The notes under the pieces: model-generated | Seen by the model: the letters and a program-made list of their open reading frames with translations, nothing else | Told to the model about the DNA's origin: nothing | Database searches by the model: none | Position numbers and translations under genes: made by a program | Source of the DNA: Escherichia coli | Lineage (GTDB): Bacteria > Pseudomonadota > Gammaproteobacteria > Enterobacterales > Enterobacteriaceae | DNA length: 64,000 bases | Strand: one strand, 5' to 3' | Assembly: GCF_044324875.1 (NCBI RefSeq) | Contig: NZ_CP172187.1 | In this document: piece by piece, positions 1 through 64,000 of the stretch | How positions within the stretch are numbered: the stretch's first letter is position 1 | Layout: the number at the start of each line of letters is the position of its first letter

Positions 1-549
1 TCCAGCACCGTGCATTTTTCCGGTAATAATCACGGCACCATCCCCGATTGCCTCGCGAATATCTCTCGCTGCCAGCCCCAGAGCGCAATTGCTGACCCCG
101 TTATTAGGATTACCTGTTAGCACCAGAATTTTTGCGCCCATATTAACTAGCTTACGGGCATTGTTAGCCGTTGCTGCCCGCCCTGATTTCATTTTCCAGA
201 TATCGTCATGAGCAACAGCAAATTCAGGGTCTACGGCCTCCAGGTTCACACCAATGATACGGCCTGTCAGGCGTTGCAGTTCATGCAACGTTTGTTCTGG
301 TGCAATACCTGCGGGTAATCCCTGAATATACGGATTTTCACTGTCAAACATATTAACCAGTAAAATATCTGCGCCCTGTGATGCAGCAAGTTCGGCATTC
401 GTGACATTGTTCAGTAATGGCTGGGTAATCGCGATGGATTCGCTAACCATCACACGGCCTTCACTGGCACGAATAGCGTACAGAAGCCTGGTTTTATCCA
501 TCGATACAAAATCGGAAGCACAGCAGTCCAGCAGCCGTTTATTGGTCAT
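1..549 (-). CDS. hypothetical protein, partial (3' end beyond window edge); start ATG overlaps the stop of the upstream PTS gene
   Basis: Open minus-strand frame from ATG (complement of 547-549; MTNKRLLDCC...) running off the window; ATGA start/stop overlap with the PTS gene; family not recognised. Confidence 0.5.
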   Translation of the reverse strand, partial: MTNKRLLDCCASDFVSMDKTRLLYAIRASEGRVMVSESIAITQPLLNNVTNAELAASQGADILLVNMFDSENPYIQGLPAGIAPEQTLHELQRLTGRIIGVNLEAVDPEFAVAHDDIWKMKSGRAATANNARKLVNMGAKILVLTGNPNNGVSNCALGLAARDIREAIGDGAVIITGKMHGAG

Positions 550-1943
550 TGAGCGCCTCCTTGCTGATTAACCAGTTCACTGATTTCACCCGCGATAATT
601 TCTGCCCGGGTTCCTACAATGACCTGTAGCCCGGTATCTCCGCGTTTTACAACGCCCATGGCTCCGAGTTTCCTGAGTTCTGGCTCTTGAATCATGTCCA
701 TGTTTGCGACCTCCAGGCGCAGACGGGTAATACAGGCATCAATACGCATAATGTTTTCTTTCCCACCCAAAGCGGCAAGATACGCCGTTGCTAAATCGGA
801 GGAACCGGCAATAGCTGAAATGGTTTCCTCATTATCTTCTCTTCCTGGCGTAGCGAGATTAAAGCGACTAATAAAAAAGCGGAACAGGAAGTAATAAATC
901 AGTGCCCATAAGCCCCCAATAGGTAGCATTAATAACGGATGTGAGGCCAGTCCGAATGACAGTACATAATCAATTAACCCAGCCGAGAACGTAAATCCAA
1001 GTTTAATCCCAAGAATTTGACACACAGCCATAGAAACGCCAGTCAGTACCGCGTGGATACCGTAGAGCACAGGCGACAAAAACAAGAAGGTGTATTCCAC
1101 GGGTTCCGTAATCCCCGTCAGGAATGTCGTCAGCGCGAGTGACAGGAATAACCCGGCGACAGCGGGGCGTTTATCTTTCGGGGCTGCGTGATACATCGCG
1201 AGGCATGCAGCAGGCAGAGCAAACATAAATACCGGGAAATATCCCGCCATAAATGCCCCGGCAGAGGGATCACCGGCAAAGAATCGGTGGATATCACCGG
1301 TCACCACGGTACCATCCGCCGCCGTAAAGGAACCGAAAACAAACCAGACCAGCGAGTTAACAATATGGTGCAAACCCACGACGCGAAAAAGAACGTTCAG
1401 TATACCGTACACAAAGGGGCCAACCGGGCCAGACGCTACCAGCCAGTTACCAATTGCATTCACGCCATGCTGTACCGGTGTCCATGCCCAGCCAAGAATA
1501 ACACCCAGCAGCAGGCAACTTAACCCAGTGGCTATTGGGACAAAACGTTTTCCACCGAAAAAAGCCAGATATTCCGGTAACTTGATATTATGATAGCGAT
1601 TATACAGCACGCCCGCCAACAACCCAGTCAGAATGCCAGACAGGACCCCCATATTAAGTTCAGGATTGATAGCCTGCATCACAGAAGTCAGTACCAGGTA
1701 ACCAATCGTACCTGCCAGGCTGGCGGCACAGTGATTGTCCTTTGCAACCCCCCCACTGATACCTATGGCAAACAGTAGTGGTAAGTTTTCAAACAGTGTT
1801 TGCCCTGCTTTCATTACAAACACAATATTGAAAACATCGGGCTGCCCAAGACGTAGCAGCAACCCGGCGACGGGTAATACAGCAATAGGTAGCATCAGTG
1901 CCTTGCCCAGGCGCTGCATGATGACGAAAAAATTCCCCTGCAT
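546..1943 (-). CDS. PTS system glucose-family EIICB component (sugar unknown)
   Basis: 465 aa ORF; N-terminal multi-TM EIIC resembling PtsG/NagE; C-terminal EIIB with DACITRLR cysteine motif. Confidence 0.85.
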   Translation of the reverse strand: MQGNFFVIMQRLGKALMLPIAVLPVAGLLLRLGQPDVFNIVFVMKAGQTLFENLPLLFAIGISGGVAKDNHCAASLAGTIGYLVLTSVMQAINPELNMGVLSGILTGLLAGVLYNRYHNIKLPEYLAFFGGKRFVPIATGLSCLLLGVILGWAWTPVQHGVNAIGNWLVASGPVGPFVYGILNVLFRVVGLHHIVNSLVWFVFGSFTAADGTVVTGDIHRFFAGDPSAGAFMAGYFPVFMFALPAACLAMYHAAPKDKRPAVAGLFLSLALTTFLTGITEPVEYTFLFLSPVLYGIHAVLTGVSMAVCQILGIKLGFTFSAGLIDYVLSFGLASHPLLMLPIGGLWALIYYFLFRFFISRFNLATPGREDNEETISAIAGSSDLATAYLAALGGKENIMRIDACITRLRLEVANMDMIQEPELRKLGAMGVVKRGDTGLQVIVGTRAEIIAGEISELVNQQGGAQ

Positions 1944-2176
1944 AAATTCACCTCAGTAGTCGTTGTTCATTTTGCGCATGAGACAGTAAACCATCTATGT
2001 ACCATTTGTAGACCATAATGTTTTATGGCTAAAAAGACCTACTGATAGATAGCTGTTTTGTGATCTAACGAGCTTTATTTTTCTTCTGTGAGTGATTTCC
2101 AGGATGACAATGGACGCTCACTGGTTAAGAATTGGTATACAGAGATTGAACCAGATATAACCTGCTAAGAGGAACG

Positions 2177-2926
2177 ATGAAAAAAACTCCGCAACCCGAA
2201 TTTCATCTTGATGAATCCAGCGCGATGCCGCTGTATATGCAACTGGTTAATGCCATTAAGTTAGCCGTAGCGGAAGGTCGACTGCATCCTGGTGACGTTT
2301 TGCCGTCAGAACGGACACTGGTAGAGACGTTGAACATTGCGCGAGGCACAGCCCGTAAAGCATTGCAGCAACTGCTGGAAGAGGGCGTTCTCGTGCGTAA
2401 TCAGGGTTCTGGTACATTCGTTGCTCCACATGTACTTCAATCTCTGCCGTTATTGGAAAGTTTCAGTGAAATGGCCGTTGCCAGTGGTGGAGAAGCACAA
2501 AGCGAACTGGTCGGGTATCAGCGTCGGGCATCTGCGCCGGAAGAGCGTCGTGCCCTGCAACTGACAGATGGTAAAGATGAGGTTGTGGAGCTAACCCGAC
2601 TGCGGAAGATTAACGGTATTGCCGTTTCCCTTCAGACAGCGATTTTACCTGCGGCTCTGCTGGATAAAATCAGTGAACTGGATGAGTCGTTGTACCTGCA
2701 TCTGGAGAAGAAAGGCGCTCCAGTGCTGCGGGCGAGTCAGAGCTTCCGCGCAGTGCCAGTGGACAATAAACTGGCACACTATCTGAACATCGGGGAGCAT
2801 GAACCACTCCTGTTGGTAACCCGCACAGGCTTCACTCACGAAGATAAGCCGGTGGAATACACCCGGACATGGTGCCTGAATGATTACTATGATTTTACGA
2901 TTGAGCTACATCGAAAAGAATCATAA
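2177..2926 (+). CDS. GntR/HutC-family transcriptional regulator (HTH plus UTRA-like effector domain)
   Basis: 249 aa; N-terminal GntR-type HTH (SERTLVETLNIARGTARKALQQL); divergent from the PTS operon. Confidence 0.8.
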   Translation: MKKTPQPEFHLDESSAMPLYMQLVNAIKLAVAEGRLHPGDVLPSERTLVETLNIARGTARKALQQLLEEGVLVRNQGSGTFVAPHVLQSLPLLESFSEMAVASGGEAQSELVGYQRRASAPEERRALQLTDGKDEVVELTRLRKINGIAVSLQTAILPAALLDKISELDESLYLHLEKKGAPVLRASQSFRAVPVDNKLAHYLNIGEHEPLLLVTRTGFTHEDKPVEYTRTWCLNDYYDFTIELHRKES

Positions 2927-3013
2927 GGTAATTTTTTCGCATTCTCCAAAAACGGTTTTTAATATACAAAAATCATTATTTATCAAATACATTATTTTAT
3001 GAAAATAAATGTT

Positions 3014-3376
<363 letters not shown>

Positions 3377-3406
3377 TCAACATAGGTCATCCTAAAATAC
3401 ATTAAA

Positions 3407-3487
3407 GATAACAAGATAACAAGATAACAAGATAACAAGATAACAAGATAACAAGGTGTTATCTTGTTATCTCAAGGTGTTATCTTT
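3407..3487. repeat. iteron array: six direct copies of GATAACAA followed by three inverted copies (TGTTATC)
   Basis: Read directly at 3407-3454 (direct) and 3455-3487 (inverted); immediately downstream of the parG-like gene. Confidence 0.85.
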
Positions 3488-3782
3488 GTTTTACTTCTGC
3501 TATCAATCGTGATACCTCTGTTTTTGATAGTGTTTTAAGTGCTTCTACCGCCGCCCTGACAACATCAGAACGATTCACTCTGCCTTTACCTGAAACCATC
3601 TCAGCCGTTATAAGGGCATCAATGTCTTTTAGGTTTTCTTCAAAAAAAGAAATACTCACTGGTTTTGCTTTGCTTACAACCGATGATTTATCTGATGACT
3701 TTTTGGTATTATCAAGGCCAGCCGTGCCACCGTTAATAAATGCTGCCTCGTCACGAGGTGAAGTGTTTGCTCTATTTCTCAC
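3480..3782 (-). CDS. ParG-like ribbon-helix-helix centromere-binding partition protein
   Basis: 100 aa with flexible basic N-tail and RHH-like C-terminus; 4-bp overlap with the upstream ParA-family gene, typical of type Ib par operons. Confidence 0.6.
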   Translation of the reverse strand: MRNRANTSPRDEAAFINGGTAGLDNTKKSSDKSSVVSKAKPVSISFFEENLKDIDALITAEMVSGKGRVNRSDVVRAAVEALKTLSKTEVSRLIAEVKQR

Positions 3783-4405
3783 AGAATAACCTCTTTCACT
3801 AACGCTTCGATTTCTTGCTGGGCTTTATCATTTTGCGTTTCAAAAATTGTCATTGATTCGGCCCAAGCATCTCGATGTGCTTTACGATCACATACCCGGG
3901 AGTTTGCCAGATGCATTTCAGGGTAATCCTTAAGTACTTCAGCTGCCTCATTGGCTTCATTAACAAACATATTTGTGGGCGTCATGTTTAAAACGAGATA
4001 TCCCCGAACATCCTCATTAAAATCTTTTGCTGCTGTAAAAACGGAGCATGTATGAGGCACAACATCCAGGTCCATCTGAGATGGGCGCAAAGGAGAAATG
4101 AATACATCTGCGGCCATCAATCCACTACGCATTTCTGCGCTATCACGGCCAGCACAGTCTGCAATAACAAAATCATAGGATTTTTCGTGTTCCTTTAACA
4201 TGGCTTTGATGTTACCTGTCGCGCCTGTAACCGGAATATGAGGGAGATCTTCAGGGCGATTGTTGTACCAGGTTAATACTGATTTCTGGTCATCTGCGTC
4301 GACAATAATCACTCTATTGCCTAGTGACATCAGATACGCAGCTATAGATACCGCCAGTGTACTTTTACCTACCCCACCCTTTTGACTACCTAATACTATT
4401 ATCAT
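3779..4405 (-). CDS. parA: ParA/ParF-family partition ATPase (small, type Ib)
   Basis: 208 aa; deviant Walker A KGGVGKST at N-terminus; GAGG RBS upstream of ATG. Confidence 0.85.
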   Translation of the reverse strand: MIIVLGSQKGGVGKSTLAVSIAAYLMSLGNRVIIVDADDQKSVLTWYNNRPEDLPHIPVTGATGNIKAMLKEHEKSYDFVIADCAGRDSAEMRSGLMAADVFISPLRPSQMDLDVVPHTCSVFTAAKDFNEDVRGYLVLNMTPTNMFVNEANEAAEVLKDYPEMHLANSRVCDRKAHRDAWAESMTIFETQNDKAQQEIEALVKEVIL

Positions 4406-4413
4406 TATAGCCT

Positions 4414-4500
4414 CATATTAAGTTGTTAAGTTAACAACTTAATATTGCCATCTGAACGCGAATCATGCAATTATTTTTGTTATATTAACAACTTAACAAG
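4414..4500. promoter_or_regulatory. palindromic operator-like sites upstream of the par operon (TTAAGTTGTT-AAGTT-AACAACTTAA and repeated AACAACTTAA motifs)
   Basis: Perfect inverted repeat read at 4414-4443 and related motifs to about 4500, in the par promoter region. Confidence 0.5.
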
Positions 4501-4532
4501 TTATTAAGTATTTGATTTATAGATTAATTAAT

Positions 4533-4580
4533 ATAACAAGATAACAAGATAACAAGATAACAAGATAACAAGATAACAAT
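4533..4580. repeat. iteron array: six tandem copies of ATAACAAG (same 8-bp unit as 3407-3487)
   Basis: Read directly; upstream of the par operon, so the par cassette is bracketed by the same iteron. Confidence 0.85.
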
Positions 4581-4600
4581 ATTATGGGTGGATTACATAT

Positions 4601-5872
4601 TCATAACTGGGCTACTGGCAAATCTGTCCATCTGGTGGTATACGCAGGAGAAAGCATTTCCCGTTTCATTTGCCATTCAGGGGCGGTTCCTCGCCCCGCA
4701 AACCACACTTTCCCTTTTCCAGACTGGTTCAGTTCATCGAGTGTTTTCATTAACTTTTCGCTGTTTTTACGGGGCTGGATCTCATCAAATAATCCCGGCT
4801 GCGCTATACCCGATGGTGTGAAATCAGCCAGCATGACTCCTGCCTTCATATAGCGGTACCCTTCACGCCAGACATGGTTTAAGGCTCTGCATGCGGCGGC
4901 AATAATGTCCCGGCTGTCCTGTGTGGGCAATGGAAGCTTTTCCACAGCGGCATTGCTGTAACAGGGTTCTTTTACTGCAAAGGGGGATGTCCGTACAAAT
5001 GTCGTCACCTGCCGGCAATACTGACGTTCCCCACGTAGTTTCTCTGCGGCCCGCTCTGCATACTGAACAACAGCCTGGTGCATGGCATCTTTGTCTGTGA
5101 TTCGTTCACCAAAACTGCGACTACAGACAATCTGCTGTTTTGCCGGTGGTGCTTCTTCCAGGGATATGCAGGACTCGCCGTTGAGTTCGCGTACCGTACG
5201 CTCAAGAATGACGCTGAAGTTTTTCCGGATGAATGCCGTGTTAGCCTGCGCCAGCTGCAGTGCTGTGTTAATACCCAGCGCATTCAGCTTTTCCGTCAGT
5301 CTGCGTCCTACTCCCCAGACCTCACCAACTGGCTGCAGCCCCAGTAGCTTCAAGGTCCGATTACGGTTTTCTGCCGTCAGCGCGACCACTCCGGAAAACT
5401 GTGGCCATTGCTTTGTTGCCCACTGTGCACTTTTAGCCAGCGTTTTTGTAGGCGCAATGCCCACCCCCATGGTGAGTCCTGTCCAGCTCTTTACCTGTTC
5501 CCTGAGCTGATGACCAAAAACCTCCGGAGAGATGCAATGATTTATCCCCCGCAAATCAATGAACATTTCATCAATTGAGTAGGGCTCAACTGCGGGAGAA
5601 AGCGACTCCAGAACAGCCATAACCCGTTGGCTCATGCTGTGGTACAGCGCATAATTGCTGGAAAATACATGTATTTTCTTCTCCAGGCGCATTTGTCTCA
5701 CCTGAAACCAGGGCTGCCCCATTCTGATGCCAAGGGCTTTTGCCTCCGGGCTGCGCGCGATCACACAGCCATCGTTATTGCTGAGTACGATGACCGGTTC
5801 GTTGCGAAGGTCCGGGCGGAAAACTTTTTCACATGAGGCGTAGAAACTGTTGATATCAGCCAGTGCAAACAT
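4601..5872 (-). CDS. impB: Y-family error-prone DNA polymerase subunit (UmuC/MucB/ImpB family)
   Basis: 423 aa starting MFALADINSFYASCEKVFRPDL, the conserved UmuC-family N-terminus; gene order small-DinI-like/UmuD-like/UmuC-like matches impCAB (symbol by synteny, from memory). Confidence 0.85.
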   Translation of the reverse strand: MFALADINSFYASCEKVFRPDLRNEPVIVLSNNDGCVIARSPEAKALGIRMGQPWFQVRQMRLEKKIHVFSSNYALYHSMSQRVMAVLESLSPAVEPYSIDEMFIDLRGINHCISPEVFGHQLREQVKSWTGLTMGVGIAPTKTLAKSAQWATKQWPQFSGVVALTAENRNRTLKLLGLQPVGEVWGVGRRLTEKLNALGINTALQLAQANTAFIRKNFSVILERTVRELNGESCISLEEAPPAKQQIVCSRSFGERITDKDAMHQAVVQYAERAAEKLRGERQYCRQVTTFVRTSPFAVKEPCYSNAAVEKLPLPTQDSRDIIAAACRALNHVWREGYRYMKAGVMLADFTPSGIAQPGLFDEIQPRKNSEKLMKTLDELNQSGKGKVWFAGRGTAPEWQMKREMLSPAYTTRWTDLPVAQL

Positions 5873-6309
5873 CAGCGTAACTCCCGCGTCCTGTGTATCA
5901 CGTGAGTGACAACACCAAAAATACAGATGTTTTCCGGATACAGTGTGCGGAACTCCGGGCTGTCTGAAACCGGCTCCAGTGCCGGGCGTGGGCGCAACAG
6001 CAGTCGTTTGACGGTGAACTCACCATCGATCTCAGCGATAACGATGTCCCCGTGTTGTGGTTTTTCGGCCCTGTCCACTACCAGCAGATCACCATTCTGC
6101 ACGCCAGCCTGGTTCATCGATTCACCGCTGGCGCGCAGAAAGAAGGTGGCTGCAGGTCTGCTGATGCAATAGCTGTTCAGATCCAGTTCCTGCTCAGCAT
6201 AATCAGTGGCAGGCGAAGGAAAACCGGCCTGGCAACGATCGGCAAACAACGGTCGCACGTAACTGTCATTGCCTGAAGGGTCAGCCGGACGGTGATAAAC
6301 GGTACTCAT
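5872..6309 (-). CDS. impA: UmuD/MucA/ImpA-family LexA-like S24 peptidase subunit
   Basis: 145 aa; C-terminal S24 peptidase region (GESMNQAGVQNGDLLVVD...); ATGA overlap with downstream polymerase gene. Confidence 0.85.
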   Translation of the reverse strand: MSTVYHRPADPSGNDSYVRPLFADRCQAGFPSPATDYAEQELDLNSYCISRPAATFFLRASGESMNQAGVQNGDLLVVDRAEKPQHGDIVIAEIDGEFTVKRLLLRPRPALEPVSDSPEFRTLYPENICIFGVVTHVIHRTRELR

Positions 6310-6554
6310 GCTGCAGGCAGCCAGCTGTCGTCCTGCCAGATTTCTTCCAGCAGAGACAGGATACGTTCTTTATCCTTGTCGTTGCGGGCTCCTGTGACAG
6401 ATACAGACGGGGCGCTGCCCTGGTCTATACGCAGCCAGATTTCCGGGTAGTGTGGTTTCAGACGTCGTTCGATTTCATTCTGTAGCGCCTGAAGTGTGCC
6501 TGATTTGAGGTTTTTTGTGCTCTGGCGGTCGAAAAGAATTTCAATGCGGATCAT
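6306..6554 (-). CDS. impC: DinI-like small protein (ImpC-like), first gene of the operon
   Basis: Start chosen at internal ATG (MIRIEILFDR...) preceded by GGGAGA RBS; C-terminus ...ILSLLEEIWQDDSWL resembles DinI family. Confidence 0.7.
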   Translation of the reverse strand: MIRIEILFDRQSTKNLKSGTLQALQNEIERRLKPHYPEIWLRIDQGSAPSVSVTGARNDKDKERILSLLEEIWQDDSWLPAA

Positions 6555-6577
6555 GTTCTCATCTCCCTTTTCTTTTG

Positions 6578-6593
6578 CTGTATGTATATACAG
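6578..6593. promoter_or_regulatory. LexA box (CTGT-N8-ACAG): CTGTATGTATATACAG
   Basis: Consensus SOS box 24 bp upstream of the impC-like start codon. Confidence 0.8.
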
Positions 6594-6862
6594 TATTCTA
6601 ATAACTGAATCCACACACAGTCAAATGTCATTATTGTGACTAAAAAACGCTCAATTCTCTGAGGGTGTGGCTGTATGCCTGCTGTGGACTGCTGTGTCCA
6701 GCTTATCCACAGCATTTTGCGCACGGTTCTGTGAATAAAATACCTGGTTACCCAGGCCGTGCCGGCACGTTAACCGGGCTGCATCCAATGCAAGTGTGTC
6801 GCTGTCGCCGGCATCCTCACCAGGTCACTCAGCAGTCAGGGAGAAAAATGGCGGATGAAGTA

Positions 6863-7221
6863 TGACGGAGACGGTCGGGCAAGTGCCCGTTTCTTTTCCG
6901 ACAAAGGATGTCGCCGTGCTCCTCTTTTTACTGCGCCGGCTGACGCGGCGCGGCATAAACGCTGCCTGTGGTCAGTGTCCCGCGTCCGGCGGGCACGGGA
7001 CGGGCGCTTTTACCGCTCCCGGCTGGCGTCGGTGACAGTGTACGCCAGCCCGTCGCCCTTTTCTGATGAACGCCCTTCAAGCCGCTTTCGCGGCATAGCC
7101 TTGCCGTCAAAAAGACGACGGCTGCGGTATTCCACGGTCGGCCTGACCCGTTACCGGACGCGGTGAACAGCCCACAGGCAGCGGGGAACGGGCACCACAG
7201 GGGGGCCCTCCCGGTGCTCCT
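6863..7221 (+). repeat. leading-region repeat family A, copy 1 (~360 bp, GC-rich, contains long imperfect inverted repeat arms 6954-6989 / 7154-7184)
   Basis: Near-identical to 8168-8526; ends at the RBS of the downstream gene. Confidence 0.85.
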
Positions 7222-7236
7222 GTGAGGAGAATTCCC

Positions 7237-8163
7237 ATGCCAAACTGGTGCTCAAATCGTATGTATTTTTCTGGTGAACCAGCACAGATCGCTGAGATTA
7301 AACGACTGGCCAGCGGTGCAGTCACACCGCTTTATCGCCGCGCCACAGATGAAGGTATTCAGCTGTTTCTGGCCGGTAGTGCCGGACTTCTGCAGACCAC
7401 TGAAGATGTGCGGTTTGAACCATGCCCCGGACTGACGGCTGCCGGACGTGGTGTTGTATCGCCGGAGAATATCGCGTTCACCCGCTGGCTGACACACCTG
7501 CAGAACGGTGTGCTACTGGATGAAAAAAACTGCCTGATGCTGCATGAACTCTGGCTGCAGAGTGGTACTGGCCAGCGTCGCTGGGAAGGATTACCGGATG
7601 AGGTCAGGGAAAGCATCACCGTGCATTTCACCGCCAAAAGAGGTAACTGGTGTGGCTTCTGGAGTAACGAGGATGTATCGGTGTGGTGGAACCGTCTGTG
7701 TGACAATGTACTGCCGGAAAAAACCATGCCGTTTGACCTGCTGACGGTTCTGCCCACCCGCCTGGATGTTGAAGTGAATGGCTTTAACGGTGGTGTTCTG
7801 AACGGTGTTCCTTCTGCGTATCACTGGTATACGGAACAGTATGGCGTGAAGTGGCCTGTGGGGTATGAGGTGAATATCAGCAGTCAGGGAGACAACTTCA
7901 TTCAGGTTGATTTCGACACGCCGTGGTGTCAGCCGGAAAGCGACGTTATTGCAGAATTAAGCCGCCGTTTCAGTTGCACACTGGAGCACTGGTATGCCGA
8001 GCAGGGCTGCAATTTCTGTGGCTGGCAGCGATATGAGCGTGGAGAGCTTGTTGATGTCCTGTGGGGGGAATTGGAATGGTCTTCCCCGACAGATGACGAT
8101 GAGCTGCCGGAAGTCACCGGACCTGCGTGGATTGTCGACAAGGTGGCGCATTACGGTGGATGA
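7237..8163 (+). CDS. hypothetical Cys-rich leading-region protein (family not assigned)
   Basis: 308 aa from ATG preceded by GAGGAG RBS (MPNWCSNRMYF...); multiple Cys/Trp-rich motifs incl. CNFCGW. Confidence 0.7.
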   Translation: MPNWCSNRMYFSGEPAQIAEIKRLASGAVTPLYRRATDEGIQLFLAGSAGLLQTTEDVRFEPCPGLTAAGRGVVSPENIAFTRWLTHLQNGVLLDEKNCLMLHELWLQSGTGQRRWEGLPDEVRESITVHFTAKRGNWCGFWSNEDVSVWWNRLCDNVLPEKTMPFDLLTVLPTRLDVEVNGFNGGVLNGVPSAYHWYTEQYGVKWPVGYEVNISSQGDNFIQVDFDTPWCQPESDVIAELSRRFSCTLEHWYAEQGCNFCGWQRYERGELVDVLWGELEWSSPTDDDELPEVTGPAWIVDKVAHYGG

Positions 8164-8167
8164 ATTC

Positions 8168-8526
8168 TGACGGAGACGGGCGGGCAACCGCCCGTTTCTT
8201 TTCCGACAAAGGATGTCGCCGTGCTCCTCTTTTTACTGCGCCGGCTGACGCGGCGCGGCATAAACGCTGCCTGTGGTCAGTGTCCCGCGTCCGGCGGGCA
8301 CGGGACGGGCGCTTTTACCGCTCCCGGCTGGCACCGGTGACAGTGTACGCCAGCCCGTCGCCCTTTTCTGATGAACGCCCTTCAAGCCGCTTTCGCGGCA
8401 TAGCCTTGCCGTCAAAAAGACGACGGCTGCGGTATTCCACGGTCGGCCTGACCCGTTACCGGACGCGGTGAACAGCCCACAGGCAGCGGGGAACGGGCAC
8501 CACAGGGGTGCCCTCCCGGTGCCTTC
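8168..8526 (+). repeat. leading-region repeat family A, copy 2
   Basis: Near-identical to 6863-7221; ends at RBS of the methyltransferase gene. Confidence 0.85.
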
Positions 8527-8546
8527 TGTAAGAGAAGGAGGCTTTT

Positions 8547-9230
8547 ATGTCCCGTTTTATCCTGGGTGACTGCGTGCGAGTTATGGCCACGTTTCCGGAC
8601 AATGCTGTCGATTTCATCCTCACCGACCCGCCGTATCTCGTCGGTTTCCGTGACCGTTCCGGGCGCACCATTGCCGGTGACGTTAACGATGACTGGTTGC
8701 AACCTGCCAGCAATGAGATGTACCGCGTACTCAAAAAAGACGCTCTGTTGGTCAGCTTCTACGGCTGGAACCGTATTGACCGCTTTATGGCGGCCTGGAA
8801 ACGCGCCGGATTCAGCGTGGCAGGGCACCTCGTGTTCACCAAAAACTACACATCCAAATCTGCGTATGTCGCGTACCGCCACGAATGCGCCTACATCCTG
8901 GCAAAAGGCCGTCCACGTCTGCCACAAAACCCGCTGCCGGACGTGCTGGGCTGGAAATATTCGGGCAATCGTCATCACCCGACGGAAAAGCCTGTTACCA
9001 GCCTGCAACCGCTGATTGAGAGCTTCACACACCCGAACGCAATTGTGCTGGACCCGTTTGCAGGCAGCGGCTCAACCTGCGTTGCCGCCCTCCAGTCCGG
9101 ACGCCGGTATATCGGTATCGAGCTGCTTGAGCAGTATCACCGTGCCGGACAGCAACGACTGGCTGCCGTTCAACGGGCCATGCAGCAGGGGGCCGCGAAT
9201 GATGACTGGTTTATGCCGGAGGCTGCGTAA
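8547..9230 (+). CDS. orphan N6-adenine DNA methyltransferase (DPPY motif before FAGSGS motif; beta-class order)
   Basis: 227 aa; LTDPPY and DPFAGSGSTC motifs; AGGAGG RBS; no adjacent restriction endonuclease. Confidence 0.8.
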   Translation: MSRFILGDCVRVMATFPDNAVDFILTDPPYLVGFRDRSGRTIAGDVNDDWLQPASNEMYRVLKKDALLVSFYGWNRIDRFMAAWKRAGFSVAGHLVFTKNYTSKSAYVAYRHECAYILAKGRPRLPQNPLPDVLGWKYSGNRHHPTEKPVTSLQPLIESFTHPNAIVLDPFAGSGSTCVAALQSGRRYIGIELLEQYHRAGQQRLAAVQRAMQQGAANDDWFMPEAA

Positions 9231-9452
9231 ATGAACTATGCCGGACACGAAAAACTTCGCGCCGAAGTGGCGGAGGTGGCCAACACCATGTGTGACCTTC
9301 GGGCCAGGCTGAACGATATGGAGCATCGCTGTCGTTTTGATTCCGATGTGCTTGTTGAACGCCTGACACGCCAGACGCTGTATCGCGCCAATCGCCTGTT
9401 TATGGAGGCGTATACCGAAATTCTTGAACTGGATGCGTGCTTCAAAGATTAA
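9231..9452 (+). CDS. hypothetical small protein (73 aa)
   Basis: ATG overlaps upstream stop (TAAATG); within a co-directional gene block. Confidence 0.5.
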   Translation: MNYAGHEKLRAEVAEVANTMCDLRARLNDMEHRCRFDSDVLVERLTRQTLYRANRLFMEAYTEILELDACFKD

Positions 9453-9464
9453 GGGGGAGACGAA

Positions 9465-9899
9465 ATGTACGGAACATGCGAAACACTCTGCCGGGAGCTG
9501 GCAGCGCAGTATCCGGGAGACACGCCGCTGATGCTGGTTGTCTGGTCCCCGGAAGAGATTCAGGCACTGGCTGACGGTATGGAAATTTCTCTGACCGATC
9601 ATGAAATCAGGACCGTCCTGTCGCGCCTGGAGGACATCCCGGAAGACCAGCGGAGTGAATCCGGTATTTCTTCTGCCGCTGCGATGGAGATTATCAGCAA
9701 CGTGAGCGAAAACCGCCAGGTGACCGTCCCTGCTGAACTGCTGGCGTCCCTGATTCAGACCGCCGAACAGGCACTGTGGAAACGTGAATGGGCCGCCCGT
9801 GATAACGGCCTTGCCGTCCCGGAATGTGTTACCCGCCGTCAGGCAGTGATTAATCAGGCCCGCACCCTGCTGAAAAACAACACACACGAAAACAACTGA
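9465..9899 (+). CDS. hypothetical leading-region protein, paralog of the 11376-11798 product
   Basis: 144 aa; GGGGAGA RBS; shares MY..E..RE...VTVPA..L backbone with the 11376 ORF. Confidence 0.65.
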   Translation: MYGTCETLCRELAAQYPGDTPLMLVVWSPEEIQALADGMEISLTDHEIRTVLSRLEDIPEDQRSESGISSAAAMEIISNVSENRQVTVPAELLASLIQTAEQALWKREWAARDNGLAVPECVTRRQAVINQARTLLKNNTHENN

Positions 9900-10013
9900 T
9901 GTTATCGCCGCCTGCCCTCTGCCATTCAGAGACTGACCGGAACCGGGGCGGAACTGGTACTGTCCGGCAGTCAGTGGCAGTCGCTGCCGGTACTTCCGGC
10001 AGACGGAACGCAG

Positions 10014-10487
10014 GTGTCTTTCCCGTATGCCGGAGAATGGCTGACCGAAGACGAAATCAGGGCTGTTCTTGATGCGGTGCACGATGCGGTACGAAGCATC
10101 TGTTACCAGGTGGCAGAAGATACGCGGCGTATCCGTGCGGCGCTGACCACCACCGGTCAGACGTTGCTGACCCGCCAGACGCGCCGCTTTCGCCTGGTCG
10201 TGAAGGAAAGCGATCATCCCTGCTGGCTCGATGAAGATGACGAAAACCTGCCCGTAGTGCTCGATGTCATCGTGAACCGGGGCGCACGTTTTTCGGCAGT
10301 GGAAATGTACCTGGTCAGCGATTGTATTGAGCATATCCTGTCCAGTGGGCTGGCCTGCGATGTGCTGCGTATACCGGATGAACCGCCCCGCCGCTGGTTT
10401 GACCGTGGTGTTCTGCGGGAGGTGGTCCGGGAAGCCCGGACCGAAATCCGCAGCATGGCGGATGCCCTGGCAAAAATCCGTAAATGA
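10014..10487 (+). CDS. hypothetical protein; start uncertain (frame open back to the TGA at 9897-9899)
   Basis: 157 aa from GTG; same frame as the preceding ORF with only one intervening stop. Confidence 0.45.
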
Positions 10488-10638
10488 TGACACTGGCGGG
10501 GTAAATCCCCGCCTTTTTCCTGCCGGTCCCCGGACAGAGCACAAAGGAAGTCGCCGCCGGCTCCGCTTTACCCGGCCATGCGGGGCATGGCCTTGTGGAT
10601 TTTCAGTTATGTGGCCTCAGCGTCGTGTGCGGGCTGTG

Positions 10639-10858
10639 CCGTGCCTCCATCGTAGCCGGGCTTCTGCGGGCGGGTTGCAAGGTAAGGTGAACCGCTGCGG
10701 TCACCCGGTCCCTCCTTCCCGTCTGCCGTGATTTTCCGGTCGTTCACCCGCTCAGATTTCGCGGTCTCACCCTCCAACTCCCGCCAGCCGTGTGCGTCAG
10801 GCTGCGGCTTCCCTTGCGCCCTTGCAACCCTGCAGGCCCGGCAAAGATGGAGGCACGG
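10639..10858 (+). promoter_or_regulatory. long inverted repeat (arms ~40 nt at 10639-10682 and 10820-10858) able to form a large hairpin in ssDNA; Frpo/ssi-like candidate
   Basis: Arms read directly (CCGTGCCTCCATCGTAGCCGGGCTTCTGCGGGCGGGTTGCAAGG vs reverse complement of CCTTGCAACCCTGCAGGCCCGGCAAAGATGGAGGCACGG); just upstream of the klcA-like gene. Confidence 0.6.
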
Positions 10859-10903
10859 CACCGCCCGGTGTCGCGGAATATGTGAACAACGGAGGAAAAC
10901 ATC

Positions 10904-11329
10904 ATGCAATATGCGAAACCTGTCACTCTGAATGTTGAAGAGTGCGACCGTCTGTTTTTTCTGCCTTACCTGTTTGGCCAGGATTTTCTGTATGCCGAGG
11001 CATCTGTGTACGCGCTGGCGAAAAAAATGATGCCGGAATATGACGGCGGATTCTGGCACTTCATCCGCCTGCCGGACGGTGGCGGTTACATGATGCCGGA
11101 TGGCGACCGTTTTCATCTGGTCAACGGTGAAAACTGGTTTGACCGTACGGTCAGCGCCGATGCCGCAGGCATCATTGTGACTTCCCTTGTGATTAACCGT
11201 CAGTTGTGGCTGTACCACGACAGCGGTGATGCAGGACTGACTCACCTGTACAGGATGCGCGATGCGCAGTTGTGGAGCCACATCGAATTTCACCCCGAAT
11301 GCAATGCGATTTACGCGGCACTGGACTGA
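10904..11329 (+). CDS. klcA: KlcA/ArdB-family antirestriction-like protein
   Basis: 141 aa; GGAGG RBS; size and sequence character match KlcA/ArdB family from memory; followed by GGCGGCAATGCCGCC hairpin. Confidence 0.6.
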
Positions 11330-11375
11330 TTAACGGACGGGGCGGCAATGCCGCCCCTGTAAAGGAGACGAGAAC

Positions 11376-11798
11376 ATGTACTGTACTGTTAAAGAAATTA
11401 TCCGCGAAGTGCTGGATACAGACGTGCCGGACAGTGAATGCGTTTTTGCCGTGGTGCTGACCCGTGGGGATGTGCGCCACATAGCTCAGGACTGGAGTCT
11501 GGCAGACGATGAGCTGGAAACCGTCATGCAGCGGCTGGACGATGCCTTTGAGCATGGTGCGGATGTCAGCGTTGTTCACGACGTTGTTCGTGAACTGATG
11601 GAAGAAAAGCGCGCCAGCCGTCATGTGACAGTCCCGGCGATGATGCTGGAAAAAGTGATGGCGCTGGCAGGCAGTGAAATGAAGCGCCTGTATGCCGTCG
11701 GAAGTGAGAACGGGGGCGACGGTGACGCATTCGTCAGGGAGGAACGCGAAGCAATGGACGTTGTGTTACAGGCGCTGGACGGGGAGACGATGTCATGA
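11376..11798 (+). CDS. hypothetical leading-region protein, paralog of the 9465-9899 product
   Basis: 140 aa; AAGGAGA RBS; paralogy visible by eye. Confidence 0.65.
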   Translation: MYCTVKEIIREVLDTDVPDSECVFAVVLTRGDVRHIAQDWSLADDELETVMQRLDDAFEHGADVSVVHDVVRELMEEKRASRHVTVPAMMLEKVMALAGSEMKRLYAVGSENGGDGDAFVREEREAMDVVLQALDGETMS

Positions 11799-11986
11799 AT
11801 ATCAGCACAGAAACCCGCGAAATTCTGCGTAATTACAGGGCCGTGATTAATGCGCGGCGTCGTGAAATGGGGCAGAAACCGCTCACCACCGCGCAGATTG
11901 TTGATGAAATCTGCGATTTTGTGGCGAATCAGCAGGCGGTTTTCCTGGGCGGTCACTACATCTTACAGGGCAGCAGAAACAGGTGA
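11795..11986 (+). CDS. hypothetical small protein (63 aa)
   Basis: ATGA overlap with upstream gene. Confidence 0.4.
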   Translation: MNISTETREILRNYRAVINARRREMGQKPLTTAQIVDEICDFVANQQAVFLGGHYILQGSRNR

Positions 11987-12178
11987 TACAGGGGCAGGCG
12001 GTGGAGGCCGCCTGTCAGCCCGCGCGAAAACCCCTGGCAGGCTGACGCCTGCCGGAAGGGAAGCGGGCCACGCTGGCGCGTCGCCCGTTACCCTTCCCGT
12101 CTGTGATGTGTCTGACTCAGGAGTGTTTCTTTCTTATGTTGCGGAACTGTTCCTGATGTTGTTGTTGTTCCTTTATCT

Positions 12179-12788
12179 GCTGCTCTGATTCTGACTACTG
12201 CAGTGTTGTTCTGTCTGCCGGGCGCACCTTCGGCTCCCGGCTGCCTGGCGGCATCCGGTCGTCAGGCCCGACTCCGACAGGCAGCTGCTGGCGCACCTGC
12301 CAGTCTCCGCCGAACCCGCTGGCGCGGCTTCGGGCTGCCGCTACGGTCCGATGCGTGAAAACCCCGGGCTTGCAGCGACCGTTCTGGTCGCGCCGCCTCT
12401 GTCGCGCCGTGGCCTGCGCTCCAGGCATCCCGGCAAAAAGACGCCGGGATGTAAGGCGCAACGCCGTTTCGCAAACCGCGCTTCACGTCGTTGCTGCGGG
12501 TCCCTGCTCATTGCCTGCCGGGTGCCACACACCCGTATGAGTCCCTGTCGCCGGGGGCATAGACAGCCACAACCTGCCGCACTGACTGTCCAGGGTAAAT
12601 GAACAGCCCACAAAATTTTTTACCCAAAACCCGGTAAAAAATTTTGCGTTCTGCCCAGGACAGGTGCGTCAGGCCGTGGCAGTGATGCCCCTTGCGGCGA
12701 AGGTTCTCAAACGGGTGAAGTTCATACCACAGGGAATACAGCAGCAGGTTCCCGCGAAACGTCAAAACCGCGGCTCCCGAAACTCAAC
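12179..12788 (+). repeat. leading-region repeat family B, copy 1 (~610 bp, GC-rich, internal palindromes); Frpo/ssi-like
   Basis: Three near-identical direct copies (12179-12788, 15536-16167, 23600-24229); contains hairpins such as CATCCCGGC-AAAAAGAC-GCCGGGATG. Confidence 0.85.
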
Positions 12789-13027
12789 GGGTGATGTTCT
12801 TTAAAAATCAGGATTTATTTCAGGCTCCGGCAATACGCATTTATGTGTTCTGTCAGTCATCCGGCTGGCAGGTAATGAGAACGCAGGAACAGAAGGAGGA
12901 AAACACCGGAGAACGTCAGACGCAGATATGAAAAAAGCAGGCCGGGGAGGACCTGCTTAATCCACACCGCAAAAACTGTTCGAGCAGTTTCTGCGGTTCC
13001 ATTCAACAGTCATAAGGAGTTTCATTT

Positions 13028-13258
13028 ATGACGGTAAGTATTGTTTCACCTTCCGCAGCGGCTGTAAAGCCCCGCCGTCATCCCCGTTTCAGACGCGAAG
13101 ACATCCCCGCGCCGGAAATTGACCCCGTGCTGAAAGCCTTCGGGCGACACATAGCCCGGAGTTTTCACCGGGGGCGTGGTGTACACATCCCCGCCATGAA
13201 AAACACGGCCTTCGGGCAGGTGCTCCGCACACTCGAACTGAAACGCGCTTTTAACTGA
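13028..13258 (+). CDS. hypothetical basic small protein (76 aa)
   Basis: AAGGAG RBS; first ORF after repeat B1. Confidence 0.45.
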   Translation: MTVSIVSPSAAAVKPRRHPRFRREDIPAPEIDPVLKAFGRHIARSFHRGRGVHIPAMKNTAFGQVLRTLELKRAFN

Positions 13259-13309
13259 TGAGGTGAGCCGCCCCGCGAGGGGCGGCAACAGATGGAAGGA
13301 GAACATTTT

Positions 13310-14671
13310 ATGACATTAGCAGCAATCACCATGACCGCCCCGGAAGCCGCCAACCCTGTGCAGATGTACCGCGCGACCTACTCACCGGATGACAACAAAC
13401 TGCGCCTGTATGCCGCGTCACGTCTTGACCCGGAGACGTATAAAAAAGTGCATGATGCCGGTTTTCGCTGGGCACCCAAACAGGCGCTGTTTGTCGCGCC
13501 AGCCTGGACACCGGGCCGGGAAGACGTGCTCCTCTCACTTGCCGGAGAGATTGAGGATGAAGACAGCACGCTCGCTGAACGTCAGGAAGCACGGGCGGAG
13601 CGGTTTACCGGATACAGCGGAAAGCGGGCCAGTGAATCCGCACAGGCACTTGATGAAGTGGAAAGACTGGCCGCGATGATCCCGCCCGGTCAGCCCATTC
13701 TTGTGGGGCATCACAGCGAACGCCGCGCCCGTCGTGATGCGCAGCGTATTGAAAACGGCATGAAACGTGCCGTGATGCTCTTTGAGCGTGCGGAATACTG
13801 GGAGGAGCGGGCGCGGTCGGCACTGCTTCACGCGAAGTATAAAGAACGCCCGGACGTTCGCTGGCGTCGTATCAAAAAAATCGAAGCGGATTTGCGCAAG
13901 GCTGAAAAGACCATCGCGCAGTCGCAGAAATATCTGACGATGTGGCGGGCTGAATCGCTGGATCTGAATATGGCAAAACTCATCAGCAGTCATGACCATA
14001 TCAGCGCCTGTTTCCCGCTGGACAGGTATCCGCGCCCGGCAGAAAAAAGCCAGTATGAAGGAAGTCGATCGTTATGGTCGGCCCTGGATGATGACATCAT
14101 CACCACGGAGCAGGCCCGCGAAATTGCGATCCGCTGTCATGAACGGCAGATTCAGCATCAACAACGCTGGGTTAACCACTATCATAACCGCCTGATCTAT
14201 GAGCGTGCCATGCTGGACGAAAGCGGCGGCGTGGTTACCCGGACACAGGATTTTGAGCCGGGCGGACAGGTTTTCAGCCGGGGCGAGTGGCTGACCATCA
14301 TCCGCGTGAACAAAAGCAACGGGGCGGTGAGTTCAGTCACAACGCCGAATTACAGTTTTCTCGGGTACAGCGGCACGATGAAAGTGACACCCGATCGCAT
14401 CACGGACTACAAAGCACCATCGGCAGAAGAGGCTGCCGTCGCCAGTCAGGCCGCGAAGCGTCCGCCGGTAGTCAACTATCCGGGGGAAGGTTTCCGGGAA
14501 ATGACAAAGGCGCAGTGGGCCGCCCTGCCCCGGGACTGTAAGGCCGTGCGCAGTGTGGCAGAGACAGAAGACCACGGGGCATACCGCTACCGCCGCACAA
14601 TGGACAATAATTTCCGCCTGGTGAATGTGTATATCACTGACATGAAAATCACGGAAATCCCACAGAAATAA
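13310..14671 (+). CDS. hypothetical leading-region protein (453 aa, coiled-coil-rich middle)
   Basis: Start at ATG after GGAAGGAGA RBS (MTLAAITMTAP...); no family recognised. Confidence 0.7.
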   Translation: MTLAAITMTAPEAANPVQMYRATYSPDDNKLRLYAASRLDPETYKKVHDAGFRWAPKQALFVAPAWTPGREDVLLSLAGEIEDEDSTLAERQEARAERFTGYSGKRASESAQALDEVERLAAMIPPGQPILVGHHSERRARRDAQRIENGMKRAVMLFERAEYWEERARSALLHAKYKERPDVRWRRIKKIEADLRKAEKTIAQSQKYLTMWRAESLDLNMAKLISSHDHISACFPLDRYPRPAEKSQYEGSRSLWSALDDDIITTEQAREIAIRCHERQIQHQQRWVNHYHNRLIYERAMLDESGGVVTRTQDFEPGGQVFSRGEWLTIIRVNKSNGAVSSVTTPNYSFLGYSGTMKVTPDRITDYKAPSAEEAAVASQAAKRPPVVNYPGEGFREMTKAQWAALPRDCKAVRSVAETEDHGAYRYRRTMDNNFRLVNVYITDMKITEIPQK

Positions 14672-14717
14672 GGTATATCCCCCCGGGAAATCCCCGGGGG
14701 ATGACGGAGATAATGAC

Positions 14718-15281
14718 ATGCACAGTCAGTTAAGAGAACGTATCCGGCTGATGCGCGCAAGGCTGGATAACGCCGCGCCGGTTGCTGAAATCCGGGCTGA
14801 ATCTCAGCTTTTTGTGACTCCTGCCCCGGTCTGTGATCGCCTGGTGACGCTGGCGGAAATCAGCAACCGTGATCACATTCTGGAACCCTCTGCCGGCACC
14901 GGGGCCATACTGCTGGCGATTCGGGATACCGCGCCGGAGGCCATGTGTGATGCGGTGGAGATTAACAGCGGGCTGGTCCGGTATCTGCGGGAAAATTTTA
15001 ACGGTGTCAGGGTACAGTGTGGCGACTTCATGGAATGGCAGCCGGTGCAGTATTACAGCCGGATCATTATGAATCCGCCGTTCAGTCACGGGCAGGATAT
15101 CCGGCATATCCTGCGGGCTTTTTCCCTGTTGCGTCCGGGGGGCGTTCTGGTTGCCGTCTGTCTCAACGGGCCGCGCCAGCAGGAGAAGCTGTTACCGTTT
15201 TCTGACGTCCGCGAGGAGCTGCCGCGCGGCACGTTTGCTTATACCGATGTCCCGACGATGATTATTCGTTTGCGTGCCTGA
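14718..15281 (+). CDS. small SAM-dependent methyltransferase-like protein (motif I EPSAGTGAI, motif IV NPPF), no obvious target-recognition domain
   Basis: 187 aa; N6-adenine MTase-type motifs read in the ORF; GGAGA RBS. Confidence 0.7.
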   Translation: MHSQLRERIRLMRARLDNAAPVAEIRAESQLFVTPAPVCDRLVTLAEISNRDHILEPSAGTGAILLAIRDTAPEAMCDAVEINSGLVRYLRENFNGVRVQCGDFMEWQPVQYYSRIIMNPPFSHGQDIRHILRAFSLLRPGGVLVAVCLNGPRQQEKLLPFSDVREELPRGTFAYTDVPTMIIRLRA

Positions 15282-15460
15282 TGACACAGGGCTGGCGGGA
15301 GGATAAATGCCCGTCTGTCCGCGCCGGGAAAAGACCGCGCGCCGGTGGCGCTGAAAGGGGCCGCGCTCACGCGCCGCCCCTTTCATTACGCGGACGTTCT
15401 GATGGGGGCTTCTGTCTTTTCAGACCTGTCATTTGTCTGTTACTGATGATGTTGTTGTTC

Positions 15461-15525
15461 CTGCTACTGCTACTGCTACTGCTACTGCTACTGCTACTGC
15501 TACTGCTACTGCTACTGCTACTGCT
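15461..15525. repeat. hexanucleotide tandem repeat (CTGCTA)n, ~11 copies
   Basis: Read directly; absent at the equivalent position of repeat copies B1 and B3. Confidence 0.9.
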
Positions 15526-15535
15526 CTTCTTTTTC

Positions 15536-16167
15536 CTGCTGCTCTGATTCTGACTACTGCAGTGTTGTTCTGTCTGCCGGGCGCACCTTCGGCTCCCGGC
15601 TGCCTGGCGGCATCCGGTCGTCAGGCCCGACTCCGACAGGCAGCTGCTGGCGCACCTGCCAGTCTCCGCCGAACCCGCTGGCGCGGTTTCGGGCTGCCGC
15701 TACGGTCCGATGCGTGAAAACCCGGCTTGCAGCGACCGTTCCGGTCGCGCCGCCCCTGTCGCGCCGTGACCTGCGCTCCAGGCATCCCGGCAAAAAGACG
15801 CCGGGATGTAAGGCGCAACGCCGTTTCGCAAACCGCGCTTCACGTCGTTGCGGCGGGTCCCTGCCCGTTGTTGTGTCCGGTGCCATTCACCTGTTTAAGC
15901 CCCTGTCGCCGGGGGCTGATACAGCCACAACCTGCCGCACTGACTGTCCAGGGTAAATGAACAGCCCACAAAATTTTTTACCCAAAACCCGGTAAAAAAT
16001 TTTGCGTTCTGCCCAGGACAGGTGCGTCAGGCCGTGGCAGTGATGCCCCATGCGGCGAAGGTTCTCAAACAGGTGATGGTGAATACCGGAGGGAACAAAG
16101 AGCAGGTCCCCGCAAAACGTCAAAACCGCGGCTCCCGAAACTCAACAGATGATGGGGGCTGAAAACA
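15536..16167 (+). repeat. leading-region repeat family B, copy 2 (immediately upstream of ssb)
   Basis: Near-identical to copies at 12179 and 23600. Confidence 0.85.
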
Positions 16168-16187
16168 TCAACAGAAGGAGACACATC

Positions 16188-19100
16188 ATGGCAGTTCGTG
16201 GCATTAACAAGGTCATTCTTGTCGGTGTGCGCCGTTGAAGCGCGGTGTTTTATGGAGTGTTGCCTGAAAAGCAACATGGCTTAGTGGTATAGCCATTGCA
16301 TACTGTGGTTAGCCTTGCTTGGTAACAGGCTCGGAGATCCTGAAAAGGAGAGGTGAACATAGCATCCACAGAAAAGGGTGGTGAATATGGAAATCGTTAT
16401 AAGTATCACCATTCAATGCAAGATGTATATGGATAAACTGGGTTTGTTGAAGTCGAGATCTATGTGGGAAACAGGAAACCAATAACGCAGAACGATTGAA
16501 GCGTTATTCCCGTACTAGCACAAGAAATCCGTCCGACGTTGATTGTGACCACTCTAACGGGCCAGCTATTGATGAAATAGTTAAACGATCGAAAGACATC
16601 CTAAGTACATCGCATCTCCACACCGTGAAACTACGGGACTACCTAAACTGGATTTATACCCAGCATGGTAGCGGAGTCTCCATAGTACTCAAGGTCGGCC
16701 TGTAATGGGTTCCGGCAGTCCGCATTATACGGAAGCAGCAAAGGTATAAATCAACCGGAAGGAAGATGAAAGCCTCACAGTGCTGCGGGGAAGGGAGACA
16801 GTTGTTAGATACATCAATCTCTAAGAGGAGGGTTAGCCAATGCTGCCTGATGAACTTGAGAAAAGATTAGATGGAATTGAGGATGCTTCAAAAAAAGGGT
16901 ATCCAGTACGTAATCTATACAAAATTGCGTGTGAGCCCGGACTGTGGCTGCAAGCCTACGTGAATATACGGGCCAATGCAGGTGCACTGACTCAAGGTGT
17001 ATCAACAGATACCATTGATGGCTTTTCTATCGAAAGAGCAGAGAAGCTGGCAAAAACATTGCGGAGTAGAGAATACGTAGCGAAACCTGTACGCAGAGTT
17101 CAGATCCCAAAAAAGGACGGAAAAACCAGACCGCTGGGGATTCCAGGTGGAGACGATAAACTGGCGCAAGAAGTAGCAAGAATTATTCTGGAAAGGGTTT
17201 ATGAACCAGTATTCTCTGAACACTCTCATGGATTCAGACCAAAACGTTCGTGTGAAACTGCGCTCAGATCTATTCGTCCAGTCTGGAACGGAGTTAAATG
17301 GATCGTGGATGTTGATATCAAAGGTTTCTTTGACAATATCCCCCACAAACTATTGCTGAATACACTGGCAGAGAAAATTAAGGATAAGAATTTCCTGAAA
17401 TTAATCGAACAGTGGCTGAAGGCAGGATATGTGGACAATTGGAAATACCATCGCTCATATTCTGGCACGCCACAAGGTGGGATAATTTCTCCCTTACTGG
17501 CAAATATATACCTCGACAAACTGGACCGTTTTGTAGAACAGAATTTAATTCCTGCATATACAAGCGGTACAAAACGAAGAGCGAATCCAGATATGAACAG
17601 GCTGGCCCATAAGATTCATAAACTACGAAAGAAAGTAGACGGTATGGCAACTGATTCTGAATCAGAAAAAGAAGCCATAAAGAAAGAAATTGAACGACTG
17701 CTTGAAGAAAAACGTTCTATACCATCTCAGGTCATGAACGATCCAAACTTCAGGCGTATGTACTATGTTCGATATGCTGATGACTTCGTAATCGGTGTCA
17801 TCGGCTCGAAGAAAGATGCTGAACATATATCAAGACAGGTCAGAAACTTTATTACTACTTCACTGGGATTGGAAGTTAATGAAGCAAAGACCAGGATCCG
17901 CCATATCTCAGAAGGAGTTAATTTTTTAGGCTATGAAATCAGACAGGCAGATGCAAAGAAATTGCTGAAGCAGAAAATGCAAGGGCGGCACGCTCTCCGG
18001 AGATCCACCACAGGAATTGTGCAGCTCTTCGTTCCTGACAATATAGCCGCTAAATTTTGTCACCAAAAGAAATATGGCTGTTATGAGAATGTGAAGGCTG
18101 TACATCGTTCAAGTCTACAAAATCTCAGTGAAGCTGAAATTGTTCTGACTTTCAACGCGGAAATGCGCGGATTGGCGAACTACTACAGTCTGGCGCTGGA
18201 CATGAAATATAAATTATCAAAATTATATTTCATATGGCAAATAAGCCTTTTTAAGACCCTGGCGAATAAACGACGTAGTTCAGTGAATAAAGTCGCCAAA
18301 TCGCTACGGCAAAATAATGGAGATCTGGCTATTACCGTTCAGGCCAAAAATGGATCCCGAAAGATTGAGGTTTTCAAACTCAAACATGTCAATCGCAACC
18401 GAACAACGATTGTCGATACGGAACCGAGAACCGCACATATCACAACCCGCACAACAGAGATCATGCGTCGATTAGGGGCAAGGATCTGCGAGTATTGTGC
18501 GAAGACTGGGCGCTGCGAAGTACATCATGTCAGAAAGCTAAAAGACCTGAAGAAAGGTCGTAAGGCCGGATATAAACCCAGCTTGTGGCAACTAATGATG
18601 ATCGCACGCCGCCGGAAAACGATGATTTTGTGCGCAAGTTGCCACGACAAGTTACATAGCGGAAAACTACCCGATTTGAGACAGGAAAAGGGAAGAATAC
18701 TCCTGCAACCACCTGTCTCAAGCGGGGATTCTGCTAAATGAGTTTATCCCCAATAAGCTAGCAATGGAGAGCCGTATGCACTGAAAGGTGCACGTACGGT
18801 TCGGAGGGGGGGTAACGGTGATCTAACTCAAGATAAGCAGGACATATTCGCCATTTATCTTGAAAGACCACACGTACCCTACCCTACCGTCTGGGAAAAG
18901 ATCCGGAAGTCCGTTACATCCCAAACGGGGGCGCAGTGGCAAACCTGCAGGTGGCCACGTCAGAAAGCTGGCGCGACAAACAGACGGGGGAGATACGGGA
19001 GCAGACAGAATGGCATCGCGTGGTGCTGTTCGGCAAGCTCGCGGAAGTGGCTGGTGAGTATCTGCGCAAGGGCGCGCAGGTCTACATCGAAGGTCAGCTT

Positions 19101-29598: not shown

Positions 29599-30313
29599 TA
29601 CGGCAATAATATTCGGCGGCCTGTTTTTTTCCTGCAGCGTGATGGCCGCAAACGGTACGCTGGCCCCCACTGTGGTGCCAATGGTGAACGGTGGTCAGGC
29701 CAGTATTGCCATCAGCAATACCAGCCCGAATCTGTTTACCGTTCCCGGTGACCGGATTATCGCCGTGAACAGTCTGGATGGTGCCCTGACCAATAATGAG
29801 CAGACCTCCTCCGGCGGTGTGGTGGTGGCCACCGTCAACAAAAAGCCCTTTACGTTCATTCTGGAAACAGAACGTGGTCTGAATCTTTCCATTCAGGCCG
29901 TTCCCCGTGAAGGCGCGGGGCGTACCATTCAGCTGGTCAGTGACCTGCGCGGAACCGGAGAAGAAGCCGGTGCGTGGGAAACGTCCACGCCTTACGAATC
30001 CCTGCTTGTGACCATCAGCCAGGCTGTCCGTGGCGGAAAATTACCTGCAGGCTGGTATCAGGTTCCTGTGACAAAGGAAACCCTGCAGGCCCCGGCGGGG
30101 CTGTCTTCAGTGGCAGATGCCGTATGGACGGGGAATCACCTGAAGATGGTCCGCTTTACCGTGGAAAATAAAACGCTGTCTGCCCTGAATATCCGGGAAA
30201 GTGATTTCTGGCAGCCGGGAACCCGTGCCGTGATGTTCAGCCAGCCTGCCAGCCAGTTACTGGCAGGTGCGCGCATGGATGTGTATGTCATCCGTGACGG
30301 GGAGGGCAACTGA
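29585..30313 (+). CDS. traK: TraK (secretin-like)
   Basis: 242 aa; synteny. Confidence 0.85.
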
Positions 30314-31740
30314 TGGCCAGTATCAACACCATTGTGAAACGCAAGCAGTACCTGTGGCTGGGGATTGTGGTTGTCGGTGCAGCCTCCGCGATTGGTGGGG
30401 CACTGTATCTGTCTGATGTGGACATGTCCGGTAACGGTGAGGCGGTGGCTGAACAGGAGCCTGTACCGGATATGACCGGTGTGGTGGATACGACCTTTGA
30501 TGACAAGGTGCGTCAGCATGCCACCACAGAGATGCAGGTGACGGCAGCGCAGATGCAGAAGCAGTATGAGGAAATCCGTCGTGAGCTGGATGTCCTGAAC
30601 AAACAGCGCGGTGATGACCAGCGTCGTATTGAAAAGCTGGGACAGGATAATGCTGCCCTGGCAGAGCAGGTAAAAGCCCTGGGTGCAAATCCCGTCACCG
30701 CGACCGGTGAGCCAGTACCGCAGACGCCAGCCTCACCGCCCGGCCCGGAAGGCGAACCACAGCCAGGAAACACACCCGTATCTTTCCCGCCGCAGGGCAG
30801 CGTTGCTGTTCCACCGCCGACGGCGTTTTATCCCGGGAATGGTGTCACGCCACCACCACAGGTGACGTACCAGTCTGTGCCGGTGCCTAACCGGATACAG
30901 CGTAAGGTGTTTACCCGTAATGAGGGAAAACAGGGACCATCACTGCCGTACATTCCGTCAGGAAGTTTTGCGAAAGCCATGCTGATTGAAGGGGCGGATG
31001 CCAATGCCTCTGTCACCGGTAATGAATCCACGGTGCCGATGCAGCTGCGTATCACCGGCCTGGTGGAAATGCCGAACAGCAAGACGTATGACGCAACGGG
31101 ATGTTTTGTGGGTCTGGAAGCCTGGGGGGATGTGTCCAGTGAGCGTGCCATTGTACGCACCCGCAATATCAGCTGCCTGAAGGACGGCAAAACTATTGAT
31201 ATGCCGATTAAGGGGCATGTCAGCTTCCGGGGTAAAAACGGTATCAAGGGCGAAGTGGTGATGCGTAACGGCAAAATCCTCGGCTGGGCATGGGGCGCGG
31301 GATTTGTTGACGGTATCGGTCAGGGAATGGAGCGTGCCTCCCAGCCGGCTGTCGGGCTGGGTGCCACCGCTGCTTACGGGGCCGGCGATGTCCTTAAAAT
31401 GGGTATCGGTGGCGGCGCATCGAAAGCCGCACAGACGCTCAGTGACTACTACATCAAACGTGCCGAACAGTATCACCCGGTGATACCGATTGGTGCGGGC
31501 AACGAAGTGACCGTGGTGTTCCAGGACGGCTTCCAGCTGAAAACCGTGGAAGAGATGGCGCTGGAACGCACGCAGAGCAGAGCTGAAGAAGACAATCCGG
31601 AAAGTCCGGTTCCTGTTCCGCCATCGGCTGAAAGTCATCTTAACGGCTTTAATACTGACCAGATGCTGAAGCAGCTGGGCAACCTGAATCCGCAGCAGTT
31701 TATGTCCGGCAGCCAGGGAGGGGGCAACGATGGCAAATAA
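30313..31740 (+). CDS. traB: TraB (VirB10-like)
   Basis: 475 aa; Pro-rich linker; synteny. Confidence 0.85.
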   Translation: MASINTIVKRKQYLWLGIVVVGAASAIGGALYLSDVDMSGNGEAVAEQEPVPDMTGVVDTTFDDKVRQHATTEMQVTAAQMQKQYEEIRRELDVLNKQRGDDQRRIEKLGQDNAALAEQVKALGANPVTATGEPVPQTPASPPGPEGEPQPGNTPVSFPPQGSVAVPPPTAFYPGNGVTPPPQVTYQSVPVPNRIQRKVFTRNEGKQGPSLPYIPSGSFAKAMLIEGADANASVTGNESTVPMQLRITGLVEMPNSKTYDATGCFVGLEAWGDVSSERAIVRTRNISCLKDGKTIDMPIKGHVSFRGKNGIKGEVVMRNGKILGWAWGAGFVDGIGQGMERASQPAVGLGATAAYGAGDVLKMGIGGGASKAAQTLSDYYIKRAEQYHPVIPIGAGNEVTVVFQDGFQLKTVEEMALERTQSRAEEDNPESPVPVPPSAESHLNGFNTDQMLKQLGNLNPQQFMSGSQGGGNDGK

Positions 31741-32314
31741 TATGTCACTCCGTCAGATATGCCATGCCACCCGGTATGTTGTTGTCCGGGGCCTGTGTTG
31801 GTTGTTCTGGTGTCTGAAATACGCCGTCATTCTGCCACTGGCCACAATGGCCCTGATGGCTCTGTTTGTTTTATGGAAGGACAACACCACACCGGGAAAA
31901 TTACTGGTTCAGGAAATTGACTTCGTAAGACAAACAGCCCCTGCCGGGCAGTTTCCTGTAAGAGAATGTTTGCCTTCTCTGCATGATCTTCCAGGAGCAG
32001 AAGAGAAAATCTGCCGTTACCGTGCTGCTGATGCTGCAGATTATGTCAGGGAGACTGACCGGTCACTGATGCAACTGGTCACCGCATTCTGGGCAACGCT
32101 GGCACTTATGTATATGTCGTTTGCGGCAGGCACCGGGAAATATCCGGTGCGACCCGGAAAAATGAAATGTGTCCGTGTGGCAACAGCAGATGAGCGTCTG
32201 AAGGAAGTTCTTGCAGAAGACACTTCCCTGCCGGGAAAAATCAGGGAATGCCATGTTTATTTCCCTGATGACAGAACAATCAGAAACAACGGAGATAAAA
32301 ATGAACATGCGTAA
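31730..32314 (+). CDS. traP: TraP
   Basis: 194 aa; synteny. Confidence 0.75.
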   Translation: MANNMSLRQICHATRYVVVRGLCWLFWCLKYAVILPLATMALMALFVLWKDNTTPGKLLVQEIDFVRQTAPAGQFPVRECLPSLHDLPGAEEKICRYRAADAADYVRETDRSLMQLVTAFWATLALMYMSFAAGTGKYPVRPGKMKCVRVATADERLKEVLAEDTSLPGKIRECHVYFPDDRTIRNNGDKNEHA

Positions 32315-32621
32315 TATTAATGTTATTACTGCCCGCTCTGTACCGGATAAAAGCGTATCAGATGATTTTATGCATGCTGTTCTCAGTAACTGCACCACAA
32401 GAATCGTACTTCCTGCACCGAAGGAATTCAGTTCTGAATCATTGCCGCACAATTTTAATATGGCTGCTGTCGGTGTGATGAAGAAGGGTATGTCGATGAG
32501 CTTATTTTCTTCTCCGGGGCATATTGTGGTTGCCGGACAATCCGGTGGCGGAAAATCTGTTCCGGTGAAAGAACTAATCGACAGAATTATTCAGAAATAT
32601 AAGGAACCCTTCGATGAATAA
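32301..32621 (+). CDS. trbD: TrbD-like (larger than F TrbD)
   Basis: Start at ATG after GGAGA RBS; position. Confidence 0.6.
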   Translation: MNMRNINVITARSVPDKSVSDDFMHAVLSNCTTRIVLPAPKEFSSESLPHNFNMAAVGVMKKGMSMSLFSSPGHIVVAGQSGGGKSVPVKELIDRIIQKYKEPFDE

Positions 32622-32865
32622 GCTGGTTTCTGATGGCAGCGTCAAAAAAATAAATTATCCGGTGCTGTATGAATCCGGAATAACACCTCCGTTATGTGAA
32701 GTCAGTGCGCCAGAACCTGATGCGGGGGGGAAACGCATTGTGGCATATGTTTATAAATCATCACGGAATACGGTTTTTGAAAATCCTGACATTGTAAAAA
32801 CCTGTACGGTCAGGGATTTGAAGAATGATTTTGTGAACTGCGATGAGAAAGGTGAGGGACAATGA
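32614..32865 (+). CDS. trbG: TrbG
   Basis: 83 aa; position. Confidence 0.7.
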   Translation: MNKLVSDGSVKKINYPVLYESGITPPLCEVSAPEPDAGGKRIVAYVYKSSRNTVFENPDIVKTCTVRDLKNDFVNCDEKGEGQ

Positions 32866-33377
32866 AACAGATTTCTTTATTTATTCCTCTGCTGGGGACC
32901 TTATTACTTTCCGGCTGTGCCGGAACCAGTACGGAATTTGAGTGTAACGCCACCACATCCGATACCTGTATGACGATGGAGCAGGCCAATGAGAAGGCCA
33001 AAAAACTGGAGCAGTCCTCAGAAGCAAAGCCGGTTGCGGCATCACTGCCGCGCCTGGCTGAAGGGAACTTCCGGACAATGCCGGTGCAGACCATTACCGC
33101 GACCACTCCGTCCGGCAGCAGACCTGCGGTGACAGCACATCCGGAGCAGAAACTGCTGGCACCACGCCCGCTGTTTACCGCTGCCCGGGAAGTGAAAACG
33201 GTTGTTCCGGTCAGTTCAGTTACGCCGGTAACACCTCCTCGTCCGCTAAGAACGGGTGAGCAGACGGCAGCATTATGGATAGCGCCTTATATTGATAACC
33301 AGGATGTTTATCATCAGCCATCCAGCGTGTTTTTTGTTATTAAACCGTCTGCGTGGGGAAAGCCACGTATTAATTAA
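32862..33377 (+). CDS. traV: TraV lipoprotein
   Basis: 171 aa; lipobox LLLSGC. Confidence 0.85.
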   Translation: MKQISLFIPLLGTLLLSGCAGTSTEFECNATTSDTCMTMEQANEKAKKLEQSSEAKPVAASLPRLAEGNFRTMPVQTITATTPSGSRPAVTAHPEQKLLAPRPLFTAAREVKTVVPVSSVTPVTPPRPLRTGEQTAALWIAPYIDNQDVYHQPSSVFFVIKPSAWGKPRIN

Positions 33378-33511
33378 CTGGCCCTGAAGTTGTATATCAG
33401 CCGGCAATGTCGGCGGGCTTTCTGTATTCAAAATCTGCCTGTAAAACGAGTGCCCTGTGCGTGAAAAGGGATGGGCGGTAGCGTGTCAGAACATGTCGGG
33501 AGGAATATTCC

Positions 33512-33733
33512 GTGAGTGATGAAGCCGATGAAGCATATTCAGTGACAGAACAACTGACCATGACAGGAATAAACCTGATACGCCAGAAAATAAATGCTCA
33601 TGGTATTCCTGTTTATCTCTGTGAAGCATGCGGAAATCCTATTCCGGAAGCCCGGCGGAAAATATTTCCCGGTGTGACGTTGTGCGTTGAATGTCAGGCG
33701 TATCAGGAAAGGCAGAGGAAACACTATGCATAA
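33512..33733 (+). CDS. traR: TraR (DksA/TraR zinc-finger)
   Basis: 73 aa; CEACGNPIPEARRKIFPGVTLCVEC zinc finger. Confidence 0.85.
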   Translation: MSDEADEAYSVTEQLTMTGINLIRQKINAHGIPVYLCEACGNPIPEARRKIFPGVTLCVECQAYQERQRKHYA

Positions 33734-34199
33734 ATCAGAAGCTGAAAAAATAGATTCTATTCTGGATGAACATCAACAGATATATCGCAGACATAACCGA
33801 ATAGATAACATCCTGGCGTTTTGTGCGTGTATTGCATGGGTTCCCTGTATTATTGCTGCGTTCGGCGTTGATGGTATATATCTGAAAATACTGTTTGCGG
33901 TCCTTGCCTGCTGTGGTGCGGTATGCTTTTTTATTTTCTTCTTCACCCTCCTGCCGGAATCACTCATGGTCCTCAGCCGTCAGAGCCTGCTTCAGCTTAT
34001 GCGTCTGACTGAAGACGTACCGGATGCGAGACAGGAACTGCTTAACCGTCTGCTGTCCGGTAAAAAACTGACTGGTCGGGATGAACAGGATATCCGGCGT
34101 CTCTGGCAGGAGAAAGTGGATGCAATGCAGGAGTCTGCCACCCGTCAGCGTGAACAGGATACTATTCGGAAGTTTACTGAAGGGAATAAATCCGAATGA
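33726..34199 (+). CDS. hypothetical membrane protein (non-core, traR-traC interval)
   Basis: 157 aa; AGAGGA RBS; two hydrophobic segments. Confidence 0.55.
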   Translation: MHKSEAEKIDSILDEHQQIYRRHNRIDNILAFCACIAWVPCIIAAFGVDGIYLKILFAVLACCGAVCFFIFFFTLLPESLMVLSRQSLLQLMRLTEDVPDARQELLNRLLSGKKLTGRDEQDIRRLWQEKVDAMQESATRQREQDTIRKFTEGNKSE

Positions 34200-34247
34200 G
34201 AATCTGCAGTGTTTTATGACCTCATAAGTTAACTGAAGGGATATTCA

Positions 34248-34493
34248 GTGATTAATATACAAGCGGAGATAATAAAGAATGCATACCTTTATTTTTCTTG
34301 TGCTGATAAAAATATTAACGGTGGCGGAAGCTGGAATATTACACCCATGCCAAATACGGACGTATGCGTGCAGGTTCTTCGGACAATCGAGTCACACGGA
34401 GGCAGGGGATTTGGAAATACAGGGGAATGTATTGAAGTTAAAACAAATAAACCTTTGAACAACGTGATGGATACACTGAATGGGGGGCAATGA
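34248..34493 (+). CDS. hypothetical protein (81 aa, GTG start)
   Basis: ORF only; weak RBS. Confidence 0.35.
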   Translation: MINIQAEIIKNAYLYFSCADKNINGGGSWNITPMPNTDVCVQVLRTIESHGGRGFGNTGECIEVKTNKPLNNVMDTLNGGQ

Positions 34494-34520
34494 GTGCTTA
34501 CTGCTTCAAAGGAAAATGAA

Positions 34521-34883
34521 ATGAAGTCGATATATTTAGAATCTGTTCTGGCTTTTATATTTGTTGGCGTTATGGCTATGTTGATATGTGGTCTTTTTTA
34601 CAATGACTACCTTGAGCAACAACCTGCAACACCAGAACAACTGAGAGAGATTACACAGGATATCCCCTGTGCAGCAGAAGCATTTAAGGAAGCTATTAAG
34701 TCTGACACATCTGATTATCAGCCTGAACCTTTAAGTCTTGGTAAGGCAAAAGAGCTTGCATCAGCGTGTAGAGAAAGAAACGAAATGGCAGAGGTGAAAC
34801 GGGTAAGAGAAAATGAGCGCAATAAGATTCGCGAAAAACAAATTCAGGCATTAAATGATGCTCATTCAGTAAAGGAACGTTAA
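34521..34883 (+). CDS. hypothetical membrane-anchored protein (120 aa)
   Basis: ATG after AAGGAAAA RBS; N-terminal TM segment. Confidence 0.5.
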   Translation: MKSIYLESVLAFIFVGVMAMLICGLFYNDYLEQQPATPEQLREITQDIPCAAEAFKEAIKSDTSDYQPEPLSLGKAKELASACRERNEMAEVKRVRENERNKIREKQIQALNDAHSVKER

Positions 34884-35008
34884 TCCTGGTTTCCTGTTAA
34901 AAGCCTCCATCTCTTATTTGTGCTGTGGTTTCAGGAATGGCACTGCGTGATATATCCACGGCCACAGACTGATATTTTCCTTTTTTAAACGCACTAAGGA
35001 ATACGCAT

Positions 35009-37639
35009 ATGAGTAATAACCCACTTGAGGCCGTCACTCAGGCGGTTAACTCCCTCGTCACAGCACTGAAACTGCCTGACGAATCAGCAAAGGCCAATGA
35101 AGTGCTGGGCGAAATGAGCTTCCCGCAGTTCAGCCGTCTGCTGCCGTACCGTGATTACAACCAGGAATCCGGTCTGTTCATGAATGACACCACGATGGGC
35201 TTTATGCTGGAAGCCATTCCCATCAATGGGGCGAATAAGTCCATTGTGGAGGCACTCGATCACATGCTGCGCACCAAACTGCCGCGCGATATTCCGTTGT
35301 GTATCCATCTGATGTCCAGTCAGCTGGTTGGTGACAGGATTGAATACGGGCTGCGTGAGTTCTCCTGGTCAGGTGAACAGGCTGAACGGTTTAACGCCAT
35401 TACCCGGGCCTATTATATGAAAGCGGCAGCGACACAGTTTCCGCTGCCGGAGGGGATGAATCTGGCCCTGACCCTGCGCCATTACCGGGTGTTTATCTCG
35501 TACTGTTCTCCTTCGAAGAAAAAAAGCCGGGCCGACATTCTGGAAATGGAAAACCTGGTGAAAATCATCCGGGCGTCGTTACAGGGGGCCAGTATCACCA
35601 CACAGACGGTGGATGCACAGGCCTTTATCGATATTGTCGGGGAGATGATTAACCATAACCCGGACTCCCTGTACCCGAAAAGACGTCAGCTGGACCCGTA
35701 TTCTGATCTGAATTATCAGTGTGTGGAGGACAGTTTTGATCTGAAAGTCCGGGCTGATTACCTGACGCTGGGCCTGCGTGAGAACGGCAGGAACAGCACG
35801 GCCCGCATCCTGAATTTCCATCTGGCCCGTAACCCGGAAATCGCCTTCCTGTGGAACATGGCCGACAACTACAGCAACCTGCTGAACCCGGAACTGTCCA
35901 TCTCCTGTCCGTTCATCCTGACGCTGACTCTGGTGGTGGAAGACCAGGTGAAAACCCACAGCGAAGCCAACCTGAAGTACATGGACCTGGAGAAAAAGTC
36001 GAAGACCTCCTATGCCAAATGGTTTCCGTCCGTGGAGAAAGAGGCGAAGGAGTGGGGGGAACTGCGTCAGCGGCTGGGCTCCGGTCAGTCCTCCGTGGTG
36101 TCCTACTTCCTCAACATCACAGCATTCTGCAAGGACAATAATGAAACGGCGCTGAAAGTGGAGCAGGACATCCTGAACAGCTTTCGTAAAAACGGTTTTG
36201 AGCTGATTTCACCGCGCTTTAACCACATGCGCAATTTCCTGACCTGCCTGCCCTTTATGGCCGGGAAAGGGCTGTTTAAACAGCTGAAAGAGGCCGGAGT
36301 GGTTCAGCGCGCAGAGAGCTTTAATGTGGCCAACCTGATGCCGTTAGTGGCGGATAACCCCCTGACACCGGCAGGTCTGCTGGCACCCACCTACCGTAAC
36401 CAGCTGGCGTTTATCGATATTTTCTTCCGGGGGATGAATAACACCAATTACAACATGGCGGTCTGTGGCACCTCCGGGGCCGGTAAAACCGGGCTGATAC
36501 AGCCACTTATCCGCAGCGTGCTGGACTCCGGGGGCTTTGCCGTGGTGTTCGACATGGGGGATGGCTACAAGTCCCTGTGTGAGAACATGGGGGGCGTATA
36601 TCTGGACGGTGAAACCCTGCGCTTTAACCCGTTTGCGAACATCACCGATATTGACCAGTCAGCGGAGCGTGTCCGCGACCAGCTGTCGGTGATGGCCAGC
36701 CCCAACGGTAACCTGGATGAAGTGCATGAAGGTCTGCTGCTGCAGGCGGTCAGGGCATCATGGCTGGCCAAAGAGAACAGGGCTCGTATTGATGACGTGG
36801 TGGATTTCCTGAAAAACGCCAGTGACAGCGAGCAGTATGCCGGGTCACCGACTATCCGCAGCCGTCTGGACGAAATGATTGTGCTGCTTGACCAGTACAC
36901 TGCCAACGGCACTTACGGCCAGTATTTTAACTCTGATGAGCCGTCCCTGCGGGATGACGCAAAAATGGTGGTGCTGGAGCTGGGCGGACTGGAAGACCGT
37001 CCGTCACTGCTGGTTGCGGTGATGTTCTCCCTGATTATCTACATCGAGAACAGGATGTACCGCACGCCGCGTAACCTCAAGAAACTGAACGTTATTGATG
37101 AAGGCTGGCGTCTGCTGGACTTCAAAAATCACAAGGTCGGTGAATTTATTGAGAAAGGCTACCGTACGGCCCGCCGTCATACCGGTGCCTATATCACCAT
37201 CACACAGAACATCGTCGACTTTGACTCTGACAAGGCCTCCAGTGCTGCCCGCGCGGCATGGGGTAACTCCTCCTACAAAATTATCCTCAGACAGAGTGCG
37301 AAGGAGTTCGCGAAATACAACCAGCTGTATCCGGACCAGTTCCAGCCACTGCAGCGCGACATGATTGGTAAGTTTGGTGCGGCCAAAGACCAGTGGTTCA
37401 GTTCCTTCCTGCTGCAGGTGGAAAACCATTCCTCCTGGCACCGCCTGTTTGTGGACCCGTTAAGCCGCGCCATGTACAGCTCTGACGGCCCGGATTTTGA
37501 GTTTGTGCAGCAGAAACGTAAAGAGGGGCTGAGTATTCATGAGGCGGTGTGGCAGCTGGCGTGGAAGAAGTCAGGGCCGGAGATGGCTTCGCTGGAAGCC
37601 TGGCTGGAAGAACATGAGAAATACAGGAGTGTTGCATGA
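35009..37639 (+). CDS. traC: TraC (VirB4-like ATPase)
   Basis: 876 aa; Walker A GTSGAGKT. Confidence 0.9.
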   Translation: MSNNPLEAVTQAVNSLVTALKLPDESAKANEVLGEMSFPQFSRLLPYRDYNQESGLFMNDTTMGFMLEAIPINGANKSIVEALDHMLRTKLPRDIPLCIHLMSSQLVGDRIEYGLREFSWSGEQAERFNAITRAYYMKAAATQFPLPEGMNLALTLRHYRVFISYCSPSKKKSRADILEMENLVKIIRASLQGASITTQTVDAQAFIDIVGEMINHNPDSLYPKRRQLDPYSDLNYQCVEDSFDLKVRADYLTLGLRENGRNSTARILNFHLARNPEIAFLWNMADNYSNLLNPELSISCPFILTLTLVVEDQVKTHSEANLKYMDLEKKSKTSYAKWFPSVEKEAKEWGELRQRLGSGQSSVVSYFLNITAFCKDNNETALKVEQDILNSFRKNGFELISPRFNHMRNFLTCLPFMAGKGLFKQLKEAGVVQRAESFNVANLMPLVADNPLTPAGLLAPTYRNQLAFIDIFFRGMNNTNYNMAVCGTSGAGKTGLIQPLIRSVLDSGGFAVVFDMGDGYKSLCENMGGVYLDGETLRFNPFANITDIDQSAERVRDQLSVMASPNGNLDEVHEGLLLQAVRASWLAKENRARIDDVVDFLKNASDSEQYAGSPTIRSRLDEMIVLLDQYTANGTYGQYFNSDEPSLRDDAKMVVLELGGLEDRPSLLVAVMFSLIIYIENRMYRTPRNLKKLNVIDEGWRLLDFKNHKVGEFIEKGYRTARRHTGAYITITQNIVDFDSDKASSAARAAWGNSSYKIILRQSAKEFAKYNQLYPDQFQPLQRDMIGKFGAAKDQWFSSFLLQVENHSSWHRLFVDPLSRAMYSSDGPDFEFVQQKRKEGLSIHEAVWQLAWKKSGPEMASLEAWLEEHEKYRSVA

Positions 37640-38022
37640 CCATAACGCAAAAAACGACGGATGTTACAGCCCCCCGACGCAGCCACTGGTGGTGGACGGT
37701 GCCGGGATACCTGGCAATGGTGTTACTGAACGCAGCCATCAGTTACGGCATTGTCAGACTGAACGCACCGGTGACTGCCGCCTTCAACATGAAACAGACC
37801 GTGGATGCGTTTTTTGACAGCGCCAGTCAGAAACAACTGTCAGAAGCACAGTCAAAAGCCCTTTCAGCGCGTTTTAACACGGCACTGGAAGCCAGCCTGC
37901 AGGCGTGGCAGCAGAAACACCACGCGGTCATTCTGGTGTCGCCTGCTGTGGTACAGGGGGCACCGGATATCACCCGGGAAATCCAGCAGGATATTGCCCG
38001 GCGAATGAGGGCGGAGCCATGA
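37636..38022 (+). CDS. trbI: TrbI
   Basis: 128 aa; synteny. Confidence 0.8.
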   Translation: MTITQKTTDVTAPRRSHWWWTVPGYLAMVLLNAAISYGIVRLNAPVTAAFNMKQTVDAFFDSASQKQLSEAQSKALSARFNTALEASLQAWQQKHHAVILVSPAVVQGAPDITREIQQDIARRMRAEP

Positions 38023-38651
38023 GATGCCGGGGGCTGATTGCCCTGCTGATATGGGGGCAGAGTGTGGCCGCCGCCGATCTTGGTACCTGGGGCGATCTGT
38101 GGCCGGTAAATGAGCCGGACATGCTGACGGTGATCATGCAGCGCCTGACGGCACTGGAGCAGTCCGGTGAGATGGGCCGGAAAATGGATGCCTTTAAGGA
38201 GCGGGTGATCCGCAACAGTCTGCGGCCCCCTGCCGTGCCCGGTATCGGACGCACGGAGAAATACGGCAGCCGGTTGTTTGACCCGTCCGTCAGACTGGCT
38301 GCGGATATCCGGGATAACGAAGGGCGGGTGTTTGCCCGTCAGGGTGAAGTGATGAATCCATTGCAGTATGTTCCTTTTAACCAGACGCTGTATTTCATCA
38401 ATGGCGATGATCCGGCGCAGGTGGCCTGGATGAAACGCCAGACGCCGCCCACACTGGAGAGCAAAATTATCCTCGTGCAGGGCAGTATCCCGGAGACGCA
38501 GAAGTCTCTGGACAACCGTGTTTACTTTGACCAGAACGGTGTGCTCTGCCAGCGCCTCGGCATTGATCAGGTCCCGGCACGGGTGAGCGCCGTTCCCGGC
38601 GATCGCTTCCTGAAGGTGGAATTTATTCCGGCAGAGGAGGGCAGAAAATGA
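38019..38651 (+). CDS. traW: TraW
   Basis: Start at MRCRGLIALL...; ATGA-coupled. Confidence 0.85.
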   Translation: MRCRGLIALLIWGQSVAAADLGTWGDLWPVNEPDMLTVIMQRLTALEQSGEMGRKMDAFKERVIRNSLRPPAVPGIGRTEKYGSRLFDPSVRLAADIRDNEGRVFARQGEVMNPLQYVPFNQTLYFINGDDPAQVAWMKRQTPPTLESKIILVQGSIPETQKSLDNRVYFDQNGVLCQRLGIDQVPARVSAVPGDRFLKVEFIPAEEGRK

Positions 38652-39640
38652 AGCGAAGCCTGTGGCTGCTGATGTTATTCCTTCTCGCCGGTCATGTCCC
38701 TGCAGCGTCTGCGGATTCTGCCTGTGAGGGGCGTTTTGTAAACCCGATCACGGATATCTGCTGGAGCTGTATTTTCCCGCTCTCGCTGGGCAGTATCAAA
38801 GTCAGTCAGGGTAAGGTCCCCGACACGGCGAACCCGTCGATGCCCATTCAGATTTGTCCGGCACCGCCGCCGCTGTTCAGGCGTATCGGGCTGGCCATTG
38901 GTTACTGGGAGCCGATGGCGCTGACGGACGTCACCCGATCACCGGGATGCATGGTTAACCTGGGCTTCAGCCTGCCGGCTTTTGGTAAAACGGCACAGGG
39001 AACGGCGAAAAAGGATGAGAAGCAGGTGAACGGGGCGTTCTATCACGTTCACTGGTACAAATACCCGCTGACGTACTGGCTTAACATCATCACATCGCTG
39101 GGCTGTCTGGAAGGTGGTGACCTGGATATCGCTTATCTTTCTGAAATCGACCCCACCTGGACGGACAGCAGCCTGACCACCATTCTCAATCCGGAAGCTG
39201 TCATCTTTGCCAATCCGATAGCACAGGGGGCCTGTGCAGCAGATGCCATTGCCAGCGCCTTTAATATGCCTCTCGATGTTCTGTTCTGGTGTGCCGGTTC
39301 GCAGGGCAGTATGTACCCGTTCAATGGCTGGGTGAGTAATGAGTCCAGTCCGTTGCAGTCCTCCCTGCTGGTCAGTGAACGCATGGCGTTCAAGCTGCAC
39401 CGTCAGGGCATGATTATGGAAACCATCGGGAAAAATAACGCCGTCTGTAATGAATATCCGTCCCCAATCCTGCCCAAAGAACGCTGGCGTTACCAGATGG
39501 TGAATATGTACCCGGACAGCGGACAGTGCCACCCGTTCGGGCGCAGTGTGACCCGCTGGGAGACGGGAAAAAATCCGCCCAACACAAAGAAAAACTTCGG
39601 CTACCTGATGTGGCGTAAACGTAACTGTGTGTTCCTGTAA
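38648..39640 (+). CDS. traU: TraU
   Basis: 330 aa; synteny. Confidence 0.85.
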   Translation: MKRSLWLLMLFLLAGHVPAASADSACEGRFVNPITDICWSCIFPLSLGSIKVSQGKVPDTANPSMPIQICPAPPPLFRRIGLAIGYWEPMALTDVTRSPGCMVNLGFSLPAFGKTAQGTAKKDEKQVNGAFYHVHWYKYPLTYWLNIITSLGCLEGGDLDIAYLSEIDPTWTDSSLTTILNPEAVIFANPIAQGACAADAIASAFNMPLDVLFWCAGSQGSMYPFNGWVSNESSPLQSSLLVSERMAFKLHRQGMIMETIGKNNAVCNEYPSPILPKERWRYQMVNMYPDSGQCHPFGRSVTRWETGKNPPNTKKNFGYLMWRKRNCVFL

Positions 39641-39668
39641 GTCATGTTAATCAATAAGAGGATCGATT

Positions 39669-39980
39669 ATGAAGGTGGGGGTAATAAGAAATAAGCACGC
39701 AGAGGACTTCAGAAAAATATGTCTTCTGTTTATCCGGTTAACGAGCAATGTATTAAAACTGTTTCCTTTTGCTATGGTGATGTGCTCTGTGGTGTGGTTT
39801 TATTTTTGCCCTGAACATATTCTCTCAGACATTGTTAACGACTGGCACGATGCAGATACACTGGAAAAAATACGGATTGTCAGACTGTATCTGAAGACGT
39901 CTTTTATTCTGACAGTGGTGGGCGTTGTTATTTCATATCTTTCTTCAGATAAGTTTATGCCCGTTAAGCGCAGGAAATGA
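39669..39980 (+). CDS. hypothetical small membrane protein (non-core, AT-rich)
   Basis: 103 aa; AGAGGA RBS; two hydrophobic segments. Confidence 0.5.
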   Translation: MKVGVIRNKHAEDFRKICLLFIRLTSNVLKLFPFAMVMCSVVWFYFCPEHILSDIVNDWHDADTLEKIRIVRLYLKTSFILTVVGVVISYLSSDKFMPVKRRK

Positions 39981-40042
39981 GTCTGGCGGTTCTCATAAAT
40001 ATAACCGTGTGTGCATGTGTACAATATAAGTAAAGGTGCGTT

Positions 40043-40564
40043 ATGGGATTTTTCTCGTTTTTACGAAAGATAAGTAATAAAGAAAAAGGGGTGGTTATCT
40101 ATGAGAAGCAGTGGTTCTCACTGCTGGAAAAGGTGAGTGCTTTTGATGAGGTCAGACAATGGGCTGAAAGTAATGGTGGAGCATATTATCCTCTGCTGGA
40201 GTGTCGTCGGCTTACAGACAGTGAAGATGTCAGGAAATCAGAGGATATACTGAACCGACTGGAGTTTATTGACAGAAGATTTCGGGAATTCATCAGCATT
40301 ATGTCTGAACATATTAATAATGATAAAACTAAATCCATGTGGGAGAGGGAATTGTCTGAATATCCACCGGAAAAAATATACCAGGTCCGGAGAGAGGGAG
40401 AACATCTGTCATTAAAAAATTACGGTGATGATATTACTCTGAACAGAGATACCGCCGTGGCTACGGTGCAGATTACTGTCAGCAGAAAATGCATTACTCA
40501 GGAAGAAATGGATGAATTATATGCATTGTCTGAGAGACTGAAAGAAAAGTGCGCCGGTAATTAA
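40043..40564 (+). CDS. hypothetical protein (173 aa, non-core, AT-rich)
   Basis: ATG after AAAGGTG; no family recognised. Confidence 0.5.
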   Translation: MGFFSFLRKISNKEKGVVIYEKQWFSLLEKVSAFDEVRQWAESNGGAYYPLLECRRLTDSEDVRKSEDILNRLEFIDRRFREFISIMSEHINNDKTKSMWERELSEYPPEKIYQVRREGEHLSLKNYGDDITLNRDTAVATVQITVSRKCITQEEMDELYALSERLKEKCAGN

Positions 40565-40590
40565 ATTATATCACTGTGCCGGGAGATGAT

Positions 40591-41229
40591 ATGAGCCGGA
40601 AAATATTTGTACTTTTTGCCCTGACAGCAGGACTGTTTATTTCTGCCCATGCTTCGGAAAATGTGAATACACCCGAAAACCGCCAGTTCCTGAAGCAGCA
40701 GGAAACACTGAGTCAGCAGTTACGTGAAAAACCGGACACACAGCTGCAGGCATGGGCAGAACAGCAGGTCAGGGCGAATCCCCTTCAGCATTCCGATAAC
40801 CAGTTTCTCGATGAACTGGTCCGTAAACAGCAGGCTTCGCAGGGTGATAAACCACAGCAGGGTGCCCTGTATTTTGTGTCGTTTTCCATACCCGAAGAGG
40901 GGCTGAAACGGATGCTGGGTGAAACCCGGCACTACGGTATTCCGGCCACGCTGCGGGGCATGGTGAACAACGACCTGAAGACCACCGCTGAAGCCGTGCT
41001 GTCCCTGGTGAAAGACGGCGCGACTGATGGTGTTCAGATCGACCCGACGCTGTTTTCACAGTACGGCATTCGCAGCGTTCCGGCCCTGGTGGTGTTCTGC
41101 AGCCAGGGGCACGACATCATCCGGGGAAACCTGCGCGTCAGGCAGGCGCTGGAGAAAGTGGCCGCCACAGGAGACTGCCGGCAGGTGGCTCAGGGACTGC
41201 TGGACGGCACCGGGGATAAATCGCAATAA
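40591..41229 (+). CDS. trbC: TrbC
   Basis: 212 aa from MSRKIFVLFALTAG; GGAGA RBS. Confidence 0.8.
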   Translation: MSRKIFVLFALTAGLFISAHASENVNTPENRQFLKQQETLSQQLREKPDTQLQAWAEQQVRANPLQHSDNQFLDELVRKQQASQGDKPQQGALYFVSFSIPEEGLKRMLGETRHYGIPATLRGMVNNDLKTTAEAVLSLVKDGATDGVQIDPTLFSQYGIRSVPALVVFCSQGHDIIRGNLRVRQALEKVAATGDCRQVAQGLLDGTGDKSQ

Positions 41230-41276
41230 GTTTACCTGCAGGCTATTACCGGATTGACCCGGACATCCGTGCACTG

Positions 41277-41597
41277 GTGTCCGCGATGAACGTGCATGGA
41301 TTTCGTACATATGCGTCCTGTCAGGGGCATGGCTTCCCTGTTACGAAACTGCCGCCTTATATCGCCTTTTCCTGTCCGGTAAAAATGGCTGCCCTTCTGG
41401 AGCAGCGACTGCGGCAGGATGCTGAATCAGCAATACCACGTCTGACATGGGGATGGTCGGTGAAGGGGACTTTTAACAGTGATTTTCAGCTTTGCTTCCG
41501 GCTTCAGCCTGAAAGCCCTCATCACTGGTATCACCGGTACTGTCGCCGCTCACTGCGTGCAGACTTCAGGACGCTGGTCCGCTTACTGAATCCGTAA
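41277..41597 (+). CDS. hypothetical protein (start uncertain)
   Basis: ORF only; no clear RBS. Confidence 0.35.
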   Translation: MSAMNVHGFRTYASCQGHGFPVTKLPPYIAFSCPVKMAALLEQRLRQDAESAIPRLTWGWSVKGTFNSDFQLCFRLQPESPHHWYHRYCRRSLRADFRTLVRLLNP

Positions 41598-41621
41598 ATC
41601 TGTTCCCGTAAGGAGGCATTG

Positions 41622-42044
41622 ATGGCGCTGACAAAGAAGCAGCGGGAAAAACTGCGTATGAAATTCGGCGGTCGTTGTGCGTACTGCGGCTGTGAACTGC
41701 CGGAAAAAGGCTGGCATGCCGACCATGTTCAGGCGGTGCTCCGCAAGTCAGAGCAGTGCATGAAGGCTGCAGAAAAGCGCATTTTCAGGCTGAAATCCAC
41801 CGGTGATGTTTTCAGACCGGAGGCCGACTGTCCGGAAAACCTCGTCCCGGCCTGTGCGCCGTGCAACCTGCTGAAAACAACATATTCGCTGGAGATGTTC
41901 AGAACGCAGGTGTCCCTGCAGGTTGAACGGGGGCGAAGAAGCAGCGTGAATTTCAGGACCGCAGAACGGTTCGGGCTGATTCAGGTGGTGAACAAACCAG
42001 TCGTGTTCTGGTTTGAGCAATATCAGAGGGAGAGTGAGGTATGA
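41622..42044 (+). CDS. HNH endonuclease-family protein, translationally coupled to traN
   Basis: CAYCGC...HADHV...CAPCN motifs; AGGAGG RBS; ATGA overlap with traN. Confidence 0.75.
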   Translation: MALTKKQREKLRMKFGGRCAYCGCELPEKGWHADHVQAVLRKSEQCMKAAEKRIFRLKSTGDVFRPEADCPENLVPACAPCNLLKTTYSLEMFRTQVSLQVERGRRSSVNFRTAERFGLIQVVNKPVVFWFEQYQRESEV

Positions 42045-43891
42045 AACGTCTTCTGCCATTGCTGCTGGGGCTGGCAGTCAGTGTGGCACAGGCTGACAGC
42101 AACAGTGATTACCGGGCGGGTTCTGATTTTGCCCGTCAGATTCAGGGGCAGGGTACAGGCAGTATTCAGGGCTTTAAGCCACAGGAGAGTATCCCCGGCT
42201 ATAACGCGAATCCGGACGAGACAAAATATTACGGTGGAGTGACTGCCGGCGGGGATGGCGGCCTGAAAAATGACGGCACCACGGAATGGGCGACCGGTGA
42301 AACCGGAAAAACTATCACAGAGTCATTCATGAACAAGCCGAAAGACATTCTTTCACCGGATGCGCCGTTTATCCAGACCGGCAGGGATGTGGTGAACCGG
42401 GCTGACAGCATTGTGGGAAACACCGGGCAGCAGTGCAGTGCGCAGGAGATAAACCGCAGTGAATTCACAAACTATACCTGTGAGCGGGACACGATGGTGG
42501 AGGAGTACTGCACACGGACTGCCAGTATCACCGGGGACTGGAAATACACGGATGAATATCGTGAGGTGACGATACCGCACTCACAGTTCCAGTTCAGTAT
42601 GAACGGGCTGAAACTGGTGTTCAGTGTCACGGCTCCGGTAACCGGTACAGTGGAAAGTGCATCATTGTCTGTATACGCCGCTTTTTTCTTCCTGAATTCT
42701 CGTTATACCTTCATGAATTCGACGTTCAATGTTGGCCTGGTAAACGGGCAGTCGGGTACTTTCCCCTTGTCCGGGGCGACAGGTTTGCAGGTGACACAGG
42801 GGCAGGTTCTGACCGGTAGTGGCTGTACTGCAAACGGTAATTGCCTCCCGCACGGGAACGGTGACAGGAAAGTCTATGAATCGCTTGTCAGTGGTGCTTC
42901 CACCTTTACGCTGAAACTCAGGATGAAGGTCCGTGATAAAGAATGGGTTCCCCGGGTGGAGTGGGTGGAGAGTTGTCCGTTTAATAAAGCGGATGGCGTG
43001 CTGAAAGGCACTGAGTGTTCAGAGCCGGGGGGTACGAAAACGGGTGTGATGGAAGGTAAACCCTGGAGCATCACACAGGCATGCTGGGCATACCGGGATA
43101 AATATGTCACACAGTCCGCAGATAACGGCACCTGTCAGAAATATGTCGATAATCCGGCCTGTACGCTGGCCTCACGTCAGTGCGCGTTTTATTCCGATGA
43201 GGGAATCTGTCTGCATGAGTATGCCACGTACTCCTGCGAGTCCAGAACATCAGGAAAAGTGATGGTCTGTGGTGGTGATGTCTTCTGCCTTGACGGTGAA
43301 TGCGATAAGGCACAGAGCGGAAAAAGCAGTGATTTTGGTGAGGCTGTATCACAGCTGGCTGCGCTTGCCGCCGCAGGTAAGGATGTTGCCGCCCTGAATG
43401 GTGTGGATGTCAGGGCTTTCACGGGCGAGGCGAAATTCTGCCGTAAGGCCGCAGCCGGCTTCAGTAACTGCTGTAAGGATGGTGGCTGGGGTCAGGATGT
43501 GGGGCTGGCGAAGTGCAACAGTGAAGAAAAGGCACTGGGAAAGGCAAAGGACAACAAACTGACGGTGAGTGTGGGCGAGTTCTGTTCGAAAAAGGTACTC
43601 GGTGTCTGCCTGCAGAAAAAGCGCAGCTACTGCCAGTTTGATTCGAAACTGGCGCAGATAGTCCAGCAGCAGGGGCGTAACGGGCAGCTGCGTATCGGGT
43701 TTGGCAGCGCCAAAAGTCCTGACTGCCGTGGAATAACCGTGGATGAACTACAGCGTATTAAGTTCGACCAGCTGGACTTCACTAACTTCTACGAAGACCT
43801 GATGAATAACCAGAAAATCCCGGACAGTGGCGTTCTGACGCAGAAAGTGAAAGAGCAGATTGCTGACCAGCTGAAGCAGGCAGGACAATAA
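42041..43891 (+). CDS. traN: TraN (Cys-rich outer-membrane mating-pair stabilisation protein)
   Basis: 616 aa; signal peptide; many conserved Cys. Confidence 0.9.
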   Translation: MKRLLPLLLGLAVSVAQADSNSDYRAGSDFARQIQGQGTGSIQGFKPQESIPGYNANPDETKYYGGVTAGGDGGLKNDGTTEWATGETGKTITESFMNKPKDILSPDAPFIQTGRDVVNRADSIVGNTGQQCSAQEINRSEFTNYTCERDTMVEEYCTRTASITGDWKYTDEYREVTIPHSQFQFSMNGLKLVFSVTAPVTGTVESASLSVYAAFFFLNSRYTFMNSTFNVGLVNGQSGTFPLSGATGLQVTQGQVLTGSGCTANGNCLPHGNGDRKVYESLVSGASTFTLKLRMKVRDKEWVPRVEWVESCPFNKADGVLKGTECSEPGGTKTGVMEGKPWSITQACWAYRDKYVTQSADNGTCQKYVDNPACTLASRQCAFYSDEGICLHEYATYSCESRTSGKVMVCGGDVFCLDGECDKAQSGKSSDFGEAVSQLAALAAAGKDVAALNGVDVRAFTGEAKFCRKAAAGFSNCCKDGGWGQDVGLAKCNSEEKALGKAKDNKLTVSVGEFCSKKVLGVCLQKKRSYCQFDSKLAQIVQQQGRNGQLRIGFGSAKSPDCRGITVDELQRIKFDQLDFTNFYEDLMNNQKIPDSGVLTQKVKEQIADQLKQAGQ

Positions 43892-43914
43892 GGTATGGAA
43901 AATAACCGGGGGAA

Positions 43915-44163
43915 ATGATGAAGGTCATATTCACGTCGAACCGTTTTATTGATTTTCTTATCCGGCTTTTGATTACAGCGATTGTCATTTCCCCGGTAAT
44001 TATCTGGTCGTGGGATACGGTAAAAGAAACCACGGCAGACGGGATGCCTGCCGCTGCTTTCGTTATCCTTTACTCCGGTGTGCTCCTGTTTATTCTGTAT
44101 TTTTGTTTTTCTGCCCTGACCTGCAGAAAACCGATGAAAGAAAAAATGATGAAAGGAATGAAG
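43915..44163 (+). CDS. trbE: TrbE-like small membrane protein; no stop codon before the in-frame traF start
   Basis: Frame continues uninterrupted into traF (ORF 43915-44907). Confidence 0.55.
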
Positions 44164-44907
44164 ATGAATAAAGCATTACTGCCACTGTTACTCTGCTGCT
44201 TTATTTTTCCGGCGTCAGGGAAAGATGCAGGCTGGCAGTGGTATAACGAGAAAATAAATCCGAAGGAAAAAGAAAATAAACCTGTACCTGCAGCCCCCCG
44301 TCAGGAGCCGGATATTATGCAGAAACTGGCCGCGCTGCAGACGGCAACAAAGCGGGCGCTGTACGAAGCCATTCTGTATCCCGGCGTGGATAATTTTGTG
44401 AAATATTTCCGGCTGCAGAATTACTGGACTCAGCAGGCCGGGCTTTTCACCATGAGTGCTAAAAAAGCTATGCTGGCACATCCCGAACTGGACTATAACC
44501 TGCAGTACAGCCATTACAACGGCACGGTCCGGAACCAGCTGGCGGCAGACCAGGCGCAGCAGCGACAGGCCATTGCGAAACTGGCTGAACACTACGGCAT
44601 CATGTTCTTTTACCGGGGGCAGGACCCCATCGACGGGCAGCTGGCGCAGGTCATTAATGGCTTCAGGGATACCTATGGTCTGAGTGTTATTCCCGTTTCC
44701 GTGGATGGTGTGATTAATCCGCTGTTGCCGGATTCCCGGACTGACCAGGGGCAGGCGCAGCGCCTCGGCGTGAAATATTTCCCGGCCATGATGCTGGTTG
44801 ACCCGAAACAGGGCAGTGTTCGCCCGTTATCATACGGCTTTATTTCGCAGGACGACCTGGCAAAACAATTCCTGAACGTTTCTGAAGATTTTAAACCCAA
44901 TTTTTAA
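44164..44907 (+). CDS. traF: TraF (thioredoxin-fold pilus assembly protein) with own signal peptide
   Basis: 247 aa from MNKALLPLLLCCFIFPASG. Confidence 0.85.
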   Translation: MNKALLPLLLCCFIFPASGKDAGWQWYNEKINPKEKENKPVPAAPRQEPDIMQKLAALQTATKRALYEAILYPGVDNFVKYFRLQNYWTQQAGLFTMSAKKAMLAHPELDYNLQYSHYNGTVRNQLAADQAQQRQAIAKLAEHYGIMFFYRGQDPIDGQLAQVINGFRDTYGLSVIPVSVDGVINPLLPDSRTDQGQAQRLGVKYFPAMMLVDPKQGSVRPLSYGFISQDDLAKQFLNVSEDFKPNF

Positions 44908-44922
44908 TCGCGGATTTGATTT

Positions 44923-45270
44923 ATGAGTGAAGATTATTTGAAACTGTTTACAGGTGTTGTTCTGTTAATATTTGTCATTATTGCCGGTTATTTCTTTTCT
45001 GAGCGTAATGACAGGAAAATGTTTCTCCTGGGCTCACTGGTTTTCCTTGTTATTAATATCGCGTGTTTATATGTGCTGACTGCCAGTCTCTGGTTTCTGT
45101 GTGGTGCAATTATGAATCAGGGCGCAGCAATGGTTGTTCCAATGGTTATTGGCTCATTACCGAACGTTACGAGCTTCGACGGGTTCAGAAGAATATTTAT
45201 CTGTATTATGTTGTCATCAGTATGGTCCGGAGTGATGTGGTTTTTTATAAGGGGGCTTATGACAGGCTAA
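44923..45270 (+). CDS. trbA: TrbA
   Basis: 115 aa hydrophobic; position. Confidence 0.7.
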   Translation: MSEDYLKLFTGVVLLIFVIIAGYFFSERNDRKMFLLGSLVFLVINIACLYVLTASLWFLCGAIMNQGAAMVVPMVIGSLPNVTSFDGFRRIFICIMLSSVWSGVMWFFIRGLMTG

Positions 45271-45271
45271 G

Positions 45272-45586
45272 TCATATAAAACGGTCATAAAAACCATGCA
45301 AAATAATGAGGTTGATTACTGAAGACCATATGATAAACCATACCGCAATCCAGTGGCTTCTGAATAGCTCACAAAAATAAATATAGATAATTGAAAATAA
45401 CCATAATACAACGATGCCTGCTGCGATACTTAATAAACTTATTACAAGATAGTCAGGGAAGGCATTGACCGGTAATGAATGTGATGCTGCATATATCAGC
45501 GCAATAATTGCCGCATTTCCCAGTAACGACTCTCTTATTATGTTTCTGATTATTTCCAGTTTTTCTTTAAAAGATCGCTTTTCCAT
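45272..45586 (-). CDS. artA: ArtA (anti-sense-oriented small membrane protein)
   Basis: 104 aa on the opposite strand between trbA and traQ, as in F. Confidence 0.65.
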   Translation of the reverse strand: MEKRSFKEKLEIIRNIIRESLLGNAAIIALIYAASHSLPVNAFPDYLVISLLSIAAGIVVLWLFSIIYIYFCELFRSHWIAVWFIIWSSVINLIILHGFYDRFI

Positions 45587-45666
45587 TTGTACCTCTGATT
45601 AATATCACACAAACGCGAATATTACAGACATGAATACTCTCATGTAAATAATAACCGGAGTTTAAC

Positions 45667-45951
45667 ATGATAAGTAAACGCAGATTCTCTTTACCCCGGC
45701 TTGATATTACGGGAATGTGGGTATTTTCCCTGGGTGTCTGGTTTCATATCGTCGCCCGTCTTGTTTACAGCAAACCCTGGATGGCTTTTTTTCTGGCGGA
45801 GCTGATTGCGGCCATCCTTGTGCTGTTCGGCGCATACCAGGTGCTGGATGCATGGATTGCCCGTGTCAGCCGGGAAGAGCGTGAGGCACTGGAAGCCAGG
45901 CAACAGGCCATGATGGCAGAGCAGCAGGAGGGCGGACATGTCTCTCACTAA
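45667..45951 (+). CDS. traQ: TraQ (pilin chaperone)
   Basis: 94 aa; position. Confidence 0.8.
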   Translation: MISKRRFSLPRLDITGMWVFSLGVWFHIVARLVYSKPWMAFFLAELIAAILVLFGAYQVLDAWIARVSREEREALEARQQAMMAEQQEGGHVSH

Positions 45952-46483
45952 ATTACTGCCGGTCATTTTGTTGATGATGGCCACAGGTGTGCAGGCCTCC
46001 ACCCGGGATGAAATTGAACGACTCTGGAATCCGCAGGGTATGGCCGCGCAGCCTGCACAACCGGCAGCAGGCACGTCAGCCAGGACAGAAAAGCCGGCCC
46101 CCCGCTGGTTCCGCCTCAGCAACGGCAGGCAGGTTAACCTGGCCGACTGGAAGGTGGTGCTGTTTATGCAGGGGCATTGCCCTTACTGTCACCAGTTTGA
46201 CCCGGTACTGAAACAGCTGGCACAGCAGTACGGCTTTTCCGTTTTTCCCTACACCCTGGATGGTCAGGGTGATACCGCCTTTCCAGAGGCATTGCCGGTG
46301 CCACCGGACGTGATGCAGACCTTCTTCCCGAATATCCCGGTGGCCACACCGACCACCTTCCTGGTCAACGTCAACACGCTGGAAGCATTACCGCTTTTAC
46401 AGGGGGCAACGGATGCCGCCGGTTTTATGGCGCGGATGGATACCGTTCTGCAGATGTACGGAGGAAAAAAGGGTGCGAAATAA
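45938..46483 (+). CDS. trbB: TrbB (thioredoxin-like, CPYC)
   Basis: 181 aa; CPYC motif. Confidence 0.85.
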   Translation: MSLTKLLPVILLMMATGVQASTRDEIERLWNPQGMAAQPAQPAAGTSARTEKPAPRWFRLSNGRQVNLADWKVVLFMQGHCPYCHQFDPVLKQLAQQYGFSVFPYTLDGQGDTAFPEALPVPPDVMQTFFPNIPVATPTTFLVNVNTLEALPLLQGATDAAGFMARMDTVLQMYGGKKGAK

Positions 46484-46787
46484 GCAGGTGGTGTTACTCA
46501 TTGCCGGAATATCCGGCATCGCGACGGGAATAATCGTCAGCCTGAATATCACCTTTATTCGTCAGGGACTTTTTTATCCCGCCAGCCCTGTAGAAATTGT
46601 CGTTTCGCTGTGTCTTACCTTTTCTGTTTCTGTTGTGTTTTTTGTGGGGGCAATTGTGGGATGGATTTTGGTGTCTGAAATATATTACAGCCGCATGACC
46701 GGTCTGAATGAATCATCAGTAATTTCAGAGGAAACTTATAATGACAGAAAACAAAAAGAATCAGGAATTCAAAATAAGAAAAATTAG
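46473..46787 (+). CDS. trbJ: TrbJ (GTG start)
   Basis: Position and hydrophobic profile. Confidence 0.6.
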   Translation: MRNKQVVLLIAGISGIATGIIVSLNITFIRQGLFYPASPVEIVVSLCLTFSVSVVFFVGAIVGWILVSEIYYSRMTGLNESSVISEETYNDRKQKESGIQNKKN

Positions 46788-47133
46788 ACGGAATATTGAG
46801 TATAGTTTCAGAGGTTCTGACAGATATTTTGATTTGTTTTTTGTTTTCCTTGTTGCCGGAATTGTTTTATGGGCAGTTATGCACGTTATTTTCGATGTCT
46901 GTATTGATTCGTGGATGGCCGACCCGAAATTACTTAATTTCCAGTATATGTGGAATGTTCTGATGAAAGTCATTCCGTTTACGTTATGGGCGCTGGCAGC
47001 AGGGTTTCTTGTTACATTTTTTCTGTCCCCAATGTGCGAATTAATATTCGGAAATATCGGGATATTCCTGCTGAAATGTCGTATGCGCCGGGAGAACAAA
47101 TTAAGGGAGGGCAAGAATGATGCCACGCATTAA
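46741..47133 (+). CDS. trbF: TrbF
   Basis: 130 aa; position. Confidence 0.65.
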   Translation: MTENKKNQEFKIRKIRRNIEYSFRGSDRYFDLFFVFLVAGIVLWAVMHVIFDVCIDSWMADPKLLNFQYMWNVLMKVIPFTLWALAAGFLVTFFLSPMCELIFGNIGIFLLKCRMRRENKLREGKNDATH

Positions 47134-48493
47134 ACCTCTTCTGGTTCTTTGTGCCGCTTTACTGACGGTCACACCCGCAGCGTCAGCGGATGTGAACAGC
47201 GACATGAATCAGTTCTTTAATAAGCTGGGATTTGCTTCCAATACCACACAGCCGGGCGTCTGGCAGGGGCAGGCCGCCGGCTATGCTTACGGTGGCTCCC
47301 TGTATGCCCGTACTCAGGTCAAAAATGTTCAGCTGATTTCCATGACGCTGCCGGATATCAATGCCGGATGTGGTGGCATCGACGCCTACCTCGGTTCGTT
47401 CAGTTTTATTAATGGCGAGCAGTTGCAGCGTTTTGTTAAGCAGATTATGAGCAATGCTGCCGGTTACTTTTTTGACCTTGCCCTGCAGACAACGGTGCCG
47501 GAAATAAAAACCGCAAAAGACTTCGTACAGAAAATGGCAAGCGACATTAACAGTATGAACCTCAGTTCCTGCCAGGCTGCACAGGGGATTATCGGCGGGC
47601 TTTTCCCCCGGACGCAGGTGTCCCAGCAGAAAGTCTGTCAGGACATTGCCGGTGAGAGCAATATTTTTGCTGACTGGGCGGCTTCCCGGCAGGGATGTAC
47701 CGTTGGCGGGAAATCTGACAGCGTCAGGGATAAAGCCAGCGACAAGGATAAGGAGCGGGTGACCAAAAACATCAACATCATGTGGAATGCGCTTTCCAAA
47801 AACAGAATGTTTGACGGCAACAAAGAGCTGAAAGAGTTTGTGATGACGCTGACCGGCTCACTGGTGTTTGGTCCCAACGGCGAAATCACACCGCTGTCGG
47901 CCAGAACCACTGACCGCTCAATTATCCGGGCCATGATGGAAGGCGGCACAGCAAAAATTTATCACTGCAACGATTCGGACAAGTGTCTGAAGGTGGTGGC
48001 GGATGCAAATGTGACCATCGCCCGGGATAAAGCCCTGAAGTCACAGATTACAAAACTGCTCACCAGTATTCAGAATAAAGCGGTCAGCGACACGCCTCTG
48101 GATGACAGGGAAAAAGGCTTCATTTCCAGCACCACCATCCCCGTCTTTAAATATCTGATTGACCCGCAGATGCTCGGTGTTTCCAACAGTATGATTTACC
48201 AGCTGACGGACTATATCGGTTACGACATCCTGCTGCAGTACATTCAGGAGCTGATACAGCAGGCCCGGGCGATGGTGGCCACAGGAAATTATGACGAAGC
48301 AGTTATCGAACATATTAACGACAACATGAATGATGCCACCCAGCAGATTGCGGCGTTTCAGTCACAGGTGCAGGTACAGCAGGATGCGCTGCTGGTTGTC
48401 GATCGTCAGATGAGCTACATGCGTCAGCAGCTTTCCGCCCGCATGCTCAGTCGTTACCAGAACAACTATCACTTCGGAGGGAGCACGCTGTGA
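47117..48493 (+). CDS. traH: TraH
   Basis: 458 aa; signal peptide; synteny. Confidence 0.9.
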   Translation: MMPRIKPLLVLCAALLTVTPAASADVNSDMNQFFNKLGFASNTTQPGVWQGQAAGYAYGGSLYARTQVKNVQLISMTLPDINAGCGGIDAYLGSFSFINGEQLQRFVKQIMSNAAGYFFDLALQTTVPEIKTAKDFVQKMASDINSMNLSSCQAAQGIIGGLFPRTQVSQQKVCQDIAGESNIFADWAASRQGCTVGGKSDSVRDKASDKDKERVTKNINIMWNALSKNRMFDGNKELKEFVMTLTGSLVFGPNGEITPLSARTTDRSIIRAMMEGGTAKIYHCNDSDKCLKVVADANVTIARDKALKSQITKLLTSIQNKAVSDTPLDDREKGFISSTTIPVFKYLIDPQMLGVSNSMIYQLTDYIGYDILLQYIQELIQQARAMVATGNYDEAVIEHINDNMNDATQQIAAFQSQVQVQQDALLVVDRQMSYMRQQLSARMLSRYQNNYHFGGSTL

Positions 48494-51312
48494 ATGAAGT
48501 TTATGTGATTGCCGGTGGTGAGTGGTTGCGGAATAACCTGAATGCCATTGCCGCCTTTATGGGAACCAGAACGTGGGATTCCATTGAAAAAATTGCGCTC
48601 ACATTGTCTGTTCTCGCGGTGGCCGTAATGTGGGTACAGCGGCACAACGTGATGGATTTGCTGGGCTGGGTGGCCGTGTTTGTGCTTATCAGCCTGCTGG
48701 TTAATGTCCGTACATCGGTGCAGATTATTGATAACAGTGACCTGGTCAAAGTTCACCGGGTGGATAATGTGCCGGTCGGACTGGCGATGCCACTTTCACT
48801 GACGACCCGTATCGGGCATGCAATGGTGGCCAGTTACGAGATGATCTTCACGCAACCGGACAGTGTCACCTACAGCAAAACGGGGATGCTGTTTGGCGCA
48901 GAACTGGTATCAAAAAGCACCGACTTTTTGTCCCGTAATCCGGAAATCGCCAATCTTTTCCAGGATTATGTGCAGAACTGCGTGATGGGGGATATTTACC
49001 TGAACCACAAATATACGCTGGAGGAGCTGATGGCCTCCGCTGATCCCTACACGCTGATTTTTTCCCGCCCCAGCCCGCTGCGGGGCGTTTATGACAGCAA
49101 TAATAATTTCGTAACCTGTAAGGACGCTTCGGTTTCGCTGAAAGACAAGCTGAATCTGGACACACAGAGTGGCGGAAAAACCTGGCATTATTATGCCCAG
49201 CAGCTATTTGGCGGACGCCCTGATCCTAACCTGCTGTTCAGTACGCTGATTGGCGACAGTTACAGTTACTTCTATGGCTCAAGTAAATCAGCCAGCCAGA
49301 TCATCCGCCAGAATGTCACCATCAATGCGCTGAAGGAGGGGATCACCAGTTATGCCGCACGTAATGGTGATTCGGCCAGCCTGGTGAATCTGGCCACCAC
49401 GTCATCGATGGAGAAACAACGTCTGGCACATGTATCAATCGGTCATGTGGCGATGCGGACACTGCCCATGACGCAGACCATCCTGACGGGGATCGCCATC
49501 GGTATTTTCCCGCTCCTGGTACTGGCGGCTGTATTCAACAAACTGACGCTGTCCGTCCTGAAAGGCTATGTGTTTGCCCTGATGTGGTTGCAGTCATGGC
49601 CAATGTTGTACGCCATTCTGAACAGCGCCATGACATTTTATGCAAAGCAGAATGGTGCACCGGTGGTGCTCTCGGAAATTTCACAGATACAGCTGAAATA
49701 CTCCGATCTGGCTTCCACTGCCGGGTATCTTTCCATGATGATCCCGCCATTATCCTGGATGATGGTCAGGGGGCTCGGGGCAGGATTTTCCAGTGTGTAC
49801 AGCCATTTCGCTTCCTCTGCTATCAGCCCGACCGCCAGTGCAGCAGGCAGTGTGGTTGACGGTAATTACTCCTACGGCAACATGCAGACGGAGAACGTGA
49901 ACGGCTTCAGCTGGAGCACCAACAGCACCACGTCGTTTGGTCAGATGATGTACCAGACCGGCAGTGGCGCAACTGCCACACAGACCCGTGACGGTAATAT
50001 GGTGATGGATGCAAGCGGAGCGATGTCCCGGTTACCGGTCGGCATCAATGCAACGCGTCAGATTGCGGCGGCACAACAGGAAATGGCCCGGGAAGCATCG
50101 AACAGAGCAGAAAGTGCCCTGCATGGGTTCAGCAGCAGTATTGCCAGTGCCTGGAACACGCTCAGTCAGTTTGGTTCTAACCGGGGGAGCAGTGATTCTG
50201 TCACCGGTGGCGCTGACAGTACGATGAGCGCACAGGACTCCATGATGGCCAGCCGTATGCGCAGTGCAGTGGAAAGCTATGCGAAGGCGCATAATATCAG
50301 TAATGAGCAGGCGACTCAGGAACTGGCATCCAGAAGTACGAGAGCTTCTGCCGGGATGTATGGAGATGCTCATGCTGAATGGGGGGTTAAACCTAAAATT
50401 CTTGGTGTTGGTGGAGGATTAGGTGTTAAAGGTGGTGGTCGCGCTGGTATTGATTGGGAAGATAATGATGCGCATACGGCAAGTAGTAATACTCAGTCGA
50501 GCCATAATGCTCGTCATGATATCGATGCCAGAGCTACACAAGACTTTAAAGAGGCCAGCGATTACTTTACCAGTCGCAAGGTCAGTGAGTCCGGCAGCCA
50601 TACTGACAATAATGCTGATTCCCGTGTGGATCAGTTGTCTGCAGCCCTGAACTCAGCAAAACAGAGTTACGACCAGTTCACGACGAATATGACCCGCAGC
50701 CATGAATATGCTGAAATGGCATCCCGTACTGAAAGCATGAGTGGGCAGATGAGTGAAGACCTGTCGCAACAGTTTGCACAGTATGTGATGAAACACGCGC
50801 CGCAGGATGCCGAAGCTATTCTGACAAACACCAGTTCACCGGAGATTGCAGAACGCCGTCGGGCTATGGCGTGGTCTTTTGTTCAGGAACAGGTGCAGCC
50901 TGGTGTTGATAATGCCTGGCGTGAATCCCGTGGGGACATCGGTAAAGGAATGGAGAGCGTACCTTCGGGTGGTGGCAGCCAGGATATTATTGCTGATCAT
51001 CAGGGGCATCAGGCCATTATTGAGCAAAGAACGCAGGACAGTAATATCCGTAATGATGTAAAACATCAGGTTGATAATATGGTCACAGAATACCGAGGCA
51101 ATATCGGAGATACTCAGAGCAGCATACGTGGCGAAGAAAATATTGTAGGAAGACAGTATTCTGAACTACAAAATCACCATAAAACAGAGGCATTATCTCA
51201 GAATAATAAATATAATGAAGAAAAATCGGGTCAGGAAAGAATGCCCGGGGCTGACAGTCCACAGGAACTGATGAAAAGAGCAAAGGAGTATCAGGATAAG
51301 CACAAGCAATAA
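48490..51312 (+). CDS. traG: TraG (mating-pair stabilisation / entry exclusion determinant)
   Basis: 940 aa MNEVYVIAGGEWLRNNLNAIAAFMGT... Confidence 0.9.
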   Translation: MNEVYVIAGGEWLRNNLNAIAAFMGTRTWDSIEKIALTLSVLAVAVMWVQRHNVMDLLGWVAVFVLISLLVNVRTSVQIIDNSDLVKVHRVDNVPVGLAMPLSLTTRIGHAMVASYEMIFTQPDSVTYSKTGMLFGAELVSKSTDFLSRNPEIANLFQDYVQNCVMGDIYLNHKYTLEELMASADPYTLIFSRPSPLRGVYDSNNNFVTCKDASVSLKDKLNLDTQSGGKTWHYYAQQLFGGRPDPNLLFSTLIGDSYSYFYGSSKSASQIIRQNVTINALKEGITSYAARNGDSASLVNLATTSSMEKQRLAHVSIGHVAMRTLPMTQTILTGIAIGIFPLLVLAAVFNKLTLSVLKGYVFALMWLQSWPMLYAILNSAMTFYAKQNGAPVVLSEISQIQLKYSDLASTAGYLSMMIPPLSWMMVRGLGAGFSSVYSHFASSAISPTASAAGSVVDGNYSYGNMQTENVNGFSWSTNSTTSFGQMMYQTGSGATATQTRDGNMVMDASGAMSRLPVGINATRQIAAAQQEMAREASNRAESALHGFSSSIASAWNTLSQFGSNRGSSDSVTGGADSTMSAQDSMMASRMRSAVESYAKAHNISNEQATQELASRSTRASAGMYGDAHAEWGVKPKILGVGGGLGVKGGGRAGIDWEDNDAHTASSNTQSSHNARHDIDARATQDFKEASDYFTSRKVSESGSHTDNNADSRVDQLSAALNSAKQSYDQFTTNMTRSHEYAEMASRTESMSGQMSEDLSQQFAQYVMKHAPQDAEAILTNTSSPEIAERRRAMAWSFVQEQVQPGVDNAWRESRGDIGKGMESVPSGGGSQDIIADHQGHQAIIEQRTQDSNIRNDVKHQVDNMVTEYRGNIGDTQSSIRGEENIVGRQYSELQNHHKTEALSQNNKYNEEKSGQERMPGADSPQELMKRAKEYQDKHKQ

Positions 51313-51332
51313 TATTGTATGGGGAGATGATA

Positions 51333-51812
51333 ATGAGATGTTTAACCCATATTGCTCTGGTAACGGTGATACAGTTTATCGCCTGTTATCTGGCTGGTTG
51401 GGGGAATGCCGAAACAATTTTTATGCTGTTCTTCATAGTACTATGGCAGGGACTGTTTATATGGTTGTTCTCTCAAATACGAAAAAAACGGAATGTGTCG
51501 GATGAGTTTAAGTTTAGTAAAGGCGTTTGGTATATAACGATGCCAGTATCTTCCTTACTCTCTCCATTATTAAGCCTGATGGTTTTTATCATTGGTACAC
51601 TATACGAATTAAGGCGAGTTAGTGGTTGTGTAAGTGTAAGAGAATGGATGCAATCTCAGGTAAATGAACAAACTAATGAAGATTTGCATCTGGATTTTGA
51701 TAATATGGATTTTCATCGTACTAATCCTGCAACAGGGTTACCTATGTCAGGTATTGGTGTGGATATCGGCGGTAATTCATATGGTTATAGTTCAAAACGA
51801 TATGATGAGTGA
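51333..51812 (+). CDS. traS: TraS entry-exclusion protein
   Basis: Hydrophobic ~159 aa between traG and traT; start chosen after GGGGAG. Confidence 0.7.
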   Translation: MRCLTHIALVTVIQFIACYLAGWGNAETIFMLFFIVLWQGLFIWLFSQIRKKRNVSDEFKFSKGVWYITMPVSSLLSPLLSLMVFIIGTLYELRRVSGCVSVREWMQSQVNEQTNEDLHLDFDNMDFHRTNPATGLPMSGIGVDIGGNSYGYSSKRYDE

Positions 51813-51860
51813 ATCTTAATTTGTATATTATGACGTTTTATTCAATATGAAGGAACATTG

Positions 51861-52592
51861 ATGAAAATGAAAAAATTGATGATGGTTGCACTGGTCAGTT
51901 CCACTCTGGCCCTTTCAGGGTGTGGTGCGATGAGCACAGCAATCAAGAAGCGTAACCTTGAGGTGAAGACTCAGATGAGTGAGACCATCTGGCTTGAACC
52001 CGCCAGCGAACGCACGGTATTTCTGCAGATCAAAAACACGTCTGATAAAGACATGAGTGGGCTGCAGGGTAAAATTGCTGATGCTGTGAAAGCAAAAGGA
52101 TATCAGGTGGTGACTTCTCCGGATAAAGCCTACTACTGGATTCAGGCGAATGTGCTGAAGGCCGATAAGATGGATCTGCGGGAGTCTCAGGGATGGCTGA
52201 ACCGTGGTTATGAAGGCGCAGCTGTTGGTGCAGCGTTAGGTGCCGGTATTACCGGCTATAACTCAAATTCTGCCGGTGCCACACTCGGTGTAGGCCTTGC
52301 TGCTGGTCTGGTGGGTATGGCTGCAGATGCGATGGTGGAAGATGTGAACTATACCATGATCACGGATGTGCAGATTGCAGAGCGTACTAAGGCAACGGTG
52401 ACAACGGATAATGTTGCCGCCCTGCGTCAGGGCACATCAGGTGCGAAAATTCAGACCAGTACTGAAACAGGTAACCAGCATAAATACCAGACCCGTGTGG
52501 TCTCAAATGCGAACAAGGTTAACCTGAAATTTGAAGAGGCGAAGCCTGTTCTCGAAGACCAGCTGGCCAAATCAATCGCAAATATTCTCTGA
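51861..52592 (+). CDS. traT: TraT surface-exclusion lipoprotein
   Basis: 243 aa; lipobox LALSGC. Confidence 0.9.
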
Positions 52593-52794
52593 ACCTCGTC
52601 AGGAGGCTGATCTGACCGGCCTCCTTGCTGACGCCTCGCGTTGCTCGTTGTCCAACCCCGGGATGTAACAAAATAAATTTTGTCACCTCCCGGCGTTTCC
52701 GAAATAAATATGAAAACACTGAGCGGTTGTGCAAATTCTTTGTGCGACCGTGAAGTGTTGCCGGCGAAGCCGGGATCTTCCGGAGAAAGTCATT

Positions 52795-53509
52795 ATGACA
52801 TCAGACAATATCGCTGAATATGTTGGTGAGAATAATCAATTTACTGAGAAGCCTGTAACTGAATACCCCCCGGTGATACAGGATAATACAGTGACCACTA
52901 AAGACTATCTGTACAGCAATAATATTGATACTGACCTTTTAGTGGTTATCGGAGGGCTTATTGTTATATTGTTTCTCATGATGCTTATCATGTACTTTAT
53001 TAATTCTCTCAGGCATAAGGAATTAACTGAAATACTGACAAAAATATCTTTTCCTGAAAAATCCGGGAGCAATTCGCTTAAACCGGAAGCGGTCAGCTGT
53101 AATTTGTTGTCCCTGTGTGTGCTGGCACCGGTATTCTGTACACCCAAAAAGCTGGCTGAAGTTTCCAGGGAGATCATCGTGGCGAGTGCGCAGGAGATTG
53201 CATGGACGCCGGGGAGCAGTCGTATTGATGGTCATCAGGGCGAAAATATTACCTGGTCTCTGTCGTCACAGTCTCATGCCGATAAATACGAGCTCATCAA
53301 TAAAACGTCCCGTGTTTCTCCTGACAGTGGCCGTTTTTATGAACCGGACACAGTTCTGGATCACCGTGAACGGGTACGCCTTTTTATTCAGATCCAGTTT
53401 CCGCATGGGAGTGACTGGTCTGAAGTATTGCGCCTGACTGACATTGTTGCAGAGAAGGTCTCTTCCGGCAGGACTGCAGGTGCGTATTCCGCTCTATTCG
53501 ATCACGGAT
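52795..53509 (+). pseudogene. unknown membrane-anchored protein gene truncated at its 3' end by IS insertion
   Basis: ORF 52729-53583 reads through into IS terminal sequence; one TM segment; AT-rich start. Confidence 0.5.
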
Positions 53510-53579
53510 TGGCATCGAAGTCCGATCAGCGATTCGCATCCATTCGATCAACCGGGAACTTAACTTTTTCTACCGCTTT

Positions 53580-54335
53580 TTAACGCGTTTTTTCGCTGCT
53601 TTCCACTACCGGGGGATTTTTCCTCAGTGACTCTCCCTGAAGGACCACTCGGTGTGAGTTATGTACCAGTCTGTCCAGGATGGCATCTGCTGTTGTTGGG
53701 TTCTCCATCAGACCATGCCATTTATCTACCGGGAACTGGCTTACCACTATCGTGCTGCTTTGTCCGTAACGATCCTCTATGAGCTCCAGAAGGTCATTAC
53801 ACTGGGCGTTACTTAACTGTTCCAGCCCCAGATCGTCCAGGATTAGAACCTGTATTTTTTGCAACTGTTTCAGATATTTCAGCCAGCTGCCATCAACACG
53901 TCCCTGAGCCAGTTGTTCCAGTAATCGCCCGGTTCTACAGTACCGGACGCTGTGTTTCTGTCGACATGCCTGTTCGCCCAGCGCATTGGCTATCCAGCTC
54001 TTGCCACATCCTGTCGGACCGGTTATCAGCAGGTTTTTCCTGTGGGTTATGTAGTGGCCGTTCAGCAGTTCTCTCATCTGTTCAGCCCGCAGACCTCTTG
54101 AGGCCGGATAGCGCAGCCCTTCCGGTGTTGCCTGGTATTTCAGGCCGGCATTTTTTCTCAACCGTGCCACACGGCTGTTTTCCCTGCTCAGAAGCTCGTC
54201 ATCAACCAGCAGCGTCAGCCTTTCCTCGAACGACAGTTCGTCGTAGGTCTGAGGCGTTTCCCGCTGCCGTATCAGGCTCCCGGCCATCGCCGGGAGTTTC
54301 AGTTGGGTCAGTTTGTTTAACAGGTTATCACTCAT
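53580..54335 (-). CDS. istB: IstB helper ATPase
   Basis: 251 aa from MSDNLLNKLTQLKLPAMAG; Walker A GPTGCGKS. Confidence 0.9.
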   Translation of the reverse strand: MSDNLLNKLTQLKLPAMAGSLIRQRETPQTYDELSFEERLTLLVDDELLSRENSRVARLRKNAGLKYQATPEGLRYPASRGLRAEQMRELLNGHYITHRKNLLITGPTGCGKSWIANALGEQACRQKHSVRYCRTGRLLEQLAQGRVDGSWLKYLKQLQKIQVLILDDLGLEQLSNAQCNDLLELIEDRYGQSSTIVVSQFPVDKWHGLMENPTTADAILDRLVHNSHRVVLQGESLRKNPPVVESSEKTR

Positions 54336-54351
54336 ACTGTTGTTCCTTCTG

Positions 54352-55887
54352 TCAGTGGTAGTAGCCCGGACCACGCAGGTTTTCATGCTCTGAAGCATAT
54401 GCCGGATGTTGTTCGCCCTGGCGGGATAATGGAAGCTCCAGGTTCTCCCGATGGTGACGCAGCAGATTGTCGATAAAGCGTCTGTCAGGGGCGTTATAGT
54501 GCAGGGCAACGTAACAGGCCTTTTCCAGCCGTTCCGGGCCGTATTTTTTCTGAAGTGCCAGCAGCCCCAGAACTGCACGATAAGCCAGTTCCGGATGGGG
54601 TTTTGCCTTCAGCATGGATTCAACCACCCGGCCTGTGGACGGGCCCGTACGTTTTCCCTGCTCGATCAGGCGTTCCGGTGTCCATGTCCCGTGCTGCCGG
54701 TGGCGCTCTGGCATGTGAAGCGGATTGGTTGTGTGTTTATATTCATGTGTGCTGCGCGGATGTTGCGCCACACACTGCCCCTTGTGCCAGAGCTGTACCA
54801 CCGACTGCCCCGCCTTCAGTGACAGACGCTGACCGACCAGTTCGTGTGGAACGGAGTACCAGTGACGGGCATATTCAACGTGGTAGTCAGGGCCAACCTT
54901 CACAGCTTTGTATTCCGTGTATTCATAAGGTGCCAGAGGCAGCGGAGAGAGTGCTGGCGCATCCAGTATGCGGAAGCGTTCTGCACGGGTTTGATTGCCG
55001 TACCCCTTCATTGGCCGGTTATTCATGTCTGTCAGTAACTCCCTAAGGCGCGCATTCAGCGCCCTGAGCGTGTGGAAGGTTTCATTACGGATGCGGGCAA
55101 GAAGCCATCGTTCAACGATGAGGACGCCGTTTTCTGCTTTTGGTTTATCTTTAGGTTTGCGTGGTCGGGCCGGGATGATAACCGTGCCATAGTGCTCAGC
55201 CAGTGCCTGATAACTGTCGTTGATGACAGGCTCATATCGATCGGCCTTTTTCACTGCGCTTCTGAGGTTATCGGGGATGAGCAGCTTCGGTACGCCGCCC
55301 AGGAAGGTCAGGCAACGGCTGTGGGCATTTAACCATGACATCATGTCCTGACCTTCGCACGCTTCAACGTAGGTATAGTTGGACGCCCCCATTACGGCCA
55401 CGAAGATTGCCACGCGGCGTATCTCACCGGTGTCCGGATTAATAACAGGAACCGTAGGACCACAGAAGTCGATAAAAAGCTTTTCGCCGGCACGATGCTC
55501 CTGGCGCATGGAGAGACGTCGCGTTTTTTTCCACTCCCGGTAGCAACGGCAGAAGTGCGAGTATCCCATCGCTTTGTTACCCGCCTGTGCCTTGTATTCC
55601 ATCCACAACAGTTGCCGCGTCACACCTGGTTTTCTCATTTCCGTATCGAAGTACAACATGTCAGGCATTACAAGCTCTGATGCAAAGGTGTCTTTGGGCG
55701 GAAAAATGAGTTTCTCCAGCGTGTCATGGGATATATCAGCAGGTAATGGCCATGACAGAGAAGAGGCTTTGAAGCGGGCAAGAACCTCAAAAACGGTTGA
55801 GGCGCTGATGTGTAACGTCAGTCCGATACAACGGTTAGTCAGCTTCTTGTCGAACTTGAGCTGAAGGATCTTAAAACAGGTTTCCAT
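54352..55887 (-). CDS. istA: IstA transposase (DDE)
   Basis: 511 aa from METCFKILQLKF...; AGGAG RBS. Confidence 0.85.
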   Translation of the reverse strand: METCFKILQLKFDKKLTNRCIGLTLHISASTVFEVLARFKASSLSWPLPADISHDTLEKLIFPPKDTFASELVMPDMLYFDTEMRKPGVTRQLLWMEYKAQAGNKAMGYSHFCRCYREWKKTRRLSMRQEHRAGEKLFIDFCGPTVPVINPDTGEIRRVAIFVAVMGASNYTYVEACEGQDMMSWLNAHSRCLTFLGGVPKLLIPDNLRSAVKKADRYEPVINDSYQALAEHYGTVIIPARPRKPKDKPKAENGVLIVERWLLARIRNETFHTLRALNARLRELLTDMNNRPMKGYGNQTRAERFRILDAPALSPLPLAPYEYTEYKAVKVGPDYHVEYARHWYSVPHELVGQRLSLKAGQSVVQLWHKGQCVAQHPRSTHEYKHTTNPLHMPERHRQHGTWTPERLIEQGKRTGPSTGRVVESMLKAKPHPELAYRAVLGLLALQKKYGPERLEKACYVALHYNAPDRRFIDNLLRHHRENLELPLSRQGEQHPAYASEHENLRGPGYYH

Positions 55888-56226
55888 AGTGCTCCTGGAT
55901 TTTCTCTTTCTGGACATTGACGTCTCCACTGGTTTAAACACGGCAATGGAGACTGTGGTGAAAAGAGTTAATTCCCGGAGTGACTGGCAGGATGCCAATC
56001 AATGATCGGAAGCATGCCAAATCGTGATCGATTGTGATGCCAAACTGTGATCGGAGATGGATGCCAAATCATGATCGATTCGAATGCCAAACTGCGATCG
56101 ATTCAGATGCCATTTTGCAGCAGGCGGGTATCACCACCGGCATACAGGGTACACCTGGTCTGTTTCTGTGAATTAACCCCACATCATCCTTTTCTGCCCT
56201 GTTCCAGATTTTCCCGGAGTTTCATC

Positions 56227-58425
56227 ATGAGTTTTAACGCAAAGGATATGACCCAGGGCGGTCAGATTGCGTCCATGCGTATCCGCATGTTCAGCCAGAT
56301 CGCCAATATCATGCTTTACTGCCTGTTTATTTTTTTCTGGATACTCGTTGGTCTGGTTTTATGGGTAAAAATAAGCTGGCAGACGTTTGTGAACGGCTGT
56401 ATTTACTGGTGGTGTACCACGCTGGAAGGCATGCGGGATTTAATCAAGTCCCAGCCAGTATATGAGATTCAGTATTACGGCAAAACCTTCCGGATGAACG
56501 CTGCCCAGGTACTGCATGATAAATATATGATCTGGTGCGGTGAGCAGCTATGGTCCGCATTCGTTCTGGCGTCTGTCGTGGCCCTGGTTATTTGCCTGAT
56601 CACCTTCTTTGTTGTCTCCTGGATTCTGGGGCGTCAGGGTAAACAACAGAGCGAAAATGAAGTCACAGGTGGTCGTCAGCTGACAGACAATCCGAAAGAC
56701 GTTGCCCGGATGCTGAAAAAAGACGGCAAGGACTCCGATATCCGGATTGGCGACCTGCCGATTATCCGGGATTCCGAAATCCAGAACTTCTGTCTGCACG
56801 GCACGGTCGGGGCCGGTAAGTCGGAGGTTATCCGTCGTCTGGCCAACTACGCCCGTCAGCGCGGTGATATGGTGGTGATTTATGACCGTTCAGGGGAATT
56901 TGTTAAAAGTTACTATGATCCCTCCATCGATAAAATCCTGAATCCGCTGGATGCCCGCTGTGCCGCATGGGATTTGTGGAAGGAGTGCCTGACACAGCCG
57001 GATTTTGATAATACCGCAAATACTCTGATCCCTATGGGTACAAAAGAGGACCCGTTCTGGCAGGGTTCAGGACGTACCATTTTTGCGGAAGCGGCGTACC
57101 TGATGCGTAATGACCCCAACCGCAGCTACAGCAAACTGGTGGACACACTGCTTTCCATCAAAATTGAAAAACTGCGTACCTTCCTGCGTAATTCACCGGC
57201 AGCCAACCTGGTGGAAGAGAAAATTGAGAAAACGGCGATTTCCATCCGTGCTGTGCTGACCAACTACGTGAAAGCCATCCGTTACCTGCAGGGGATTGAG
57301 CATAACGGTGAGTCTTTTACCATCCGTGACTGGATGCGTGGTGTCCGGGAAGATCAGAAAAACGGCTGGCTGTTTATCTCGTCGAATGCCGACACCCATG
57401 CCTCCCTGAAGCCGGTGATCTCCATGTGGCTGTCCATTGCCATTCGTGGTCTGCTGGCAATGGGAGAAAACCGTAACCGTCGTGTGTGGTTTTTCTGTGA
57501 CGAGTTACCCACGTTACACAAACTGCCGGACCTGGTGGAGATCCTGCCGGAAGCCCGTAAGTTCGGAGGCTGTTATGTGTTTGGTATCCAGTCCTATGCC
57601 CAGCTGGAAGATATCTACGGTGAGAAAGCGGCGGCCACGCTGTTTGACGTCATGAACACCCGTGCTTTTTTCCGTTCCCCGAGCCATAAGATTGCAGAGT
57701 TCGCTGCCGGTGAGATTGGTGAGAAAGAGCACCTGAAAGCCAGCGAGCAGTATTCCTACGGTGCTGACCCGGTACGTGACGGGGTATCGACCGGTAAGGA
57801 TATGGAGCGTCAGACACTGGTCAGTTATTCCGACATTCAGTCTCTGCCGGATCTGACCTGCTATGTCACTCTGCCCGGACCGTATCCGGCAGTAAAACTC
57901 TCCCTGAAATATCAGGCACGACCGAAGGTCGCTCCGGAGTTTATTCCGCGTGACATCAACCCGGAAATGGAGAACCGTCTGAGTGCCGTACTTGCTGCAA
58001 GGGAAGCAGAAGGTCGCCAGATGGCCAGCCTCTTCGAACCGGAGGTTGCCTCCGGAGAAGGCGTGACTCAGGCTGAACAGCCACAACAGCCACAACAGCC
58101 ACAACAGCCACAACAGCCACAACAGCCACAACAGCCACAACAGCCAGTGTCTTCTGTCATGAATGATAAGAAGTCAGATGCAGGTGTGAGTGTTCCGGCA
58201 GGGGGGATCGAGCAGGAGCTGAAAATGAAACCGGAAGAAGAGATGGAACAGCAACTGCCACCCGGGATCAGTGAATCCGGTGAAGTGGTGGATATGGCCG
58301 CTTATGAGGCATGGCAACAGGAAAATCATCCGGACATCCAGCAGCAGATGCAGCGTCGTGAAGAGGTGAACATTAATGTGCACCGGGAGCGCGGGGAGGA
58401 TGTTGAGCCGGGAGATGATTTCTGA
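56227..58425 (+). CDS. traD: TraD coupling protein (T4CP)
   Basis: 732 aa from [13 protein letters not shown]...; Walker A GTVGAGKS; C-terminal QPQ repeats. Confidence 0.9.
58078..58146 (+). repeat. in-frame 9-bp tandem repeat (CAGCCACAA)x~7.7 encoding (QPQ)n in TraD C-terminus
   Basis: Read directly. Confidence 0.9.

Positions 58426-64000: not shown

Follow-up and report, generated by a model that had tools for sequence, protein, structure and literature searches.

A plasmid-borne phosphotransferase module of Escherichia coli that pairs a NagE-clade sugar permease with the uncharacterised enzyme DUF7916

The murQP-murR system of E. coli for MurNAc combines an EIIBC permease that borrows the host EIIA-Glc, one enzyme that leads to an intermediate of the nag pathway, and a divergent repressor that senses a sugar phosphate. 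MurQ is an etherase of the SIS fold and MurR is an RpiR regulator. Closer in protein family to the locus described here are the GlcNAc PTS systems of E. coli (nagE) and B. subtilis (nagP) with the regulon of NagR (YvoA), where uptake is governed by a repressor of the HutC family; the operators of NagR, like those of DasR, are palindromic dre sites. Here, we describe a three-gene unit of 3.39 kb that resembles murQP-murR in its presumed logic (a permease, one converting enzyme and a divergent regulator) but differs from it in having a TIM-barrel protein of the DUF7916 family and a HutC-type regulator. With the nag systems it shares a NagE-clade permease, which is an EIICB without an EIIA domain as in B. 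subtilis NagP, and a regulator closest to NagR and DasR that keeps the effector-phosphate residues. Unlike the nag system, its operon lacks nagA and nagB and has DUF7916 in their place. The module is an ordinary kind of sugar-uptake operon, presumably self-regulated, that pairs an N-acetylglucosamine-type permease with the uncharacterised enzyme DUF7916.

The window analysed is a stretch of 64 kb of E. coli DNA, in which the EIICB gene occupies 546-1943 on the minus strand and encodes 465 residues. An earlier note, made from the sequence alone, had described a glucose-family EIICB, translationally coupled to a gene that it could not assign and divergent from a GntR/HutC regulator, and protein family searches together with a reading of the junction agreed on each point. 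The EIICB has the domains PF02378 (4.7e-65) and PF00367 (1.1e-11). Its TGA (548-546) shares bases with the ATG (549-547) of the downstream gene, forming an ATGA on the minus strand at 546-549 that reads tcat on the plus strand. The downstream gene can now be assigned to DUF7916 (PF25509). Its frame runs uninterrupted on the minus strand from 549 down to base 1 of the window, so that the 5' part at 1-549 holds 183 of 309 codons (PF25509, 1e-57) and the gene reaches ~380 nt past the window start. The complete gene of 309 aa was taken from an identical plasmid, NZ_CP080262.1 (L001:14620-15549), and its product matches the profile over positions 1-296 of 296 (1.1e-120, 402.6 bits). The span of 546-2926 first proposed for the module covered two of the genes and omitted this third one. 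The regulator gene (2177-2926, plus strand, 249 aa) is divergent from the EIICB gene, and the GntR (PF00392, 6.5e-17) and UTRA (PF07702, 1.6e-28) domains of its product place it in the HutC subfamily. None of the three reading frames is interrupted.

The closest solved protein to the EIICB is the IICB of E. coli PtsG (5.8e-111), and the motifs DACITRLRL (with Cys404) and LTGITEPVEY are seen in alignment to NagE. The protein shares 53% identity with the C and B domains of E. coli NagE and about 60% with Burkholderia NagE, and MurP matches it with 33 bits only, confined to the EIIB domain. It passes the TIGR01998 profile for GlcNAc-specific IIBC proteins by just 20 bits (573.6 against a cutoff of 553.2). 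It does not pass NF007608 for NagE IIABC proteins (556.8 against 1010), where the alignment stops at profile position 468 of 648; the EIICB therefore has no EIIA domain. We compared it with the sugar-contact residues described for PtsG (PMC11393339). The residues of PtsG that hold OH-3/4/6 (H211, H212, N215, T297 and E298) are kept, and N202 of NagE is also present. Two positions that contact OH-2/OH-3 in PtsG differ: R occupies position 203 in PtsG and five NagE sequences, against V in all nine subfamily members (R203V), and position 257 is M in NagE and F or Y in 9 of 9 members (M257F/Y). In the plasmid permease they correspond to V184 and to an F at about 238. Both R203 and M257 are retained in E. 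coli and Burkholderia NagE. The nine remaining sugar-contact positions are common to the subfamily and NagE, although H212 agrees with only four of the five NagE sequences. As judged from these alignments, the permease is a member of the NagE clade in which two of the sugar contacts have changed in a subfamily-specific way. The earlier description of its specificity as unknown stands, given that the name nagE applied by PGAP reflects the marginal TIGR01998 score and that the sugar-contact residues are unlike those of NagE.

A similar pattern is seen in the regulator, which among proteins of solved structure is closest to B. subtilis NagR/YvoA (6e-29) and DasR. When the effector-pocket residues of NagR (PMC4333415) were used for comparison, S97, R141, R143 and S171-L172-Y173 of the regulator matched the phosphate binders; in NagR numbering, the site reads T90S, R133, R135, and S-L-Y for S165-I166-Y167. 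The sugar contacts are altered (E145Q, A224T, S226T and Y228C), and this altered pattern is common to 13 regulator orthologues, with single exceptions at Y228 (C in 12 of 13) and S226. By alignment, then, the regulator retains the phosphate-binding residues of NagR and not its sugar contacts. R203V and M257F/Y in the permease and E145Q and Y228C in the regulator set the module apart from the nag regulon.

The intergenic region between the EIICB and regulator genes contains two predicted operators. O1 (1987-2015, minus strand) has three TGGTnnA repeats with 11-bp phasing, oriented toward the EIICB gene and located 44-72 nt upstream of its ATG, and O2 (2122-2139, plus strand) has two such repeats in the same phasing, oriented toward the regulator gene. 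O1 is the sole match to the triple pattern in the 64 kb (expected 0.01), and the double pattern has three matches in the window, all of them in this intergenic region (expected 0.10). Equivalents of both sets of repeats are kept across the 13 intergenic regions compared. O2 overlaps a promoter-like site of the regulator gene (ATGACA-17 nt-AAGAAT at 2104-2132, plus strand, from a consensus scan) with an ATGACA box conserved across loci, and its orientation toward the regulator gene suggests autoregulation. No dre-type palindrome was seen. The half-site TGGT.TA is similar to a dre half. The predicted operators consist of direct repeats of 11 bp, where NagR and DasR use palindromes. Comparison of the intergenic regions by eye further pointed to a conserved TTTTGTGATCT box at 2056-2066 (plus strand), present as GATCACAAAA or a near variant in most of the 13. 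Only the left half of this box fits the CRP consensus, and it could be half of a CRP-like site.

A full-library search at E<=0.001 found 592 DUF7916 proteins among the representatives of 50%-identity clusters, with members in hosts as varied as Enterobacterales and Lachnospiraceae and on enterococcal megaplasmids. A sequence search against the PDB gave a best match of only E=0.14. The AF2 model (pLDDT 95.8) is a (beta/alpha)8 barrel, and the predicted fold is of the phosphate-binding type. Members are named HAD hydrolase or PEP phosphonomutase in databases, and both names are misnomers: the HAD identity disagrees with the barrel of the model, and PF12710 is found in just 1 of 64 members (0.023), while the PEP mutase profile PF13714 is found in just two of the 64 (0.035). 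Isocitrate and methylisocitrate lyases gave only generic TIM-barrel matches to the model, with TM of about 0.5. A literature search for DUF7916 found no paper, and one for "PEP phosphonomutase" together with PTS and GntR found nothing.

The sole characterised family with a recurrent remote signal is NanE (PF04131), N-acetylmannosamine-6-phosphate 2-epimerase, which is also a TIM barrel and acts on HexNAc-6-P. PF04131 was detected in 18 of the 64 members (best 4.7e-6), the DUF7916 profile matches C. perfringens NanE with 3.4e-4, and hhalign gives a probability of 78%; in the plasmid protein itself, the profile search found no PF04131 at E<=1. The hhalign match covers 72 columns and pairs strands 6-8 of DUF7916 with strands 4-6 of NanE. 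Because it is local and register-shifted, we rejected orthology to NanE and membership in that family. A circular permutation, relating SEGR of DUF7916 to the AEGR of NanE, was dropped as well, the model placing SEGR ahead of strand 1. An activity of the NanE kind would suit supply of NagA/NagB in a single step.

The EIICB-DUF7916 pair was seen in five independent contexts. On chromosomes, the genes occur in this order in Kosakonia, in Erwinia and at one enterobacterial rbsD-kup site; these loci are only about 75% identical to the module in DNA, and none is a characterised operon. The best match is an IS-flanked contig (run ERR023560, 93% DNA identity), and a second plasmid type carries the pair adjoining psiB-psiA. 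The ATGA overlap recurs in locus L007, and the gap between the two genes is 3-14 nt in chromosomal loci L103, L101 and L004. Chromosomal EIICB orthologues of 453-467 aa match the plasmid protein in length and in two-domain architecture.

Beyond this pairing, the neighbours of DUF7916 vary. In a genome scan with a 15-sequence alignment, none of 80 species genomes had an EIICB adjacent to the closest DUF7916 relatives, and DUF7916 is therefore not dependent on this permease. Among 83 DUF7916 loci, a GntR regulator is the sole conserved neighbour, the next largest cluster occurring in 11. A MurG-like GT-B protein is linked to DUF7916 in five enterobacterial loci, which could point to a non-catabolic role. 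Distant homologues lie inside PTS operons on Gram-positive plasmids, in the order GntR-AgaS-like SIS-LacD-DUF7916-EIIC on E. faecium megaplasmids and ROK / DUF7916-IIB-GH16-IIA-IIC-GH35 on C. perfringens pLLY_N11_2. Like the module, these clusters are plasmid-borne and have their own regulator, and the accompanying enzymes (AgaS-family SIS, LacD, GH16 and GH35) are of amino-sugar or host-glycan type. They differ in that their DUF7916 is only 40-44% identical, in their extra catabolic enzymes and in their EIIC, which is annotated as lactose/cellobiose-type in C. perfringens and is NagE-type in neither; they are likewise uncharacterised. Their PTS, SIS and LacD genes were not found by tblastn in the 83 loci.

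On IncK2/Z plasmids, the module has ProQ/FinO-PerC-AraC on one side and the par locus on the other. The earlier note had suspected cargo rather than chromosome, and comparison of the flanks bears this out. In the reference IncK2 plasmid pTMSA1088, which shares the par genes of the window, part of the IncK2/Z backbone, ProQ/FinO is followed directly by the par locus, without the module. Homology to the backbone, seen in about 1200 plasmids, begins only at ~3251 of the window, and the break at ~3251-3256 falls within a recombinase gene. This serine recombinase (3014-3292, minus strand) is called truncated because only the Resolvase tail and HTH_7 are present; the part at 3027-3256 is 79% identical to recombinase genes on Erwinia and Serratia plasmids. 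The intact module is found on five PLSDB plasmids and, among 5426 complete E. coli genomes, in 4, where every copy is plasmid-borne and none chromosomal. The 3.39-kb unit is thus supported as plasmid cargo; no inverted or direct repeats were found flanking it. The five plasmid copies come from China and Pakistan and share 99.8-100% identity, and wherever a source is recorded the carrier is a chicken E. coli with an IncK2/Z plasmid. About 25 further IncK2/Z-type plasmids hold just a remnant, the last 193 nt of DUF7916. As the module is mostly deleted in these plasmids, selection for it in E. coli may be weak.

We favour, with a probability of about 0.6, the explanation that the locus is a self-contained mobile PTS catabolic module of three genes, through which a GlcNAc-like sugar would on induction be taken up, 6-phosphorylated and passed to a single conversion step by DUF7916. 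The sequences themselves show which genes are present and how they are arranged, that the gene pair is conserved and the unit is cargo, and the fold class, residue patterns and repeat arrays; the DUF7916 homologues inside Gram-positive PTS operons also favour this explanation. Speaking against it are the 80 genomes in which DUF7916 stands without this permease, its linkage to the MurG-like GT-B, the loss of most of the module from about 25 plasmids, and operators that would be direct repeats and not palindromes. As to the repressor action, the borrowing of an EIIA, the sugar carried and the reaction of DUF7916, we infer the following course. Without inducer, the NagR-like HutC repressor would bind the 11-bp-phased TGGTnnA arrays that overlap both divergent promoters, and silence the EIICB-DUF7916 operon together with its own gene. 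The EIICB would import and 6-phosphorylate a sugar that resembles an N-acetylhexosamine and may differ from GlcNAc around C2/C3. Since the EIICB has no EIIA domain, its phosphate would have to pass from host EI/HPr through an EIIA of the host, either EIIA-Glc (Crr) or that of NagE. DUF7916 would then convert the sugar phosphate in one step to something that the host already uses, the most plausible reaction being an epimerisation or isomerisation that yields GlcNAc-6-P for NagA/NagB, and the sugar phosphate would free the operators of repressor. More tentatively, and with clearly less confidence, DUF7916 might be an amino-sugar-phosphate converting enzyme not recognised before, which together with a NagE-derived permease and a NagR-derived sensor would give a GlcNAc-like sugar (a C2/C3 variant such as ManNAc) a new route of entry in one step, mobile on poultry E. 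coli plasmids and coupled in some enterobacteria to the MurG-like GT-B, which may itself be a secreted effector.

It could be argued that the permease is what its PGAP and RefSeq name says, a nagE paralogue serving as a second GlcNAc permease, with DUF7916 as a co-transcribed passenger of unrelated role. The TIGR01998 score, the identity to E. coli and Burkholderia NagE and the regulator's nearest characterised relatives, which govern GlcNAc use, are all in keeping with this. We nevertheless regard it as unlikely: the TIGR01998 margin is small, all nine subfamily members carry R203V and M257F/Y where NagE keeps R and M, the sugar contacts of the regulator are unlike those of NagR, E. coli already has NagE, and the permease adjoins DUF7916 in 5 of 5 contexts, often with translational coupling. 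The linkage to the MurG-like GT-B raises a somewhat less probable alternative, in which DUF7916 is non-catabolic and belongs to a GlcNAc-centred glycosylation or host-interaction system of which the plasmids carry the sugar-supply half only. The GT-B gene is, however, absent from the window, from the module plasmids and from most DUF7916 loci, and the PTS clusters that contain the Gram-positive homologues are clearly catabolic, with AgaS-like, LacD, GH16 and GH35 genes.

Least probable, in our view, is that the module is a functionless remnant on these plasmids, its permease a pseudogene and the whole heading for deletion. PGAP flags the permease in pTB-nb3 as "incomplete; missing C-terminus", PLSDB tables list no protein for it, a truncated recombinase adjoins the module, and about 25 related plasmids keep only the 193-nt remnant. 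Yet the three frames are intact in copies that are nearly identical, and the promoter and operator motifs are retained in the plasmid module. As the EIICB has the architecture and length of its chromosomal orthologues, the part "missing" according to PGAP is nothing more than the EIIA domain that E. coli NagE has.

The IncK2/Z plasmid group has already been tied to poultry (PMC12987596); a 2026 paper on the adaptation of IncK2 to chicken does not mention the module, and a literature search for IncK2 with the phosphotransferase system found nothing. Nutrient-uptake modules on plasmids can favour the host in a particular gut niche. A presumably self-regulated three-gene unit of 3.4 kb in E. coli also offers a clean genetic handle on DUF7916, and identifying the sugar would assign a function at once to the enzyme, the permease subfamily and the regulator subfamily. 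Beyond the recombinase scar lies the plasmid partition locus, both of which the earlier note had named as abutting the module, at 3480-4405 on the minus strand, with ParA at 3779-4405 (NF041546, 1e-45) and a 100-aa partner at 3480-3782. Upstream of this par operon, an array of 8-bp AAGATAAC repeats and inverted copies at 3404-3470 is presumed to be the partition site; it belongs to the backbone and not to the module, and the repeat families recur in the same region of locus L100.

The DNA at the left edge of the window encodes an intact, self-regulated PTS unit of three genes that IncK2/Z plasmids of poultry carry as cargo and that has uncharacterised chromosomal relatives. An ORF of 465 aa on the minus strand (546-1943) contains an EIIC and an EIIB domain, as expected from the glucose-family EIICB permease proposed in the earlier note. 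The tcat on the plus strand at 546-549 is the overlap of its TGA stop with the ATG of the next gene, which confirms the ATGA coupling. This next gene encodes a DUF7916 protein (Pfam DUF7916, 1e-57), and its 5' part occupies 1-549 on the minus strand as 183 codons open to window base 1. The divergent regulator, 249 aa at 2177-2926 on the plus strand, has the GntR helix-turn-helix and UTRA domains of the HutC subfamily, as had been claimed, and is separated from the EIICB gene by 233 nt. The recombinase scar reported beside the module is a truncated serine recombinase (3014-3292) reduced to the tail of the catalytic domain and HTH_7. It is followed by the partition locus, in which 8-bp AAGATAAC direct repeats and then inverted copies (TGTTATCTTGTTATCT) at 3404-3470, presumably the plasmid partition site, lie immediately upstream of a 100-aa small par gene (3480-3782) and ParA. 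Every observation of the earlier note was thus reproduced and its reading as a PTS module stands; only its interval, 546-2926, has to be extended, as the third gene lies at 1-549 and runs past the window start.

That the module is cargo rather than chromosome, which had been offered as a possibility, is borne out by comparison of plasmids. E. coli plasmid p135-2 (NZ_CP080262.1; IncK2/Z; chicken, China) matches the window at 100% identity, and its complete DUF7916 gene encodes 309 aa. The whole module is found in only five PLSDB plasmids and in 4 of 5426 complete E. coli genomes, with no chromosomal copy, and every copy with a stated source came from chicken. The least rearranged carrier, pPK8275-82kb, has the order repA, toxin-antitoxin, ProQ/FinO, PerC, AraC-like, the module (DUF7916, EIICB, GntR) with the truncated recombinase, small par gene, ParA and Y-family polymerase. 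In the IncK2 reference pTMSA1088 the module is absent and ProQ/FinO directly adjoins the par locus. In a further ∼25 plasmids of IncK2/Z type, PerC and the AraC-like gene are present and DUF7916 is reduced to its last 193 nt. This remnant and its 3' flank (L099:5001-5413, an IncK2/Z plasmid locus, and ∼25 other plasmids, H80-H104) occur in E. coli, Shigella, E. fergusonii and Klebsiella. One shared deletion, whose far end falls near window 3250 by position arithmetic, took the rest of the module from these plasmids. Homology to the backbone of roughly 1200 plasmids starts only at window 3251. These three comparisons show that the module is accessory and therefore cargo in a variable region between replicon and partition locus, and most relatives have since lost it. 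No terminal repeats were found flanking the module. Its closest non-plasmid relative is an IS-flanked contig of 93% DNA identity, and the 3389-bp unit that the two share extends 70 nt beyond the DUF7916 stop at one end and 12 nt beyond the regulator stop at the other.

A regulator divergent from EIICB-DUF7916 is also found in three chromosomal settings: an enterobacterium, between rbsD and kup, Kosakonia oryzendophytica and Erwinia sp. BNK-24-b. DNA comparison covered one of these loci, the rbsD-kup site, which is ∼75% identical to the plasmid module and does not share its flanks. The earlier note had named a match to a characterised, native chromosomal operon as evidence against its reading. 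None of the counterparts is such an operon, and no paper on DUF7916 was found in the literature. In a second locus, on a plasmid-like contig (L102:3039-7380, next to parB, psiB and psiA), the GntR regulator is replaced by an AraC regulator and a protein with a SIS_2 sugar-isomerase domain, the two lying with DUF7916 on one side and EIICB on the other, which suggests that the permease-DUF7916 pair was captured independently by another plasmid lineage.

The EIICB scores 20 bits above the cutoff of TIGR01998, the model for GlcNAc-specific IIBC, and fails the full NagE model because it has no EIIA. Lacking this domain, the permease would have to draw on an EIIA from the host. Its identity is 53% with the C and B domains of the E. 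coli NagE and ∼60% with Burkholderia NagE proteins. It belongs to a small subfamily (about 24 clusters; identity of at least 67%; 453-467 aa; EIIA absent) that adjoins DUF7916 in 5/5 contexts examined. PGAP calls the gene an incomplete pseudogene in NZ_CP033634.1 ('missing C-terminus'), and PLSDB has no protein entry for it in NZ_CP080262.1 or NZ_CP080167.1. As chromosomal orthologues have the same 453-467-aa architecture, the flag reflects comparison with the 648-aa NagE, not decay, and the pseudogene call looks like an artefact. We mapped the glucose-contact residues known from cryo-EM structures of PtsG (PMC11393339) onto an alignment with nine subfamily members. H211, H212, N215, G295, T297, E298, F337 and S338 are retained, and N202 is common to the subfamily and NagE. 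In all nine members, position 203 is V instead of R and position 257 is F or Y, versus K in PtsG and M in NagE. Because these two positions contact OH-2 and OH-3 in PtsG (PMC11393339), the changes point to a sugar that is probably GlcNAc-like but different around C2/C3.

The closest solved relatives of the regulator are B. subtilis NagR/YvoA (6e-29) and DasR. In NagR, T90, R133, R135 and S165-I166-Y167 bind phosphate, E145, Y228 and A224 contact the sugar, and S226 contacts the acetyl group (PMC4333415). In our alignment the phosphate-binding positions are all kept (S97, R141, R143 and S171-L172-Y173), and several sugar contacts are altered (E145 to Q153, Y228 to C233, A224 to T229, and S226 to T231). 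The same pattern is found in 13 orthologous regulators (52-93% identity), including those of permease-less loci, with single exceptions at Y228 and S226. Judging from this alignment, GlcNAc-6-P is probably not the effector, which would be another sugar phosphate. Across the 13 intergenic regions compared, TGGTnnA repeats phased by 11 bp are conserved. Three copies toward the operon (1987-2015, minus strand) and two toward the regulator gene (2122-2139, plus strand) form the predicted operators, the latter overlapping a promoter-like ATGACA-17-AAGAAT. The double pattern has three matches in the 64-kb window, all in this intergenic region, against 0.10 expected, and the triple pattern has one against 0.01. 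A further conserved box, TTTTGTGATCT (2056-2066), is similar to a left CRP half-site.

What could be the role of DUF7916? We scanned one genome per species and obtained its 80 closest relatives (52-89% identity). None has the EIICB beside it, nine Enterobacterales have the same regulator divergent to it, and there is no other conserved neighbour. The core of the system is thus DUF7916, which the regulator accompanies in Enterobacterales and to which the permease was added later and more rarely. Distant homologues (40-44% identity) lie within PTS operons on Gram-positive plasmids, with GntR, an AgaS-family SIS protein, LacD, DUF7916 and EIIC on E. faecium megaplasmids, and ROK | DUF7916, IIB, GH16, IIA, IIC and GH35 on a C. 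perfringens plasmid of 14.7 kb from chicken. Along with the SIS_2 protein at L102, these operons tie the family to phosphosugar and amino-sugar catabolism, while context does not fix the reaction. Another link to GlcNAc chemistry is the ∼620-aa MurG-like GT-B partner, which matches no Pfam, NCBIfam or PDB sequence and adjoins DUF7916 in five enterobacterial loci: Erwinia (same operon), Cedecea neteri, Enterobacter sp. Ag1, Kosakonia, and a metagenomic contig with an adjacent SpaK-like type III chaperone gene. This partner also leaves some room for a non-catabolic function of DUF7916.

The AlphaFold model of DUF7916, built on 64 homologues, is a regular (beta/alpha)8 barrel (pLDDT 95.8). It has no close solved structure, and Foldseek gave TM of about 0.5 to many barrels. 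Conserved polar residues (E37, N66, D69, N102, E104, T145, N147, K178, H180, T216, S246, Q247, E248, H270, H271 and D274) line the C-terminal ends of the predicted strands, and in this model two glycine-rich loops that follow strands 7 and 8 (IGTSQEG, IGDTG) suggest a phosphate-binding site of the usual kind. The only recurrent remote sequence signal is to NanE: PF04131 is matched by 18 of 64 members (best 4.7e-6), the family profile detects C. perfringens NanE at 3.4e-4, and hhalign gives 78% probability with E. coli NanE. We do not file DUF7916 as NanE, because the hhalign match is restricted to 72 columns and sets its strands 6-8 against strands 4-6 of NanE, and the plasmid protein itself has no PF04131 match. 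Neither of the names used in public annotation, 'HAD-like hydrolase' and 'PEP phosphonomutase', is supported by the barrel model and profile searches.

We favour the following catabolic outline, at a probability of about 0.6. A sugar phosphate would release the repressor; a GlcNAc-like sugar would be imported and 6-phosphorylated via host EI, HPr and EIIA; DUF7916 would carry out a single conversion; and its product would enter host amino-sugar metabolism. That DUF7916 is an epimerase is a more specific guess, and a doubtful one. This type of system is well known, but the enzyme, permease subfamily and operator type of the present one are undescribed.

Directly beside the module, just left of the window start, lie genes for a PerC-family activator and an AraC-family protein (L001:13276-14303, in p135-2; also in the IncK2/Z loci L099 and L100). 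Plasmids from which the module was lost also have both genes, a pair reminiscent of perA/perC, the regulators on the EAF plasmid of EPEC. Also outside the window, a 122-bp stretch (L001:14487-14608) that includes a stable hairpin (ATCCGGGAAGGCTAAACTCTCCCGGAT) lies in the gap from the AraC-like gene to the stop of DUF7916. Klebsiella plasmids have it at 100% identity, among them two virulence plasmids, pK2044 and pLVPK, and in pLVPK it is intergenic. Some 520 plasmid records, most of them from Klebsiella, align with no more than a short part of the query, which among the matches listed is just this stretch. The stretch could be a small repeat element, act as a terminator or mark a recombination hotspot. 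In the leading region of the plasmid, a nearly identical pair of ∼300-bp segments (window 6855-7166 and 8127-8471) flanks a DUF1281 gene; their plus-strand ORFs have DGDGRA(S/T)ARFFSDKGCRRAPLF...RYRTR in common, and they are probably repeated non-coding elements, not genes.

Follow-up and report, generated by a model that had tools for sequence, protein, structure and literature searches.

How does a partition operon make use of copies of one octamer on both of its flanks and of a perfect palindrome in its promoter? The question is raised by a locus in a 64-kb window of Escherichia coli DNA, the window being the whole stretch that was analyzed. An earlier note described the locus as a parA/parG-like operon bracketed by iteron arrays and judged its arrangement unusual. 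We conclude with high confidence that the locus, taken together with the mechanism and operator steps set out below, is the type Ib ParABS plasmid-partition locus that is also present on the IncI1 plasmid pESBL. The dual-array partition cassette is real and has been known on pESBL since 2020; as a discovery, the present analysis adds nothing to that characterization. The part of the locus without earlier study is the promoter palindrome, which is conserved and, judging from its sequence, is probably a site of ParB autoregulation. There is no evidence that contradicts the assignment to partition. The features are listed in Table 1.

Table 1. Positions of the features of the par locus and of other elements in the 64-kb window
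Feature	Position	Strand	Description
Downstream parS array	3407..3484	-	Tandem-repeat and inverted-repeat calls; corresponds to the 8-BS probe
parB (Hp7/ParB in pESBL)	3480..3782	-	100-aa centromere-binding protein
parA	3779..4405	-	208-aa deviant-Walker-A ATPase, type Ib
Ribosome-binding site GAGG	4411..4414	-	From sequence; conserved in alignment; 5 nt before the parA ATG
O1, proximal putative operator	4415..4445	.	Perfect 31-bp palindrome; inverted-repeat call
Putative extended -10, TGGCAATAT (TG-n-CAATAT)	4442..4450	-	Deduced; 17 bp after the -35
Putative -35 hexamer TTGCAT	4465..4470	-	Read from sequence
O2, distal putative operator	4477..4499	-	Deduced from sequence
Upstream parS array	4533..4579	-	Tandem-repeat calls; corresponds to the 7-DR probe
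F-type transfer functions, sok RNA and group II intron, together	27181-27290, 49209-49294, 58425-63695, 22997-23173, 18767-18887

The partition locus and its two proteins

The parA-parB DNA of the window, aligned with that of pESBL-EA11 (NC_018659), is 100% identical, with no variant column in either gene, and the locus is therefore already characterized rather than new. The two proteins, ParA (RefSeq WP_000587689.1) and ParB (WP_001245884.1), occur both on pESBL and on the plasmids matching the window, and they correspond to O3K_25822 (with an extended start) and O3K_25817 of pESBL, respectively. The pESBL locus was described by Poidevin et al. (Genes 2020, PMC7602700) in E. coli O104:H4. Tn-seq in pESBL identified a stability region of about 1 kb containing two open reading frames, those of ParA and of Hp7 (100 aa), and the ParA start was re-placed 93 bp upstream so that the Walker A motif is included. 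The par cassette of pESBL stabilizes an unstable mini-F, foci of GFP-ParB (GFP-Hp7) are seen only with pESBL in the cell, and plasmids that lack par drift to the cell poles. In EMSA, ParB shifts a probe of seven direct repeats (7-DR) and a probe of four plus four inverted repeats (8-BS) with comparable affinity, forming about one complex per unit, and the binding to single units appears to be weak (PMC7602700). The probe sequences in the supplement of that paper match the two arrays of the window, 7-DR the upstream and 8-BS the downstream one. The earlier proposal of a partition cassette in which octamer arrays act as centromeres thus holds, since identical proteins bind both arrays and the cassette stabilizes a plasmid. 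A literature search found no later work on the pESBL-type ParB.

ParA is a small (about 200 aa) deviant Walker-A protein, as is characteristic of type Ib ParABS systems. Its Walker A motif reads KGGVGKST, with KGGVGKS at residues 9-15. The domain matches of ParA are restricted to P-loop NTPase families (MipZ, AAA_31, and CbiA), and an N-terminal DNA-binding domain is lacking. The score of ParA against the ParA_partition family NF041546, 155.8 bits, lies under the family cut-off of 180. The nearest solved relatives are ParF of TP228 (4dzz, E 2.3e-14) and the TP228 ParA entry 5u1g, both matching over the full length with E of about 2e-14.

The second gene, parB, lies downstream of parA and overlaps it by 4 bp. 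The encoded small centromere-binding protein is unrelated to the HTH/CTPase ParB family, which together with the position of its gene is typical of type Ib systems. Searches with ParB returned no Pfam family above threshold, no NCBIfam family, and no ParB/Spo0J hit; the weak matches comprise a sub-threshold LisH and aCcr1 (RHH) at residues 66-82. Neither ParG (1p94) nor any ribbon-helix-helix (RHH) protein in the PDB matches ParB at E up to 10, whether searched with phmmer or with a 22-sequence profile against all PDB sequences. The AlphaFold2 model of ParB has a mean pLDDT of 75, with values of 81-95 across residues 41-100 and low confidence for residues 1-40. It contains an extended segment (residues 41-47) followed by three helices (48-64, 71-82, and 87-99). 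ParB thus models as an RHH-like C-terminal domain (residues 38-100) preceded by a disordered N-terminal tail. The alignment of 22 ParB homologs shows an invariant N-terminus, MRNR...E..FI.GG, and the invariant segments KAKPVS (38-43) and RVNRSD (68-73), so that the protein is composed of a conserved N-terminal tail (MRNRANTPPRDEAAFINGG), a variable linker, and the C-terminal domain. The name "ribbon-helix-helix domain-containing protein" is already given to some database copies, and the RefSeq label of ParB is still "hypothetical protein". The description of the protein as ParG-like is apt for the type of system and the predicted fold, as indicated by ParF being the nearest solved relative of ParA and by the RHH model, but not for the sequence, in which similarity to ParG is undetectable.

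In the mechanism that we propose, the small dimeric ParB occupies the 8-bp GATAACAA units of the two flanking arrays, as published for the identical proteins (PMC7602700). By analogy with the type Ib family, RHH dimers of ParB would insert a β-ribbon into the major groove every 8 bp, one dimer per unit, and coat the arrays, and ATP-bound ParA dimers would cover the nucleoid. ParB would contact ParA through its conserved, arginine-rich N-terminal tail (R2, R4, and R10) and trigger ATP hydrolysis. The ParB-coated plasmid would trail the receding ParA, and the sister copies would separate.

Octamer arrays, relatives, and neighborhood

The downstream array contains, on the plus strand, six exact direct GATAACAA units at 3407-3454 (TRF: 6.4 copies, 100% match) and three inverted units. 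The inverted units are located at 3456-3463 (GATAACAC), 3464-3471 (the only exact one), and 3477-3484 (GATAACAC), and the last of them overlaps the parB stop codon TAA at 3480-3482. Read along the coding strand, the array consists of the inverted boxes GATAACAC, GATAACAA, and GATAACAC, followed by six direct TTGTTATC units, which are oriented like those of the upstream array. The upstream array is positioned within the 195-bp gap between the stop of the impB/umuC-like gene (4601) and the parA start (4405). It is built of TATAACAA and five exact GATAACAA units, or of five ATAACAAG and one ATAACAAT in the register chosen in the earlier note; on the coding strand it reads as five TTGTTATC units and TTGTTATA. 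Both arrays are found where six upstream copies and six direct plus three inverted downstream copies had been reported, with the small corrections that two of the three inverted units are inexact and that the arrays end at 4579 (upstream) and 3484 (downstream). The exact octamer GATAACAA occurs 12 times in the 64 kb, against 1.68 expected, and none of 100 shuffles reaches 12. Tandem octamer pairs with at most two mismatches number 11, against 0.01 expected, and all of them are within the two arrays.

The locus is widespread. The 1.4-kb region is matched over 80% or more of its length by at least 1079 PLSDB plasmids, the majority of which come from Escherichia, Klebsiella, and Salmonella. A ParB homolog is detected by tblastn in 1495 PLSDB records. 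Its identity reaches at least 99% in 485 of them and is 80-90% in 770, largely from Klebsiella, while the most distant homologs fall under 60%. With so wide a distribution, correct annotation matters. The relatives that we compared in detail have ParB identities of 92, 82, 81, 68, and 60%. Arrays of the same octamer are present on both flanks in all of them; in the two most distant, from Pantoea (68%) and Enterobacter (60%), the arrays are degenerate. The Klebsiella relatives have 7-10 purely direct downstream units, with little or no inverted part. The number of upstream units is six in the window, seven in pESBL, and five in the IncK2 plasmid p4809.66.

Two further copies of the locus differ in their setting. 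The S. Infantis plasmid CP113985 encodes at 1640-2803 a ParB that is 91% identical, with no annotated parA and no upstream sequence that aligns with the family promoter. This locus, carried on large Infantis plasmids, may be degraded or rearranged. The conservation counts given below leave this relative out, as its upstream region is not alignable and its parA is not annotated. In Pantoea sp. BAV 3049 (NZ_WHOY01000031.1, 224-1183), near-identical parA and parB genes and the same palindrome are located on a contig recorded as 5.17 Mb, which suggests a chromosomal integration or an assembly join.

In the window, as in I-complex plasmids, impB is upstream of the par locus and the cargo downstream of it varies. 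A truncated resolvase gene (3014-3292, minus strand, 92 aa), encoding the C-terminal end of the catalytic domain and HTH_7, is located about 115 bp beyond the downstream array. It is followed by genes for a GntR-family regulator and a 465-aa PTS-like permease (546-2926). The sequence to the left of about 3340-3395 varies between plasmids, and the downstream array therefore marks a recombination boundary. On the other side, just past impCAB, two copies of a 300-nt direct repeat (6850-7149 and 8155-8454, 97% identical) surround a DUF1281 gene (7222-8163). Both copies have a high G+C content and, as single-stranded DNA, are moderately structured (z -2.5); they may be repeated single-strand elements of the leading region. 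The window also contains a group II intron, a sok antitoxin RNA, and F-type transfer functions, namely the traJ 5' UTR with FinP, antisense traG and traI RNAs, and a 1756-aa open reading frame of traI size. The par-impCAB module is matched best on I-complex plasmids (IncK2/Z and IncI1). Since these matches are combined with F-type transfer functions in the window, the par-impCAB module seems to have moved between plasmid backbones.

Among the determinants that keep I-complex plasmids stable, the par locus is one of the most important, and many Klebsiella F-type resistance plasmids carry a close relative of it. Knowledge of which array is needed for partition, of the mode of autoregulation, and of the role of the palindrome as an operator would help the design of plasmid-curing tools based on incompatibility.

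Promoter-flanking sites and rival readings

The perfect palindrome that the earlier note had placed in the promoter is present there as ATATTAAGTTGTTAA-g-TTAACAACTTAATAT, with arms of 15 bp around a single base (15+1+15, 100% complementary), and is unique in the 64-kb window. Its core, TTGTTAA-C-TTAACAA, is a convergent pair of variant centromere boxes. The first five bases of O1 overlap the -10 element; O1 also covers the expected start of transcription, and its other end reaches the ribosome-binding site. O2, which ends 6 bp upstream of the -35 hexamer, reads TTGTTAAG-TTGTTAAT-ATAACAA on the coding strand, that is, two direct variant boxes followed by a convergent exact box. The order on the coding strand is the upstream array, a 33-bp AT-rich spacer, O2, 6 bp, the -35, 17 bp, the -10, O1, GAGG, 5 nt, and the ATG. 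The last three of the 17 bp between the -35 and CAATAT are the TG of the extended -10 and one further base. The centers of O1 and O2 are 54 bp apart, or about five helical turns. Convergent box pairs (at most one mismatch per box relative to TTGTTAT, 1-bp gap) occur twice in the 64 kb, at O1 and at O2; 5000 dinucleotide-shuffled versions of the promoter region contained none. The promoter hexamers proposed here are weak matches to the consensus; a stringent sigma-70 consensus scan did not call this promoter, and the calls that it made were at chance level.

No other non-coding stretch of the par locus is as well conserved as the palindrome. Among six relatives (ParB 68-100% identical), 26 of the 31 columns of O1 are invariant, with a mean pairwise identity of 0.95. 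The extended -10 is invariant in eight of nine columns and the TTGCA of the -35 is conserved in the same six relatives, whereas the spacer between them has no invariant column among the 14 scored and an identity of 0.40. In the plasmid pB207_F, both O1 and O2 have arms that match the centromere heptamer exactly (TTGTTATCATAACAA at O2). In the Pantoea relative, the centromere arrays themselves hold TTAACAA boxes and a convergent TTGTTATC-TTAACAA step. A scan of about 100,000 genomes with the 19-mer of the palindrome core gave seven hits, four of them in Enterobacterales. In the two of these hits that we examined, from Pantoea and Erwinia dacicola, the palindrome is followed, at a distance of 13 and 15 bp, by the start codon of a parA belonging to the family. 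The three other hits (Flavobacteriia, Heyndrickxia, and Clostridia) are probably chance matches in AT-rich genomes. The pESBL paper makes no mention of a palindrome, an operator, or the promoter structure, and its EMSA probes exclude the palindrome region (PMC7602700). In a full-text literature search, the palindrome and array sequences were discussed in no paper.

We propose that O1 and O2 are putative ParB operators flanking the core promoter. ParB would autoregulate the operon by binding to O1, over the -10 and the transcription start, and to O2, just upstream of the -35. Somewhat in favor of this view, we lean toward O1 and O2 being a dedicated, conserved operator pair of variant boxes, the convergent geometry of which is absent from the arrays of this plasmid. 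A single RHH protein would then read three kinds of sites: the direct upstream array; the inverted-plus-direct downstream array, which may also be a terminator; and the two convergent pairs flanking the promoter. The box variant and the geometry would set partition apart from autoregulation. Counting against the operator function, a single position sets the boxes (TTGTTAA) apart from the centromere consensus (TTGTTAT), the right arm of the palindrome has an additional mismatch in pESBL, and the promoter hexamers are weak. Moreover, since ParB binds single units weakly in EMSA (PMC7602700), an operator of two boxes may be bound poorly.

It is also possible, though we consider it unlikely, that the upstream array acts as both centromere and operator, as does parC1 in pB171, and that the palindrome is bound by another factor of the host or plasmid, or by nothing. 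In pB171, regulation acts through the upstream array itself (cited in PMC7602700), the same paper leaves open what the corresponding array of pESBL does, and binding of ParB is proven for the array but inferred for the palindrome. However, the upstream array ends 62 bp upstream of the -35, so that occlusion of RNA polymerase would require spreading or looping. The strong conservation of the palindrome also speaks against the array being the operator, as does its construction from a centromere-type box, which is replaced by exact heptamers in pB207_F. In the genome-scan hits that we examined, the palindrome occurs only at the promoter of the par family, which argues against a site for a general host factor.

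The junction of inverted and direct units in the downstream array is predicted to form, as RNA, a long hairpin followed by a U-rich sequence (-31.4 kcal/mol, z -6.2), and it may, as a putative additional function, terminate the par operon. That the downstream repeats are a terminator only, with the upstream array as the sole working centromere, is improbable. The strong hairpin fits such a role and the shares of the two arrays in stability were not separated experimentally, but ParB binds the 8-BS junction probe with an affinity comparable to that for the upstream probe (PMC7602700). Furthermore, the purely direct downstream units of the Klebsiella relatives would form no terminator hairpin, and termination therefore cannot be the main role of the arrays.

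We give very little weight to the palindrome being an RNA hairpin in the 5' untranslated region of parA that controls translation or mRNA stability, rather than a DNA operator. Such a role would fit the position of the palindrome, which immediately precedes the ribosome-binding site, and the stability expected of a perfect 15-bp stem. With TGGCAATAT as the -10, however, transcription is predicted to start within the left arm, so that most of this arm would be absent from the RNA, which makes a role as a hairpin less likely. The variation of the palindrome is not compensatory, as pESBL, with one mismatch in the right arm, and pB207_F each alter one arm only, and the arms match a protein-binding box.

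Least credible is a role of the 8-bp repeats as replication iterons, recognized by a Rep initiator, instead of as centromeres: the term was used in the earlier note, and Klebsiella relatives have a RepB/RepA gene directly upstream of the upstream array, but no rep gene adjoins the locus in the window, pESBL, IncK2, or other I-complex plasmids, the arrays flank parAB in every relative examined regardless of the neighboring genes, and the binding of ParB to the repeats in vitro together with the stabilization of mini-F by the cassette alone refutes this reading in practice (PMC7602700). As the octamers accompany parAB, and not a rep gene, over differing backbones, "iteron" is a misnomer.

Comparison with known partition systems

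A 2023 paper states that parAB of R64 is 100% conserved in pESBL. We considered R64 (NC_005014) as a reference and rejected it, because its type Ib locus (45383-46422) is a different system, with a ParA that is 24% identical and a small protein without similarity; pESBL itself was therefore used. The R64 region 45200-48225 encodes a 214-aa ParA and a 102-aa partner, has GGATATC/GGGTATC-like repeats upstream of, between, and downstream of the genes, and continues directly with parM/parR. The R64 genes meant by the statement were not found in the part of pESBL that we searched (1-53.5 kb).

The window and pESBL share identical coding DNA for ParA (208 aa) and ParB (100 aa), the same GATAACAA octamer, arrays on both flanks, the inverted-plus-direct downstream layout, and the neighboring impCAB. 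They differ in the downstream array, which has six direct and three inverted units in the window but ten and five in pESBL, where some units are GATGACAA variants. The stretch from the upstream array to the parA start carries four substitutions, and one of these breaks the palindrome of pESBL. The flanking cargo is a TEM-1 gene and a putative Tn3 end in pESBL, and the resolvase fragment in the window. In pESBL-EA11 (NC_018659, about 49850-49990), the last downstream octamer is directly followed by GGGGTCTGACGCTCAGTGGAACGAAAACTCACGTTAAG, beside the TEM-1 gene. We take GGGGTCTGACGCTCAGTGGAACGAAAACTCACGTTAAG to resemble a Tn3-family terminal inverted repeat, in which case a transposon end abuts the centromere array.

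The ParF/ParG/parH system of TP228 resembles the par locus in its small ParA-type ATPase, ParF being the nearest solved relative of the window ParA, and in its small centromere-binding protein, which recognizes units every 8 bp and has the architecture predicted for the window ParB, a flexible N-terminal tail before an RHH-like C-terminal domain. ParG acts at OF as well as at parH (PMC3130281). By analogy, the partition sites and the operator sites of the window would be separate and read by one protein, a promoter operator being distinct from the centromere array. The two systems differ in that the window ParB has no detectable sequence similarity to ParG, and in that its box is TTGTTAT, as opposed to the ACTC tetramer with AT-rich spacers of TP228. 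The repeats are near-perfect in the window and degenerate in TP228, for which a single parH site of about 100 bp, and not a flanking pair, is described (PMC3130281).

Repeat arrays on both flanks of type Ib operons are present in pB171 and pSM19035 (PMC7602700). The dual arrangement is thus not unusual for type Ib systems; contrary to the initial impression, it has been published for this very locus and is conserved across the ParB family on Escherichia, Klebsiella, and Pantoea plasmids. In pSM19035, the RHH protein omega recognizes 7-bp heptads, either direct or inverted, within sites that double as operator and centromere. By their descriptions, par2 of pB171 (parC1/parC2) and delta/omega of pSM19035 are set apart from the window by other repeat sequences, repeat lengths, and proteins. 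A further difference is that the putative promoter-proximal sites in the window are distinct convergent pairs, located apart from the array.

Follow-up and report, generated by a model that had tools for sequence, protein, structure and literature searches.

A plasmid impCAB operon with a predicted LexA operator at the far end of the leading region in a conjugative F-type plasmid from Escherichia coli

What does a mutagenic polymerase operon do on a plasmid whose leading region encodes an inhibitor of the SOS response? In the 64-kb window analysed here (the whole stretch of E. coli DNA, 64,000 nucleotides), an impCAB-like operon shares the replicon with psiB, and a sequence-only reading of the locus had suggested that the two genes sets provide opposing SOS inputs. 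Our analysis points to a different relationship between them. The window probably carries a functional copy of plasmid impCAB, predicted to encode a DinI-like RecA modulator and a UmuD'2C-type (Pol V-like) translesion polymerase, and for this explanation as a whole, including LexA control and silencing during plasmid entry, we estimate a probability of about 0.88.

The operon comprises three genes on the minus strand in the order impC-impA-impB, with overlaps of 4 nt between impC and impA (the impC stop and impA start share ATGA) and of 1 nt between the impA stop and the impB start. The product of impC (6306..6554; 82 aa) belongs to the Pfam DinI family PF06183 (E = 3.6e-18, 66.1 bits with a cut-off of 24.2). 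On the NCBIfam DinI equivalog it reaches 42.7 bits, short of the cut-off of 111, and is therefore designated DinI-like, not DinI proper. Proteins of the DinI family act as modulators of RecA filaments, and a DinI-like first cistron sets imp apart from mucAB, rumAB and umuDC. The second gene, impA (5872..6309; 145 aa), encodes a predicted UmuD-like self-cleaving subunit of the Peptidase_S24 family (Pfam), which scores 143 bits on the NCBIfam UmuD subfamily model NF007621 (cut-off 110). Alignment to 8gmt_B and 1umu places Ala28-Gly29 of ImpA at the UmuD cleavage site Cys24-Gly25, and the catalytic dyad is kept as Ser (in GESM) and Lys (in FTVKR). The third gene, impB (4601..5872), is an intact ORF for a UmuC-like Y-family DNA polymerase of 423 aa with the Pfam domains IMS, IMS_C, IMS_HHH and DUF4113 and a score of 797.7 bits on the NCBIfam UmuC subfamily NF002955 (cut-off 431). 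In alignments with solved Pol IV structures, its residues D6, Y11 and D101-E102 fall on the catalytic and steric-gate positions, and a stretch resembling a clamp motif, QPGLF, occupies residues 358-362 as read from the alignment with the pEGY2 protein. The S24 peptidase, the Y-family polymerase, the DinI-like first cistron and the LexA operator described below are the features of an impCAB/umuDC-like (Pol V family) operon. The sequence-only reading had called the three genes DinI-, UmuD- and UmuC-like, which the ORFs and the Pfam and NCBIfam matches bear out, and it had rested on active polymerase genes; judged from the translated ORFs, these genes are intact and lack none of the catalytic residues.

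The best sigma-70-like promoter in the interval 4300..7300, with 10 of 12 consensus matches, lies upstream of impC on the minus strand (6595..6624) and consists of a -35 box TTGACT (6624..6619), an 18-nt spacer and a -10 box TAGAAT (6600..6595). A Shine-Dalgarno sequence, GGGAG, can be read at 6567..6563 on the same strand. Adjoining the -10 box is the predicted primary LexA operator, TACTGTATATACATACAGCA (6595..6576, minus strand), which ends 21 nt ahead of the impC ATG. The corresponding 20-mer TGCTGTATGTATATACAGTA (6576..6595) fits TACTG(TA)5CAGTA at 18 of 20 positions and encloses the CTGT-N8-ACAG core CTGTATGTATATACAG (6578..6593), where a consensus LexA box had been placed from the sequence alone. 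That placement was upheld, as this is the only site in the window with three or fewer mismatches to the 20-mer LexA consensus (none of 100 shuffled sequences gave one), and it ranked first in a weight-matrix scan of both strands. Its score of 27.6 bits is level with the best training sites of the matrix, which was trained on E. coli LexA boxes. A weak second LexA-like site, AACTGAATCCACACACAGTC (6603..6622, plus strand; 11.0 bits in the matrix scan), overlaps the -35 box. Gammaproteobacterial LexA boxes have a heterology index below about 15. In the IncI1 plasmid pTF2, an identical 20-mer at the same distance (-21) was assigned a heterology index of 1.60 by the authors of that study, who also list the sequence of the weak second site at -48 with an index of 13.49 (PMC12211044). 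In an SOS-hyperinduced lexA mutant carrying pTF2, proteomics revealed a 21-fold increase of ImpC, a 9-fold increase of ImpA and a 2-fold increase of ImpB (PMC12211044).

In an alignment of 10 plasmids, nine retain the CTGT and ACAG half-sites, with changes confined to the spacer. One IncF plasmid has a rearrangement breakpoint within the operator and has lost the promoter together with half of the operator. All promoter copies found on plasmids share at least 96% identity, and none of intermediate divergence is seen, so that the preserved operator tells little more than that the copies have a common ancestor. A terminator-like hairpin with a T-run (6742..6757, minus strand; a consensus match only), located about 120 nt upstream of the -35 box of imp, may insulate imp from antisense read-through. 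A Frpo-like hairpin was also considered for the 300 bp that separate impC from the first leading gene and was rejected, its fold being weakly better than those of shuffled sequences (z = -2.7) and its centroid fragmentary. Elsewhere in the window, a second strong LexA-like site was observed within a group II intron (16646..16665). No promoter was found near this site, a search for diverged intron copies suitable for testing its conservation returned none, and a literature search gave no paper covering it.

The strand that enters the recipient is indicated by the origin of transfer. An R100-type oriT nic site, GTAGTGTGT^GGTGC, is located at 26370..26383 on the minus strand with the nick between 26375 and 26374, and we take its sequence to be that of the R100 nic site. 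The match extends over the surrounding nic region as TTTGCGTAGTGTGT^GGTGCTTTTGGTGGTGAGAACCACC (about 26390..26350, minus strand), and the extended nic match TTTGCGTAGTGTGTGGTGCTTTTGGTGGTGAGAACCACCAACC lies between an slt/orf169-like gene (25774..26376, minus strand) and traM (26707..27090, plus strand), the latter confirmed by NCBIfam NF010267. The F-type features of the backbone comprise this MOBF-like nic site, traM, traJ, traY and FinP. With the nic sequence on the minus strand, the minus strand is the transferred strand (T-strand), and it consequently templates ssb, psiB and psiA but has the sense of the imp mRNA. As in F-like leading regions, ssb, psiB (21741..22175; 144 aa; NCBIfam equivalog NF010255, 274.5 bits with a cut-off of 100) and psiA (22172..22891; 239 aa; NF010258, 422 bits with a cut-off of 243) are all on the plus strand. 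The sequence-only reading was thus correct in assigning imp to the strand that incoming ssDNA cannot template and psiB, the SOS inhibitor gene, to the early-expressed strand. The imp operon closes the leading region of this conjugative F-type plasmid at its distal end and faces the opposite way.

Upstream of ssb...psiB, the plus strand carries a Frpo/ssi-like repeat (15522..16169; repeat families D1, D2 and D5), and other copies are present at 12163..12811 and 23583..24232. On the minus (T) strand, the repeat is predicted to form a hairpin of about 230 nt with a folding energy of -121.3 kcal/mol (z = -10.9), and none of 100 shuffled sequences was as stable. In F, Frpo1 and Frpo2 flank ssb...psiA-flm, and the repeats of the window are positioned alike (PMC9849209). 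All three repeats are candidate Frpo-like elements, judged by their position and fold. In F, PsiB is produced early and transiently from ssDNA (PMC9849209). Two recent NAR papers on psiB and early expression during conjugation contain no umu, imp or muc data.

The mechanism we propose joins features observed directly in the window (anatomy, intact catalytic residues, operator and strand assignment) with three points taken from the literature: induction that depends on LexA, transient expression of PsiB from ssDNA, and the UV protection and mutagenesis conferred by ImpCAB. In the established double-stranded plasmid, host LexA would repress imp from the near-consensus operator adjoining the -10 box, and the weak site over the -35 box is probably also bound by LexA. 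DNA damage would activate RecA, leading to LexA self-cleavage and derepression of imp. Activated RecA would then promote cutting of ImpA at Ala28-Gly29 to give ImpA', which together with ImpB would form the active polymerase, whereas ImpC would temper ImpA cleavage. For this plasmid, we expect binding by LexA, cleavage of ImpA and an active polymerase from its sequence and from near-identical copies elsewhere. During conjugation, the minus strand would pass into the recipient with its 5' end leading, beginning at the nick (26375/26374), and the Frpo-like hairpin promoters on the entering strand would drive expression of ssb, psiB and psiA, so that PsiB would be made at once and would block RecA activation. 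Transcription of imp would have to wait for the complementary strand, and resident LexA could by then occupy the operator. We infer that these three locks (orientation, LexA and PsiB) act together on this plasmid to silence the mutagenic polymerase during entry; as PsiB expression fades, imp would become an ordinary SOS gene.

The suggestion of opposing inputs holds instead that PsiB and impCAB act on the SOS response from two sides, a regulatory antagonism tuning the state of the host. It draws on the presence of psiB and imp on one replicon, on the contact of both with the RecA/LexA circuit, and on the DinI-like nature of ImpC, through which an imp product could feed back on SOS. However, ImpA and ImpB are downstream effectors of LexA and activated RecA rather than inputs, and PsiB would prevent the induction of imp, not oppose its effect. 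The two barely overlap in time, PsiB being early and transient in F (PMC9849209) and imp expressible only later, and deletion of impC, impA, impB or impCAB in pTF2 left the SOS levels of sulA and recN unchanged (PMC12211044). We regard such an antagonism as unlikely, and the phrase "opposing SOS inputs" as imprecise: PsiB is an input, which blocks RecA activation, whereas impCAB is a LexA- and RecA-dependent output, and they act at different times. Since PsiB blocks RecA activation, and imp needs both LexA cleavage and activated RecA, the early production of PsiB and the orientation of imp on the late strand pull the same way, and both hold the mutagenic polymerase silent while the plasmid enters.

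Nor is the layout special to this replicon, for it is the standard published arrangement of I-complex and many F-type plasmids (PMC11541004). The umu-like operons described at the terminating boundary of leading-region anti-defence islands likewise lie at the distal end and against T-strand transcription (Samuel et al., Nature 2024, PMC11541004). As in those islands, the imp operon of the window is found near methylase, anti-restriction, ssb and psiB genes with candidate ssDNA promoters, with no difference in kind. The impCAB operons of the I-complex plasmids TP110, pTF2 and pEGY2 have the same three-gene order with overlapping stops and starts. The proteins of pEGY2 (IncK2/Z) are 99% identical to those of the window (421 of 423 residues in ImpB, one different residue each in ImpA and ImpC), and pTF2 has both LexA sites, primary and secondary, in identical form and at equal distances from the ATG (PMC12211044). 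The I-complex copies have the same neighbours, a partition gene of the ParA type to one side and, to the other, the leading-region end with DUF1281 and methylase genes, although I-complex plasmids are of the MOBP/MPF_I type and the backbone of the window is F-type. With the chromosomal umuDC and dinI of E. coli, imp shares the LexA operator, a self-cleaving subunit with the same dyad and a Y-family polymerase with a DUF4113 tail. It differs from them in its DinI-like first cistron, in an Ala-Gly rather than Cys-Gly cleavage site, in the divergence of its proteins from UmuD and UmuC, and in being plasmid-borne. The impCAB operon of the IncI1 plasmid TP110 was reportedly described by Lodwick, Owen and Strike in 1990, and UV protection and mutagenesis are reported for this plasmid. 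A further impCAB, on the Shigella flexneri virulence plasmid, is said to enhance UV survival and induced mutagenesis (by the title of Runyen-Janecky et al., 1999). Likened by description, that case resembles the window in having imp on an F-lineage plasmid, but the virulence plasmid is not self-transmissible. Earlier work thus already covers the gene set, the operator and its SOS induction as well as the orientation and place of the operon at the boundary, and the window provides one more instance and no new principle; the same operator and the SOS induction of ImpC, ImpA and ImpB were published in 2025 for an IncI1 plasmid (PMC12211044).

Close relatives of the plasmid raise the question of whether imp in F-type plasmids is a dispensable, decaying passenger, its LexA box a relic and its orientation without meaning for timing. 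One of the best window matches, pTB-nb3 (NZ_CP033634), is 100% identical to positions 25001..50000, and both pTB-nb3 and the other, NZ_CP129283, carry an IS2/PIN/AbiH insertion in impB which is absent from the window. In the two closest F-type relatives, impB is disrupted by IS2 with PIN and AbiH genes (pTB-nb3) or by ISEc10 (pDEC5B-5). These insertions, together with the operator breakpoint in the IncF plasmid mentioned above, suggest that selection for imp in F-type backbones may be weak. Classic IncF plasmids such as pEK499 are without the cassette, and in them sopAB directly abuts the leading region. In pTF2, deleting impA, impB, impC or the whole operon produced no significant change in SOS levels or conjugation frequency (PMC12211044), which gives no sign of a role for imp in transfer. 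Against decay, the window itself has three intact ORFs that keep their catalytic residues and overlap at start and stop codons, behind a promoter and operator that are close to perfect. The imp module matches at least 5000 PLSDB records, and 2058 of the best-scoring 5000 cover at least 80% of the 2.4-kb query, compared to 2218 records with at least 80% of the promoter region, from which intact operons appear to be the norm. The strong SOS induction of the operon in pTF2 (PMC12211044) also argues for a working system, as do the reports that impCAB of TP110 and of the virulence plasmid of Shigella confers UV protection and mutagenesis. Overall, we consider it quite improbable that the operon is a mere passenger.

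Finally, it is scarcely credible that CTGT-N8-ACAG is a chance palindrome of an AT-rich promoter and that the operon is not LexA-regulated, for although the 16-mer pattern taken alone does not reach significance in 64 kb (2 occurrences versus 0.79 expected; 18 of 100 shuffles gave at least 2), the 20-mer match and top matrix score, the classic operator position beside the -10 box, and the heterology index and proteomic induction reported for the identical site in pTF2 (PMC12211044) all stand against it.

Our preferred reading, a functional impCAB under LexA control and silenced during entry, leaves room for more than one origin of its arrangement. The opposite orientation of imp could be a trace of its origin as a separate cassette, rather than of selection for timing. 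A bolder, tentative and rather doubtful possibility is that the constant position of impCAB at the far boundary, pointing outward, is a selected timing device, in which orientation, resident LexA and early PsiB would jointly ensure that the plasmid's own Pol V-like enzyme never works on its incoming single-stranded copy. That copy would be undamaged, RecA-coated ssDNA, and as such an ideal substrate for untargeted Pol V mutagenesis. If this were true, plasmids fresh from transfer should carry a measurably higher mutation load once psiB was lost or imp inverted.

Error-prone polymerases carried by plasmids can make stressed hosts mutate faster and thereby aid the evolution of resistance, and recognition of an intact, predicted LexA-controlled copy on this F-type plasmid is useful for annotation. 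The locus also touches on the questions of why umu-like operons so consistently end leading regions, and whether PsiB shields the incoming plasmid from them.

ORF calling on the minus strand at 4601..6554 identified three closely packed reading frames, impC (6554..6306), impA (6309..5872) and impB (5872..4601). ImpC (82 aa) matches the Pfam DinI family (E = 3.6e-18), ImpA (145 aa) is a Peptidase_S24 protein scoring 143 bits against the NCBIfam UmuD subfamily (cut-off 110), and ImpB (423 aa) contains IMS, IMS_C, IMS_HHH and DUF4113 domains with 797.7 bits against the NCBIfam UmuC subfamily (cut-off 431). The impA start overlaps the impC stop by 4 nt (ATGA) and the impB start overlaps the impA stop by 1 nt, the signature of a translationally coupled operon. 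Compared with their counterparts on pEGY2, an IncK2/Z plasmid, the proteins are identical at 421/423 (ImpB), 144/145 (ImpA) and 81/82 (ImpC) positions.

When ImpA is aligned with the solved structures of UmuD and UmuD', its Ala28-Gly29 falls at the UmuD cleavage site (Cys24-Gly25), and both the Ser nucleophile (GESM) and the Lys that acts as general base (FTVKR) are retained. ImpB, aligned to solved Pol IV structures, retains D6, the steric-gate Y11 and D101-E102, and its QPGLF sequence (residues 358-362) resembles the UmuC β-clamp motif. Inactive polymerase genes would have refuted the sequence-only reading; as far as sequence tells, they are not inactive.

Upstream of impC, a -35 box (TTGACT, 6624..6619, minus strand) and a -10 box (TAGAAT, 6600..6595, minus) with an 18-nt spacer form the top sigma-70-like match within 4300..7300 (10/12 positions), and a Shine-Dalgarno sequence (GGGAG, 6567..6563, minus) precedes the ATG at 6554. 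The predicted LexA operator, the 20-mer TACTGTATATACATACAGCA (6595..6576, minus), touches the -10 box, in the classic operator position. The 16-mer LexA pattern by itself is not beyond chance, because its two matches in the 64 kb, the other one at 55214 inside the tra region, compare with 0.79 expected and 18% of shuffles gave two or more. The 20-mer does exceed chance: it agrees with the consensus TACTG(TA)5CAGTA at 18/20 positions and is the sole match in the window with three or fewer mismatches, while none of 100 shuffles produced one. It also ranks first in a weight-matrix scan, where its 27.6 bits equal the score of the best training sites (mean top score 12.3 bits in 300 Markov-random 64-kb sequences), the matrix, built from 20 E. 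coli SOS boxes, being approximate. A weak second LexA-like site, AACTGAATCCACACACAGTC (6603..6622), overlaps the -35 box. The site ranked third, TGCTGTGTTAATACCCAGCG (5261..5280, 16.1 bits), lies within the impB coding sequence and is probably due to chance; one or more sites with such a score occur in about 7% of random 64-kb sequences.

Over 25001..50000, the window shows 100% identity with the tra region of the IncFIA, MOBF, MPF_F plasmid pTB-nb3, which comes from a chicken E. coli. Rfam matches in the window include FinP, the traJ 5' UTR (27181..27290), sok (22997..23173) and a group II intron, and the antisense RNA families AS-pc01, AS-traG and AS-traI score above gathering at 12932..13033, 49209..49294 and 61274..61350, all on the minus strand. 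Between the slt/orf169-like gene (25774..26376, minus) and traM (26707..27090, plus), which lie on either side of the nic region, the minus strand reads TTTGCGTAGTGTGT^GGTGCTTTTGGTGGTGAGAACCACCAACC, the R100-type form of the F nic sequence. It follows that the minus strand is the one nicked; its 5' end at 26374 is predicted to enter first, followed by falling window coordinates. As the transferred strand, it would be the template for every plus-strand gene between 6855 and 25477, including ssb (starting at 16189), a ParB-like gene, psiB (21741..22175; NF010255, 274 bits) and psiA (22172..22891), and the sense strand of impCAB. Thus, the earlier statement that psiB is templated by the incoming single strand whereas imp is not was correct.

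The regulatory steps proposed for the established plasmid follow from what is known of umuDC, dinI and the imp, muc and rum operons. There, LexA would repress impCAB at the strong operator and probably also bind the weak site over the -35 box. DNA damage would activate RecA, leading to LexA self-cleavage and derepression of impCAB; ImpA would then be cleaved to ImpA', which together with ImpB would form a Pol V-like enzyme, and ImpC, as DinI does, would moderate ImpA cleavage. During transfer, imp would be kept silent by three independent locks: its template strand would not yet exist, PsiB, expressed immediately off the entering strand, would block RecA activation, and resident LexA could sit on the operator once it is double-stranded. 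The suggestion of the sequence-only reading that PsiB and imp provide opposing inputs does not hold, because PsiB would act upstream of the cleavage of LexA as well as that of ImpA, and the activity of the two loci would be separated in time.

Three dispersed repeats of ~650 bp are present in the leading region (12163..12811, 15522..16169 and 23583..24232). Folded as DNA, the minus strand of the second forms a ~230-nt hairpin (-121.3 kcal/mol, z = -10.9), with none of 100 shuffles equally stable. The second and third copies bracket ssb...psiB-psiA-hok/sok, the layout described for Frpo2 and Frpo1, single-strand promoters of F, where the leading genes downstream lose their early expression when the Frpo elements are deleted (PMC9849209). 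We call the three repeats Frpo-like elements. The 300 bp that separate impC from the first leading gene contain no comparable structure (fold z = -2.7). A CTGCTA/CTG triplet-type repeat run is located just upstream of the second element (15437..15559), and a diverged copy upstream of the first (12147..12194).

The plasmid ssb (16189..19376) is interrupted after codon 13 by a group II intron, exon 1 encoding 13 residues and exon 2 resuming downstream. The intron begins with GTGCG at ~16228, carries ltrA (16840..18741) and an Rfam domain V-VI (18767..18887), and lies between the Frpo-like promoter and psiB; since intron and ssb are oriented alike, splicing would restore the gene. This insertion is common among IncF plasmids. 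The LexA-like site ranked second in the window, AACTGGATTTATACCCAGCA (16646..16665), lies inside the intron, ~175 bp before ltrA begins. It scores 21.4 bits, and of 300 random 64-kb sequences only 0.3% reach that value. No sigma-70-like promoter was found near this site, and a literature search returned no paper linking group II introns to SOS boxes. Its conservation is uninformative, because all but two of the 442 intron copies on plasmids are at least 95% identical, and the palindrome may simply correspond to a stem in the intron RNA. In relatives, the ParB-like gene (19729..21686) is one 652-aa CDS; here a 1-nt deletion at ~20374 relative to the related plasmid pDEC5B-5 (otherwise 93% identity) breaks it into two ORFs, making it a pseudogene unless the deletion is a sequencing error. 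The leading region ends with a 300-bp direct duplication (6850..7149 and 8155..8454, 97% identical) that flanks a DUF1281 gene and creates two copies of a ~103-aa ORF.

At least 5000 PLSDB records match a 2.4-kb imp query, 2058 of the 5000 best-scoring ones covering at least 80% of its length, and the promoter region alone is nearly complete in 2218 records. Eight plasmids sampled down the promoter ranking comprised five MPF_I (I-complex) and three MPF_F plasmids, so imp is common on F-type backbones. Classic IncF plasmids such as pEK499 are without the cassette, with sopAB abutting the same leading-region end, and homology to them begins at 6665; the pattern is thus that of a ~2 kb imp cassette (roughly 4623..6664) that is either present or absent. 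In the two closest F-type relatives impB is disrupted by insertions, and one IncF plasmid has a breakpoint within the imp operator, which hints that imp, intact here, is dispensable on F backbones.

Between the impB stop (4601) and the start of a ParA-like gene (4405), the 4410..4600 region contains six tandem copies of GATAACAA (~4538..4585) together with several inverted repeats of the TTAACAACTTAA type (around 4420..4500); these repeats probably serve as operator and centromere-like site for an I-complex-type partition module (3480..4405, minus). Past this module, the genes at 546..2926 for a nagE-like PTS transporter (minus) and a GntR-family regulator (plus) are cargo, also present on two plasmids from chicken E. 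coli, pTB-nb3 and NZ_CP129283.

In a 2025 study, the IncI1 plasmid pTF2 was found to carry the identical 20-mer at -21 from impC (heterology index 1.60) and the identical second site at -48 (13.49), and in an SOS-hyperinduced lexA mutant ImpC rose 21-fold, ImpA 9-fold and ImpB about 2-fold; imp gene deletions left SOS levels and conjugation frequency unchanged (PMC12211044). In F, expression of the oppositely oriented leading gene ygfA begins only once ss-to-ds conversion has taken place (Couturier et al., PMC9849209). Together, these studies already account for what was observed, how it is regulated and the argument from strands. The earlier observation is accurate, and impCAB here is real and probably functional, but it is a textbook operon in a layout that has been published.

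Follow-up and report, generated by a model that had tools for sequence, protein, structure and literature searches.

The window, the whole 64,000-nt stretch of Escherichia coli DNA that was analysed, is IncF plasmid DNA and carries two near-identical repeats, here termed copies A and B, each standing directly ahead of a gene on the plus strand. Downstream of copy A lies a gene for a protein of 308 aa (7237-8163, +) that is annotated as DUF1281 in matching records. The protein contains 9 Cys and 16 Trp residues and shares 92.9% amino-acid identity with the DUF1281 protein of pESBL. Downstream of copy B lies the gene for an orphan DNA methylase of 227 aa (8547-9230, +), a homologue of M.EcoGIX with amino-acid identities of 92.5% to the pESBL protein and 93.0% to the F homologue. 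Between a gene X homologue and traM, the minus strand matches the oriT nick region (GTAGTGTGTGGTGCTTT, 26367-26383), which we take to be nic, with two mismatches to the F nic sequence; traJ and FinP follow at 27181-27290 on the plus strand. With the nick site on the minus strand near 26.37 kb, the minus strand is the one transferred and thus the template for the plus-strand leading-region genes, which include both genes described here. The distance from the nick is about 17.9 kb for copy B and about 19.2 kb for copy A.

Compared position by position, 6863-7217 and 8168-8522 differ at 6 of 355 nt (98.3% identity), and a repeat search of the window returned the direct repeat as 6850-7149 and 8155-8454 (97% identity, spacing 1305 nt). 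A sequence-only reading of this DNA had described near-identical copies of about 360 bp with imperfect arms of about 30 nt lying about 165 nt apart, and both statements are borne out: the arms (6960-6989 and 7154-7183 in copy A, 8265-8294 and 8459-8488 in copy B) are 30 nt long, 83% complementary and 164 nt apart. Its repeat edges at 6863 and 8168 hold as well, yet a fainter similarity between the copies sets in already at 6850/8155, some 13 nt earlier, where it overlaps the final DUF1281 codons. Past 7218/8523 the likeness is lost abruptly, and only a few bases further on stand the Shine-Dalgarno sequences, GAGGAG at 7225-7230 ahead of the ATG at 7237 for copy A and AAGGAGG at 8535-8541 ahead of the ATG at 8547 for copy B, the methylase ATG being 21 nt past the end of copy B. 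The copies do end at the ribosome-binding sites of leading-region genes, as had been proposed, and the two genes had been assigned correctly; the 'Cys-rich protein' of that reading is the DUF1281 protein, but its gene starts at the ATG at 7237 and not at the GTG at 7222. The upstream edge of each copy carries a terminator-like hairpin on the plus strand. In copy A, a terminator scan found the hairpin with its T-run (CGGGCAAGTGCCCG then TTTCTTTT, 6876-6897). In copy B, the hairpin (ACGGGCGG-GCAA-CCGCCCGT then TTCTTTT, 8176-8202) lies 13 nt past the DUF1281 stop codon; it was read from the sequence, the scan having reported the homologous position in copy A.

Copy A (6850-7221), predicted to function on the transferred minus strand, shares 96.6% identity over 383 nt with pESBL (L005:4390-4771). 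Copy B (8155-8526, likewise on the minus strand) is 96.9% identical over 386 nt to a pESBL segment (L005:4390-4775) that stops 8 nt before M.EcoGIX, and at the same position it shares 94.9% identity with F and 95.9% with ColIb-P9. Wen et al. (2025; PMC12672017) describe this pESBL hairpin 5' of M.EcoGIX as a "class 3" ssDNA promoter, a class later called ssp3, whose start was mapped by 5' RACE in agreement with the prediction and which is conserved in F; they also report six zygotically induced operons in pESBL and a strong zygotic induction of M.EcoGIX. A start within the hairpin and zygotic induction are reported for F as well. Protection by M.EcoGIX has further been published to vary with oriT orientation. 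Both copies are homologous in sequence to the pESBL hairpin, and copy B occupies the canonical class 3 site 5' of an M.EcoGIX-family methylase gene, with copy A in the same orientation before DUF1281.

The repeats had been taken for ssDNA promoters of the Frpo type. As a statement about mechanism this agrees with the published class 3 experiments on the orthologue, but as a statement about sequence family it does not hold. When copy A was compared with the window by blastn and nhmmer, the only matches were motifs of 13 and 18 nt at three class 1 copies (E = 0.86), so neither repeat shows significant similarity to the Frpo/ssi elements of class 1 (the 328-nt Frpo, or ssiD, and ssi1-3). The three class 1 copies, located in other parts of the window, are 84-94% matches to Frpo1 and Frpo2 of F; with these, one class 2 copy and the two class 3 copies, all three published promoter classes are present in the window. 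The shared 13-nt motif, TGAACAGCCCACA, is found on opposite arms in class 1 and class 3 and lacks conservation across the class 3 family, and we set it aside as coincidence or local gene conversion. Judged by sequence homology, the repeats are two copies of the published class 3 ssDNA promoter; the original observation was real, correctly interpreted and already known.

Folded as DNA, the transferred strand of both copies forms a large and stable stem-loop. The minus-strand fold of copy A reaches -104.1 kcal/mol, compared with -79.8 +/- 4.0 kcal/mol for shuffled sequences (z = -6.1; 0 of 100 shuffles as good), and that of copy B -110.1 kcal/mol. In the minimum-free-energy fold of copy A, the 3' arm of the main stem (6960-6995, -), which is the proposed non-template strand, pairs with the 5' arm (7144-7183, -), the proposed template strand. 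In the same register shifted by 1305 nt, the arms of copy B are 8265-8300 and 8449-8488 (-). An interior block, TATGCCGCGAAAGCGGCTTGAAGGGCG (7071-7097 in copy A, 8376-8402 in copy B, -), contains the mini-hairpin motif GCGAAAGC and a TTGA beside the predicted three-way junction. A small hairpin (7192-7217 and 8497-8522, -) sits in the interval from the main stem to the ribosome-binding site.

We aligned 24 homologues from at least nine enterobacterial genera, the divergent ones gathered via the methylase gene in species-representative genomes. Across these homologues 97.2% of the cells are paired, and 19 pairs show compensatory changes as against 10.6 +/- 1.6 after shuffling (0/500) and 2-8 in slid controls. 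A lack of conserved structure on covariation analysis had been named beforehand as the outcome that would speak against the proposal; the outcome was the opposite. In the main stem, compensatory changes occur in 11 of the 24 pairs. In the small hairpin they occur in two, pair 48:58 being AU in 12 and GC in 11 sequences and pair 49:57 UA in 16 and CG in 8. The interior block is identical in 24/24 homologues, and the interior helices consist of invariant columns, so that covariation speaks neither for nor against the three-way junction. The six differences between copies A and B all fall outside the main stem, the proposed -10 element and the invariant core.

Within the hairpin we propose, from its sequence and conservation, that [G/C]ACACT on the 3' arm (6979-6974 and 8284-8279) serves as the -10 element. 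It reads GACACT in copy A (6974-6979, -), with A-11 (6978) opposite C and T-7 (6974) opposite T, and equally in copy B 1305 nt further on (8279-8284, -). In the corresponding columns 277-282 of alignment A2, A-11 and T-7 are present in 24/24 sequences and A-9 in 23/24. A-11 and T-7 are mismatched in every clade, standing opposite C and T respectively in 24/24 homologues, and the flanking pairs covary; the conserved mismatches would hold these two bases unpaired. From the geometry of this element, the transcription starts are predicted at A7176 and A8481, both on the 5' arm; the equivalent position would be about 66 nt 5' of the M.EcoGIX ATG. Other candidates were rejected. The hexamer TA[AC]A[AC]T (alignment column 213), the best-conserved candidate in a consensus scan of the folded strand, belongs to the apical loop of one of the inner arms, a closed loop with no opposing template or downstream duplex; TATGCC/TTTATG just past the stem base is not conserved beyond the E. 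coli clade; and for the 5' arm as non-template strand, with transcription toward the loop, no hexamer resembling a -10 and having A as its second base is conserved.

A convincing -35 hexamer was not found 17 nt upstream of the proposed -10, where the site reads CGTCCC, and a scan of the folded strand of the 24 homologues for the consensus TTGACA-N17-TATAAT gave weak matches of 7/12 at best. A -35 contact might instead be made across the three-way junction, where TTGA, invariant in one arm, would stack on CC from the main stem to form TTGACC 18-19 nt upstream of the -10. We offer only tentatively the combined proposal that the -10 is 'pre-flipped' and the -35 contacted across the junction, and that in addition the second ssp3 copy has captured DUF1281; taken as a whole it is possible but rather doubtful.

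We posit, with a probability of roughly 0.85, that the repeats are autonomous expression cassettes, each of them active during conjugation and solely on the transferred strand in its single-stranded state. The relaxase would nick the minus strand near 26.37 kb, and the strand would enter the recipient with its 5' end leading. For as long as the strand stays single-stranded, each repeat would fold into an imperfect main stem of 36-40 bp that opens into two inner arms at the predicted three-way junction. The stem would be read as a promoter by host sigma-70 RNA polymerase, which would transcribe outward along the 5' arm, yielding a leader of about 60 nt followed by DUF1281 (copy A) or the M.EcoGIX-type methylase (copy B). 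Synthesis of the complementary strand would part the arms by about 190 bp and destroy the promoter, so that expression would be a short pulse. The terminator-like hairpin at the upstream edge may shield each repeat from incoming transcription. The activity of both copies is carried over by analogy from the 97%-identical orthologue, and copy A is presumably equal to copy B in this respect.

An alternative that we consider unlikely, albeit the strongest of those discussed here, is that the hairpins serve chiefly as signals for single-strand initiation (ssi), at which RNA polymerase lays down short primer RNA for complementary-strand synthesis, gene expression being incidental. The GCGAAAGC mini-hairpin, which is invariant, and the conserved interior do resemble features of phage ssDNA origins. 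Frpo was moreover first described as a priming signal, and class 1 transcripts have been published to prime conversion in vivo. Against a role confined to priming, each copy stops exactly at a ribosome-binding site followed by a gene, and the orthologue gives strong zygotic induction of M.EcoGIX according to Wen et al. (PMC12672017). A preprint (bioRxiv 10.64898/2026.01.09.698686) attributes priming to ssp1 and a replication roadblock to ssp2, and employs ssp3 solely as a promoter lacking roadblock activity. The priming and promoter roles are not mutually exclusive.

The expression-cassette reading applies to copy A at a site where pESBL has no copy. There, copy A has replaced a stretch of 103 bp that in pESBL adjoins DUF1281 on its 5' side. 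Its left edge retains about 13 nt of the DUF1281 3' end and a 19-nt DUF1281 fragment, and because of these remnants we infer that copy A arose by duplication. The same remnants would also fit a neutral by-product of recombination, in which case DUF1281 would be expressed by other means and the repeats would matter only as a substrate for its deletion; in line with this, only 365 PLSDB records contain the junction that places a second copy before the DUF1281 gene, and Frpo repeats are published substrates for the gain and loss of modules. We nevertheless regard a mere by-product as improbable, given that copy A is set precisely at the ribosome-binding site in place of the pESBL segment and has kept every invariant position. 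In addition, divergent ssp3-like elements also precede DUF1281 in plasmids of Citrobacter freundii and C. werkmanii, and the arrangement thus recurs. If copy A does act as a cassette, a minority of plasmids, this one among them, would have captured DUF1281 as a further gene to be expressed from the single strand as it arrives. DUF1281 could then be an unrecognised establishment or anti-defence factor, and the two direct repeats could form a switch that deletes its gene by recombination.

The conserved structure could in principle act in RNA, with the repeat serving as a 5' leader or attenuator behind a double-stranded promoter; the hairpin beside the ribosome-binding site and the small leader hairpin both show covariation and would also be present in an mRNA started upstream. 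This seems very unlikely, as the fold belongs specifically to the minus strand and the mRNA would be the plus strand. The alignment contains 157 G.T cells but 9 A.C cells, the minus-strand core is the more stable one in 24/24 homologues (mean margin 5.75 kcal/mol), and the consensus fold reaches -47.5 kcal/mol on the minus strand versus -20.0 kcal/mol on the plus strand. The terminator-like hairpins at the upstream edges likewise argue against a transcript arriving from upstream. On the plus strand between 6400 and 11000, a promoter scan detected nothing resembling a double-stranded sigma-70 promoter, and Rfam at gathering thresholds gave no match in 6863-8526 among 7 hits in the whole window. 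Hardly any credence can be given to the repeat as the gene of a 'hypothetical protein' of about 103 aa (6855-7166, with an equivalent frame in copy B), as which the ORF is annotated in thousands of records: the frame is intact only in the near-identical E. coli clade, indels of 1-2 nt in divergent homologues leave pieces of 67-83 aa in other frames, the opposite strand has equally long stop-free stretches, as expected at 66% G+C, and conservation tracks base pairs and not codons, so that we rejected a protein-coding reading for want of a conserved reading frame.

Promoters of this kind determine which plasmid genes run during the first minutes that a resistance plasmid spends in a new cell. 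These early genes include anti-restriction and SOS-inhibition functions, and they decide plasmid establishment. The class 3 element is routinely mis-annotated as a protein in plasmid records but can be recognised by its invariant core together with the covariation-supported stem. The class 3 copy before DUF1281 suggests that promoter cassettes shuffle between genes, and it makes DUF1281 a candidate for a gene of early establishment.

Single-strand origins (sso) of rolling-circle plasmids and the complementary-strand origins of filamentous phages follow a related logic, in that folded ssDNA presents promoter-like -35 and -10 elements to host RNA polymerase. Their output, however, is only a primer for DNA synthesis, whereas the class 3 elements described here would yield mRNA for the adjacent gene. 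The same principle of a long imperfect hairpin on the transferred strand underlies class 1, comprising Frpo1/Frpo2 (ssiD) of F and ssi1-3 of ColIb-P9 (Bates et al., 1999; Couturier et al., 2023, PMC9849209). Like the repeats described here, class 1 elements occur in the leading region as dispersed direct repeats just 5' of establishment genes, and like class 3 they are active only before complementary-strand synthesis. The two classes differ in that class 1 has an A/T-rich apex and class 3 a branched interior with 66% G+C, and only the motifs of 13 and 18 nt are common to both.

Class 2 (ssp2, termed 'Frpo3' in bioRxiv 10.1101/2025.04.03.647016), found 5' of klcA/ardB and ardA, is similar to class 3 in size and layout, and the copy in the window (10630-10867) has 32-nt arms 174 nt apart. 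The 3' arm carries a -10-like TAnnnT at a distance of 14-19 nt from the stem base. With class 3 it shares the box CGGCGAC(A/T)TCCTTTGT at the 3' end on the transferred strand, the sequences being otherwise unrelated. The two classes also differ in their reported effect on complementary-strand synthesis, which ssp2 blocks and ssp3 does not (bioRxiv 10.64898/2026.01.09.698686). In other genera, a class 2-like element precedes the methylase. Most alike are the class 3 elements (ssp3) of pESBL and F themselves (Wen et al., NAR 2025, PMC12672017; bioRxiv 10.64898/2026.01.09.698686), with identities of 96.6-96.9% to pESBL and 94-95% to F. They, too, are large GC-rich hairpins on the transferred strand of the leading region, and copy B is placed and oriented with respect to the methylase gene just as they are. 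The difference lies in number: pESBL, ColIb-P9 and F carry one class 3 copy each, whereas this plasmid carries two, the extra one being copy A before DUF1281.

The repeat pair is real, and both the kind of element it represents and its methylase-proximal copy have already been published; the additional copy represents a variant arrangement and is modestly interesting. A repeat search paired 6850-7149 with 8155-8454 as a direct repeat of 97% identity, and a base-by-base comparison of 6863-7217 (copy A) with 8168-8522 (copy B) showed differences at 6 of 355 positions, the likeness stopping at 7218/8523. Each copy holds 30-nt arms, 83% complementary and 164 nt apart, in line with the ~30-nt imperfect arms about 165 nt apart described in the sequence-only reading. 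In copy A they lengthen to 6960-6995 / 7144-7183 in a DNA fold, and its minus strand reaches -104.1 kcal/mol vs -79.8 ± 4.0 in shuffles (z = -6.1). The repeats had also been said to end at ribosome binding sites, and Shine-Dalgarno-type sequences indeed start 4 nt past the end of copy A (GAGGAG, 7225-7230; ATG at 7237) and 9 nt past that of copy B (AAGGAGG, 8535-8541; ATG at 8547). The gene order held as well, with a DUF1281 protein (308 aa, 9 Cys and 16 Trp) as the Cys-rich product after copy A and a 227-aa DNA methylase after copy B.

Wen et al. (NAR 2025, PMC12672017) profiled the transcription of pESBL, an IncI1 plasmid, in early transconjugants and found six operons to be induced, each with a large transferred-strand hairpin at its 5' side. 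The hairpins fall in three classes, which are as follows: class 1 (Frpo/ssi1-3), class 2 (5' of klcA and ardA) and class 3 (5' of M.EcoGIX); all six starts were mapped by 5' RACE, and conservation of classes 2 and 3 in F was noted. The classes were later renamed ssp1, ssp2 and ssp3, and ssp3 was employed as a promoter with a strength equal to that of ssp2 (2026 preprint, 10.64898/2026.01.09.698686). Against the pESBL stretch ending 8 nt ahead of M.EcoGIX, copies A and B show 96.6-96.9% identity; the values are 94-95% for the copy in F and ~96% for that in ColIb-P9, and in all three plasmids ssp3 lies directly 5' of the methylase gene. The window methylase is 92.5% identical to M.EcoGIX, published as an ssDNA-specific anti-restriction methylase whose protection varies with oriT orientation. 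With element, site and methylase all corresponding, copy B is orthologous to the class 3 promoter of pESBL. The ssDNA-promoter mechanism proposed earlier was right, the pESBL/F orthologue of copy B having been published as such. At 90-100% identity, ssp3 occurs in at least 5000 PLSDB records, the majority being conjugative plasmids from Escherichia, Salmonella, Klebsiella and Shigella.

The window is from an IncF-type conjugative plasmid, its closest overall relatives being pEK499-type IncFII/FIA plasmids. An Rfam search of the window matched the traJ 5' UTR and FinP (27181-27290), sok (22997-23173) and antisense RNAs of traI and traG. Searching with the nic consensus gave a minus-strand match (GTAGTGTGTGGTGCTTT, 26367-26383) to the nick region of F/R100, placed between traM and the gene X homologue. 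This identifies the minus strand as the one transferred, its 5' end entering the recipient first. Every gene of the leading region (~26.4 kb down to ~6.6 kb) is encoded on the plus strand and so has the transferred strand as template. A perfect 27-nt inverted repeat with a 2-nt gap (25474-25529), between a DUF932 gene and the convergent gene X (SLT) homologue, is probably a bidirectional terminator.

To reach divergent ssp3 copies, 45 loci of species-representative genomes were retrieved with the methylase protein as query. Class 3-like elements were found 5' of the methylase in Citrobacter, Raoultella, Erwinia, Entomohabitans, Enterobacter, Klebsiella grimontii, Hafnia, Edwardsiella and Buttiauxella. 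In the consensus fold (RNAalifold) of 24 homologues, aligned in transferred-strand orientation, the main stem carries a predicted three-way junction from which two inner arms extend, and a small hairpin separates the stem from the RBS; 97.2% of cells are paired. Compensatory changes affect 19 pairs, vs 10.6 ± 1.6 in shuffles (0/500) and 2-8 in slid controls, including 11 of the 24 main-stem pairs (e.g., pair 78:287, which is UA, GC and CG in 8 sequences each). Covariation, which the sequence-only reading had named as a check, thus speaks for a conserved structure; the interior helices are nearly invariant, and covariation is therefore uninformative on them. Action as an RNA leader is disfavored, as the paired positions hold 157 G.T cells vs 9 A.C cells, the minus-strand core is stabler than the plus strand in 24/24 homologues (mean 5.75 kcal/mol), and the consensus fold reaches -47.5 kcal/mol on the minus strand vs -20.0 on the plus strand. 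By these counts and predicted energies the ssp3 fold is specific to the transferred strand, which argues for action as DNA on that strand.

The hexamer [G/C]ACACT occurs 14 nt from the stem base on the transferred strand's 3' arm (copy A, 6979-6974; copy B, 8284-8279). Its position-2 A and position-6 T are shared by 24/24 homologues, and its position-4 A by 23/24. The position-2 A always faces a non-complementary base (A.C; A.G in Hafnia), as does the position-6 T (T.T; T.C in one sequence), and the pairs beside these mismatches covary among three clades. Sigma-70 flips exactly two bases out of the helix, A-11 and T-7. As the invariant mismatched A and T would be these two bases, we propose that [G/C]ACACT is a -10 element kept pre-melted. 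The 3' arm would serve as non-template strand, and polymerase would run from the loop to the stem base, reading the 5' arm as template. The predicted starts are A7176 (copy A) and A8481 (copy B), each after C, which would give leaders of 61 and 66 nt. In the duplex, the template at the proposed -10 site faces TGAACA, with G at -11, so that the promoter would vanish in double-stranded form; a promoter scan of duplex 6400-11000 found none on the plus strand. The sole sigma-70-like duplex promoter there, TTGACT-18-TAGAAT (6595-6624, minus strand), faces left toward dinI-umuDC-like genes, away from the leading-region cassettes. Of the -35/-10-like elements anticipated in the folded strand, the -10-like hexamer is thus conserved, whereas a consensus scan of class 3 found no convincing -35. 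Speculatively, an invariant inner-arm TTGA stacked on CC of the main stem could form TTGACC, 18-19 nt upstream of the -10.

Plus-strand terminator-like hairpins with T-runs stand at the start of copy A (6876-6897, terminator scan) and copy B (8176-8202, read from the sequence, 13 nt past the DUF1281 stop codon), and might shield each cassette from transcription arriving from upstream. A 27-nt block of the transferred strand, TATGCCGCGAAAGCGGCTTGAAGGGCG (7071-7097 in copy A), is invariant in 24/24 homologues and contains GCGAAAGC, a motif known for very stable DNA mini-hairpins. Across thousands of plasmid records, automatic annotation calls a ~103-aa "hypothetical protein" inside ssp3 (6855-7166 and the equivalent frame of copy B; 20006-20317 and 21311-21622 in retrieved locus L001). 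This call is very probably spurious, as 1-2-nt indels break the unconserved frame in divergent homologues and the other strand has equally long open stretches at 66% G+C.

pESBL, ColIb-P9 and F have one class 3 copy each. Copy A, both in the window and in pCP55-141k (an IncK2/Z plasmid), takes the place of 103 bp found directly 5' of DUF1281 in pESBL. At the left edge of copy A, the final ~13 nt of a DUF1281 gene persist (GGATGAAGTATGA, as in F), together with a 19-nt DUF1281 fragment (6829-6847, similar to 7877-7895); copy A therefore arose by duplication of the segment joining the DUF1281 end to ssp3. The ssp3-DUF1281 junction is present in 365 PLSDB records. Citrobacter freundii and C. werkmanii likewise have divergent ssp3-like elements ahead of DUF1281 (N-terminal MPNWC...), and a second upstream ssp3-like copy is present at several other retrieved loci; the capture of DUF1281 by class 3 is therefore recurrent. 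Copy A keeps every invariant ssp3 position, and we consider it probable (roughly 0.7) that it is active as a promoter. As direct repeats, the copies would render DUF1281 deletable via homologous recombination, as already described for Frpo repeats. In F (locus L002, 1650-1785) the DUF1281 3' end alone is kept directly upstream of the single ssp3, and F thus has a truncated remnant.

Promoter cassettes appear to have been swapped between genes. In Klebsiella pneumoniae ATCC 13883, Yersinia pestis, Salmonella arizonae, Lelliottia, Cedecea, Pantoea and others (L009-L012, L014-L017, L021-L023, L046, L047), a weak class 2-like element, not class 3, lies ~270 nt 5' of the methylase; these methylases are 81-91% identical (68% in L046). 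Enterobacterial leading-region sequence, including near-identical ssp3, was also found in assemblies labelled as Gram-positive or metagenome-assembled genomes (Streptomyces, L016, L030; Collinsella, L006; Oscillospiraceae, L007, L031, L049), most likely through contamination or mis-binning.

All three published classes are present in the window, with six elements in total. The label "Frpo type" is apt as to mechanism but not as to sequence family: copy A shares nothing beyond 13- and 18-nt motifs with the true Frpo copies of the window, and by this comparison copies A and B are outside the Frpo family. The three Frpo copies lie in a ~650-bp repeat (about 12163-12811, 15522-16169 and 23583-24232; 84-94% identity to F Frpo2 and Frpo1), whose initial ~200 bp matches IncI1 plasmids instead, so that the unit looks composite. 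Tandem 12-nt units (CTGCTACTGCTA...) directly precede the second Frpo copy (15437-15559), and a shorter, degenerate run lies upstream of the first (12147-12194). A group II intron separates the second copy from ssb (ltrA reverse transcriptase/maturase ORF, 16840-18741; Rfam Intron_gpII, 18767-18887), as in pEK499; early ssDNA-promoter-driven ssb expression would require read-through and intron splicing.

The class 2 hairpin (10540-10903, arms 10630-10661 / 10836-10867) precedes a klcA/ardB-type antirestriction gene (10904-11329) and is 90-91% identical to the copies in F, pESBL and ColIb-P9, each of which has a second copy 5' of ardA. Classes 3 and 2, otherwise unrelated, have in common a plus-strand box, ACAAAGGA(T/A)GTCGCCG (6901-6917, 8206-8222, 10541-10557), which follows the upstream terminator and precedes the main hairpin; metagenomic candidates in the list of Samuel et al. 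contain the box too. Comparable to the class 3 -10, class 2 of the window carries TACGAT (TAnnnT type) on the 3' arm, 19 nt from the base, and the candidates of Samuel et al. carry TAAGAT, TACAGT and TAAGGT on that arm, which supports the same promoter geometry for class 3.

Follow-up and report, generated by a model that had tools for sequence, protein, structure and literature searches.

An orphan methylase gene of the M.EcoGIX family and the coupled gene yubE in the leading region of an IncF-type plasmid of Escherichia coli

Why does a plasmid of Escherichia coli carry a DNA methylase gene with no restriction endonuclease gene beside it, and what is encoded by the small ORF that begins directly behind its stop codon? 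To gain insight into both questions we analyzed a stretch of 64,000 nucleotides (contig NZ_CP172187.1 of assembly GCF_044324875.1), here referred to as the window. The features on which the analysis is based are the following:

8158-8525 (368 nt), minus strand: structured element, homologue of the 'class 3' ssDNA promoter of M.EcoGIX (from identity, ssDNA fold and covariation)
8537-8541, plus strand: Shine-Dalgarno sequence GGAGG of the methylase gene, read from the sequence, 5 nt 5' of the ATG at 8547
8547-9230, plus strand: methylase gene with ATG start, M.EcoGIX-family beta-class N6-adenine DNA methyltransferase of 227 aa
9218-9222, plus strand: Shine-Dalgarno sequence GGAGG of yubE, within the last methylase codons (P-E-A-A)
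9231-9452, plus strand: yubE with ATG start, 73 aa, PF27407 (YubE)/phrog_4830, predicted two-helix hairpin
9465-9899, plus strand: DUF1380 gene, third in a tightly packed operon (PF07128, E=2e-52), starting 12 nt past the yubE stop
9912-10487, plus strand: last ORF of the operon, homologue of a 258-aa hypothetical protein of pESBL (tblastn, 92.6% identity over aa 68-257)
10488-10903, minus strand: structured intergenic element, homologue of the 'class 2' ssDNA promoter upstream of klcA (from pESBL identity)
26367-26381, minus strand: oriT nick-site sequence AGTGTGT/GGTGCTTT with the nick at ~26374 (pattern match, between the SLT gene and traM)

The 227-aa protein contained both motifs from which a preliminary description of the locus had recognized an N6-adenine methyltransferase. 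DPPY (motif IV) was located at aa 27-30 (nt 8625-8636) and FAGSGS (motif I, the SAM-binding FxGxG) at aa 171-176 (nt 9057-9074). Since motif IV lies ahead of motif I, the order is that of the beta class. The assignment was confirmed by matches to PF01555 N6_N4_Mtase of Pfam (E=4.4e-39) and to NF010253 (PRK13699) of NCBIfam, where profile positions 1-226 of 226 were covered with 488.8 bits at a cut-off of 244. The PADLOC model PDLC03228 matched as well (E=7.6e-143). In total, 210 of 227 residues were identical to the DNA methylase at the M.EcoGIX locus of pESBL-EA11 (93% aa identity), and the gene is under purifying selection with dN/dS values of 0.12-0.23. The differences were mostly found within the N-terminal 50 aa and residues 121-128, and owing to these 17 substitutions the specificity of the methylase could differ slightly from that of M.EcoGIX. 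The methylase belongs to a known, named and very common family, to which the window adds one more allele, here on an IncF backbone.

The likeness to pESBL, an IncI1 plasmid of E. coli O104:H4, extends beyond the motifs of the methylase to its orientation relative to oriT and to its flanks. These consist of the DUF1281 gene upstream, of the 73-aa ORF, the DUF1380 gene and an antirestriction gene downstream and of a promoter element with 97.5% identity. On pESBL-EA11 the genes for DinI, UmuD and a polymerase are located on the opposite strand, followed by DUF1281, a 312-nt 'hypothetical' ORF, the 227-aa methylase, the 73-aa ORF, DUF1380 and the antirestriction gene. The 73-aa ORF there starts one base past the methylase stop. 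Apart from the 17 substitutions, the window differs in that its plasmid is IncF-type and not IncI1 and in that a second copy of the promoter element is present before the DUF1281 gene.

The methylase had been called an orphan, and this description holds for the region searched. The PADLOC models of restriction enzymes gave no match in the nine neighbouring ORFs between 7222 and 15281, and no endonuclease family was found with Pfam and PADLOC among the ORFs from 546 to 15281. Instead, the Pfam matches of the flanking genes were to DUF1281, DUF1380, Antirestrict, DinI, UmuD-like, Y-family polymerase, ParA, GntR and PTS. An adjoining restriction endonuclease gene, as expected of a type II restriction-modification system, was thus not found. 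The sole tested neighbour with a PADLOC match, and this to methyltransferase models only, was the gene at 14718-15281. It represents a second, unrelated methyltransferase-like gene of 187 aa (Pfam MTS, E=9e-8; PADLOC mad2, E=1e-20), which comes after the DUF3560 gene (13292-14671) and has a class-1 Frpo-like repeat upstream.

Another N6-adenine methylase of the beta class that has single-stranded DNA as its substrate and a protective role for incoming plasmid DNA is DpnA from the DpnII system of Streptococcus pneumoniae. However, DpnA is chromosomal, belongs to a complete restriction-modification system, is specific for GATC and serves natural transformation rather than conjugation. Between the DpnA-named homologue (5hek/5hfj) and the methylase of the window, similarity was restricted to aa 142-205 (E=4e-12).

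F-like tra genes, FinP/traJ and a MOBF-type nick sequence identify the window as an F-like (IncF-type) conjugative plasmid. An impCAB/umuDC-like block (DinI-like, S24 peptidase, Y-family polymerase) is located on the minus strand at 4601-6614. It is followed by approximately 20 kb with genes on the plus strand: DUF1281, the methylase, the 73-aa ORF, DUF1380, an ArdB/KlcA-type antirestriction gene, DUF3560, ssb, a parB-like gene, psiB, psiA and hok/sok. After hok/sok come the SLT gene, oriT, traM, traJ with FinP and the tra operon through traI of 1756 aa. The sequence AGTGTGT/GGTGCTTT, which we take to be the F/R100-type nic consensus, lies on the minus strand. The minus strand is therefore the transferred strand, and it is the template for the methylase and for every leading-region gene of the plus strand. 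The methylase gene is separated from the nick by 17.1-17.8 kb and lies where the leading region ends, adjoining the umuDC-like boundary.

Further observations were made on the same plasmid. Rfam matches typical of F-like plasmids were AS-pc01 (12932-13033), sok (22997-23325, with a DUF5431/hok-region ORF), the traJ 5' UTR with FinP (27181-27290), AS-traG (49209-49294) and AS-traI (61274-61350). Next to the plasmid partition gene, at 546-2926, cargo was found which comprises a PTS EIIC/EIIB transporter (465 aa, minus strand) together with a regulator of the GntR/UTRA type (249 aa) that is annotated in p135-2 as well. The leading-region ssb (16188-19376) carried a group II intron in sense orientation after codon 13. 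Exon 1 spans 16188-16226, the intron begins with GTGCG at 16227 and ends at 18887, and exon 2 starts at 18888. The intron encodes an RT/maturase/HNH ORF of 633 aa (16840-18741) and matched Rfam RF00029 at 18767-18887. Consequently, ssb would need splicing during the single-strand entry phase. The ParB-like gene of the leading region, which has 652 aa in pESBL, was present as two overlapping ORFs (19729-20427 and 20406-21686), which looks like a frameshift near 20376-20427.

What the methylase is likely to do can be derived from published work on M.EcoGIX, the leading-region methylase of pESBL, whose homologues are named YfbB in R64 (94%) and YfeA in F (91%) (PMC4288162). Deletion of its gene reduced the transfer of pESBL into recipients expressing EcoRI or EcoGIII up to 1000-fold and left plasmid stability unaffected (PMC4288162). 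The enzyme sets m6A at degenerate SAY sites on single-stranded DNA only, with a site occupancy of ~40%, and was active when cloned alone, both in vivo and upon cell-free expression (PMC7736820). It is silent in vegetative donors and in the original host, where no modification was detected, and the protection depends on the orientation of oriT, i.e. on expression from the entering strand (PMC7736820). Protection of incoming plasmid DNA, as proposed for the window gene in the preliminary description, has thus been demonstrated experimentally for an enzyme that is 93% identical (PMC4288162, PMC7736820). M.BceJIII from plasmid pBCA072 of Burkholderia cenocepacia, a betaproteobacterial host, belongs to the same family and is described with the same SAY- and ssDNA-specific m6A activity (PMC7736820).

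M.EcoGIX is also stated to change the copy number of PolI-dependent plasmids (PMC7736820). The association with DNA polymerase I was derived from co-purification and fusion proteins and is incompletely settled in the source paper. Fomenkov et al. suggest that an unidentified intermediary probably connects the methylase to PolI. Furthermore, M.EcoGIX belongs to a set of genes whose expression in transconjugants rises by up to ~500-fold within 15 min, and it has its own hairpin ssDNA promoter, designated 'class 3', as determined by RNA-seq and 5' RACE (PMC12672017). Orphan methylases were found to be enriched in leading regions on the T-strand, and Samuel et al. described leading-region anti-defence islands with the same layout as the window (PMC11541004). 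Regarding carriers of the window plasmid, the methylome of vegetative cells would most likely be negative for a methylase of this type. Since M.EcoGIX is silent in vegetative donors (PMC7736820), absent methylation in carrier cells would be no refutation of the methylase function.

In the window, a counterpart of the class 3 promoter precedes the methylase gene. The element at 8158-8525 was 97.5% identical to the region directly 5' of the M.EcoGIX gene in pESBL-EA11 (L003:4393-4756), an identity higher than that of the coding sequence downstream. Folded as ssDNA, its minus strand reached -110 kcal/mol (z=-7.0), and none of 100 shuffled sequences folded as well. In the two metagenomic plasmid contigs L007 and L008 the element was retained with 74-75% identity 5' of diverged methylases. 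An alignment of five copies revealed a long basal stem and 7 compensatory pairs overall, 4 of them in this stem. Judging from pESBL identity, fold and covariation, the element would act as a class 3 promoter hairpin on the transferred strand. A scan of 6600-9600 gave 0 matches to a double-strand sigma-70 consensus, which fits a single-strand promoter but proves nothing. Candidate -35/-10 hexamers seen by eye in the non-template arm of the hairpin (GGGACA...TATGCC, TAAAAG) were discarded, being weak and not conserved in L007 and L008. In a G.T-pair count on the folding strand, the minus strand gave 84 versus 78-80 pairs in three close copies and 69 versus 69-70 pairs in the diverged copies, a comparison biased by the prediction of the structure on the minus strand. 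Rfam had no family covering the element, and all of its seven matches in the window were located elsewhere.

A second copy of the class 3 element (97.8% identical) was found at 6853-7217, directly upstream of the DUF1281 gene (7222-8163). This copy is also present in the IncK2/Z plasmid p135-2 (L001:13754-14118) and absent from pESBL, for which the published work describes one class 3 element only (PMC12672017). Through this copy, the DUF1281 gene may also be expressed early. Two ORFs overlie the elements, at 6855-7166 (103 aa) and 8127-8471 (114 aa), and have RefSeq counterparts annotated as 'hypothetical protein' (e.g. WP_032141194.1 and WP_001310011.1). Since no ORF was called there in L007 and L008 and what is conserved in the DNA is the hairpin, both are probably no genes and were not retained.

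Two other groups of structured elements are located in the leading region; the classes 1, 2 and 3 are used here as defined in PMC12672017. The element at 10488-10903 was 90% identical to the sequence upstream of the antirestriction gene of pESBL (L003:6959-7371) and 87.5% identical to the region upstream of ardA. Additionally, a repeat of ~630 nt with a long internal inverted repeat was present in three copies of 93-98% identity (12168-12796, 15527-16165 and 23590-24228), parts of which matched the sequences 5' of ssb and 3' of ardA in pESBL. These repeats are probably class 1 Frpo/ssi single-strand promoters. The leading region thus contained six elements in total, i.e. two of class 3, one of class 2 and three class-1-like copies. 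The class 1 promoters of F and ColIb-P9 are hairpins on the transferred strand that are recognized by RNA polymerase, as 8158-8525 would be. However, class 3 is set apart in PMC12672017, and a blastn comparison of the element upstream of the methylase with the three Frpo-like repeats of the window gave no similarity.

Downstream of the methylase the genes are tightly packed. The order methylase-YubE-DUF1380 recurs in pESBL, L007-L009 and L011. The ORF at 9912-10487 lacked approximately the first 67 aa of its homologue and matched profile positions 103-258 of 259 of phrog_8919; judged by these alignments, it appears N-terminally truncated or frameshifted. As the element at 10488-10903 follows directly, it bounds a four-gene operon (8547-10487) of methylase, YubE, DUF1380 and the truncated 258-aa homologue.

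The second gene of this operon is the small ORF in question. Its coupling to the methylase, noticed earlier as TAAATG, was found as GCG TAA ATG with the stop at 9228-9230 and the start at 9231-9233. The sequence CCGGAGGC(C/T)GCG followed by a stop/start junction was also present in L007, L008 and L011, where YubE is only 37-49% identical. The junction takes the form TAA/ATG in the window, TGATG in L007 and L008 and TAATG in L011. In frame, yubE had a dN/dS of 0.12, whereas the other two frames gave ratios >1 and contained stops; the in-frame value shows that yubE is a real gene. It had previously been described as unassigned, but belongs to a named family (PF27407 YubE, phrog_4830).

The product matched phrog_4830 over positions 1-73 of 73 (E=1.3e-36), and PF27407:YubE was precomputed on all YubE homologues found. 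The latter assignment rests on this annotation of the homologues, as the Pfam copy searched directly was without that model; accordingly, YubE gave no match in the local Pfam copy, and none in NCBIfam and PADLOC. The family is small: a search of 1.84 billion proteins gave 86 representative clusters at E<=0.001. Its members are gap-free, 73-74 aa in size and conserved in the start MNYxG and the end CFxD. AlphaFold2 with an alignment of 19 sequences predicted two helices (7-33 and 41-72) with a pLDDT of 92 and a pTM of 0.73. A single-sequence prediction as one helix of 70 residues was rejected in favour of this hairpin, which has the higher pTM. A Foldseek search of the model against the PDB retrieved generic helical hairpins only (best E=0.58). 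No match was obtained by tblastn of YubE against GenBank phages, and none of the papers searched dealt with plasmid YubE.

YubE was located directly 3' of the methylase in all plasmid-type contexts with upstream sequence, namely pESBL, p135-2, pTB-nb3, L007-L009, L011 and L012/L013, the last two with an intact YubE after a methylase ORF of only 120-123 aa. Homologues without an adjacent methylase were found in L004-L006 and L010 (prophage-like, beside HicAB), in L014 (MazEF) and in L015 (ICE). The YubE-family genes outside leading regions were 34-41% identical, and those beside HicAB were each followed by a conserved ORF of 76 aa. In the ICE of L015, YubE lies near SSB and a PAPS-reductase-like gene, while Lar, Dam and an N6_N4 methylase of 353 aa are located in the vicinity of YubE in L010.

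This distribution has to be considered together with the coupling when asking whether methylase and YubE form a functional two-protein unit, in which YubE would act as regulator, provide targeting or bridging to proteins such as DNA polymerase I, SSB or the sliding clamp, or keep toxic over-methylation in check. Arguments for such a unit are that the stop/start coupling and the GGAGG within the last methylase codons are retained despite the low identity of YubE, and that YubE directly follows the methylase in every plasmid-type context examined with upstream sequence; the intermediary to PolI posited by Fomenkov et al. would suit it as well. Nevertheless, we regard it as unlikely, since M.EcoGIX is active when cloned alone (PMC7736820), since YubE occurs without an adjacent methylase in L004-L006, L010, L014 and L015, and since it stays intact in L012/L013 beside the short methylase ORF. 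We rather conclude that YubE is an early protein which is co-expressed with the methylase but separable from it. A protein-binding accessory in establishment or anti-defence, rather than a required subunit of the methylase, would be our guess, which is speculative. Only tentatively can YubE be put forward either as a partner of M.EcoGIX-type methylases (as the intermediary to replisome or PolI, or as a brake on toxic methylation) or as a new stand-alone anti-defence or establishment factor.

The methylase itself could be read differently, too. One alternative is that it was left behind alone from a type II restriction-modification system; it would then modify duplex DNA sequence-specifically, be active in the donor and pre-protect the plasmid there. 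PADLOC does place it under type II methyltransferase models, and it shares the DPPY and FxGxG motifs with restriction-modification methylases such as M.RsrI, M.MboIIA and DpnA. This origin is nevertheless extremely improbable: no restriction endonuclease was found among the neighbouring ORFs from 546 to 15281, the same endonuclease-free gene order is repeated in thousands of plasmids, and the 93%-identical enzyme shows neither donor modification nor duplex activity and has a degenerate motif (PMC7736820). Very improbable as well is a role like that of Dam or CcrM, in which the methylase would epigenetically control gene expression of plasmid or host or the timing of replication. CcrM (6pbd) was the nearest solved structure by sequence (E=2e-16), yet over the C-terminal 70 aa only, and the copy-number effect stated in PMC7736820 would also be in line with regulation. 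However, the methylase scored far below the cut-offs of the CcrM/Dam-type equivalogs, with 87.7 bits for NF050803 CcrM (cut-off 830) and 76.8 bits for NF008572 (cut-off 292), and M.EcoGIX is silent in vegetative cells (PMC7736820) and induced only in transconjugants (PMC12672017).

With high confidence we therefore regard the 227-aa protein as an M.EcoGIX-family orphan m6A DNA methyltransferase in the leading region of an IncF-type plasmid, which would act in the following manner. During mating the minus strand would be nicked at oriT (~26374) and pass into the recipient in 5' to 3' direction, from higher to lower window coordinates; strand and orientation are shown by the present analysis. 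At approximately 18 kb into the transfer, 8158-8525 would fold on the single strand into a long imperfect hairpin and, judging from identity, fold and covariation, serve as a promoter for the host RNA polymerase. A single transcript of 8547-10487 would then cover the methylase, YubE, DUF1380 and the fourth ORF, as suggested by the tight packing and by the next element at 10488. Going by homology to M.EcoGIX, the methylase would set m6A at degenerate SAY sites while the plasmid is still single-stranded. After synthesis of the complementary strand, many restriction sites would be hemimethylated and protected, again as expected from M.EcoGIX. Conversion to the duplex would remove the hairpin and switch off the operon, so that vegetative carriers, by the same homology, would be without methylation. 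The known family, the ssDNA-specific mechanism and the hairpin promoter directly upstream at 8158-8525 were overlooked in the preliminary description.

Regarding prevalence, more than 5000 entries of PLSDB contained the methylase at an identity of at least 90%, and most of them were conjugative plasmids from Escherichia, Klebsiella, Salmonella and Shigella. Methylase and YubE together, a segment of 906 bp, occurred in 3362 of the 5426 complete genomes of E. coli, at 4573 plasmid and 55 chromosomal places. Identical copies of this segment were carried by the IncFIA plasmid pTB-nb3 and one other record. The M.EcoGIX family is one reason why IncF and IncI resistance plasmids cross restriction barriers easily, a role that is already established, and the methylase-YubE module is carried by about 60% of the complete genomes of E. 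coli. If YubE is indeed a stand-alone factor, it would be one that is common to plasmid leading regions, prophages and ICEs.

What the first reader, a model, noticed from the sequence alone, without database searches (positions are those of the whole stretch)
9465..10487. Two ORFs in the same frame separated by a single TGA, with 38 open codons between
ORF 9465-9899 ends at TGA 9897-9899 and the frame stays open through 10013 into ORF 10014-10487, which has only a weak GTG start. This could be one ~341-codon gene with a nonsense codon, a readthrough arrangement, or coincidence.
Basis: seen in the sequence. Interest (0 to 1): 0.45.

Follow-up and report, generated by a model that had tools for sequence, protein, structure and literature searches.

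The report
Deletion-truncated yubG pseudogene after yubF
The two same-frame reading frames are an intact plasmid gene (yubF, DUF1380) followed by the leftover of its neighbour yubG, which lost its start and first 67 codons in a 232-base deletion; it is an ordinary pseudogene, already annotated as such, not a readthrough gene.

Summary
ORF 9465-9899 ends at TGA 9897-9899, 38 codons stay open, and GTG 10014 opens a frame that runs to 10487.

The cause is a 232-bp deletion between window 9915 and 9916. In about 4,400 E. coli plasmid records, including F, the DUF1380 gene (yubF) ends at this same TGA. A 45-51 nt spacer follows, with a strong hairpin, a GGGAGA ribosome-binding site and the ATG of a separate 256-258-aa gene, yubG.

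The deletion removed the 3' arm of the hairpin, the ribosome-binding site, the ATG and yubG codons 1-67. The 38 open codons are 5 spacer codons, 1 junction codon and yubG codons 68-99. GTG 10014 is Val100 of YubG and has only a background-level Shine-Dalgarno match.

The relative frame of yubF and yubG takes all three values among intact alleles, so the shared frame here is incidental.

The exact junction occurs in 9 public E. coli plasmids. It looks like one deletion event followed by recombination. RefSeq already marks the remnant as a pseudogene "missing N-terminus".

Rare true yubF-yubG fusion alleles (375 and 418 aa) exist, but they arose by other mutations. Readthrough is not supported. 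Interest is low.

The parts
8547..9230 (+). DNA methylase gene, first gene of the cluster (context)
   Evidence: NCBIfam NF010253 DNA methyltransferase, E 2e-147. Annotated 'DNA methylase' in homologous plasmids.
9231..9452 (+). yubE-like 73-aa gene (context), in the same frame as yubF
   Evidence: ORF list. Annotated 'YubE family protein' in L005. PF27407 YubE on homologous contigs. Frame offset.
9465..9899 (+). Intact yubF-like gene (DUF1380, 144 aa) ending at its native TGA
   Evidence: Pfam PF07128, E 2.2e-52, covering profile positions 1-137 of 137. Same 144-aa length and same stop position in the intact homologues L001, L005, L017 and L018. Shine-Dalgarno pairing -11.2 kcal/mol.
9897..9899 (+). 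TGA, the normal stop codon of yubF, in a TGATG context
   Evidence: Present at the same position in every intact allele aligned and in all 8 other deletion carriers examined.
9900..9915 (+). Retained 5' part of the yubF-yubG spacer, including the 5' arm of the spacer hairpin (9903-9915, TATCGCCGCCTGC)
   Evidence: Alignments. The intact spacer folds into a 13-bp stem (-27.6 kcal/mol, z -4.1). The window version does not fold notably (z -1.0).
9916..9918 (.). Deletion junction (CCT microhomology). 232 bp are missing here relative to L001:2217-2448
   Evidence: The flanks are imperfect direct repeats, GCCGC-CTGCCCT and GCCGCTCCTGGCCT. The 46-nt junction sequence is found in only 7 of 20,395 E. 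coli complete-genome records and 8 PLSDB plasmids.
9918..10487 (+). yubG remnant (codons 68-256 plus stop), a pseudogene lacking ribosome-binding site, ATG and codons 1-67
   Evidence: Alignment to the 256-aa gene of L001. RefSeq annotates the identical allele as 'incomplete; missing N-terminus' in 6 records, at the equivalent of window 9912-10487. The missing part holds the invariant W22-P23 and helices and strands of a single confident fold.
10014..10016 (+). GTG taken as a start by the ORF finder. It is the Val100 codon of YubG
   Evidence: Upstream Shine-Dalgarno pairing is -3.5 kcal/mol, and 37% of random sites in the window pair at least as well. The real yubG start pairs at -8.2 kcal/mol.
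10495..10520 (+). Intrinsic terminator-like hairpin plus T-run, 8 nt after the yubG stop
   Evidence: GGCGGGGTAAATCCCCGCC followed by TTTTTCC.

Best explanation
The window carries a rare deletion allele of two neighbouring leading-region genes of a conjugative F-like plasmid. yubF (DUF1380) is intact and stops at its normal TGA. A 232-bp deletion between short imperfect direct repeats has its left end in the loop of the spacer hairpin. It removed the 3' arm of the hairpin, the ribosome-binding site, the ATG and the first 67 codons of yubG. The remaining 189 yubG codons ended up in the yubF frame, a one-in-three outcome. The codons between the TGA and GTG 10014 are open because most of them are former yubG coding sequence. 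The remnant has no start of its own and is a pseudogene. I infer it is untranslated apart from trace readthrough. Shown: the deletion, its boundaries, its rarity, its probable single origin and the conserved independent start in homologues. Inferred: that the remnant gives no functional product, and that the deletion arose by slippage between repeats or at the hairpin.
For: DNA alignments show the 232-bp gap and the lost start. The intact allele has separate ORFs of 144 and 256 aa in different frames. F itself and other plasmids annotate two separate genes. The deleted segment is present in 4,383 E. coli records, whereas the junction is in 7 of those records and 8 PLSDB plasmids, 9 distinct plasmids in total. 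All carriers share an identical yubF and junction, but the remnant 3' part falls into three haplotypes. That pattern fits one event followed by recombination. RefSeq labels the remnant a pseudogene. The yubG-minus-yubF frame offset is 0 in F and L018, +1 in L001 and +2 in L005 and L017. YubG relatives are stand-alone proteins of about 260 aa with a conserved N-terminus and invariant W22-P23. They form one confident fold (pLDDT 90.7) that includes residues 1-67. The Shine-Dalgarno match before GTG 10014 is at background level.
Against: The remnant has no additional stop or frameshift in any of the three haplotypes. This is explained by its youth and by recombination with intact alleles, but it does not prove the remnant is dead. 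UGA is the leakiest stop codon in E. coli (own knowledge). Single-ORF yubF-yubG fusion alleles exist in nature, so a fusion product is not obviously harmful. No expression data were available.
Confidence: 0.92

Rival explanations
1. Functional stop-codon readthrough. A fraction of ribosomes read through UGA 9897-9899 and make a 340-aa YubF-YubG' fusion protein that has a role.
For: The two parts share a frame with a single UGA between them. Natural uninterrupted yubF-yubG fusions of 375, 418, 293 and 278 aa exist. F and L018 also have only one in-frame TGA between the two complete genes.
Against: The frame relation is not conserved among intact alleles, where offsets 0, +1 and +2 all occur. 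The stop context is UGA-U, a strong termination context in E. coli (own knowledge, Poole et al. 1995). The hairpin next to the stop is destroyed here, and no recoding RNA family reached threshold in Rfam. The would-be fusion lacks 26% of the YubG fold, including the invariant W22-P23. The allele is very rare, 9 plasmids against more than 4,300 intact.
Confidence: 0.03
2. Internal initiation. The 157-aa ORF from GTG 10014 is translated as an independent C-terminal fragment of YubG that retains some activity.
For: The frame is open from GTG to the native stop and is followed by the native terminator. No further disabling mutation is seen in 9 copies.
Against: GTG 10014 is an internal Val100 codon in all homologues. 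Shine-Dalgarno pairing is -3.5 kcal/mol, no better than 37% of random positions. The fragment would lack residues 1-99, that is three helices and three to four strands of one compact fold. Variation in the remnant comes in blocks shared with intact alleles, which indicates recombination rather than selection on the fragment.
Confidence: 0.04
3. Sequencing or assembly artefact. The deletion is not real.
For: None specific. The flanks contain GC-rich hairpins, which can trouble some sequencing chemistries.
Against: The identical 46-nt junction occurs in 9 independently sequenced complete plasmids. They come from chicken, pig and human isolates in China, the USA, the UK and Brazil.
Confidence: 0.01

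Closest known systems
yubF (DUF1380) and yubG of the F plasmid leading region (NC_002483.1 54965-55519 and 55565-56341). The gene names rest on my own knowledge plus the PGAP labels 'YubE family protein' and 'YubG family protein'
   Same: Same gene order: methylase, yubE, DUF1380, yubG, ArdB-type antirestriction, second DUF1380. Same TGATG stop, with DNA identity around 90-97% to related plasmids.
   Different: F and more than 4,300 other records have the full spacer (hairpin, GGGAGA, ATG) and a complete yubG of 256-258 aa. The window lacks 232 bp, including the yubG start and codons 1-67.
RefSeq pseudogene annotation of the identical allele, for example CQP61_RS02210 in pTB-nb3 (NZ_CP033634.1) and HP431_RS25290 in pCP55-141k
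   Same: Same junction, with 0-1 nucleotide differences over 9465-10487. Labelled 'incomplete; missing N-terminus'.
   Different: Nothing of substance. RefSeq additionally flags yubF as 'frameshifted'. This looks like an artefact of an over-long 184-aa reference protein from F, because the ORF here is full length against Pfam.
Natural yubF-yubG fusion alleles: 375 aa (P0005-P0015) and 418 aa (P0001-P0004)
   Same: Small rearrangements in the same spacer region. The 375-aa form is also a deletion between short imperfect direct repeats, GCCCGCACCCTGCTG and GCCCGYAACCTGCTG.
   Different: In those alleles the yubF stop is removed (129-nt deletion) or mutated (TGA to Cys or Arg codon), giving one real ORF that keeps nearly all of YubG. 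The window keeps the TGA and loses 67 YubG codons. The fusions are also rare: the 375-aa junction is in 5 E. coli complete-genome records.
Programmed UGA readthrough or selenocysteine recoding
   Same: An in-frame UGA followed by a long open frame.
   Different: No conserved frame relation, no recoding hairpin in the window, a strong UGA-U context, and homologues that terminate at the same TGA and restart independently.

Membership tests
DUF1380 (Pfam PF07128), for ORF 9465-9899 | Significant full-length match to the family profile | tested here: met
   E 2.2e-52, 177 bits against a cutoff of 26, residues 1-136 on profile positions 1-137 of 137.
YubG family (PGAP name; no Pfam or NCBIfam model matched) | Sequence homology of the C-terminal region to YubG proteins | tested here: met
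   Residues 68-256 align at 94-97% identity to the closest 256-aa proteins. Neither Pfam nor NCBIfam returned a family hit.
YubG family (PGAP name; no Pfam or NCBIfam model matched) | Complete stand-alone protein of about 255-275 aa starting at the conserved Met, with N-terminal helix and invariant W22-P23 | tested here: not met
   Codons 1-67, the ATG and the ribosome-binding site are deleted. Conserved columns are and the fold. The locus is therefore a truncated pseudogene, not an intact member.
Programmed stop-codon readthrough or recoding | In-frame relation of the upstream and downstream parts conserved across homologues | tested here: not met
   Offsets 0 (F, L018), +1 (L001) and +2 (L005, L017) all occur among intact alleles.
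Programmed stop-codon readthrough or recoding | Stimulatory RNA structure or SECIS just 3' of the UGA | tested here: not met
   The window region folds no better than shuffles (z -1.0), because the ancestral hairpin lost its 3' arm. No recoding RNA family reached gathering score in the window. In the intact L001 allele the yubF frame stops again about 30 codons after the TGA (my reading of the L001 sequence).
Programmed stop-codon readthrough or recoding | Measured readthrough product | not testable with these tools
   Needs a reporter assay, proteomics or ribosome profiling.
Leading region of an F-like conjugative plasmid (context) | Lies next to oriT and the tra operon, and contains anti-restriction and early-establishment genes transcribed toward oriT | tested here: met
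   traJ 5' UTR and FinP at 27181-27290, sok at 22997-23173, and antisense RNAs to traG and traI further right. ArdB-type Antirestrict domain at 10904-11329. Homologous loci continue into ssb, DUF905 and psiB.

The most novel reading that the evidence does not exclude
The deletion allele might not be neutral decay. Low-level UGA readthrough could yield a YubF-YubG' fusion, echoing the independent natural yubF-yubG fusion alleles of 375, 418, 293 and 278 aa. That would mark the two unknown-function proteins as partners. Alternatively, the deletion might have been favoured because it removes a yubG protospacer. That protospacer is matched 32 of 32, with a CC PAM, by a type I-F CRISPR spacer in an E. 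coli chromosome. Neither reading is excluded, and neither has positive support beyond these coincidences.
Probability: 0.05. Interest if true: 0.4.

Novelty: already known. Interest (0 to 1): 0.1.

Why it matters
It matters little beyond annotation hygiene. A mechanical ORF list shows two ORFs where there is one gene and one pseudogene, and the GTG 'start' should not be annotated.

There are minor points of interest. The yubF-yubG spacer is a small hot spot for deletions between short repeats. Nine plasmids that MOB-suite predicts to be conjugative persist on several continents without an intact yubG, which suggests the gene is dispensable under at least some conditions. YubG is a confidently folding protein of unknown function with no close solved structural relative, encoded in the part of the plasmid that enters recipients first.

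Tried and rejected
- **Selenocysteine or SECIS reading of the TGA:** rejected. No Rfam family matched. The hairpin is truncated in the window. In the intact L001 allele the yubF frame closes again about 30 codons after the TGA.
- **Translational coupling through the TGATG overlap:** the ATG at 9899 opens a 57-codon ORF in the +1 frame, not the yubG' frame. It therefore cannot deliver ribosomes to the remnant.
- **Literature:** nothing on yubG function, and DUF1380 appears only in incidental mentions.
- **Rosetta-stone argument for a YubF-YubG partnership:** weakened, because distant YubG genes occur without any DUF1380 neighbour.
- **The 490-aa antisense ORF 9072-10544:** rejected as a gene. 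In the intact allele it is split into ORFs of 154 and 223 aa, so the long version is a by-product of the deletion.
- **Ungapped flank comparison to find the closest carrier:** uninformative because of indels.

Full report
**Observation**

The sequence is as described. ATG 9465 opens a 144-codon ORF that ends at TGA 9897-9899. The same frame has no stop for the next 38 codons. GTG 10014 is the first possible start in that frame, and the frame ends at 10487.

Thirty-eight open codons are unremarkable in this GC-rich window. Twenty percent of stop-to-stop intervals are that long, and 30% of shuffles of 9900-10013 stay open. The whole open run after the TGA is 195 codons, which only 1.1% of intervals reach, so it is a genuine coding frame.

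**What the two parts are**

The first ORF is a complete DUF1380 protein (Pfam PF07128, E 2e-52, whole profile covered). The second has no Pfam or NCBIfam family.

The region is very common. Megablast found it in at least 5,000 PLSDB plasmids and in 5,051 E. coli complete-genome records. In almost all of these the match to the window breaks into two pieces that span about 230 extra bases.

Alignment with an IncK2/Z plasmid (L001) shows a clean 232-bp gap in the window between 9915 and 9916. In L001 the DUF1380 gene ends at the same TGA. A 50-nt spacer follows, and then a separate 256-aa ORF starts at its own ATG in a different frame.

RefSeq annotates the pair as 'DUF1380 family protein' and 'YubG family protein' or 'hypothetical protein'. 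The F plasmid has the same two genes.

**Anatomy of the deletion**

The intact spacer reads TGATG, then a hairpin with a 13-bp stem (TATCGCCGCCTGC / CCT / GCGGGCGGCGATA; -27.6 kcal/mol, z -4.1). After it come CAGGGAGA and, 7-8 nt later, ATGAACGAA. Shine-Dalgarno pairing at this start is -8.2 kcal/mol.

The window keeps only the 5' arm of the hairpin (9903-9915). It then continues at yubG codon 68 (9918).

The breakpoints lie in imperfect direct repeats (GCCGC-CTGCCCT and GCCGCTCCTGGCCT) with CCT shared at the junction. The left breakpoint falls in the hairpin loop. This suggests slippage between short repeats, perhaps helped by the hairpin. That mechanism is an inference.

The 38 'open codons' break down as follows:
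- 5 spacer codons
- 1 junction codon
- YubG codons 68-99

GTG 10014 is Val100. Its upstream Shine-Dalgarno pairing is -3.5 kcal/mol, and 37% of random positions in the window pair at least as well. A terminator-like hairpin follows the native yubG stop at 10495-10520.

**Is the shared frame meaningful?**

It is not. Among intact alleles the offset between yubF and yubG takes all three values:

| Allele | Offset |
|---|---|
| F, L018 | 0 |
| L001 | +1 |
| L005, L017 | +2 |

The differences arise because the hairpin loop and the spacer vary by a few bases. In F itself, only the TGA and 15 open codons separate the two complete genes.

A conserved recoding device would need a conserved frame, which is absent. 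A conserved independent start is present instead.

Full-length YubG relatives down to 24% identity are stand-alone proteins of 254-275 aa. They align from residue 2-8 onward and have an invariant W22-P23. They sit in similar plasmid leading-region contexts, sometimes with no DUF1380 gene upstream at all.

An AlphaFold model is confident (pLDDT 90.7, pTM 0.84). It shows one compact fold whose first helix, two strands and second helix lie within the deleted 67 residues.

**Population picture**

| Feature searched | E. coli complete-genome records (of 20,395) | PLSDB plasmids |
|---|---|---|
| Deleted 232-bp segment | 4,383 | not searched |
| 46-nt deletion junction | 7 | 8 |

Together the junction hits make 9 distinct plasmids. 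All are from E. coli and all are predicted conjugative. They come from chicken, pig and human sources in China, the USA, the UK and Brazil.

Eight of these carriers were examined alongside the window. All have an identical yubF and junction. The 3' part of the remnant falls into three haplotypes, with breakpoints near 9968 and 10215. This pattern fits a single deletion event followed by recombination with other plasmids' yubG alleles.

All carriers keep the TGA, and none has acquired further stops. RefSeq marks the remnant as a pseudogene 'missing N-terminus' in six records.

RefSeq also calls yubF 'frameshifted' in these records. I attribute this to the 184-aa F reference protein, whose annotated start lies upstream in a frame that is only open in F. 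The ORF here is full length.

**A twist relevant to the 'one gene' idea**

A search with the conceptual fusion found real single-ORF yubF-yubG proteins:
- **375 aa.** Produced by a 129-nt deletion between the imperfect repeats GCCCGCACCCTGCTG and GCCCGYAACCTGCTG, joining ...NQAR to NLLLAQ....
- **418 aa.** F-type, offset-0 alleles in which the TGA became a Cys or Arg codon.
- **293 and 278 aa.** Products of other deletions.

These fusions are rare. The 375-aa junction is in 5 complete-genome records from one family of plasmids of about 112 kb. A second junction type is in none.

They show that this spacer is prone to small rearrangements and that a fusion protein is tolerated. They do not derive from the window's allele, which keeps its stop.

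**Conclusion**

**Context**

The window is from an F-like plasmid. The traJ 5' UTR and FinP lie at about 27.2 kb and sok at about 23 kb. RNAs antisense to traG and traI lie further right. The locus is therefore in the leading region and is transcribed toward oriT.

Noticed in passing
L024:701-732 (NZ_OZ547223.1 1970555-1970586) versus L001:2318-2349, a segment absent from the window: A chromosomal type I-F CRISPR array next to clpA (repeat GTTCACTGCCGTACAGGCAGCTTAGAAA) carries a 32-nt spacer identical to yubG codons about 23-34. The protospacer is preceded by the I-F PAM CC. It lies inside the 232 bp deleted in the window. This fits published CRISPR targeting of plasmid leading regions (PMC3737333). 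Only one such genome was seen.
   Followed up: partly
window 6850-7149 and 8155-8454: Two 300-nt direct repeats, 97% identical, flank the DUF1281 gene (7222-8163), and the second lies just upstream of the methylase-yubE-yubF-yubG cluster. No sigma-70 promoter was found on the + strand in 6500-12500. The minus (transferred) strand folds somewhat better than shuffles as ssDNA (z -2.4). These are candidate Frpo/ssi-type single-strand promoters, but this was not demonstrated.
   Followed up: partly
L001:2197-2262; L025 (F plasmid) 6500-6580: The intact yubF-yubG spacer holds a conserved strong hairpin without a T-run (z -4.1), with loop-length variants. An ATG overlaps the yubF stop (TGATG). In L001 it opens a 17-codon mini-ORF that ends in ATGA on the yubG start. 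In L005-type alleles the same ATG is in frame with yubG, which probably explains the many 271-276-aa gene calls. This may reflect translational coupling or regulation.
   Followed up: partly
L006:3001-4128, L010:348-1475, L019:1130-2257; proteins P0001-P0018: Natural single-ORF yubF-yubG fusion alleles (375, 418, 293 and 278 aa) arise by different deletions or by loss of the stop codon. The 375-aa form results from a 129-nt deletion between imperfect 15-nt direct repeats.
   Followed up: yes
L025 (NC_002483.1) 6086-7342: In the classical F plasmid, complete yubF and yubG are in the same frame, separated only by TGA and 15 open codons.
   Followed up: partly
window 9072-10544, minus strand: A 490-aa antisense ORF spans the methylase 3' end, yubE, yubF and the yubG remnant. 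In the intact allele it is split into 154-aa and 223-aa ORFs, so it is a shadow ORF that the deletion lengthened.
   Followed up: partly
window 9382-9899 equivalent in L004 and L011-L015: RefSeq labels the DUF1380 gene 'frameshifted' in all deletion carriers, although the 144-aa ORF is full length. The likely cause is the 184-aa F reference protein (WP_001358893.1), whose N-terminal extension is only in frame in F.
   Followed up: partly
window 18767-18887; 12932-13033; 22997-23173; 27181-27290; 49209-49294; 61274-61350: Rfam matches: a group II intron domain inside the leading region, AS-pc01 antisense RNA, sok, the traJ 5' UTR with FinP, and antisense RNAs to traG and traI. Together they identify the window as an F-like plasmid.
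   Followed up: no
[not shown]
   Followed up: partly
window 11376-11798 and 10904-11329: A second, divergent DUF1380 paralogue (Pfam E 2.7e-4, below the gathering score) lies directly after an ArdB/KlcA-type antirestriction gene. DUF1380 genes thus occur twice in this leading region.
   Followed up: no

Follow-up and report, generated by a model that had tools for sequence, protein, structure and literature searches.

The genes at 9465-9899 and 11376-11798 of the window (the whole stretch of 64,000 nucleotides analyzed here) encode proteins, hereafter A and B, that are by sequence comparison true homologues over their full length and paralogues within the family DUF1380. Each copy belongs to an operon of its own, and each subfamily has stayed with its operon partner across lineages whose methyltransferases diverged to 70% identity. 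This strict linkage of the A and B subfamilies to different operons in the loci examined is the modest new point of the analysis; the pair as such is ordinary, previously annotated plasmid backbone and does not represent a duplication that is diversifying locally. We infer that A and B are most likely zygotically induced accessory factors of establishment or anti-defence that act by binding proteins.

The window derives from an IncF-type conjugative plasmid, with a transfer region marked by TraM (26707-27090), TraJ, the TraI relaxase (58419-63692) and further tra genes, and oriT is flanked by traM and the SLT gene (25774-26376, minus strand). Upstream of it, the classic leading-region genes are encoded on the plus strand, namely DUF932, hok/sok, psiA, psiB, a ParB-like gene and ssb. 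A and B map to the same leading region, as originally predicted, at a distance of about 15-17 kb from oriT. Like ssb, psiB and psiA they are encoded on the plus strand upstream of oriT, so that the transferred strand is the template, and with a position between oriT and the maintenance region they have both the location and the coding strand of zygotically induced leading-region genes. The region contains the following features:

8155-8488, minus strand: hairpin-forming element, candidate ssDNA promoter, upstream of the methyltransferase operon (direct repeat, inverted arms and folding)
8547-9230, plus strand: orphan N6/N4 DNA methyltransferase, M.EcoGIX-like, opening operon 1 (Pfam N6_N4_Mtase, E 4e-39)
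9231-9452, plus strand: small protein of the YubE/YfcA family, 73 aa (ORF; Pfam PF27407 YubE in orthologues)
9465-9899, plus strand: DUF1380 paralogue A, 144 aa (Pfam PF07128, 177.2 bits, E 2e-52)
9900-10487, plus strand: YchA/YubG remnant (F plasmid comparison; annotatable ORF 10014-10487)
10495-10520, plus strand: intrinsic terminator ending operon 1 (GGCGGGG-TAAAT-CCCCGCC, then TTTTTCC)
10630-10867, minus strand: large hairpin, candidate class 2 ssDNA promoter, upstream of klcA (32-nt arms, 91% complementary)
10904-11329, plus strand: KlcA/ArdB-type antirestriction protein, opening operon 2 (Pfam Antirestrict, E 1e-26)
11339-11357, plus strand: GC-rich stem-loop between klcA and B, read from the sequence as GGGGCGGC-AAT-GCCGCCCC, without a T tract
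11376-11798, plus strand: DUF1380 paralogue B, 140 aa (Pfam PF07128, 21.5 bits; profile-profile 99.4% to the A subfamily)
11795-11986, plus strand: small basic protein YffA/Hp13, 63 aa (ORF; its start overlaps the B stop, ATGA)

The placement of A and B on either side of klcA, also part of the original prediction, is thereby confirmed. Both DUF1380 genes are intact reading frames with an ATG start and a strong Shine-Dalgarno sequence, which is AAGGGGGAG before 9465 for A and AAGGAG at 11362-11367, 3' of the stem-loop at 11339-11357, for B. The methyltransferase corresponds to YfeA in F and YfbB in R64; the start of YubE (9231) abuts its stop codon directly, and YubE orthologues with Pfam PF27407 are found at every related locus. 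The YchA/YubG remnant continues in frame after the TGA stop of A, and comparison with the F plasmid indicates that its start and first ~62 codons are gone through a 232-bp microhomology deletion; most plasmids have ~232 bp extra at this position.

The starting point had been a backbone common to the two products, with pairwise alignment and a family search proposed as the check, and the similarity was confirmed. Pairwise BLASTP of A against B gave 38.5 bits (E 3e-9); the alignment runs collinearly from Met1 and has 27% identical positions in 116 aa. Among the 870 stop-to-stop ORFs of the window A and B are reciprocal best hits (E ~5e-7, next hits at E>1), with no third, hidden DUF1380 paralogue in this set. 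A profile-profile comparison of the two subfamilies, each with a profile of its own (17 sequences for A, 7 for B), gave an alignment of 133 columns at a probability of 99.4% and an E-value of 5.8e-21. The quoted backbone (MY..., RE, VTVPA..L) falls on columns that are invariant or nearly invariant in a diverse alignment of 21 members (M1, Y2, R10, L12, E47, R84, V86, V88, P89, A90 and L93). The PF07128 (DUF1380) HMM matches A over the full 137-position model with 177.2 bits (E 2e-52), above the gathering score of 26 bits, and B with 21.5 bits (E 2.7e-4), under this score. Homology of B is nevertheless secure in view of the profile-profile match (E 6e-21), the NCBI name DUF1380 and PHROG 9024 (phrog_9024), an unnamed family that matches 20 of the 21 diverse members. 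Next to no credence is left for a resemblance by chance or composition, or for one copy being a decaying pseudogene, as the sub-threshold Pfam score of B (21.5 vs 26 bits) and its poor structure model might suggest, since this is refuted by the collinear full-length profile-profile match, the reciprocal hits inside the window, and intact ORFs with strong Shine-Dalgarno sequences, purifying selection and conservation across thousands of plasmids.

RefSeq names both A and B "DUF1380 family protein", the F plasmid included. A is known as YubF (F plasmid), YcgB, YfcB (R64) and Hp10 (pESBL), and B as YubJ (F plasmid), YcjA/YcgC, YfeC (R64) and Hp12 (pESBL), with YcgB and YcjA/YcgC being the names in R100-type plasmids. 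The F plasmid proteins are 92% (A) and 94% (B) identical at matching positions and in the same gene order, which runs DNA methylase, 73-aa protein, DUF1380, hypothetical protein, antirestriction protein, DUF1380, small ORF and then ssb; the sole notable difference from the F module is the truncated YchA gene of the window (232-bp deletion). Using an identity of >=90% and a coverage of >=80%, the 3.4-kb module, which begins with the methyltransferase and ends with the small ORF behind B, was found in at least 4,933 PLSDB plasmids. They come from Escherichia, Klebsiella, Salmonella and Shigella, belong to the types IncF, IncI and IncK, and routinely have the pair annotated as "DUF1380 family protein (x2)". 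In Samuel et al. (2024) both proteins are listed with the largest leading-region families still uncharacterised (PMC11541004, supplementary file 3): family 7 corresponds to A (DUF1380; YcgB/YfcB/YubF) with 3,957 members, as median the 19th ORF from oriT, and family 14 to B (YcjA/YcgC/YfeC/YubJ) with 3,145 members, the 15th ORF from oriT. Both are in leading-strand orientation and were proposed as anti-defence candidates; the table lists them apart, without a statement of paralogy or of differing operon ties (PMC11541004).

DUF1380 is confined to Enterobacterales plasmids and has a narrow taxonomic range. A search of 1.84 billion representatives with the DUF1380 HMM returned only 276 clusters at E <=0.001, many of them fragments, and all named members are from Enterobacterales (Escherichia, Salmonella, Klebsiella, Enterobacter, Citrobacter, Pantoea, Erwinia, Pectobacterium, Yersinia, Scandinavium and Mixta). 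As no match to A or B was obtained by tblastn in 50,697 phage genomes, PHROG 9024 probably stems from plasmid-like or prophage-predicted sequence. In the searchable literature we found neither a functional study of DUF1380, looking by DUF, Pfam and gene name, nor an in vivo restriction-relief experiment for DUF1380 proteins.

The pair had been described as duplicated and diverging. The duplication holds, but as an ancient event and not as a recent or ongoing one. In each of the five lineages carrying A and B together, the two proteins of one plasmid are 21-25% identical, and a neighbour-joining tree separates the copies of methyltransferase operons and those of KlcA operons into two clean clades, exactly by context. 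The split in the tree together with the constant identity indicates that the duplication is old and preceded the separation of plasmid lineages with methyltransferases only 70% identical; neither the tree nor the lineages compared show signs of recent duplication or gene conversion.

The same picture emerges from a context survey of eight distant DUF1380 members. Each A-type copy is the third gene in the order N6_N4 methyltransferase, YubE (PF27407), DUF1380 (loci L004/5, L006-8, L009-11, L020, L022/3, L025/6 and L027/8), and every B-type copy has an Antirestrict (KlcA/ArdB) gene upstream of it, at a distance of 40-46 nt (L004/5, L020/1, L022/3, the window and F). A small ORF overlapping the stop of B is present in the window, in F and in L020/L021, where the contig continues, and also at the unplaced L024 copy. 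A and KlcA occur without B in L009 and L027, and in L006 ArdA stands in the place of KlcA and B is absent. In the loci examined, B always came together with KlcA, and A with methyltransferase and YubE. The operon linkage can guide tests beyond single genes, which would combine A with the methyltransferase-YubE module and B with KlcA. Candidate Rosetta-stone fusions (YubE-A, A-YchA, KlcA-B and B-YffA) were rejected as single-member database clusters, several of them with frameshifted segments or deletion junctions.

A and B lie in two adjacent, separate transcription units of the leading region. This follows from the terminator at 10495-10520, the lack of a sigma-70 promoter and a T-strand hairpin before each unit. 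The first unit consists of hairpin, M.EcoGIX-like ssDNA methyltransferase, YubE, DUF1380-A, YchA and terminator, and the second of hairpin, KlcA/ArdB, DUF1380-B and YffA. No sigma-70 consensus promoter was detected in 8100-12100. Folded as ssDNA, the minus (transferred) strand reaches -110 kcal/mol both at 8164-8546 (z = -6.8 vs shuffles) and at 10488-10903 (z = -6.0). The element at 8155-8488 has inverted arms at 8265-8294 and 8459-8488 and is a 97% direct-repeat copy of 6850-7183, the element before the DUF1281 gene. In silico both operons combine a T-strand hairpin with the lack of a dsDNA promoter, as expected of members of the ssDNA-promoter regulon. The window hairpins, known from sequence folding, resemble the published ssDNA promoters of pESBL and F: in pESBL, hairpin promoters of class 3 (M.EcoGIX operon) and class 2 (5' of klcA) were mapped by 5' RACE, homologues of these are marked in F, and in both plasmids the M.EcoGIX and KlcA operons are induced in transconjugants within minutes of recipient entry, in a burst of transcripts that precedes complementary-strand synthesis and starts at hairpin promoters formed by the entering single strand (PMC12672017). 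The lead genes of both operons are well known, as M.EcoGIX, an enzyme methylating ssDNA, guards pESBL against restriction (PMC4288162, PMC7736820) and KlcA/ArdB inhibits type I systems (PMC2836571).

The idea of diversifying selection gained no support. Nei-Gojobori estimates of gene-wide dN/dS, made from small samples of 9-11 plasmids with recombination ignored, are 0.28 for A (9 sequences) and 0.26 for B (11 sequences), and neither gene shows a gene-wide dN/dS >1 or a non-synonymous excess. Moreover, orthologues of A and B keep >=80% identity across thousands of enterobacterial plasmids. Both genes are under purifying selection, 2-3 times looser than that on the methyltransferase (0.08) and KlcA (0.11); the corresponding values are 0.16 for YubE and 0.085 for YffA. 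It follows from the purifying selection that A and B are both functional genes. They are constrained yet relatively fast-evolving compared with their neighbours, with an identity between distant plasmids of 28-42% for A vs 70-88% for the methyltransferase and 47-64% for KlcA. In the enterobacterial allele pool, residues 1-58 of B are almost invariant, and the variation is concentrated at residues 79-83, at 123-129 and in a cassette spanning 59-73, of which there are at least three allele types.

A is acidic (pI 4.60, net charge -10) and B very acidic (pI 4.41, net charge -17), and a pI <5.2 is found in 20 of the 21 diverse members. This is the acidity expected of DNA mimics or acidic decoy proteins, a property which is necessary but far from sufficient. 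The AlphaFold models of A (pLDDT 75) and B (pLDDT 49, low confidence) have six helices in the same order. A mostly helical domain is predicted at the N-terminus, followed by the conserved R-x-V-T-V-P-A linker and then, at the C-terminus, by a predicted antiparallel helical hairpin. Fold searches with both models, that of B at a pLDDT of 49, returned generic helical hairpins only and no match to a solved structure, and the profile search of PDB sequences gave only designed helical repeats and calmodulin noise. NCBIfam and PADLOC had no match for A or B, and across Pfam, NCBIfam, PHROGs, PADLOC and PDB profiles no enzyme, DNA-binding or defence-related family was matched. Alignment of DUF1380 with hhalign to the YubE, YchA, KlcA and YffA alignments revealed no relationship. 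DUF1380 lies outside the antirestriction families PF03230 and PF07275, without a Pfam or fold match and with 0.1% for KlcA in hhalign; it differs from KlcA/ArdB and ArdA in sequence, profile and fold, and what B has in common with KlcA is the predicted co-transcription.

Our preferred reading, which we consider about evenly balanced between right and wrong, is that DUF1380 proteins assist the early anti-restriction/establishment programme as accessory factors that bind other proteins, with one module for each of the two to specialise in. They would be small, acidic, helical, non-enzymatic binding proteins of the first minutes after transfer. A would act alongside the ssDNA methyltransferase and YubE, and B alongside KlcA, in the same anti-restriction/establishment pathway, where they might tune or extend the activity of the partner or block another host factor; after the duplication, each copy would have become specialised to one module. 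This pathway reading is supported by the homology, the ancient split matching the context, the synteny, the two units and the published induction of both operons, as well as by the conserved acidity, the purifying selection and the high prevalence in leading regions. An anti-defence role of A and B is plausible by context, and it is also the published working hypothesis for families 7 and 14 (PMC11541004, supplementary file 3). A narrower version, in which DUF1380 is a partner-specific anti-defence family, with A for example guiding or enhancing the methylation of incoming DNA strands and B broadening the set of restriction systems that KlcA/ArdB counteracts, seems improbable to us. If it were true, deletions would narrow the host range in defence-rich recipients, although the genes are dispensable in the laboratory.

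Several observations speak against the pathway reading. M.EcoGIX and KlcA/ArdB are each active when cloned alone (PMC7736820, PMC2836571), which argues against an obligatory partnership with DUF1380, and KlcA occurs without B in two lineages. Furthermore, there is no fold or sequence similarity to characterised anti-defence proteins, with the model of B at a pLDDT of 49, and where genes of a plasmid backbone keep a conserved order, the cause may be co-inheritance and not functional coupling. In the pESBL TnSeq data Hp10 and Hp12 score 1.00 as non-essential for maintenance and for transfer in laboratory E. coli, the class that also contains ArdA, KlcA, PsiB and M.EcoGIX (PMC4288162); this shared class shows only that any role of DUF1380 is conditional. 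The idea of B as the missing cofactor behind an activity of KlcA "in vivo but not in vitro" is weakened by the finding that KlcA/ArdB work alone (PMC2836571), and also by a 2025 paper which reports inhibition by ArdB in vitro (PMC12429846).

Alternatively, A and B could each inhibit host defences independently of their neighbours, for instance as DNA mimics or acidic decoys, with a different target for each copy and with an arms race against host defence systems still diversifying them. We regard this as rather unlikely, although it would account for the leading-region location, the early expression and the acidic composition, and it is in line with the faster evolution than that of the flanking genes (A at 28-42% vs 70-88% for the methyltransferase between lineages, dN/dS 2-3 times that of the methyltransferase or KlcA) and with the variable cassette of B. 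The gene-wide dN/dS of 0.26-0.28 without a sign of positive selection and the >=80% identity of orthologues across thousands of enterobacterial plasmids are at odds with such an arms race, as is the fact that no copy-number variation, recent duplication or shuffling between the positions was seen. Nor would stand-alone inhibitors be expected to stay so strictly with one operon per subfamily, and A and B have no similarity to known inhibitors or PADLOC models.

A second alternative, in our opinion an unlikely one, is that A and B serve the early programme in regulation or housekeeping and are not anti-defence proteins. Possible roles would be the shut-off of ssDNA promoters, limiting the toxicity of a promiscuous methyltransferase, aid in complementary-strand synthesis or, as with the ParB-like HerB/YfjB, lowering the cost of acquisition. 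HerB is a precedent, since this leading-region "unknown" turned out to be an establishment or host-reprogramming factor and not a defence inhibitor (PMC13370423), and distal cistrons behind an effector, the position of A and B, are a common place for modulators. However, no DNA-binding motif or family was detected in A and B with Pfam and NCBIfam, and the strong acidity argues against binding of nucleic acids.

Resistance and virulence plasmids of the types IncF, IncI and IncK carry both genes, in thousands of cases, and the two are among the commonest leading-region genes lacking an assigned function. If either helps to evade recipient defences or to become established early on, it would belong to the machinery by which clinically important resistance plasmids have their host range determined. 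DUF932/YubP, DUF905/YubL and the ParB-like YfjB/HerB, whose sequences are unrelated to DUF1380 and whose functions have only lately begun to emerge, resemble A and B in being conserved, zygotically induced and laboratory-dispensable (PMC13370423, PMC4288162).

The ssb gene of the leading region is split after nucleotide 39 by a 2.66-kb group II intron, as a comparison with the uninterrupted ssb of plasmid pTB-nb3 revealed. A second gene of this region, encoding a ParB-like protein, is split as well:

about 16188-16226 and 18888-19376, the ssb exons
16227-18887, group II intron in ssb, based on the alignment with pTB-nb3 ssb, the RT/maturase/HNH ORF and Rfam domains
16840-18741, RT/maturase/HNH ORF inside the intron
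18767-18887, Rfam Intron_gpII domains of the intron
19729-21686, split ParB-like gene yubM/yfjB

With the intron inside ssb, splicing would be a prerequisite for any SSB from a gene that is supposedly expressed within minutes of plasmid entry. The ParB-like gene, yubM/yfjB, lately named herB, is intact in pTB-nb3 (652 aa), whereas a single-base indel here leaves two ORFs, 232 and 426 aa long, that overlap. It is possible that the split herB is a pseudogene or a sequencing error.

Two pairs of direct repeats were found, one of about 300 bp with 97% identity and a further one of about 650 bp with 93-97% identity:

6850-7183, ~300-bp repeat, copy 1, 5' of the DUF1281 gene (7222-8163)
8155-8488, ~300-bp repeat, copy 2, 5' of the methyltransferase gene
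12147-12796, ~650-bp repeat, copy 1, upstream of the block of 13028, DUF3560 and SAM methyltransferase
15437-16154, ~650-bp repeat, copy 2, upstream of ssb

Both copies of the shorter repeat contain inverted arms of 30 nt and look like duplicated hairpins of ssDNA promoters, and the longer repeats are probably Frpo/ssi-type elements.

In orthologues of B, the DUF1380 paralogue behind KlcA, residues 59-73 (about 11550-11594 in the window) occur as discrete allele cassettes, FEHGADVSVVHDVVREL, FVYGACDRVVSDIVNEL and FENGANDRVVNEIVNEL. Since the proteins bearing them are nearly identical outside this segment, the sequences suggest that one surface segment of B is exchanged by recombination. A stem-loop at 11339-11357, with a perfect 8-bp GC stem and no T tract, lies after the stop codon of klcA and before the B Shine-Dalgarno sequence; it could adjust the output of B against that of KlcA, at the level of read-through or of translation. 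YchA/YubG, located between the other DUF1380 paralogue, A, and klcA, is a remnant:

9897-10487, YchA/YubG remnant, in frame, immediately 3' of the TGA stop of A

A 232-bp deletion bounded by short GCCGCC repeats has removed the start of YchA/YubG along with about 62 codons; in most plasmids the gene is complete and encodes 258 aa.

An Rfam match of 89.7 bits to AS-pc01, the antisense RNA to pHK01_035, was detected at 12932-13033 on the minus strand, where it overlaps the start of a 76-aa ORF (13028-13258). Finally, CTGCTA hexamers form a run of repeats at 15449-15530 within a small ORF 3' of the SAM methyltransferase; this 6-bp repeat varies in number in yddA of F33 plasmids (PMC6052338).
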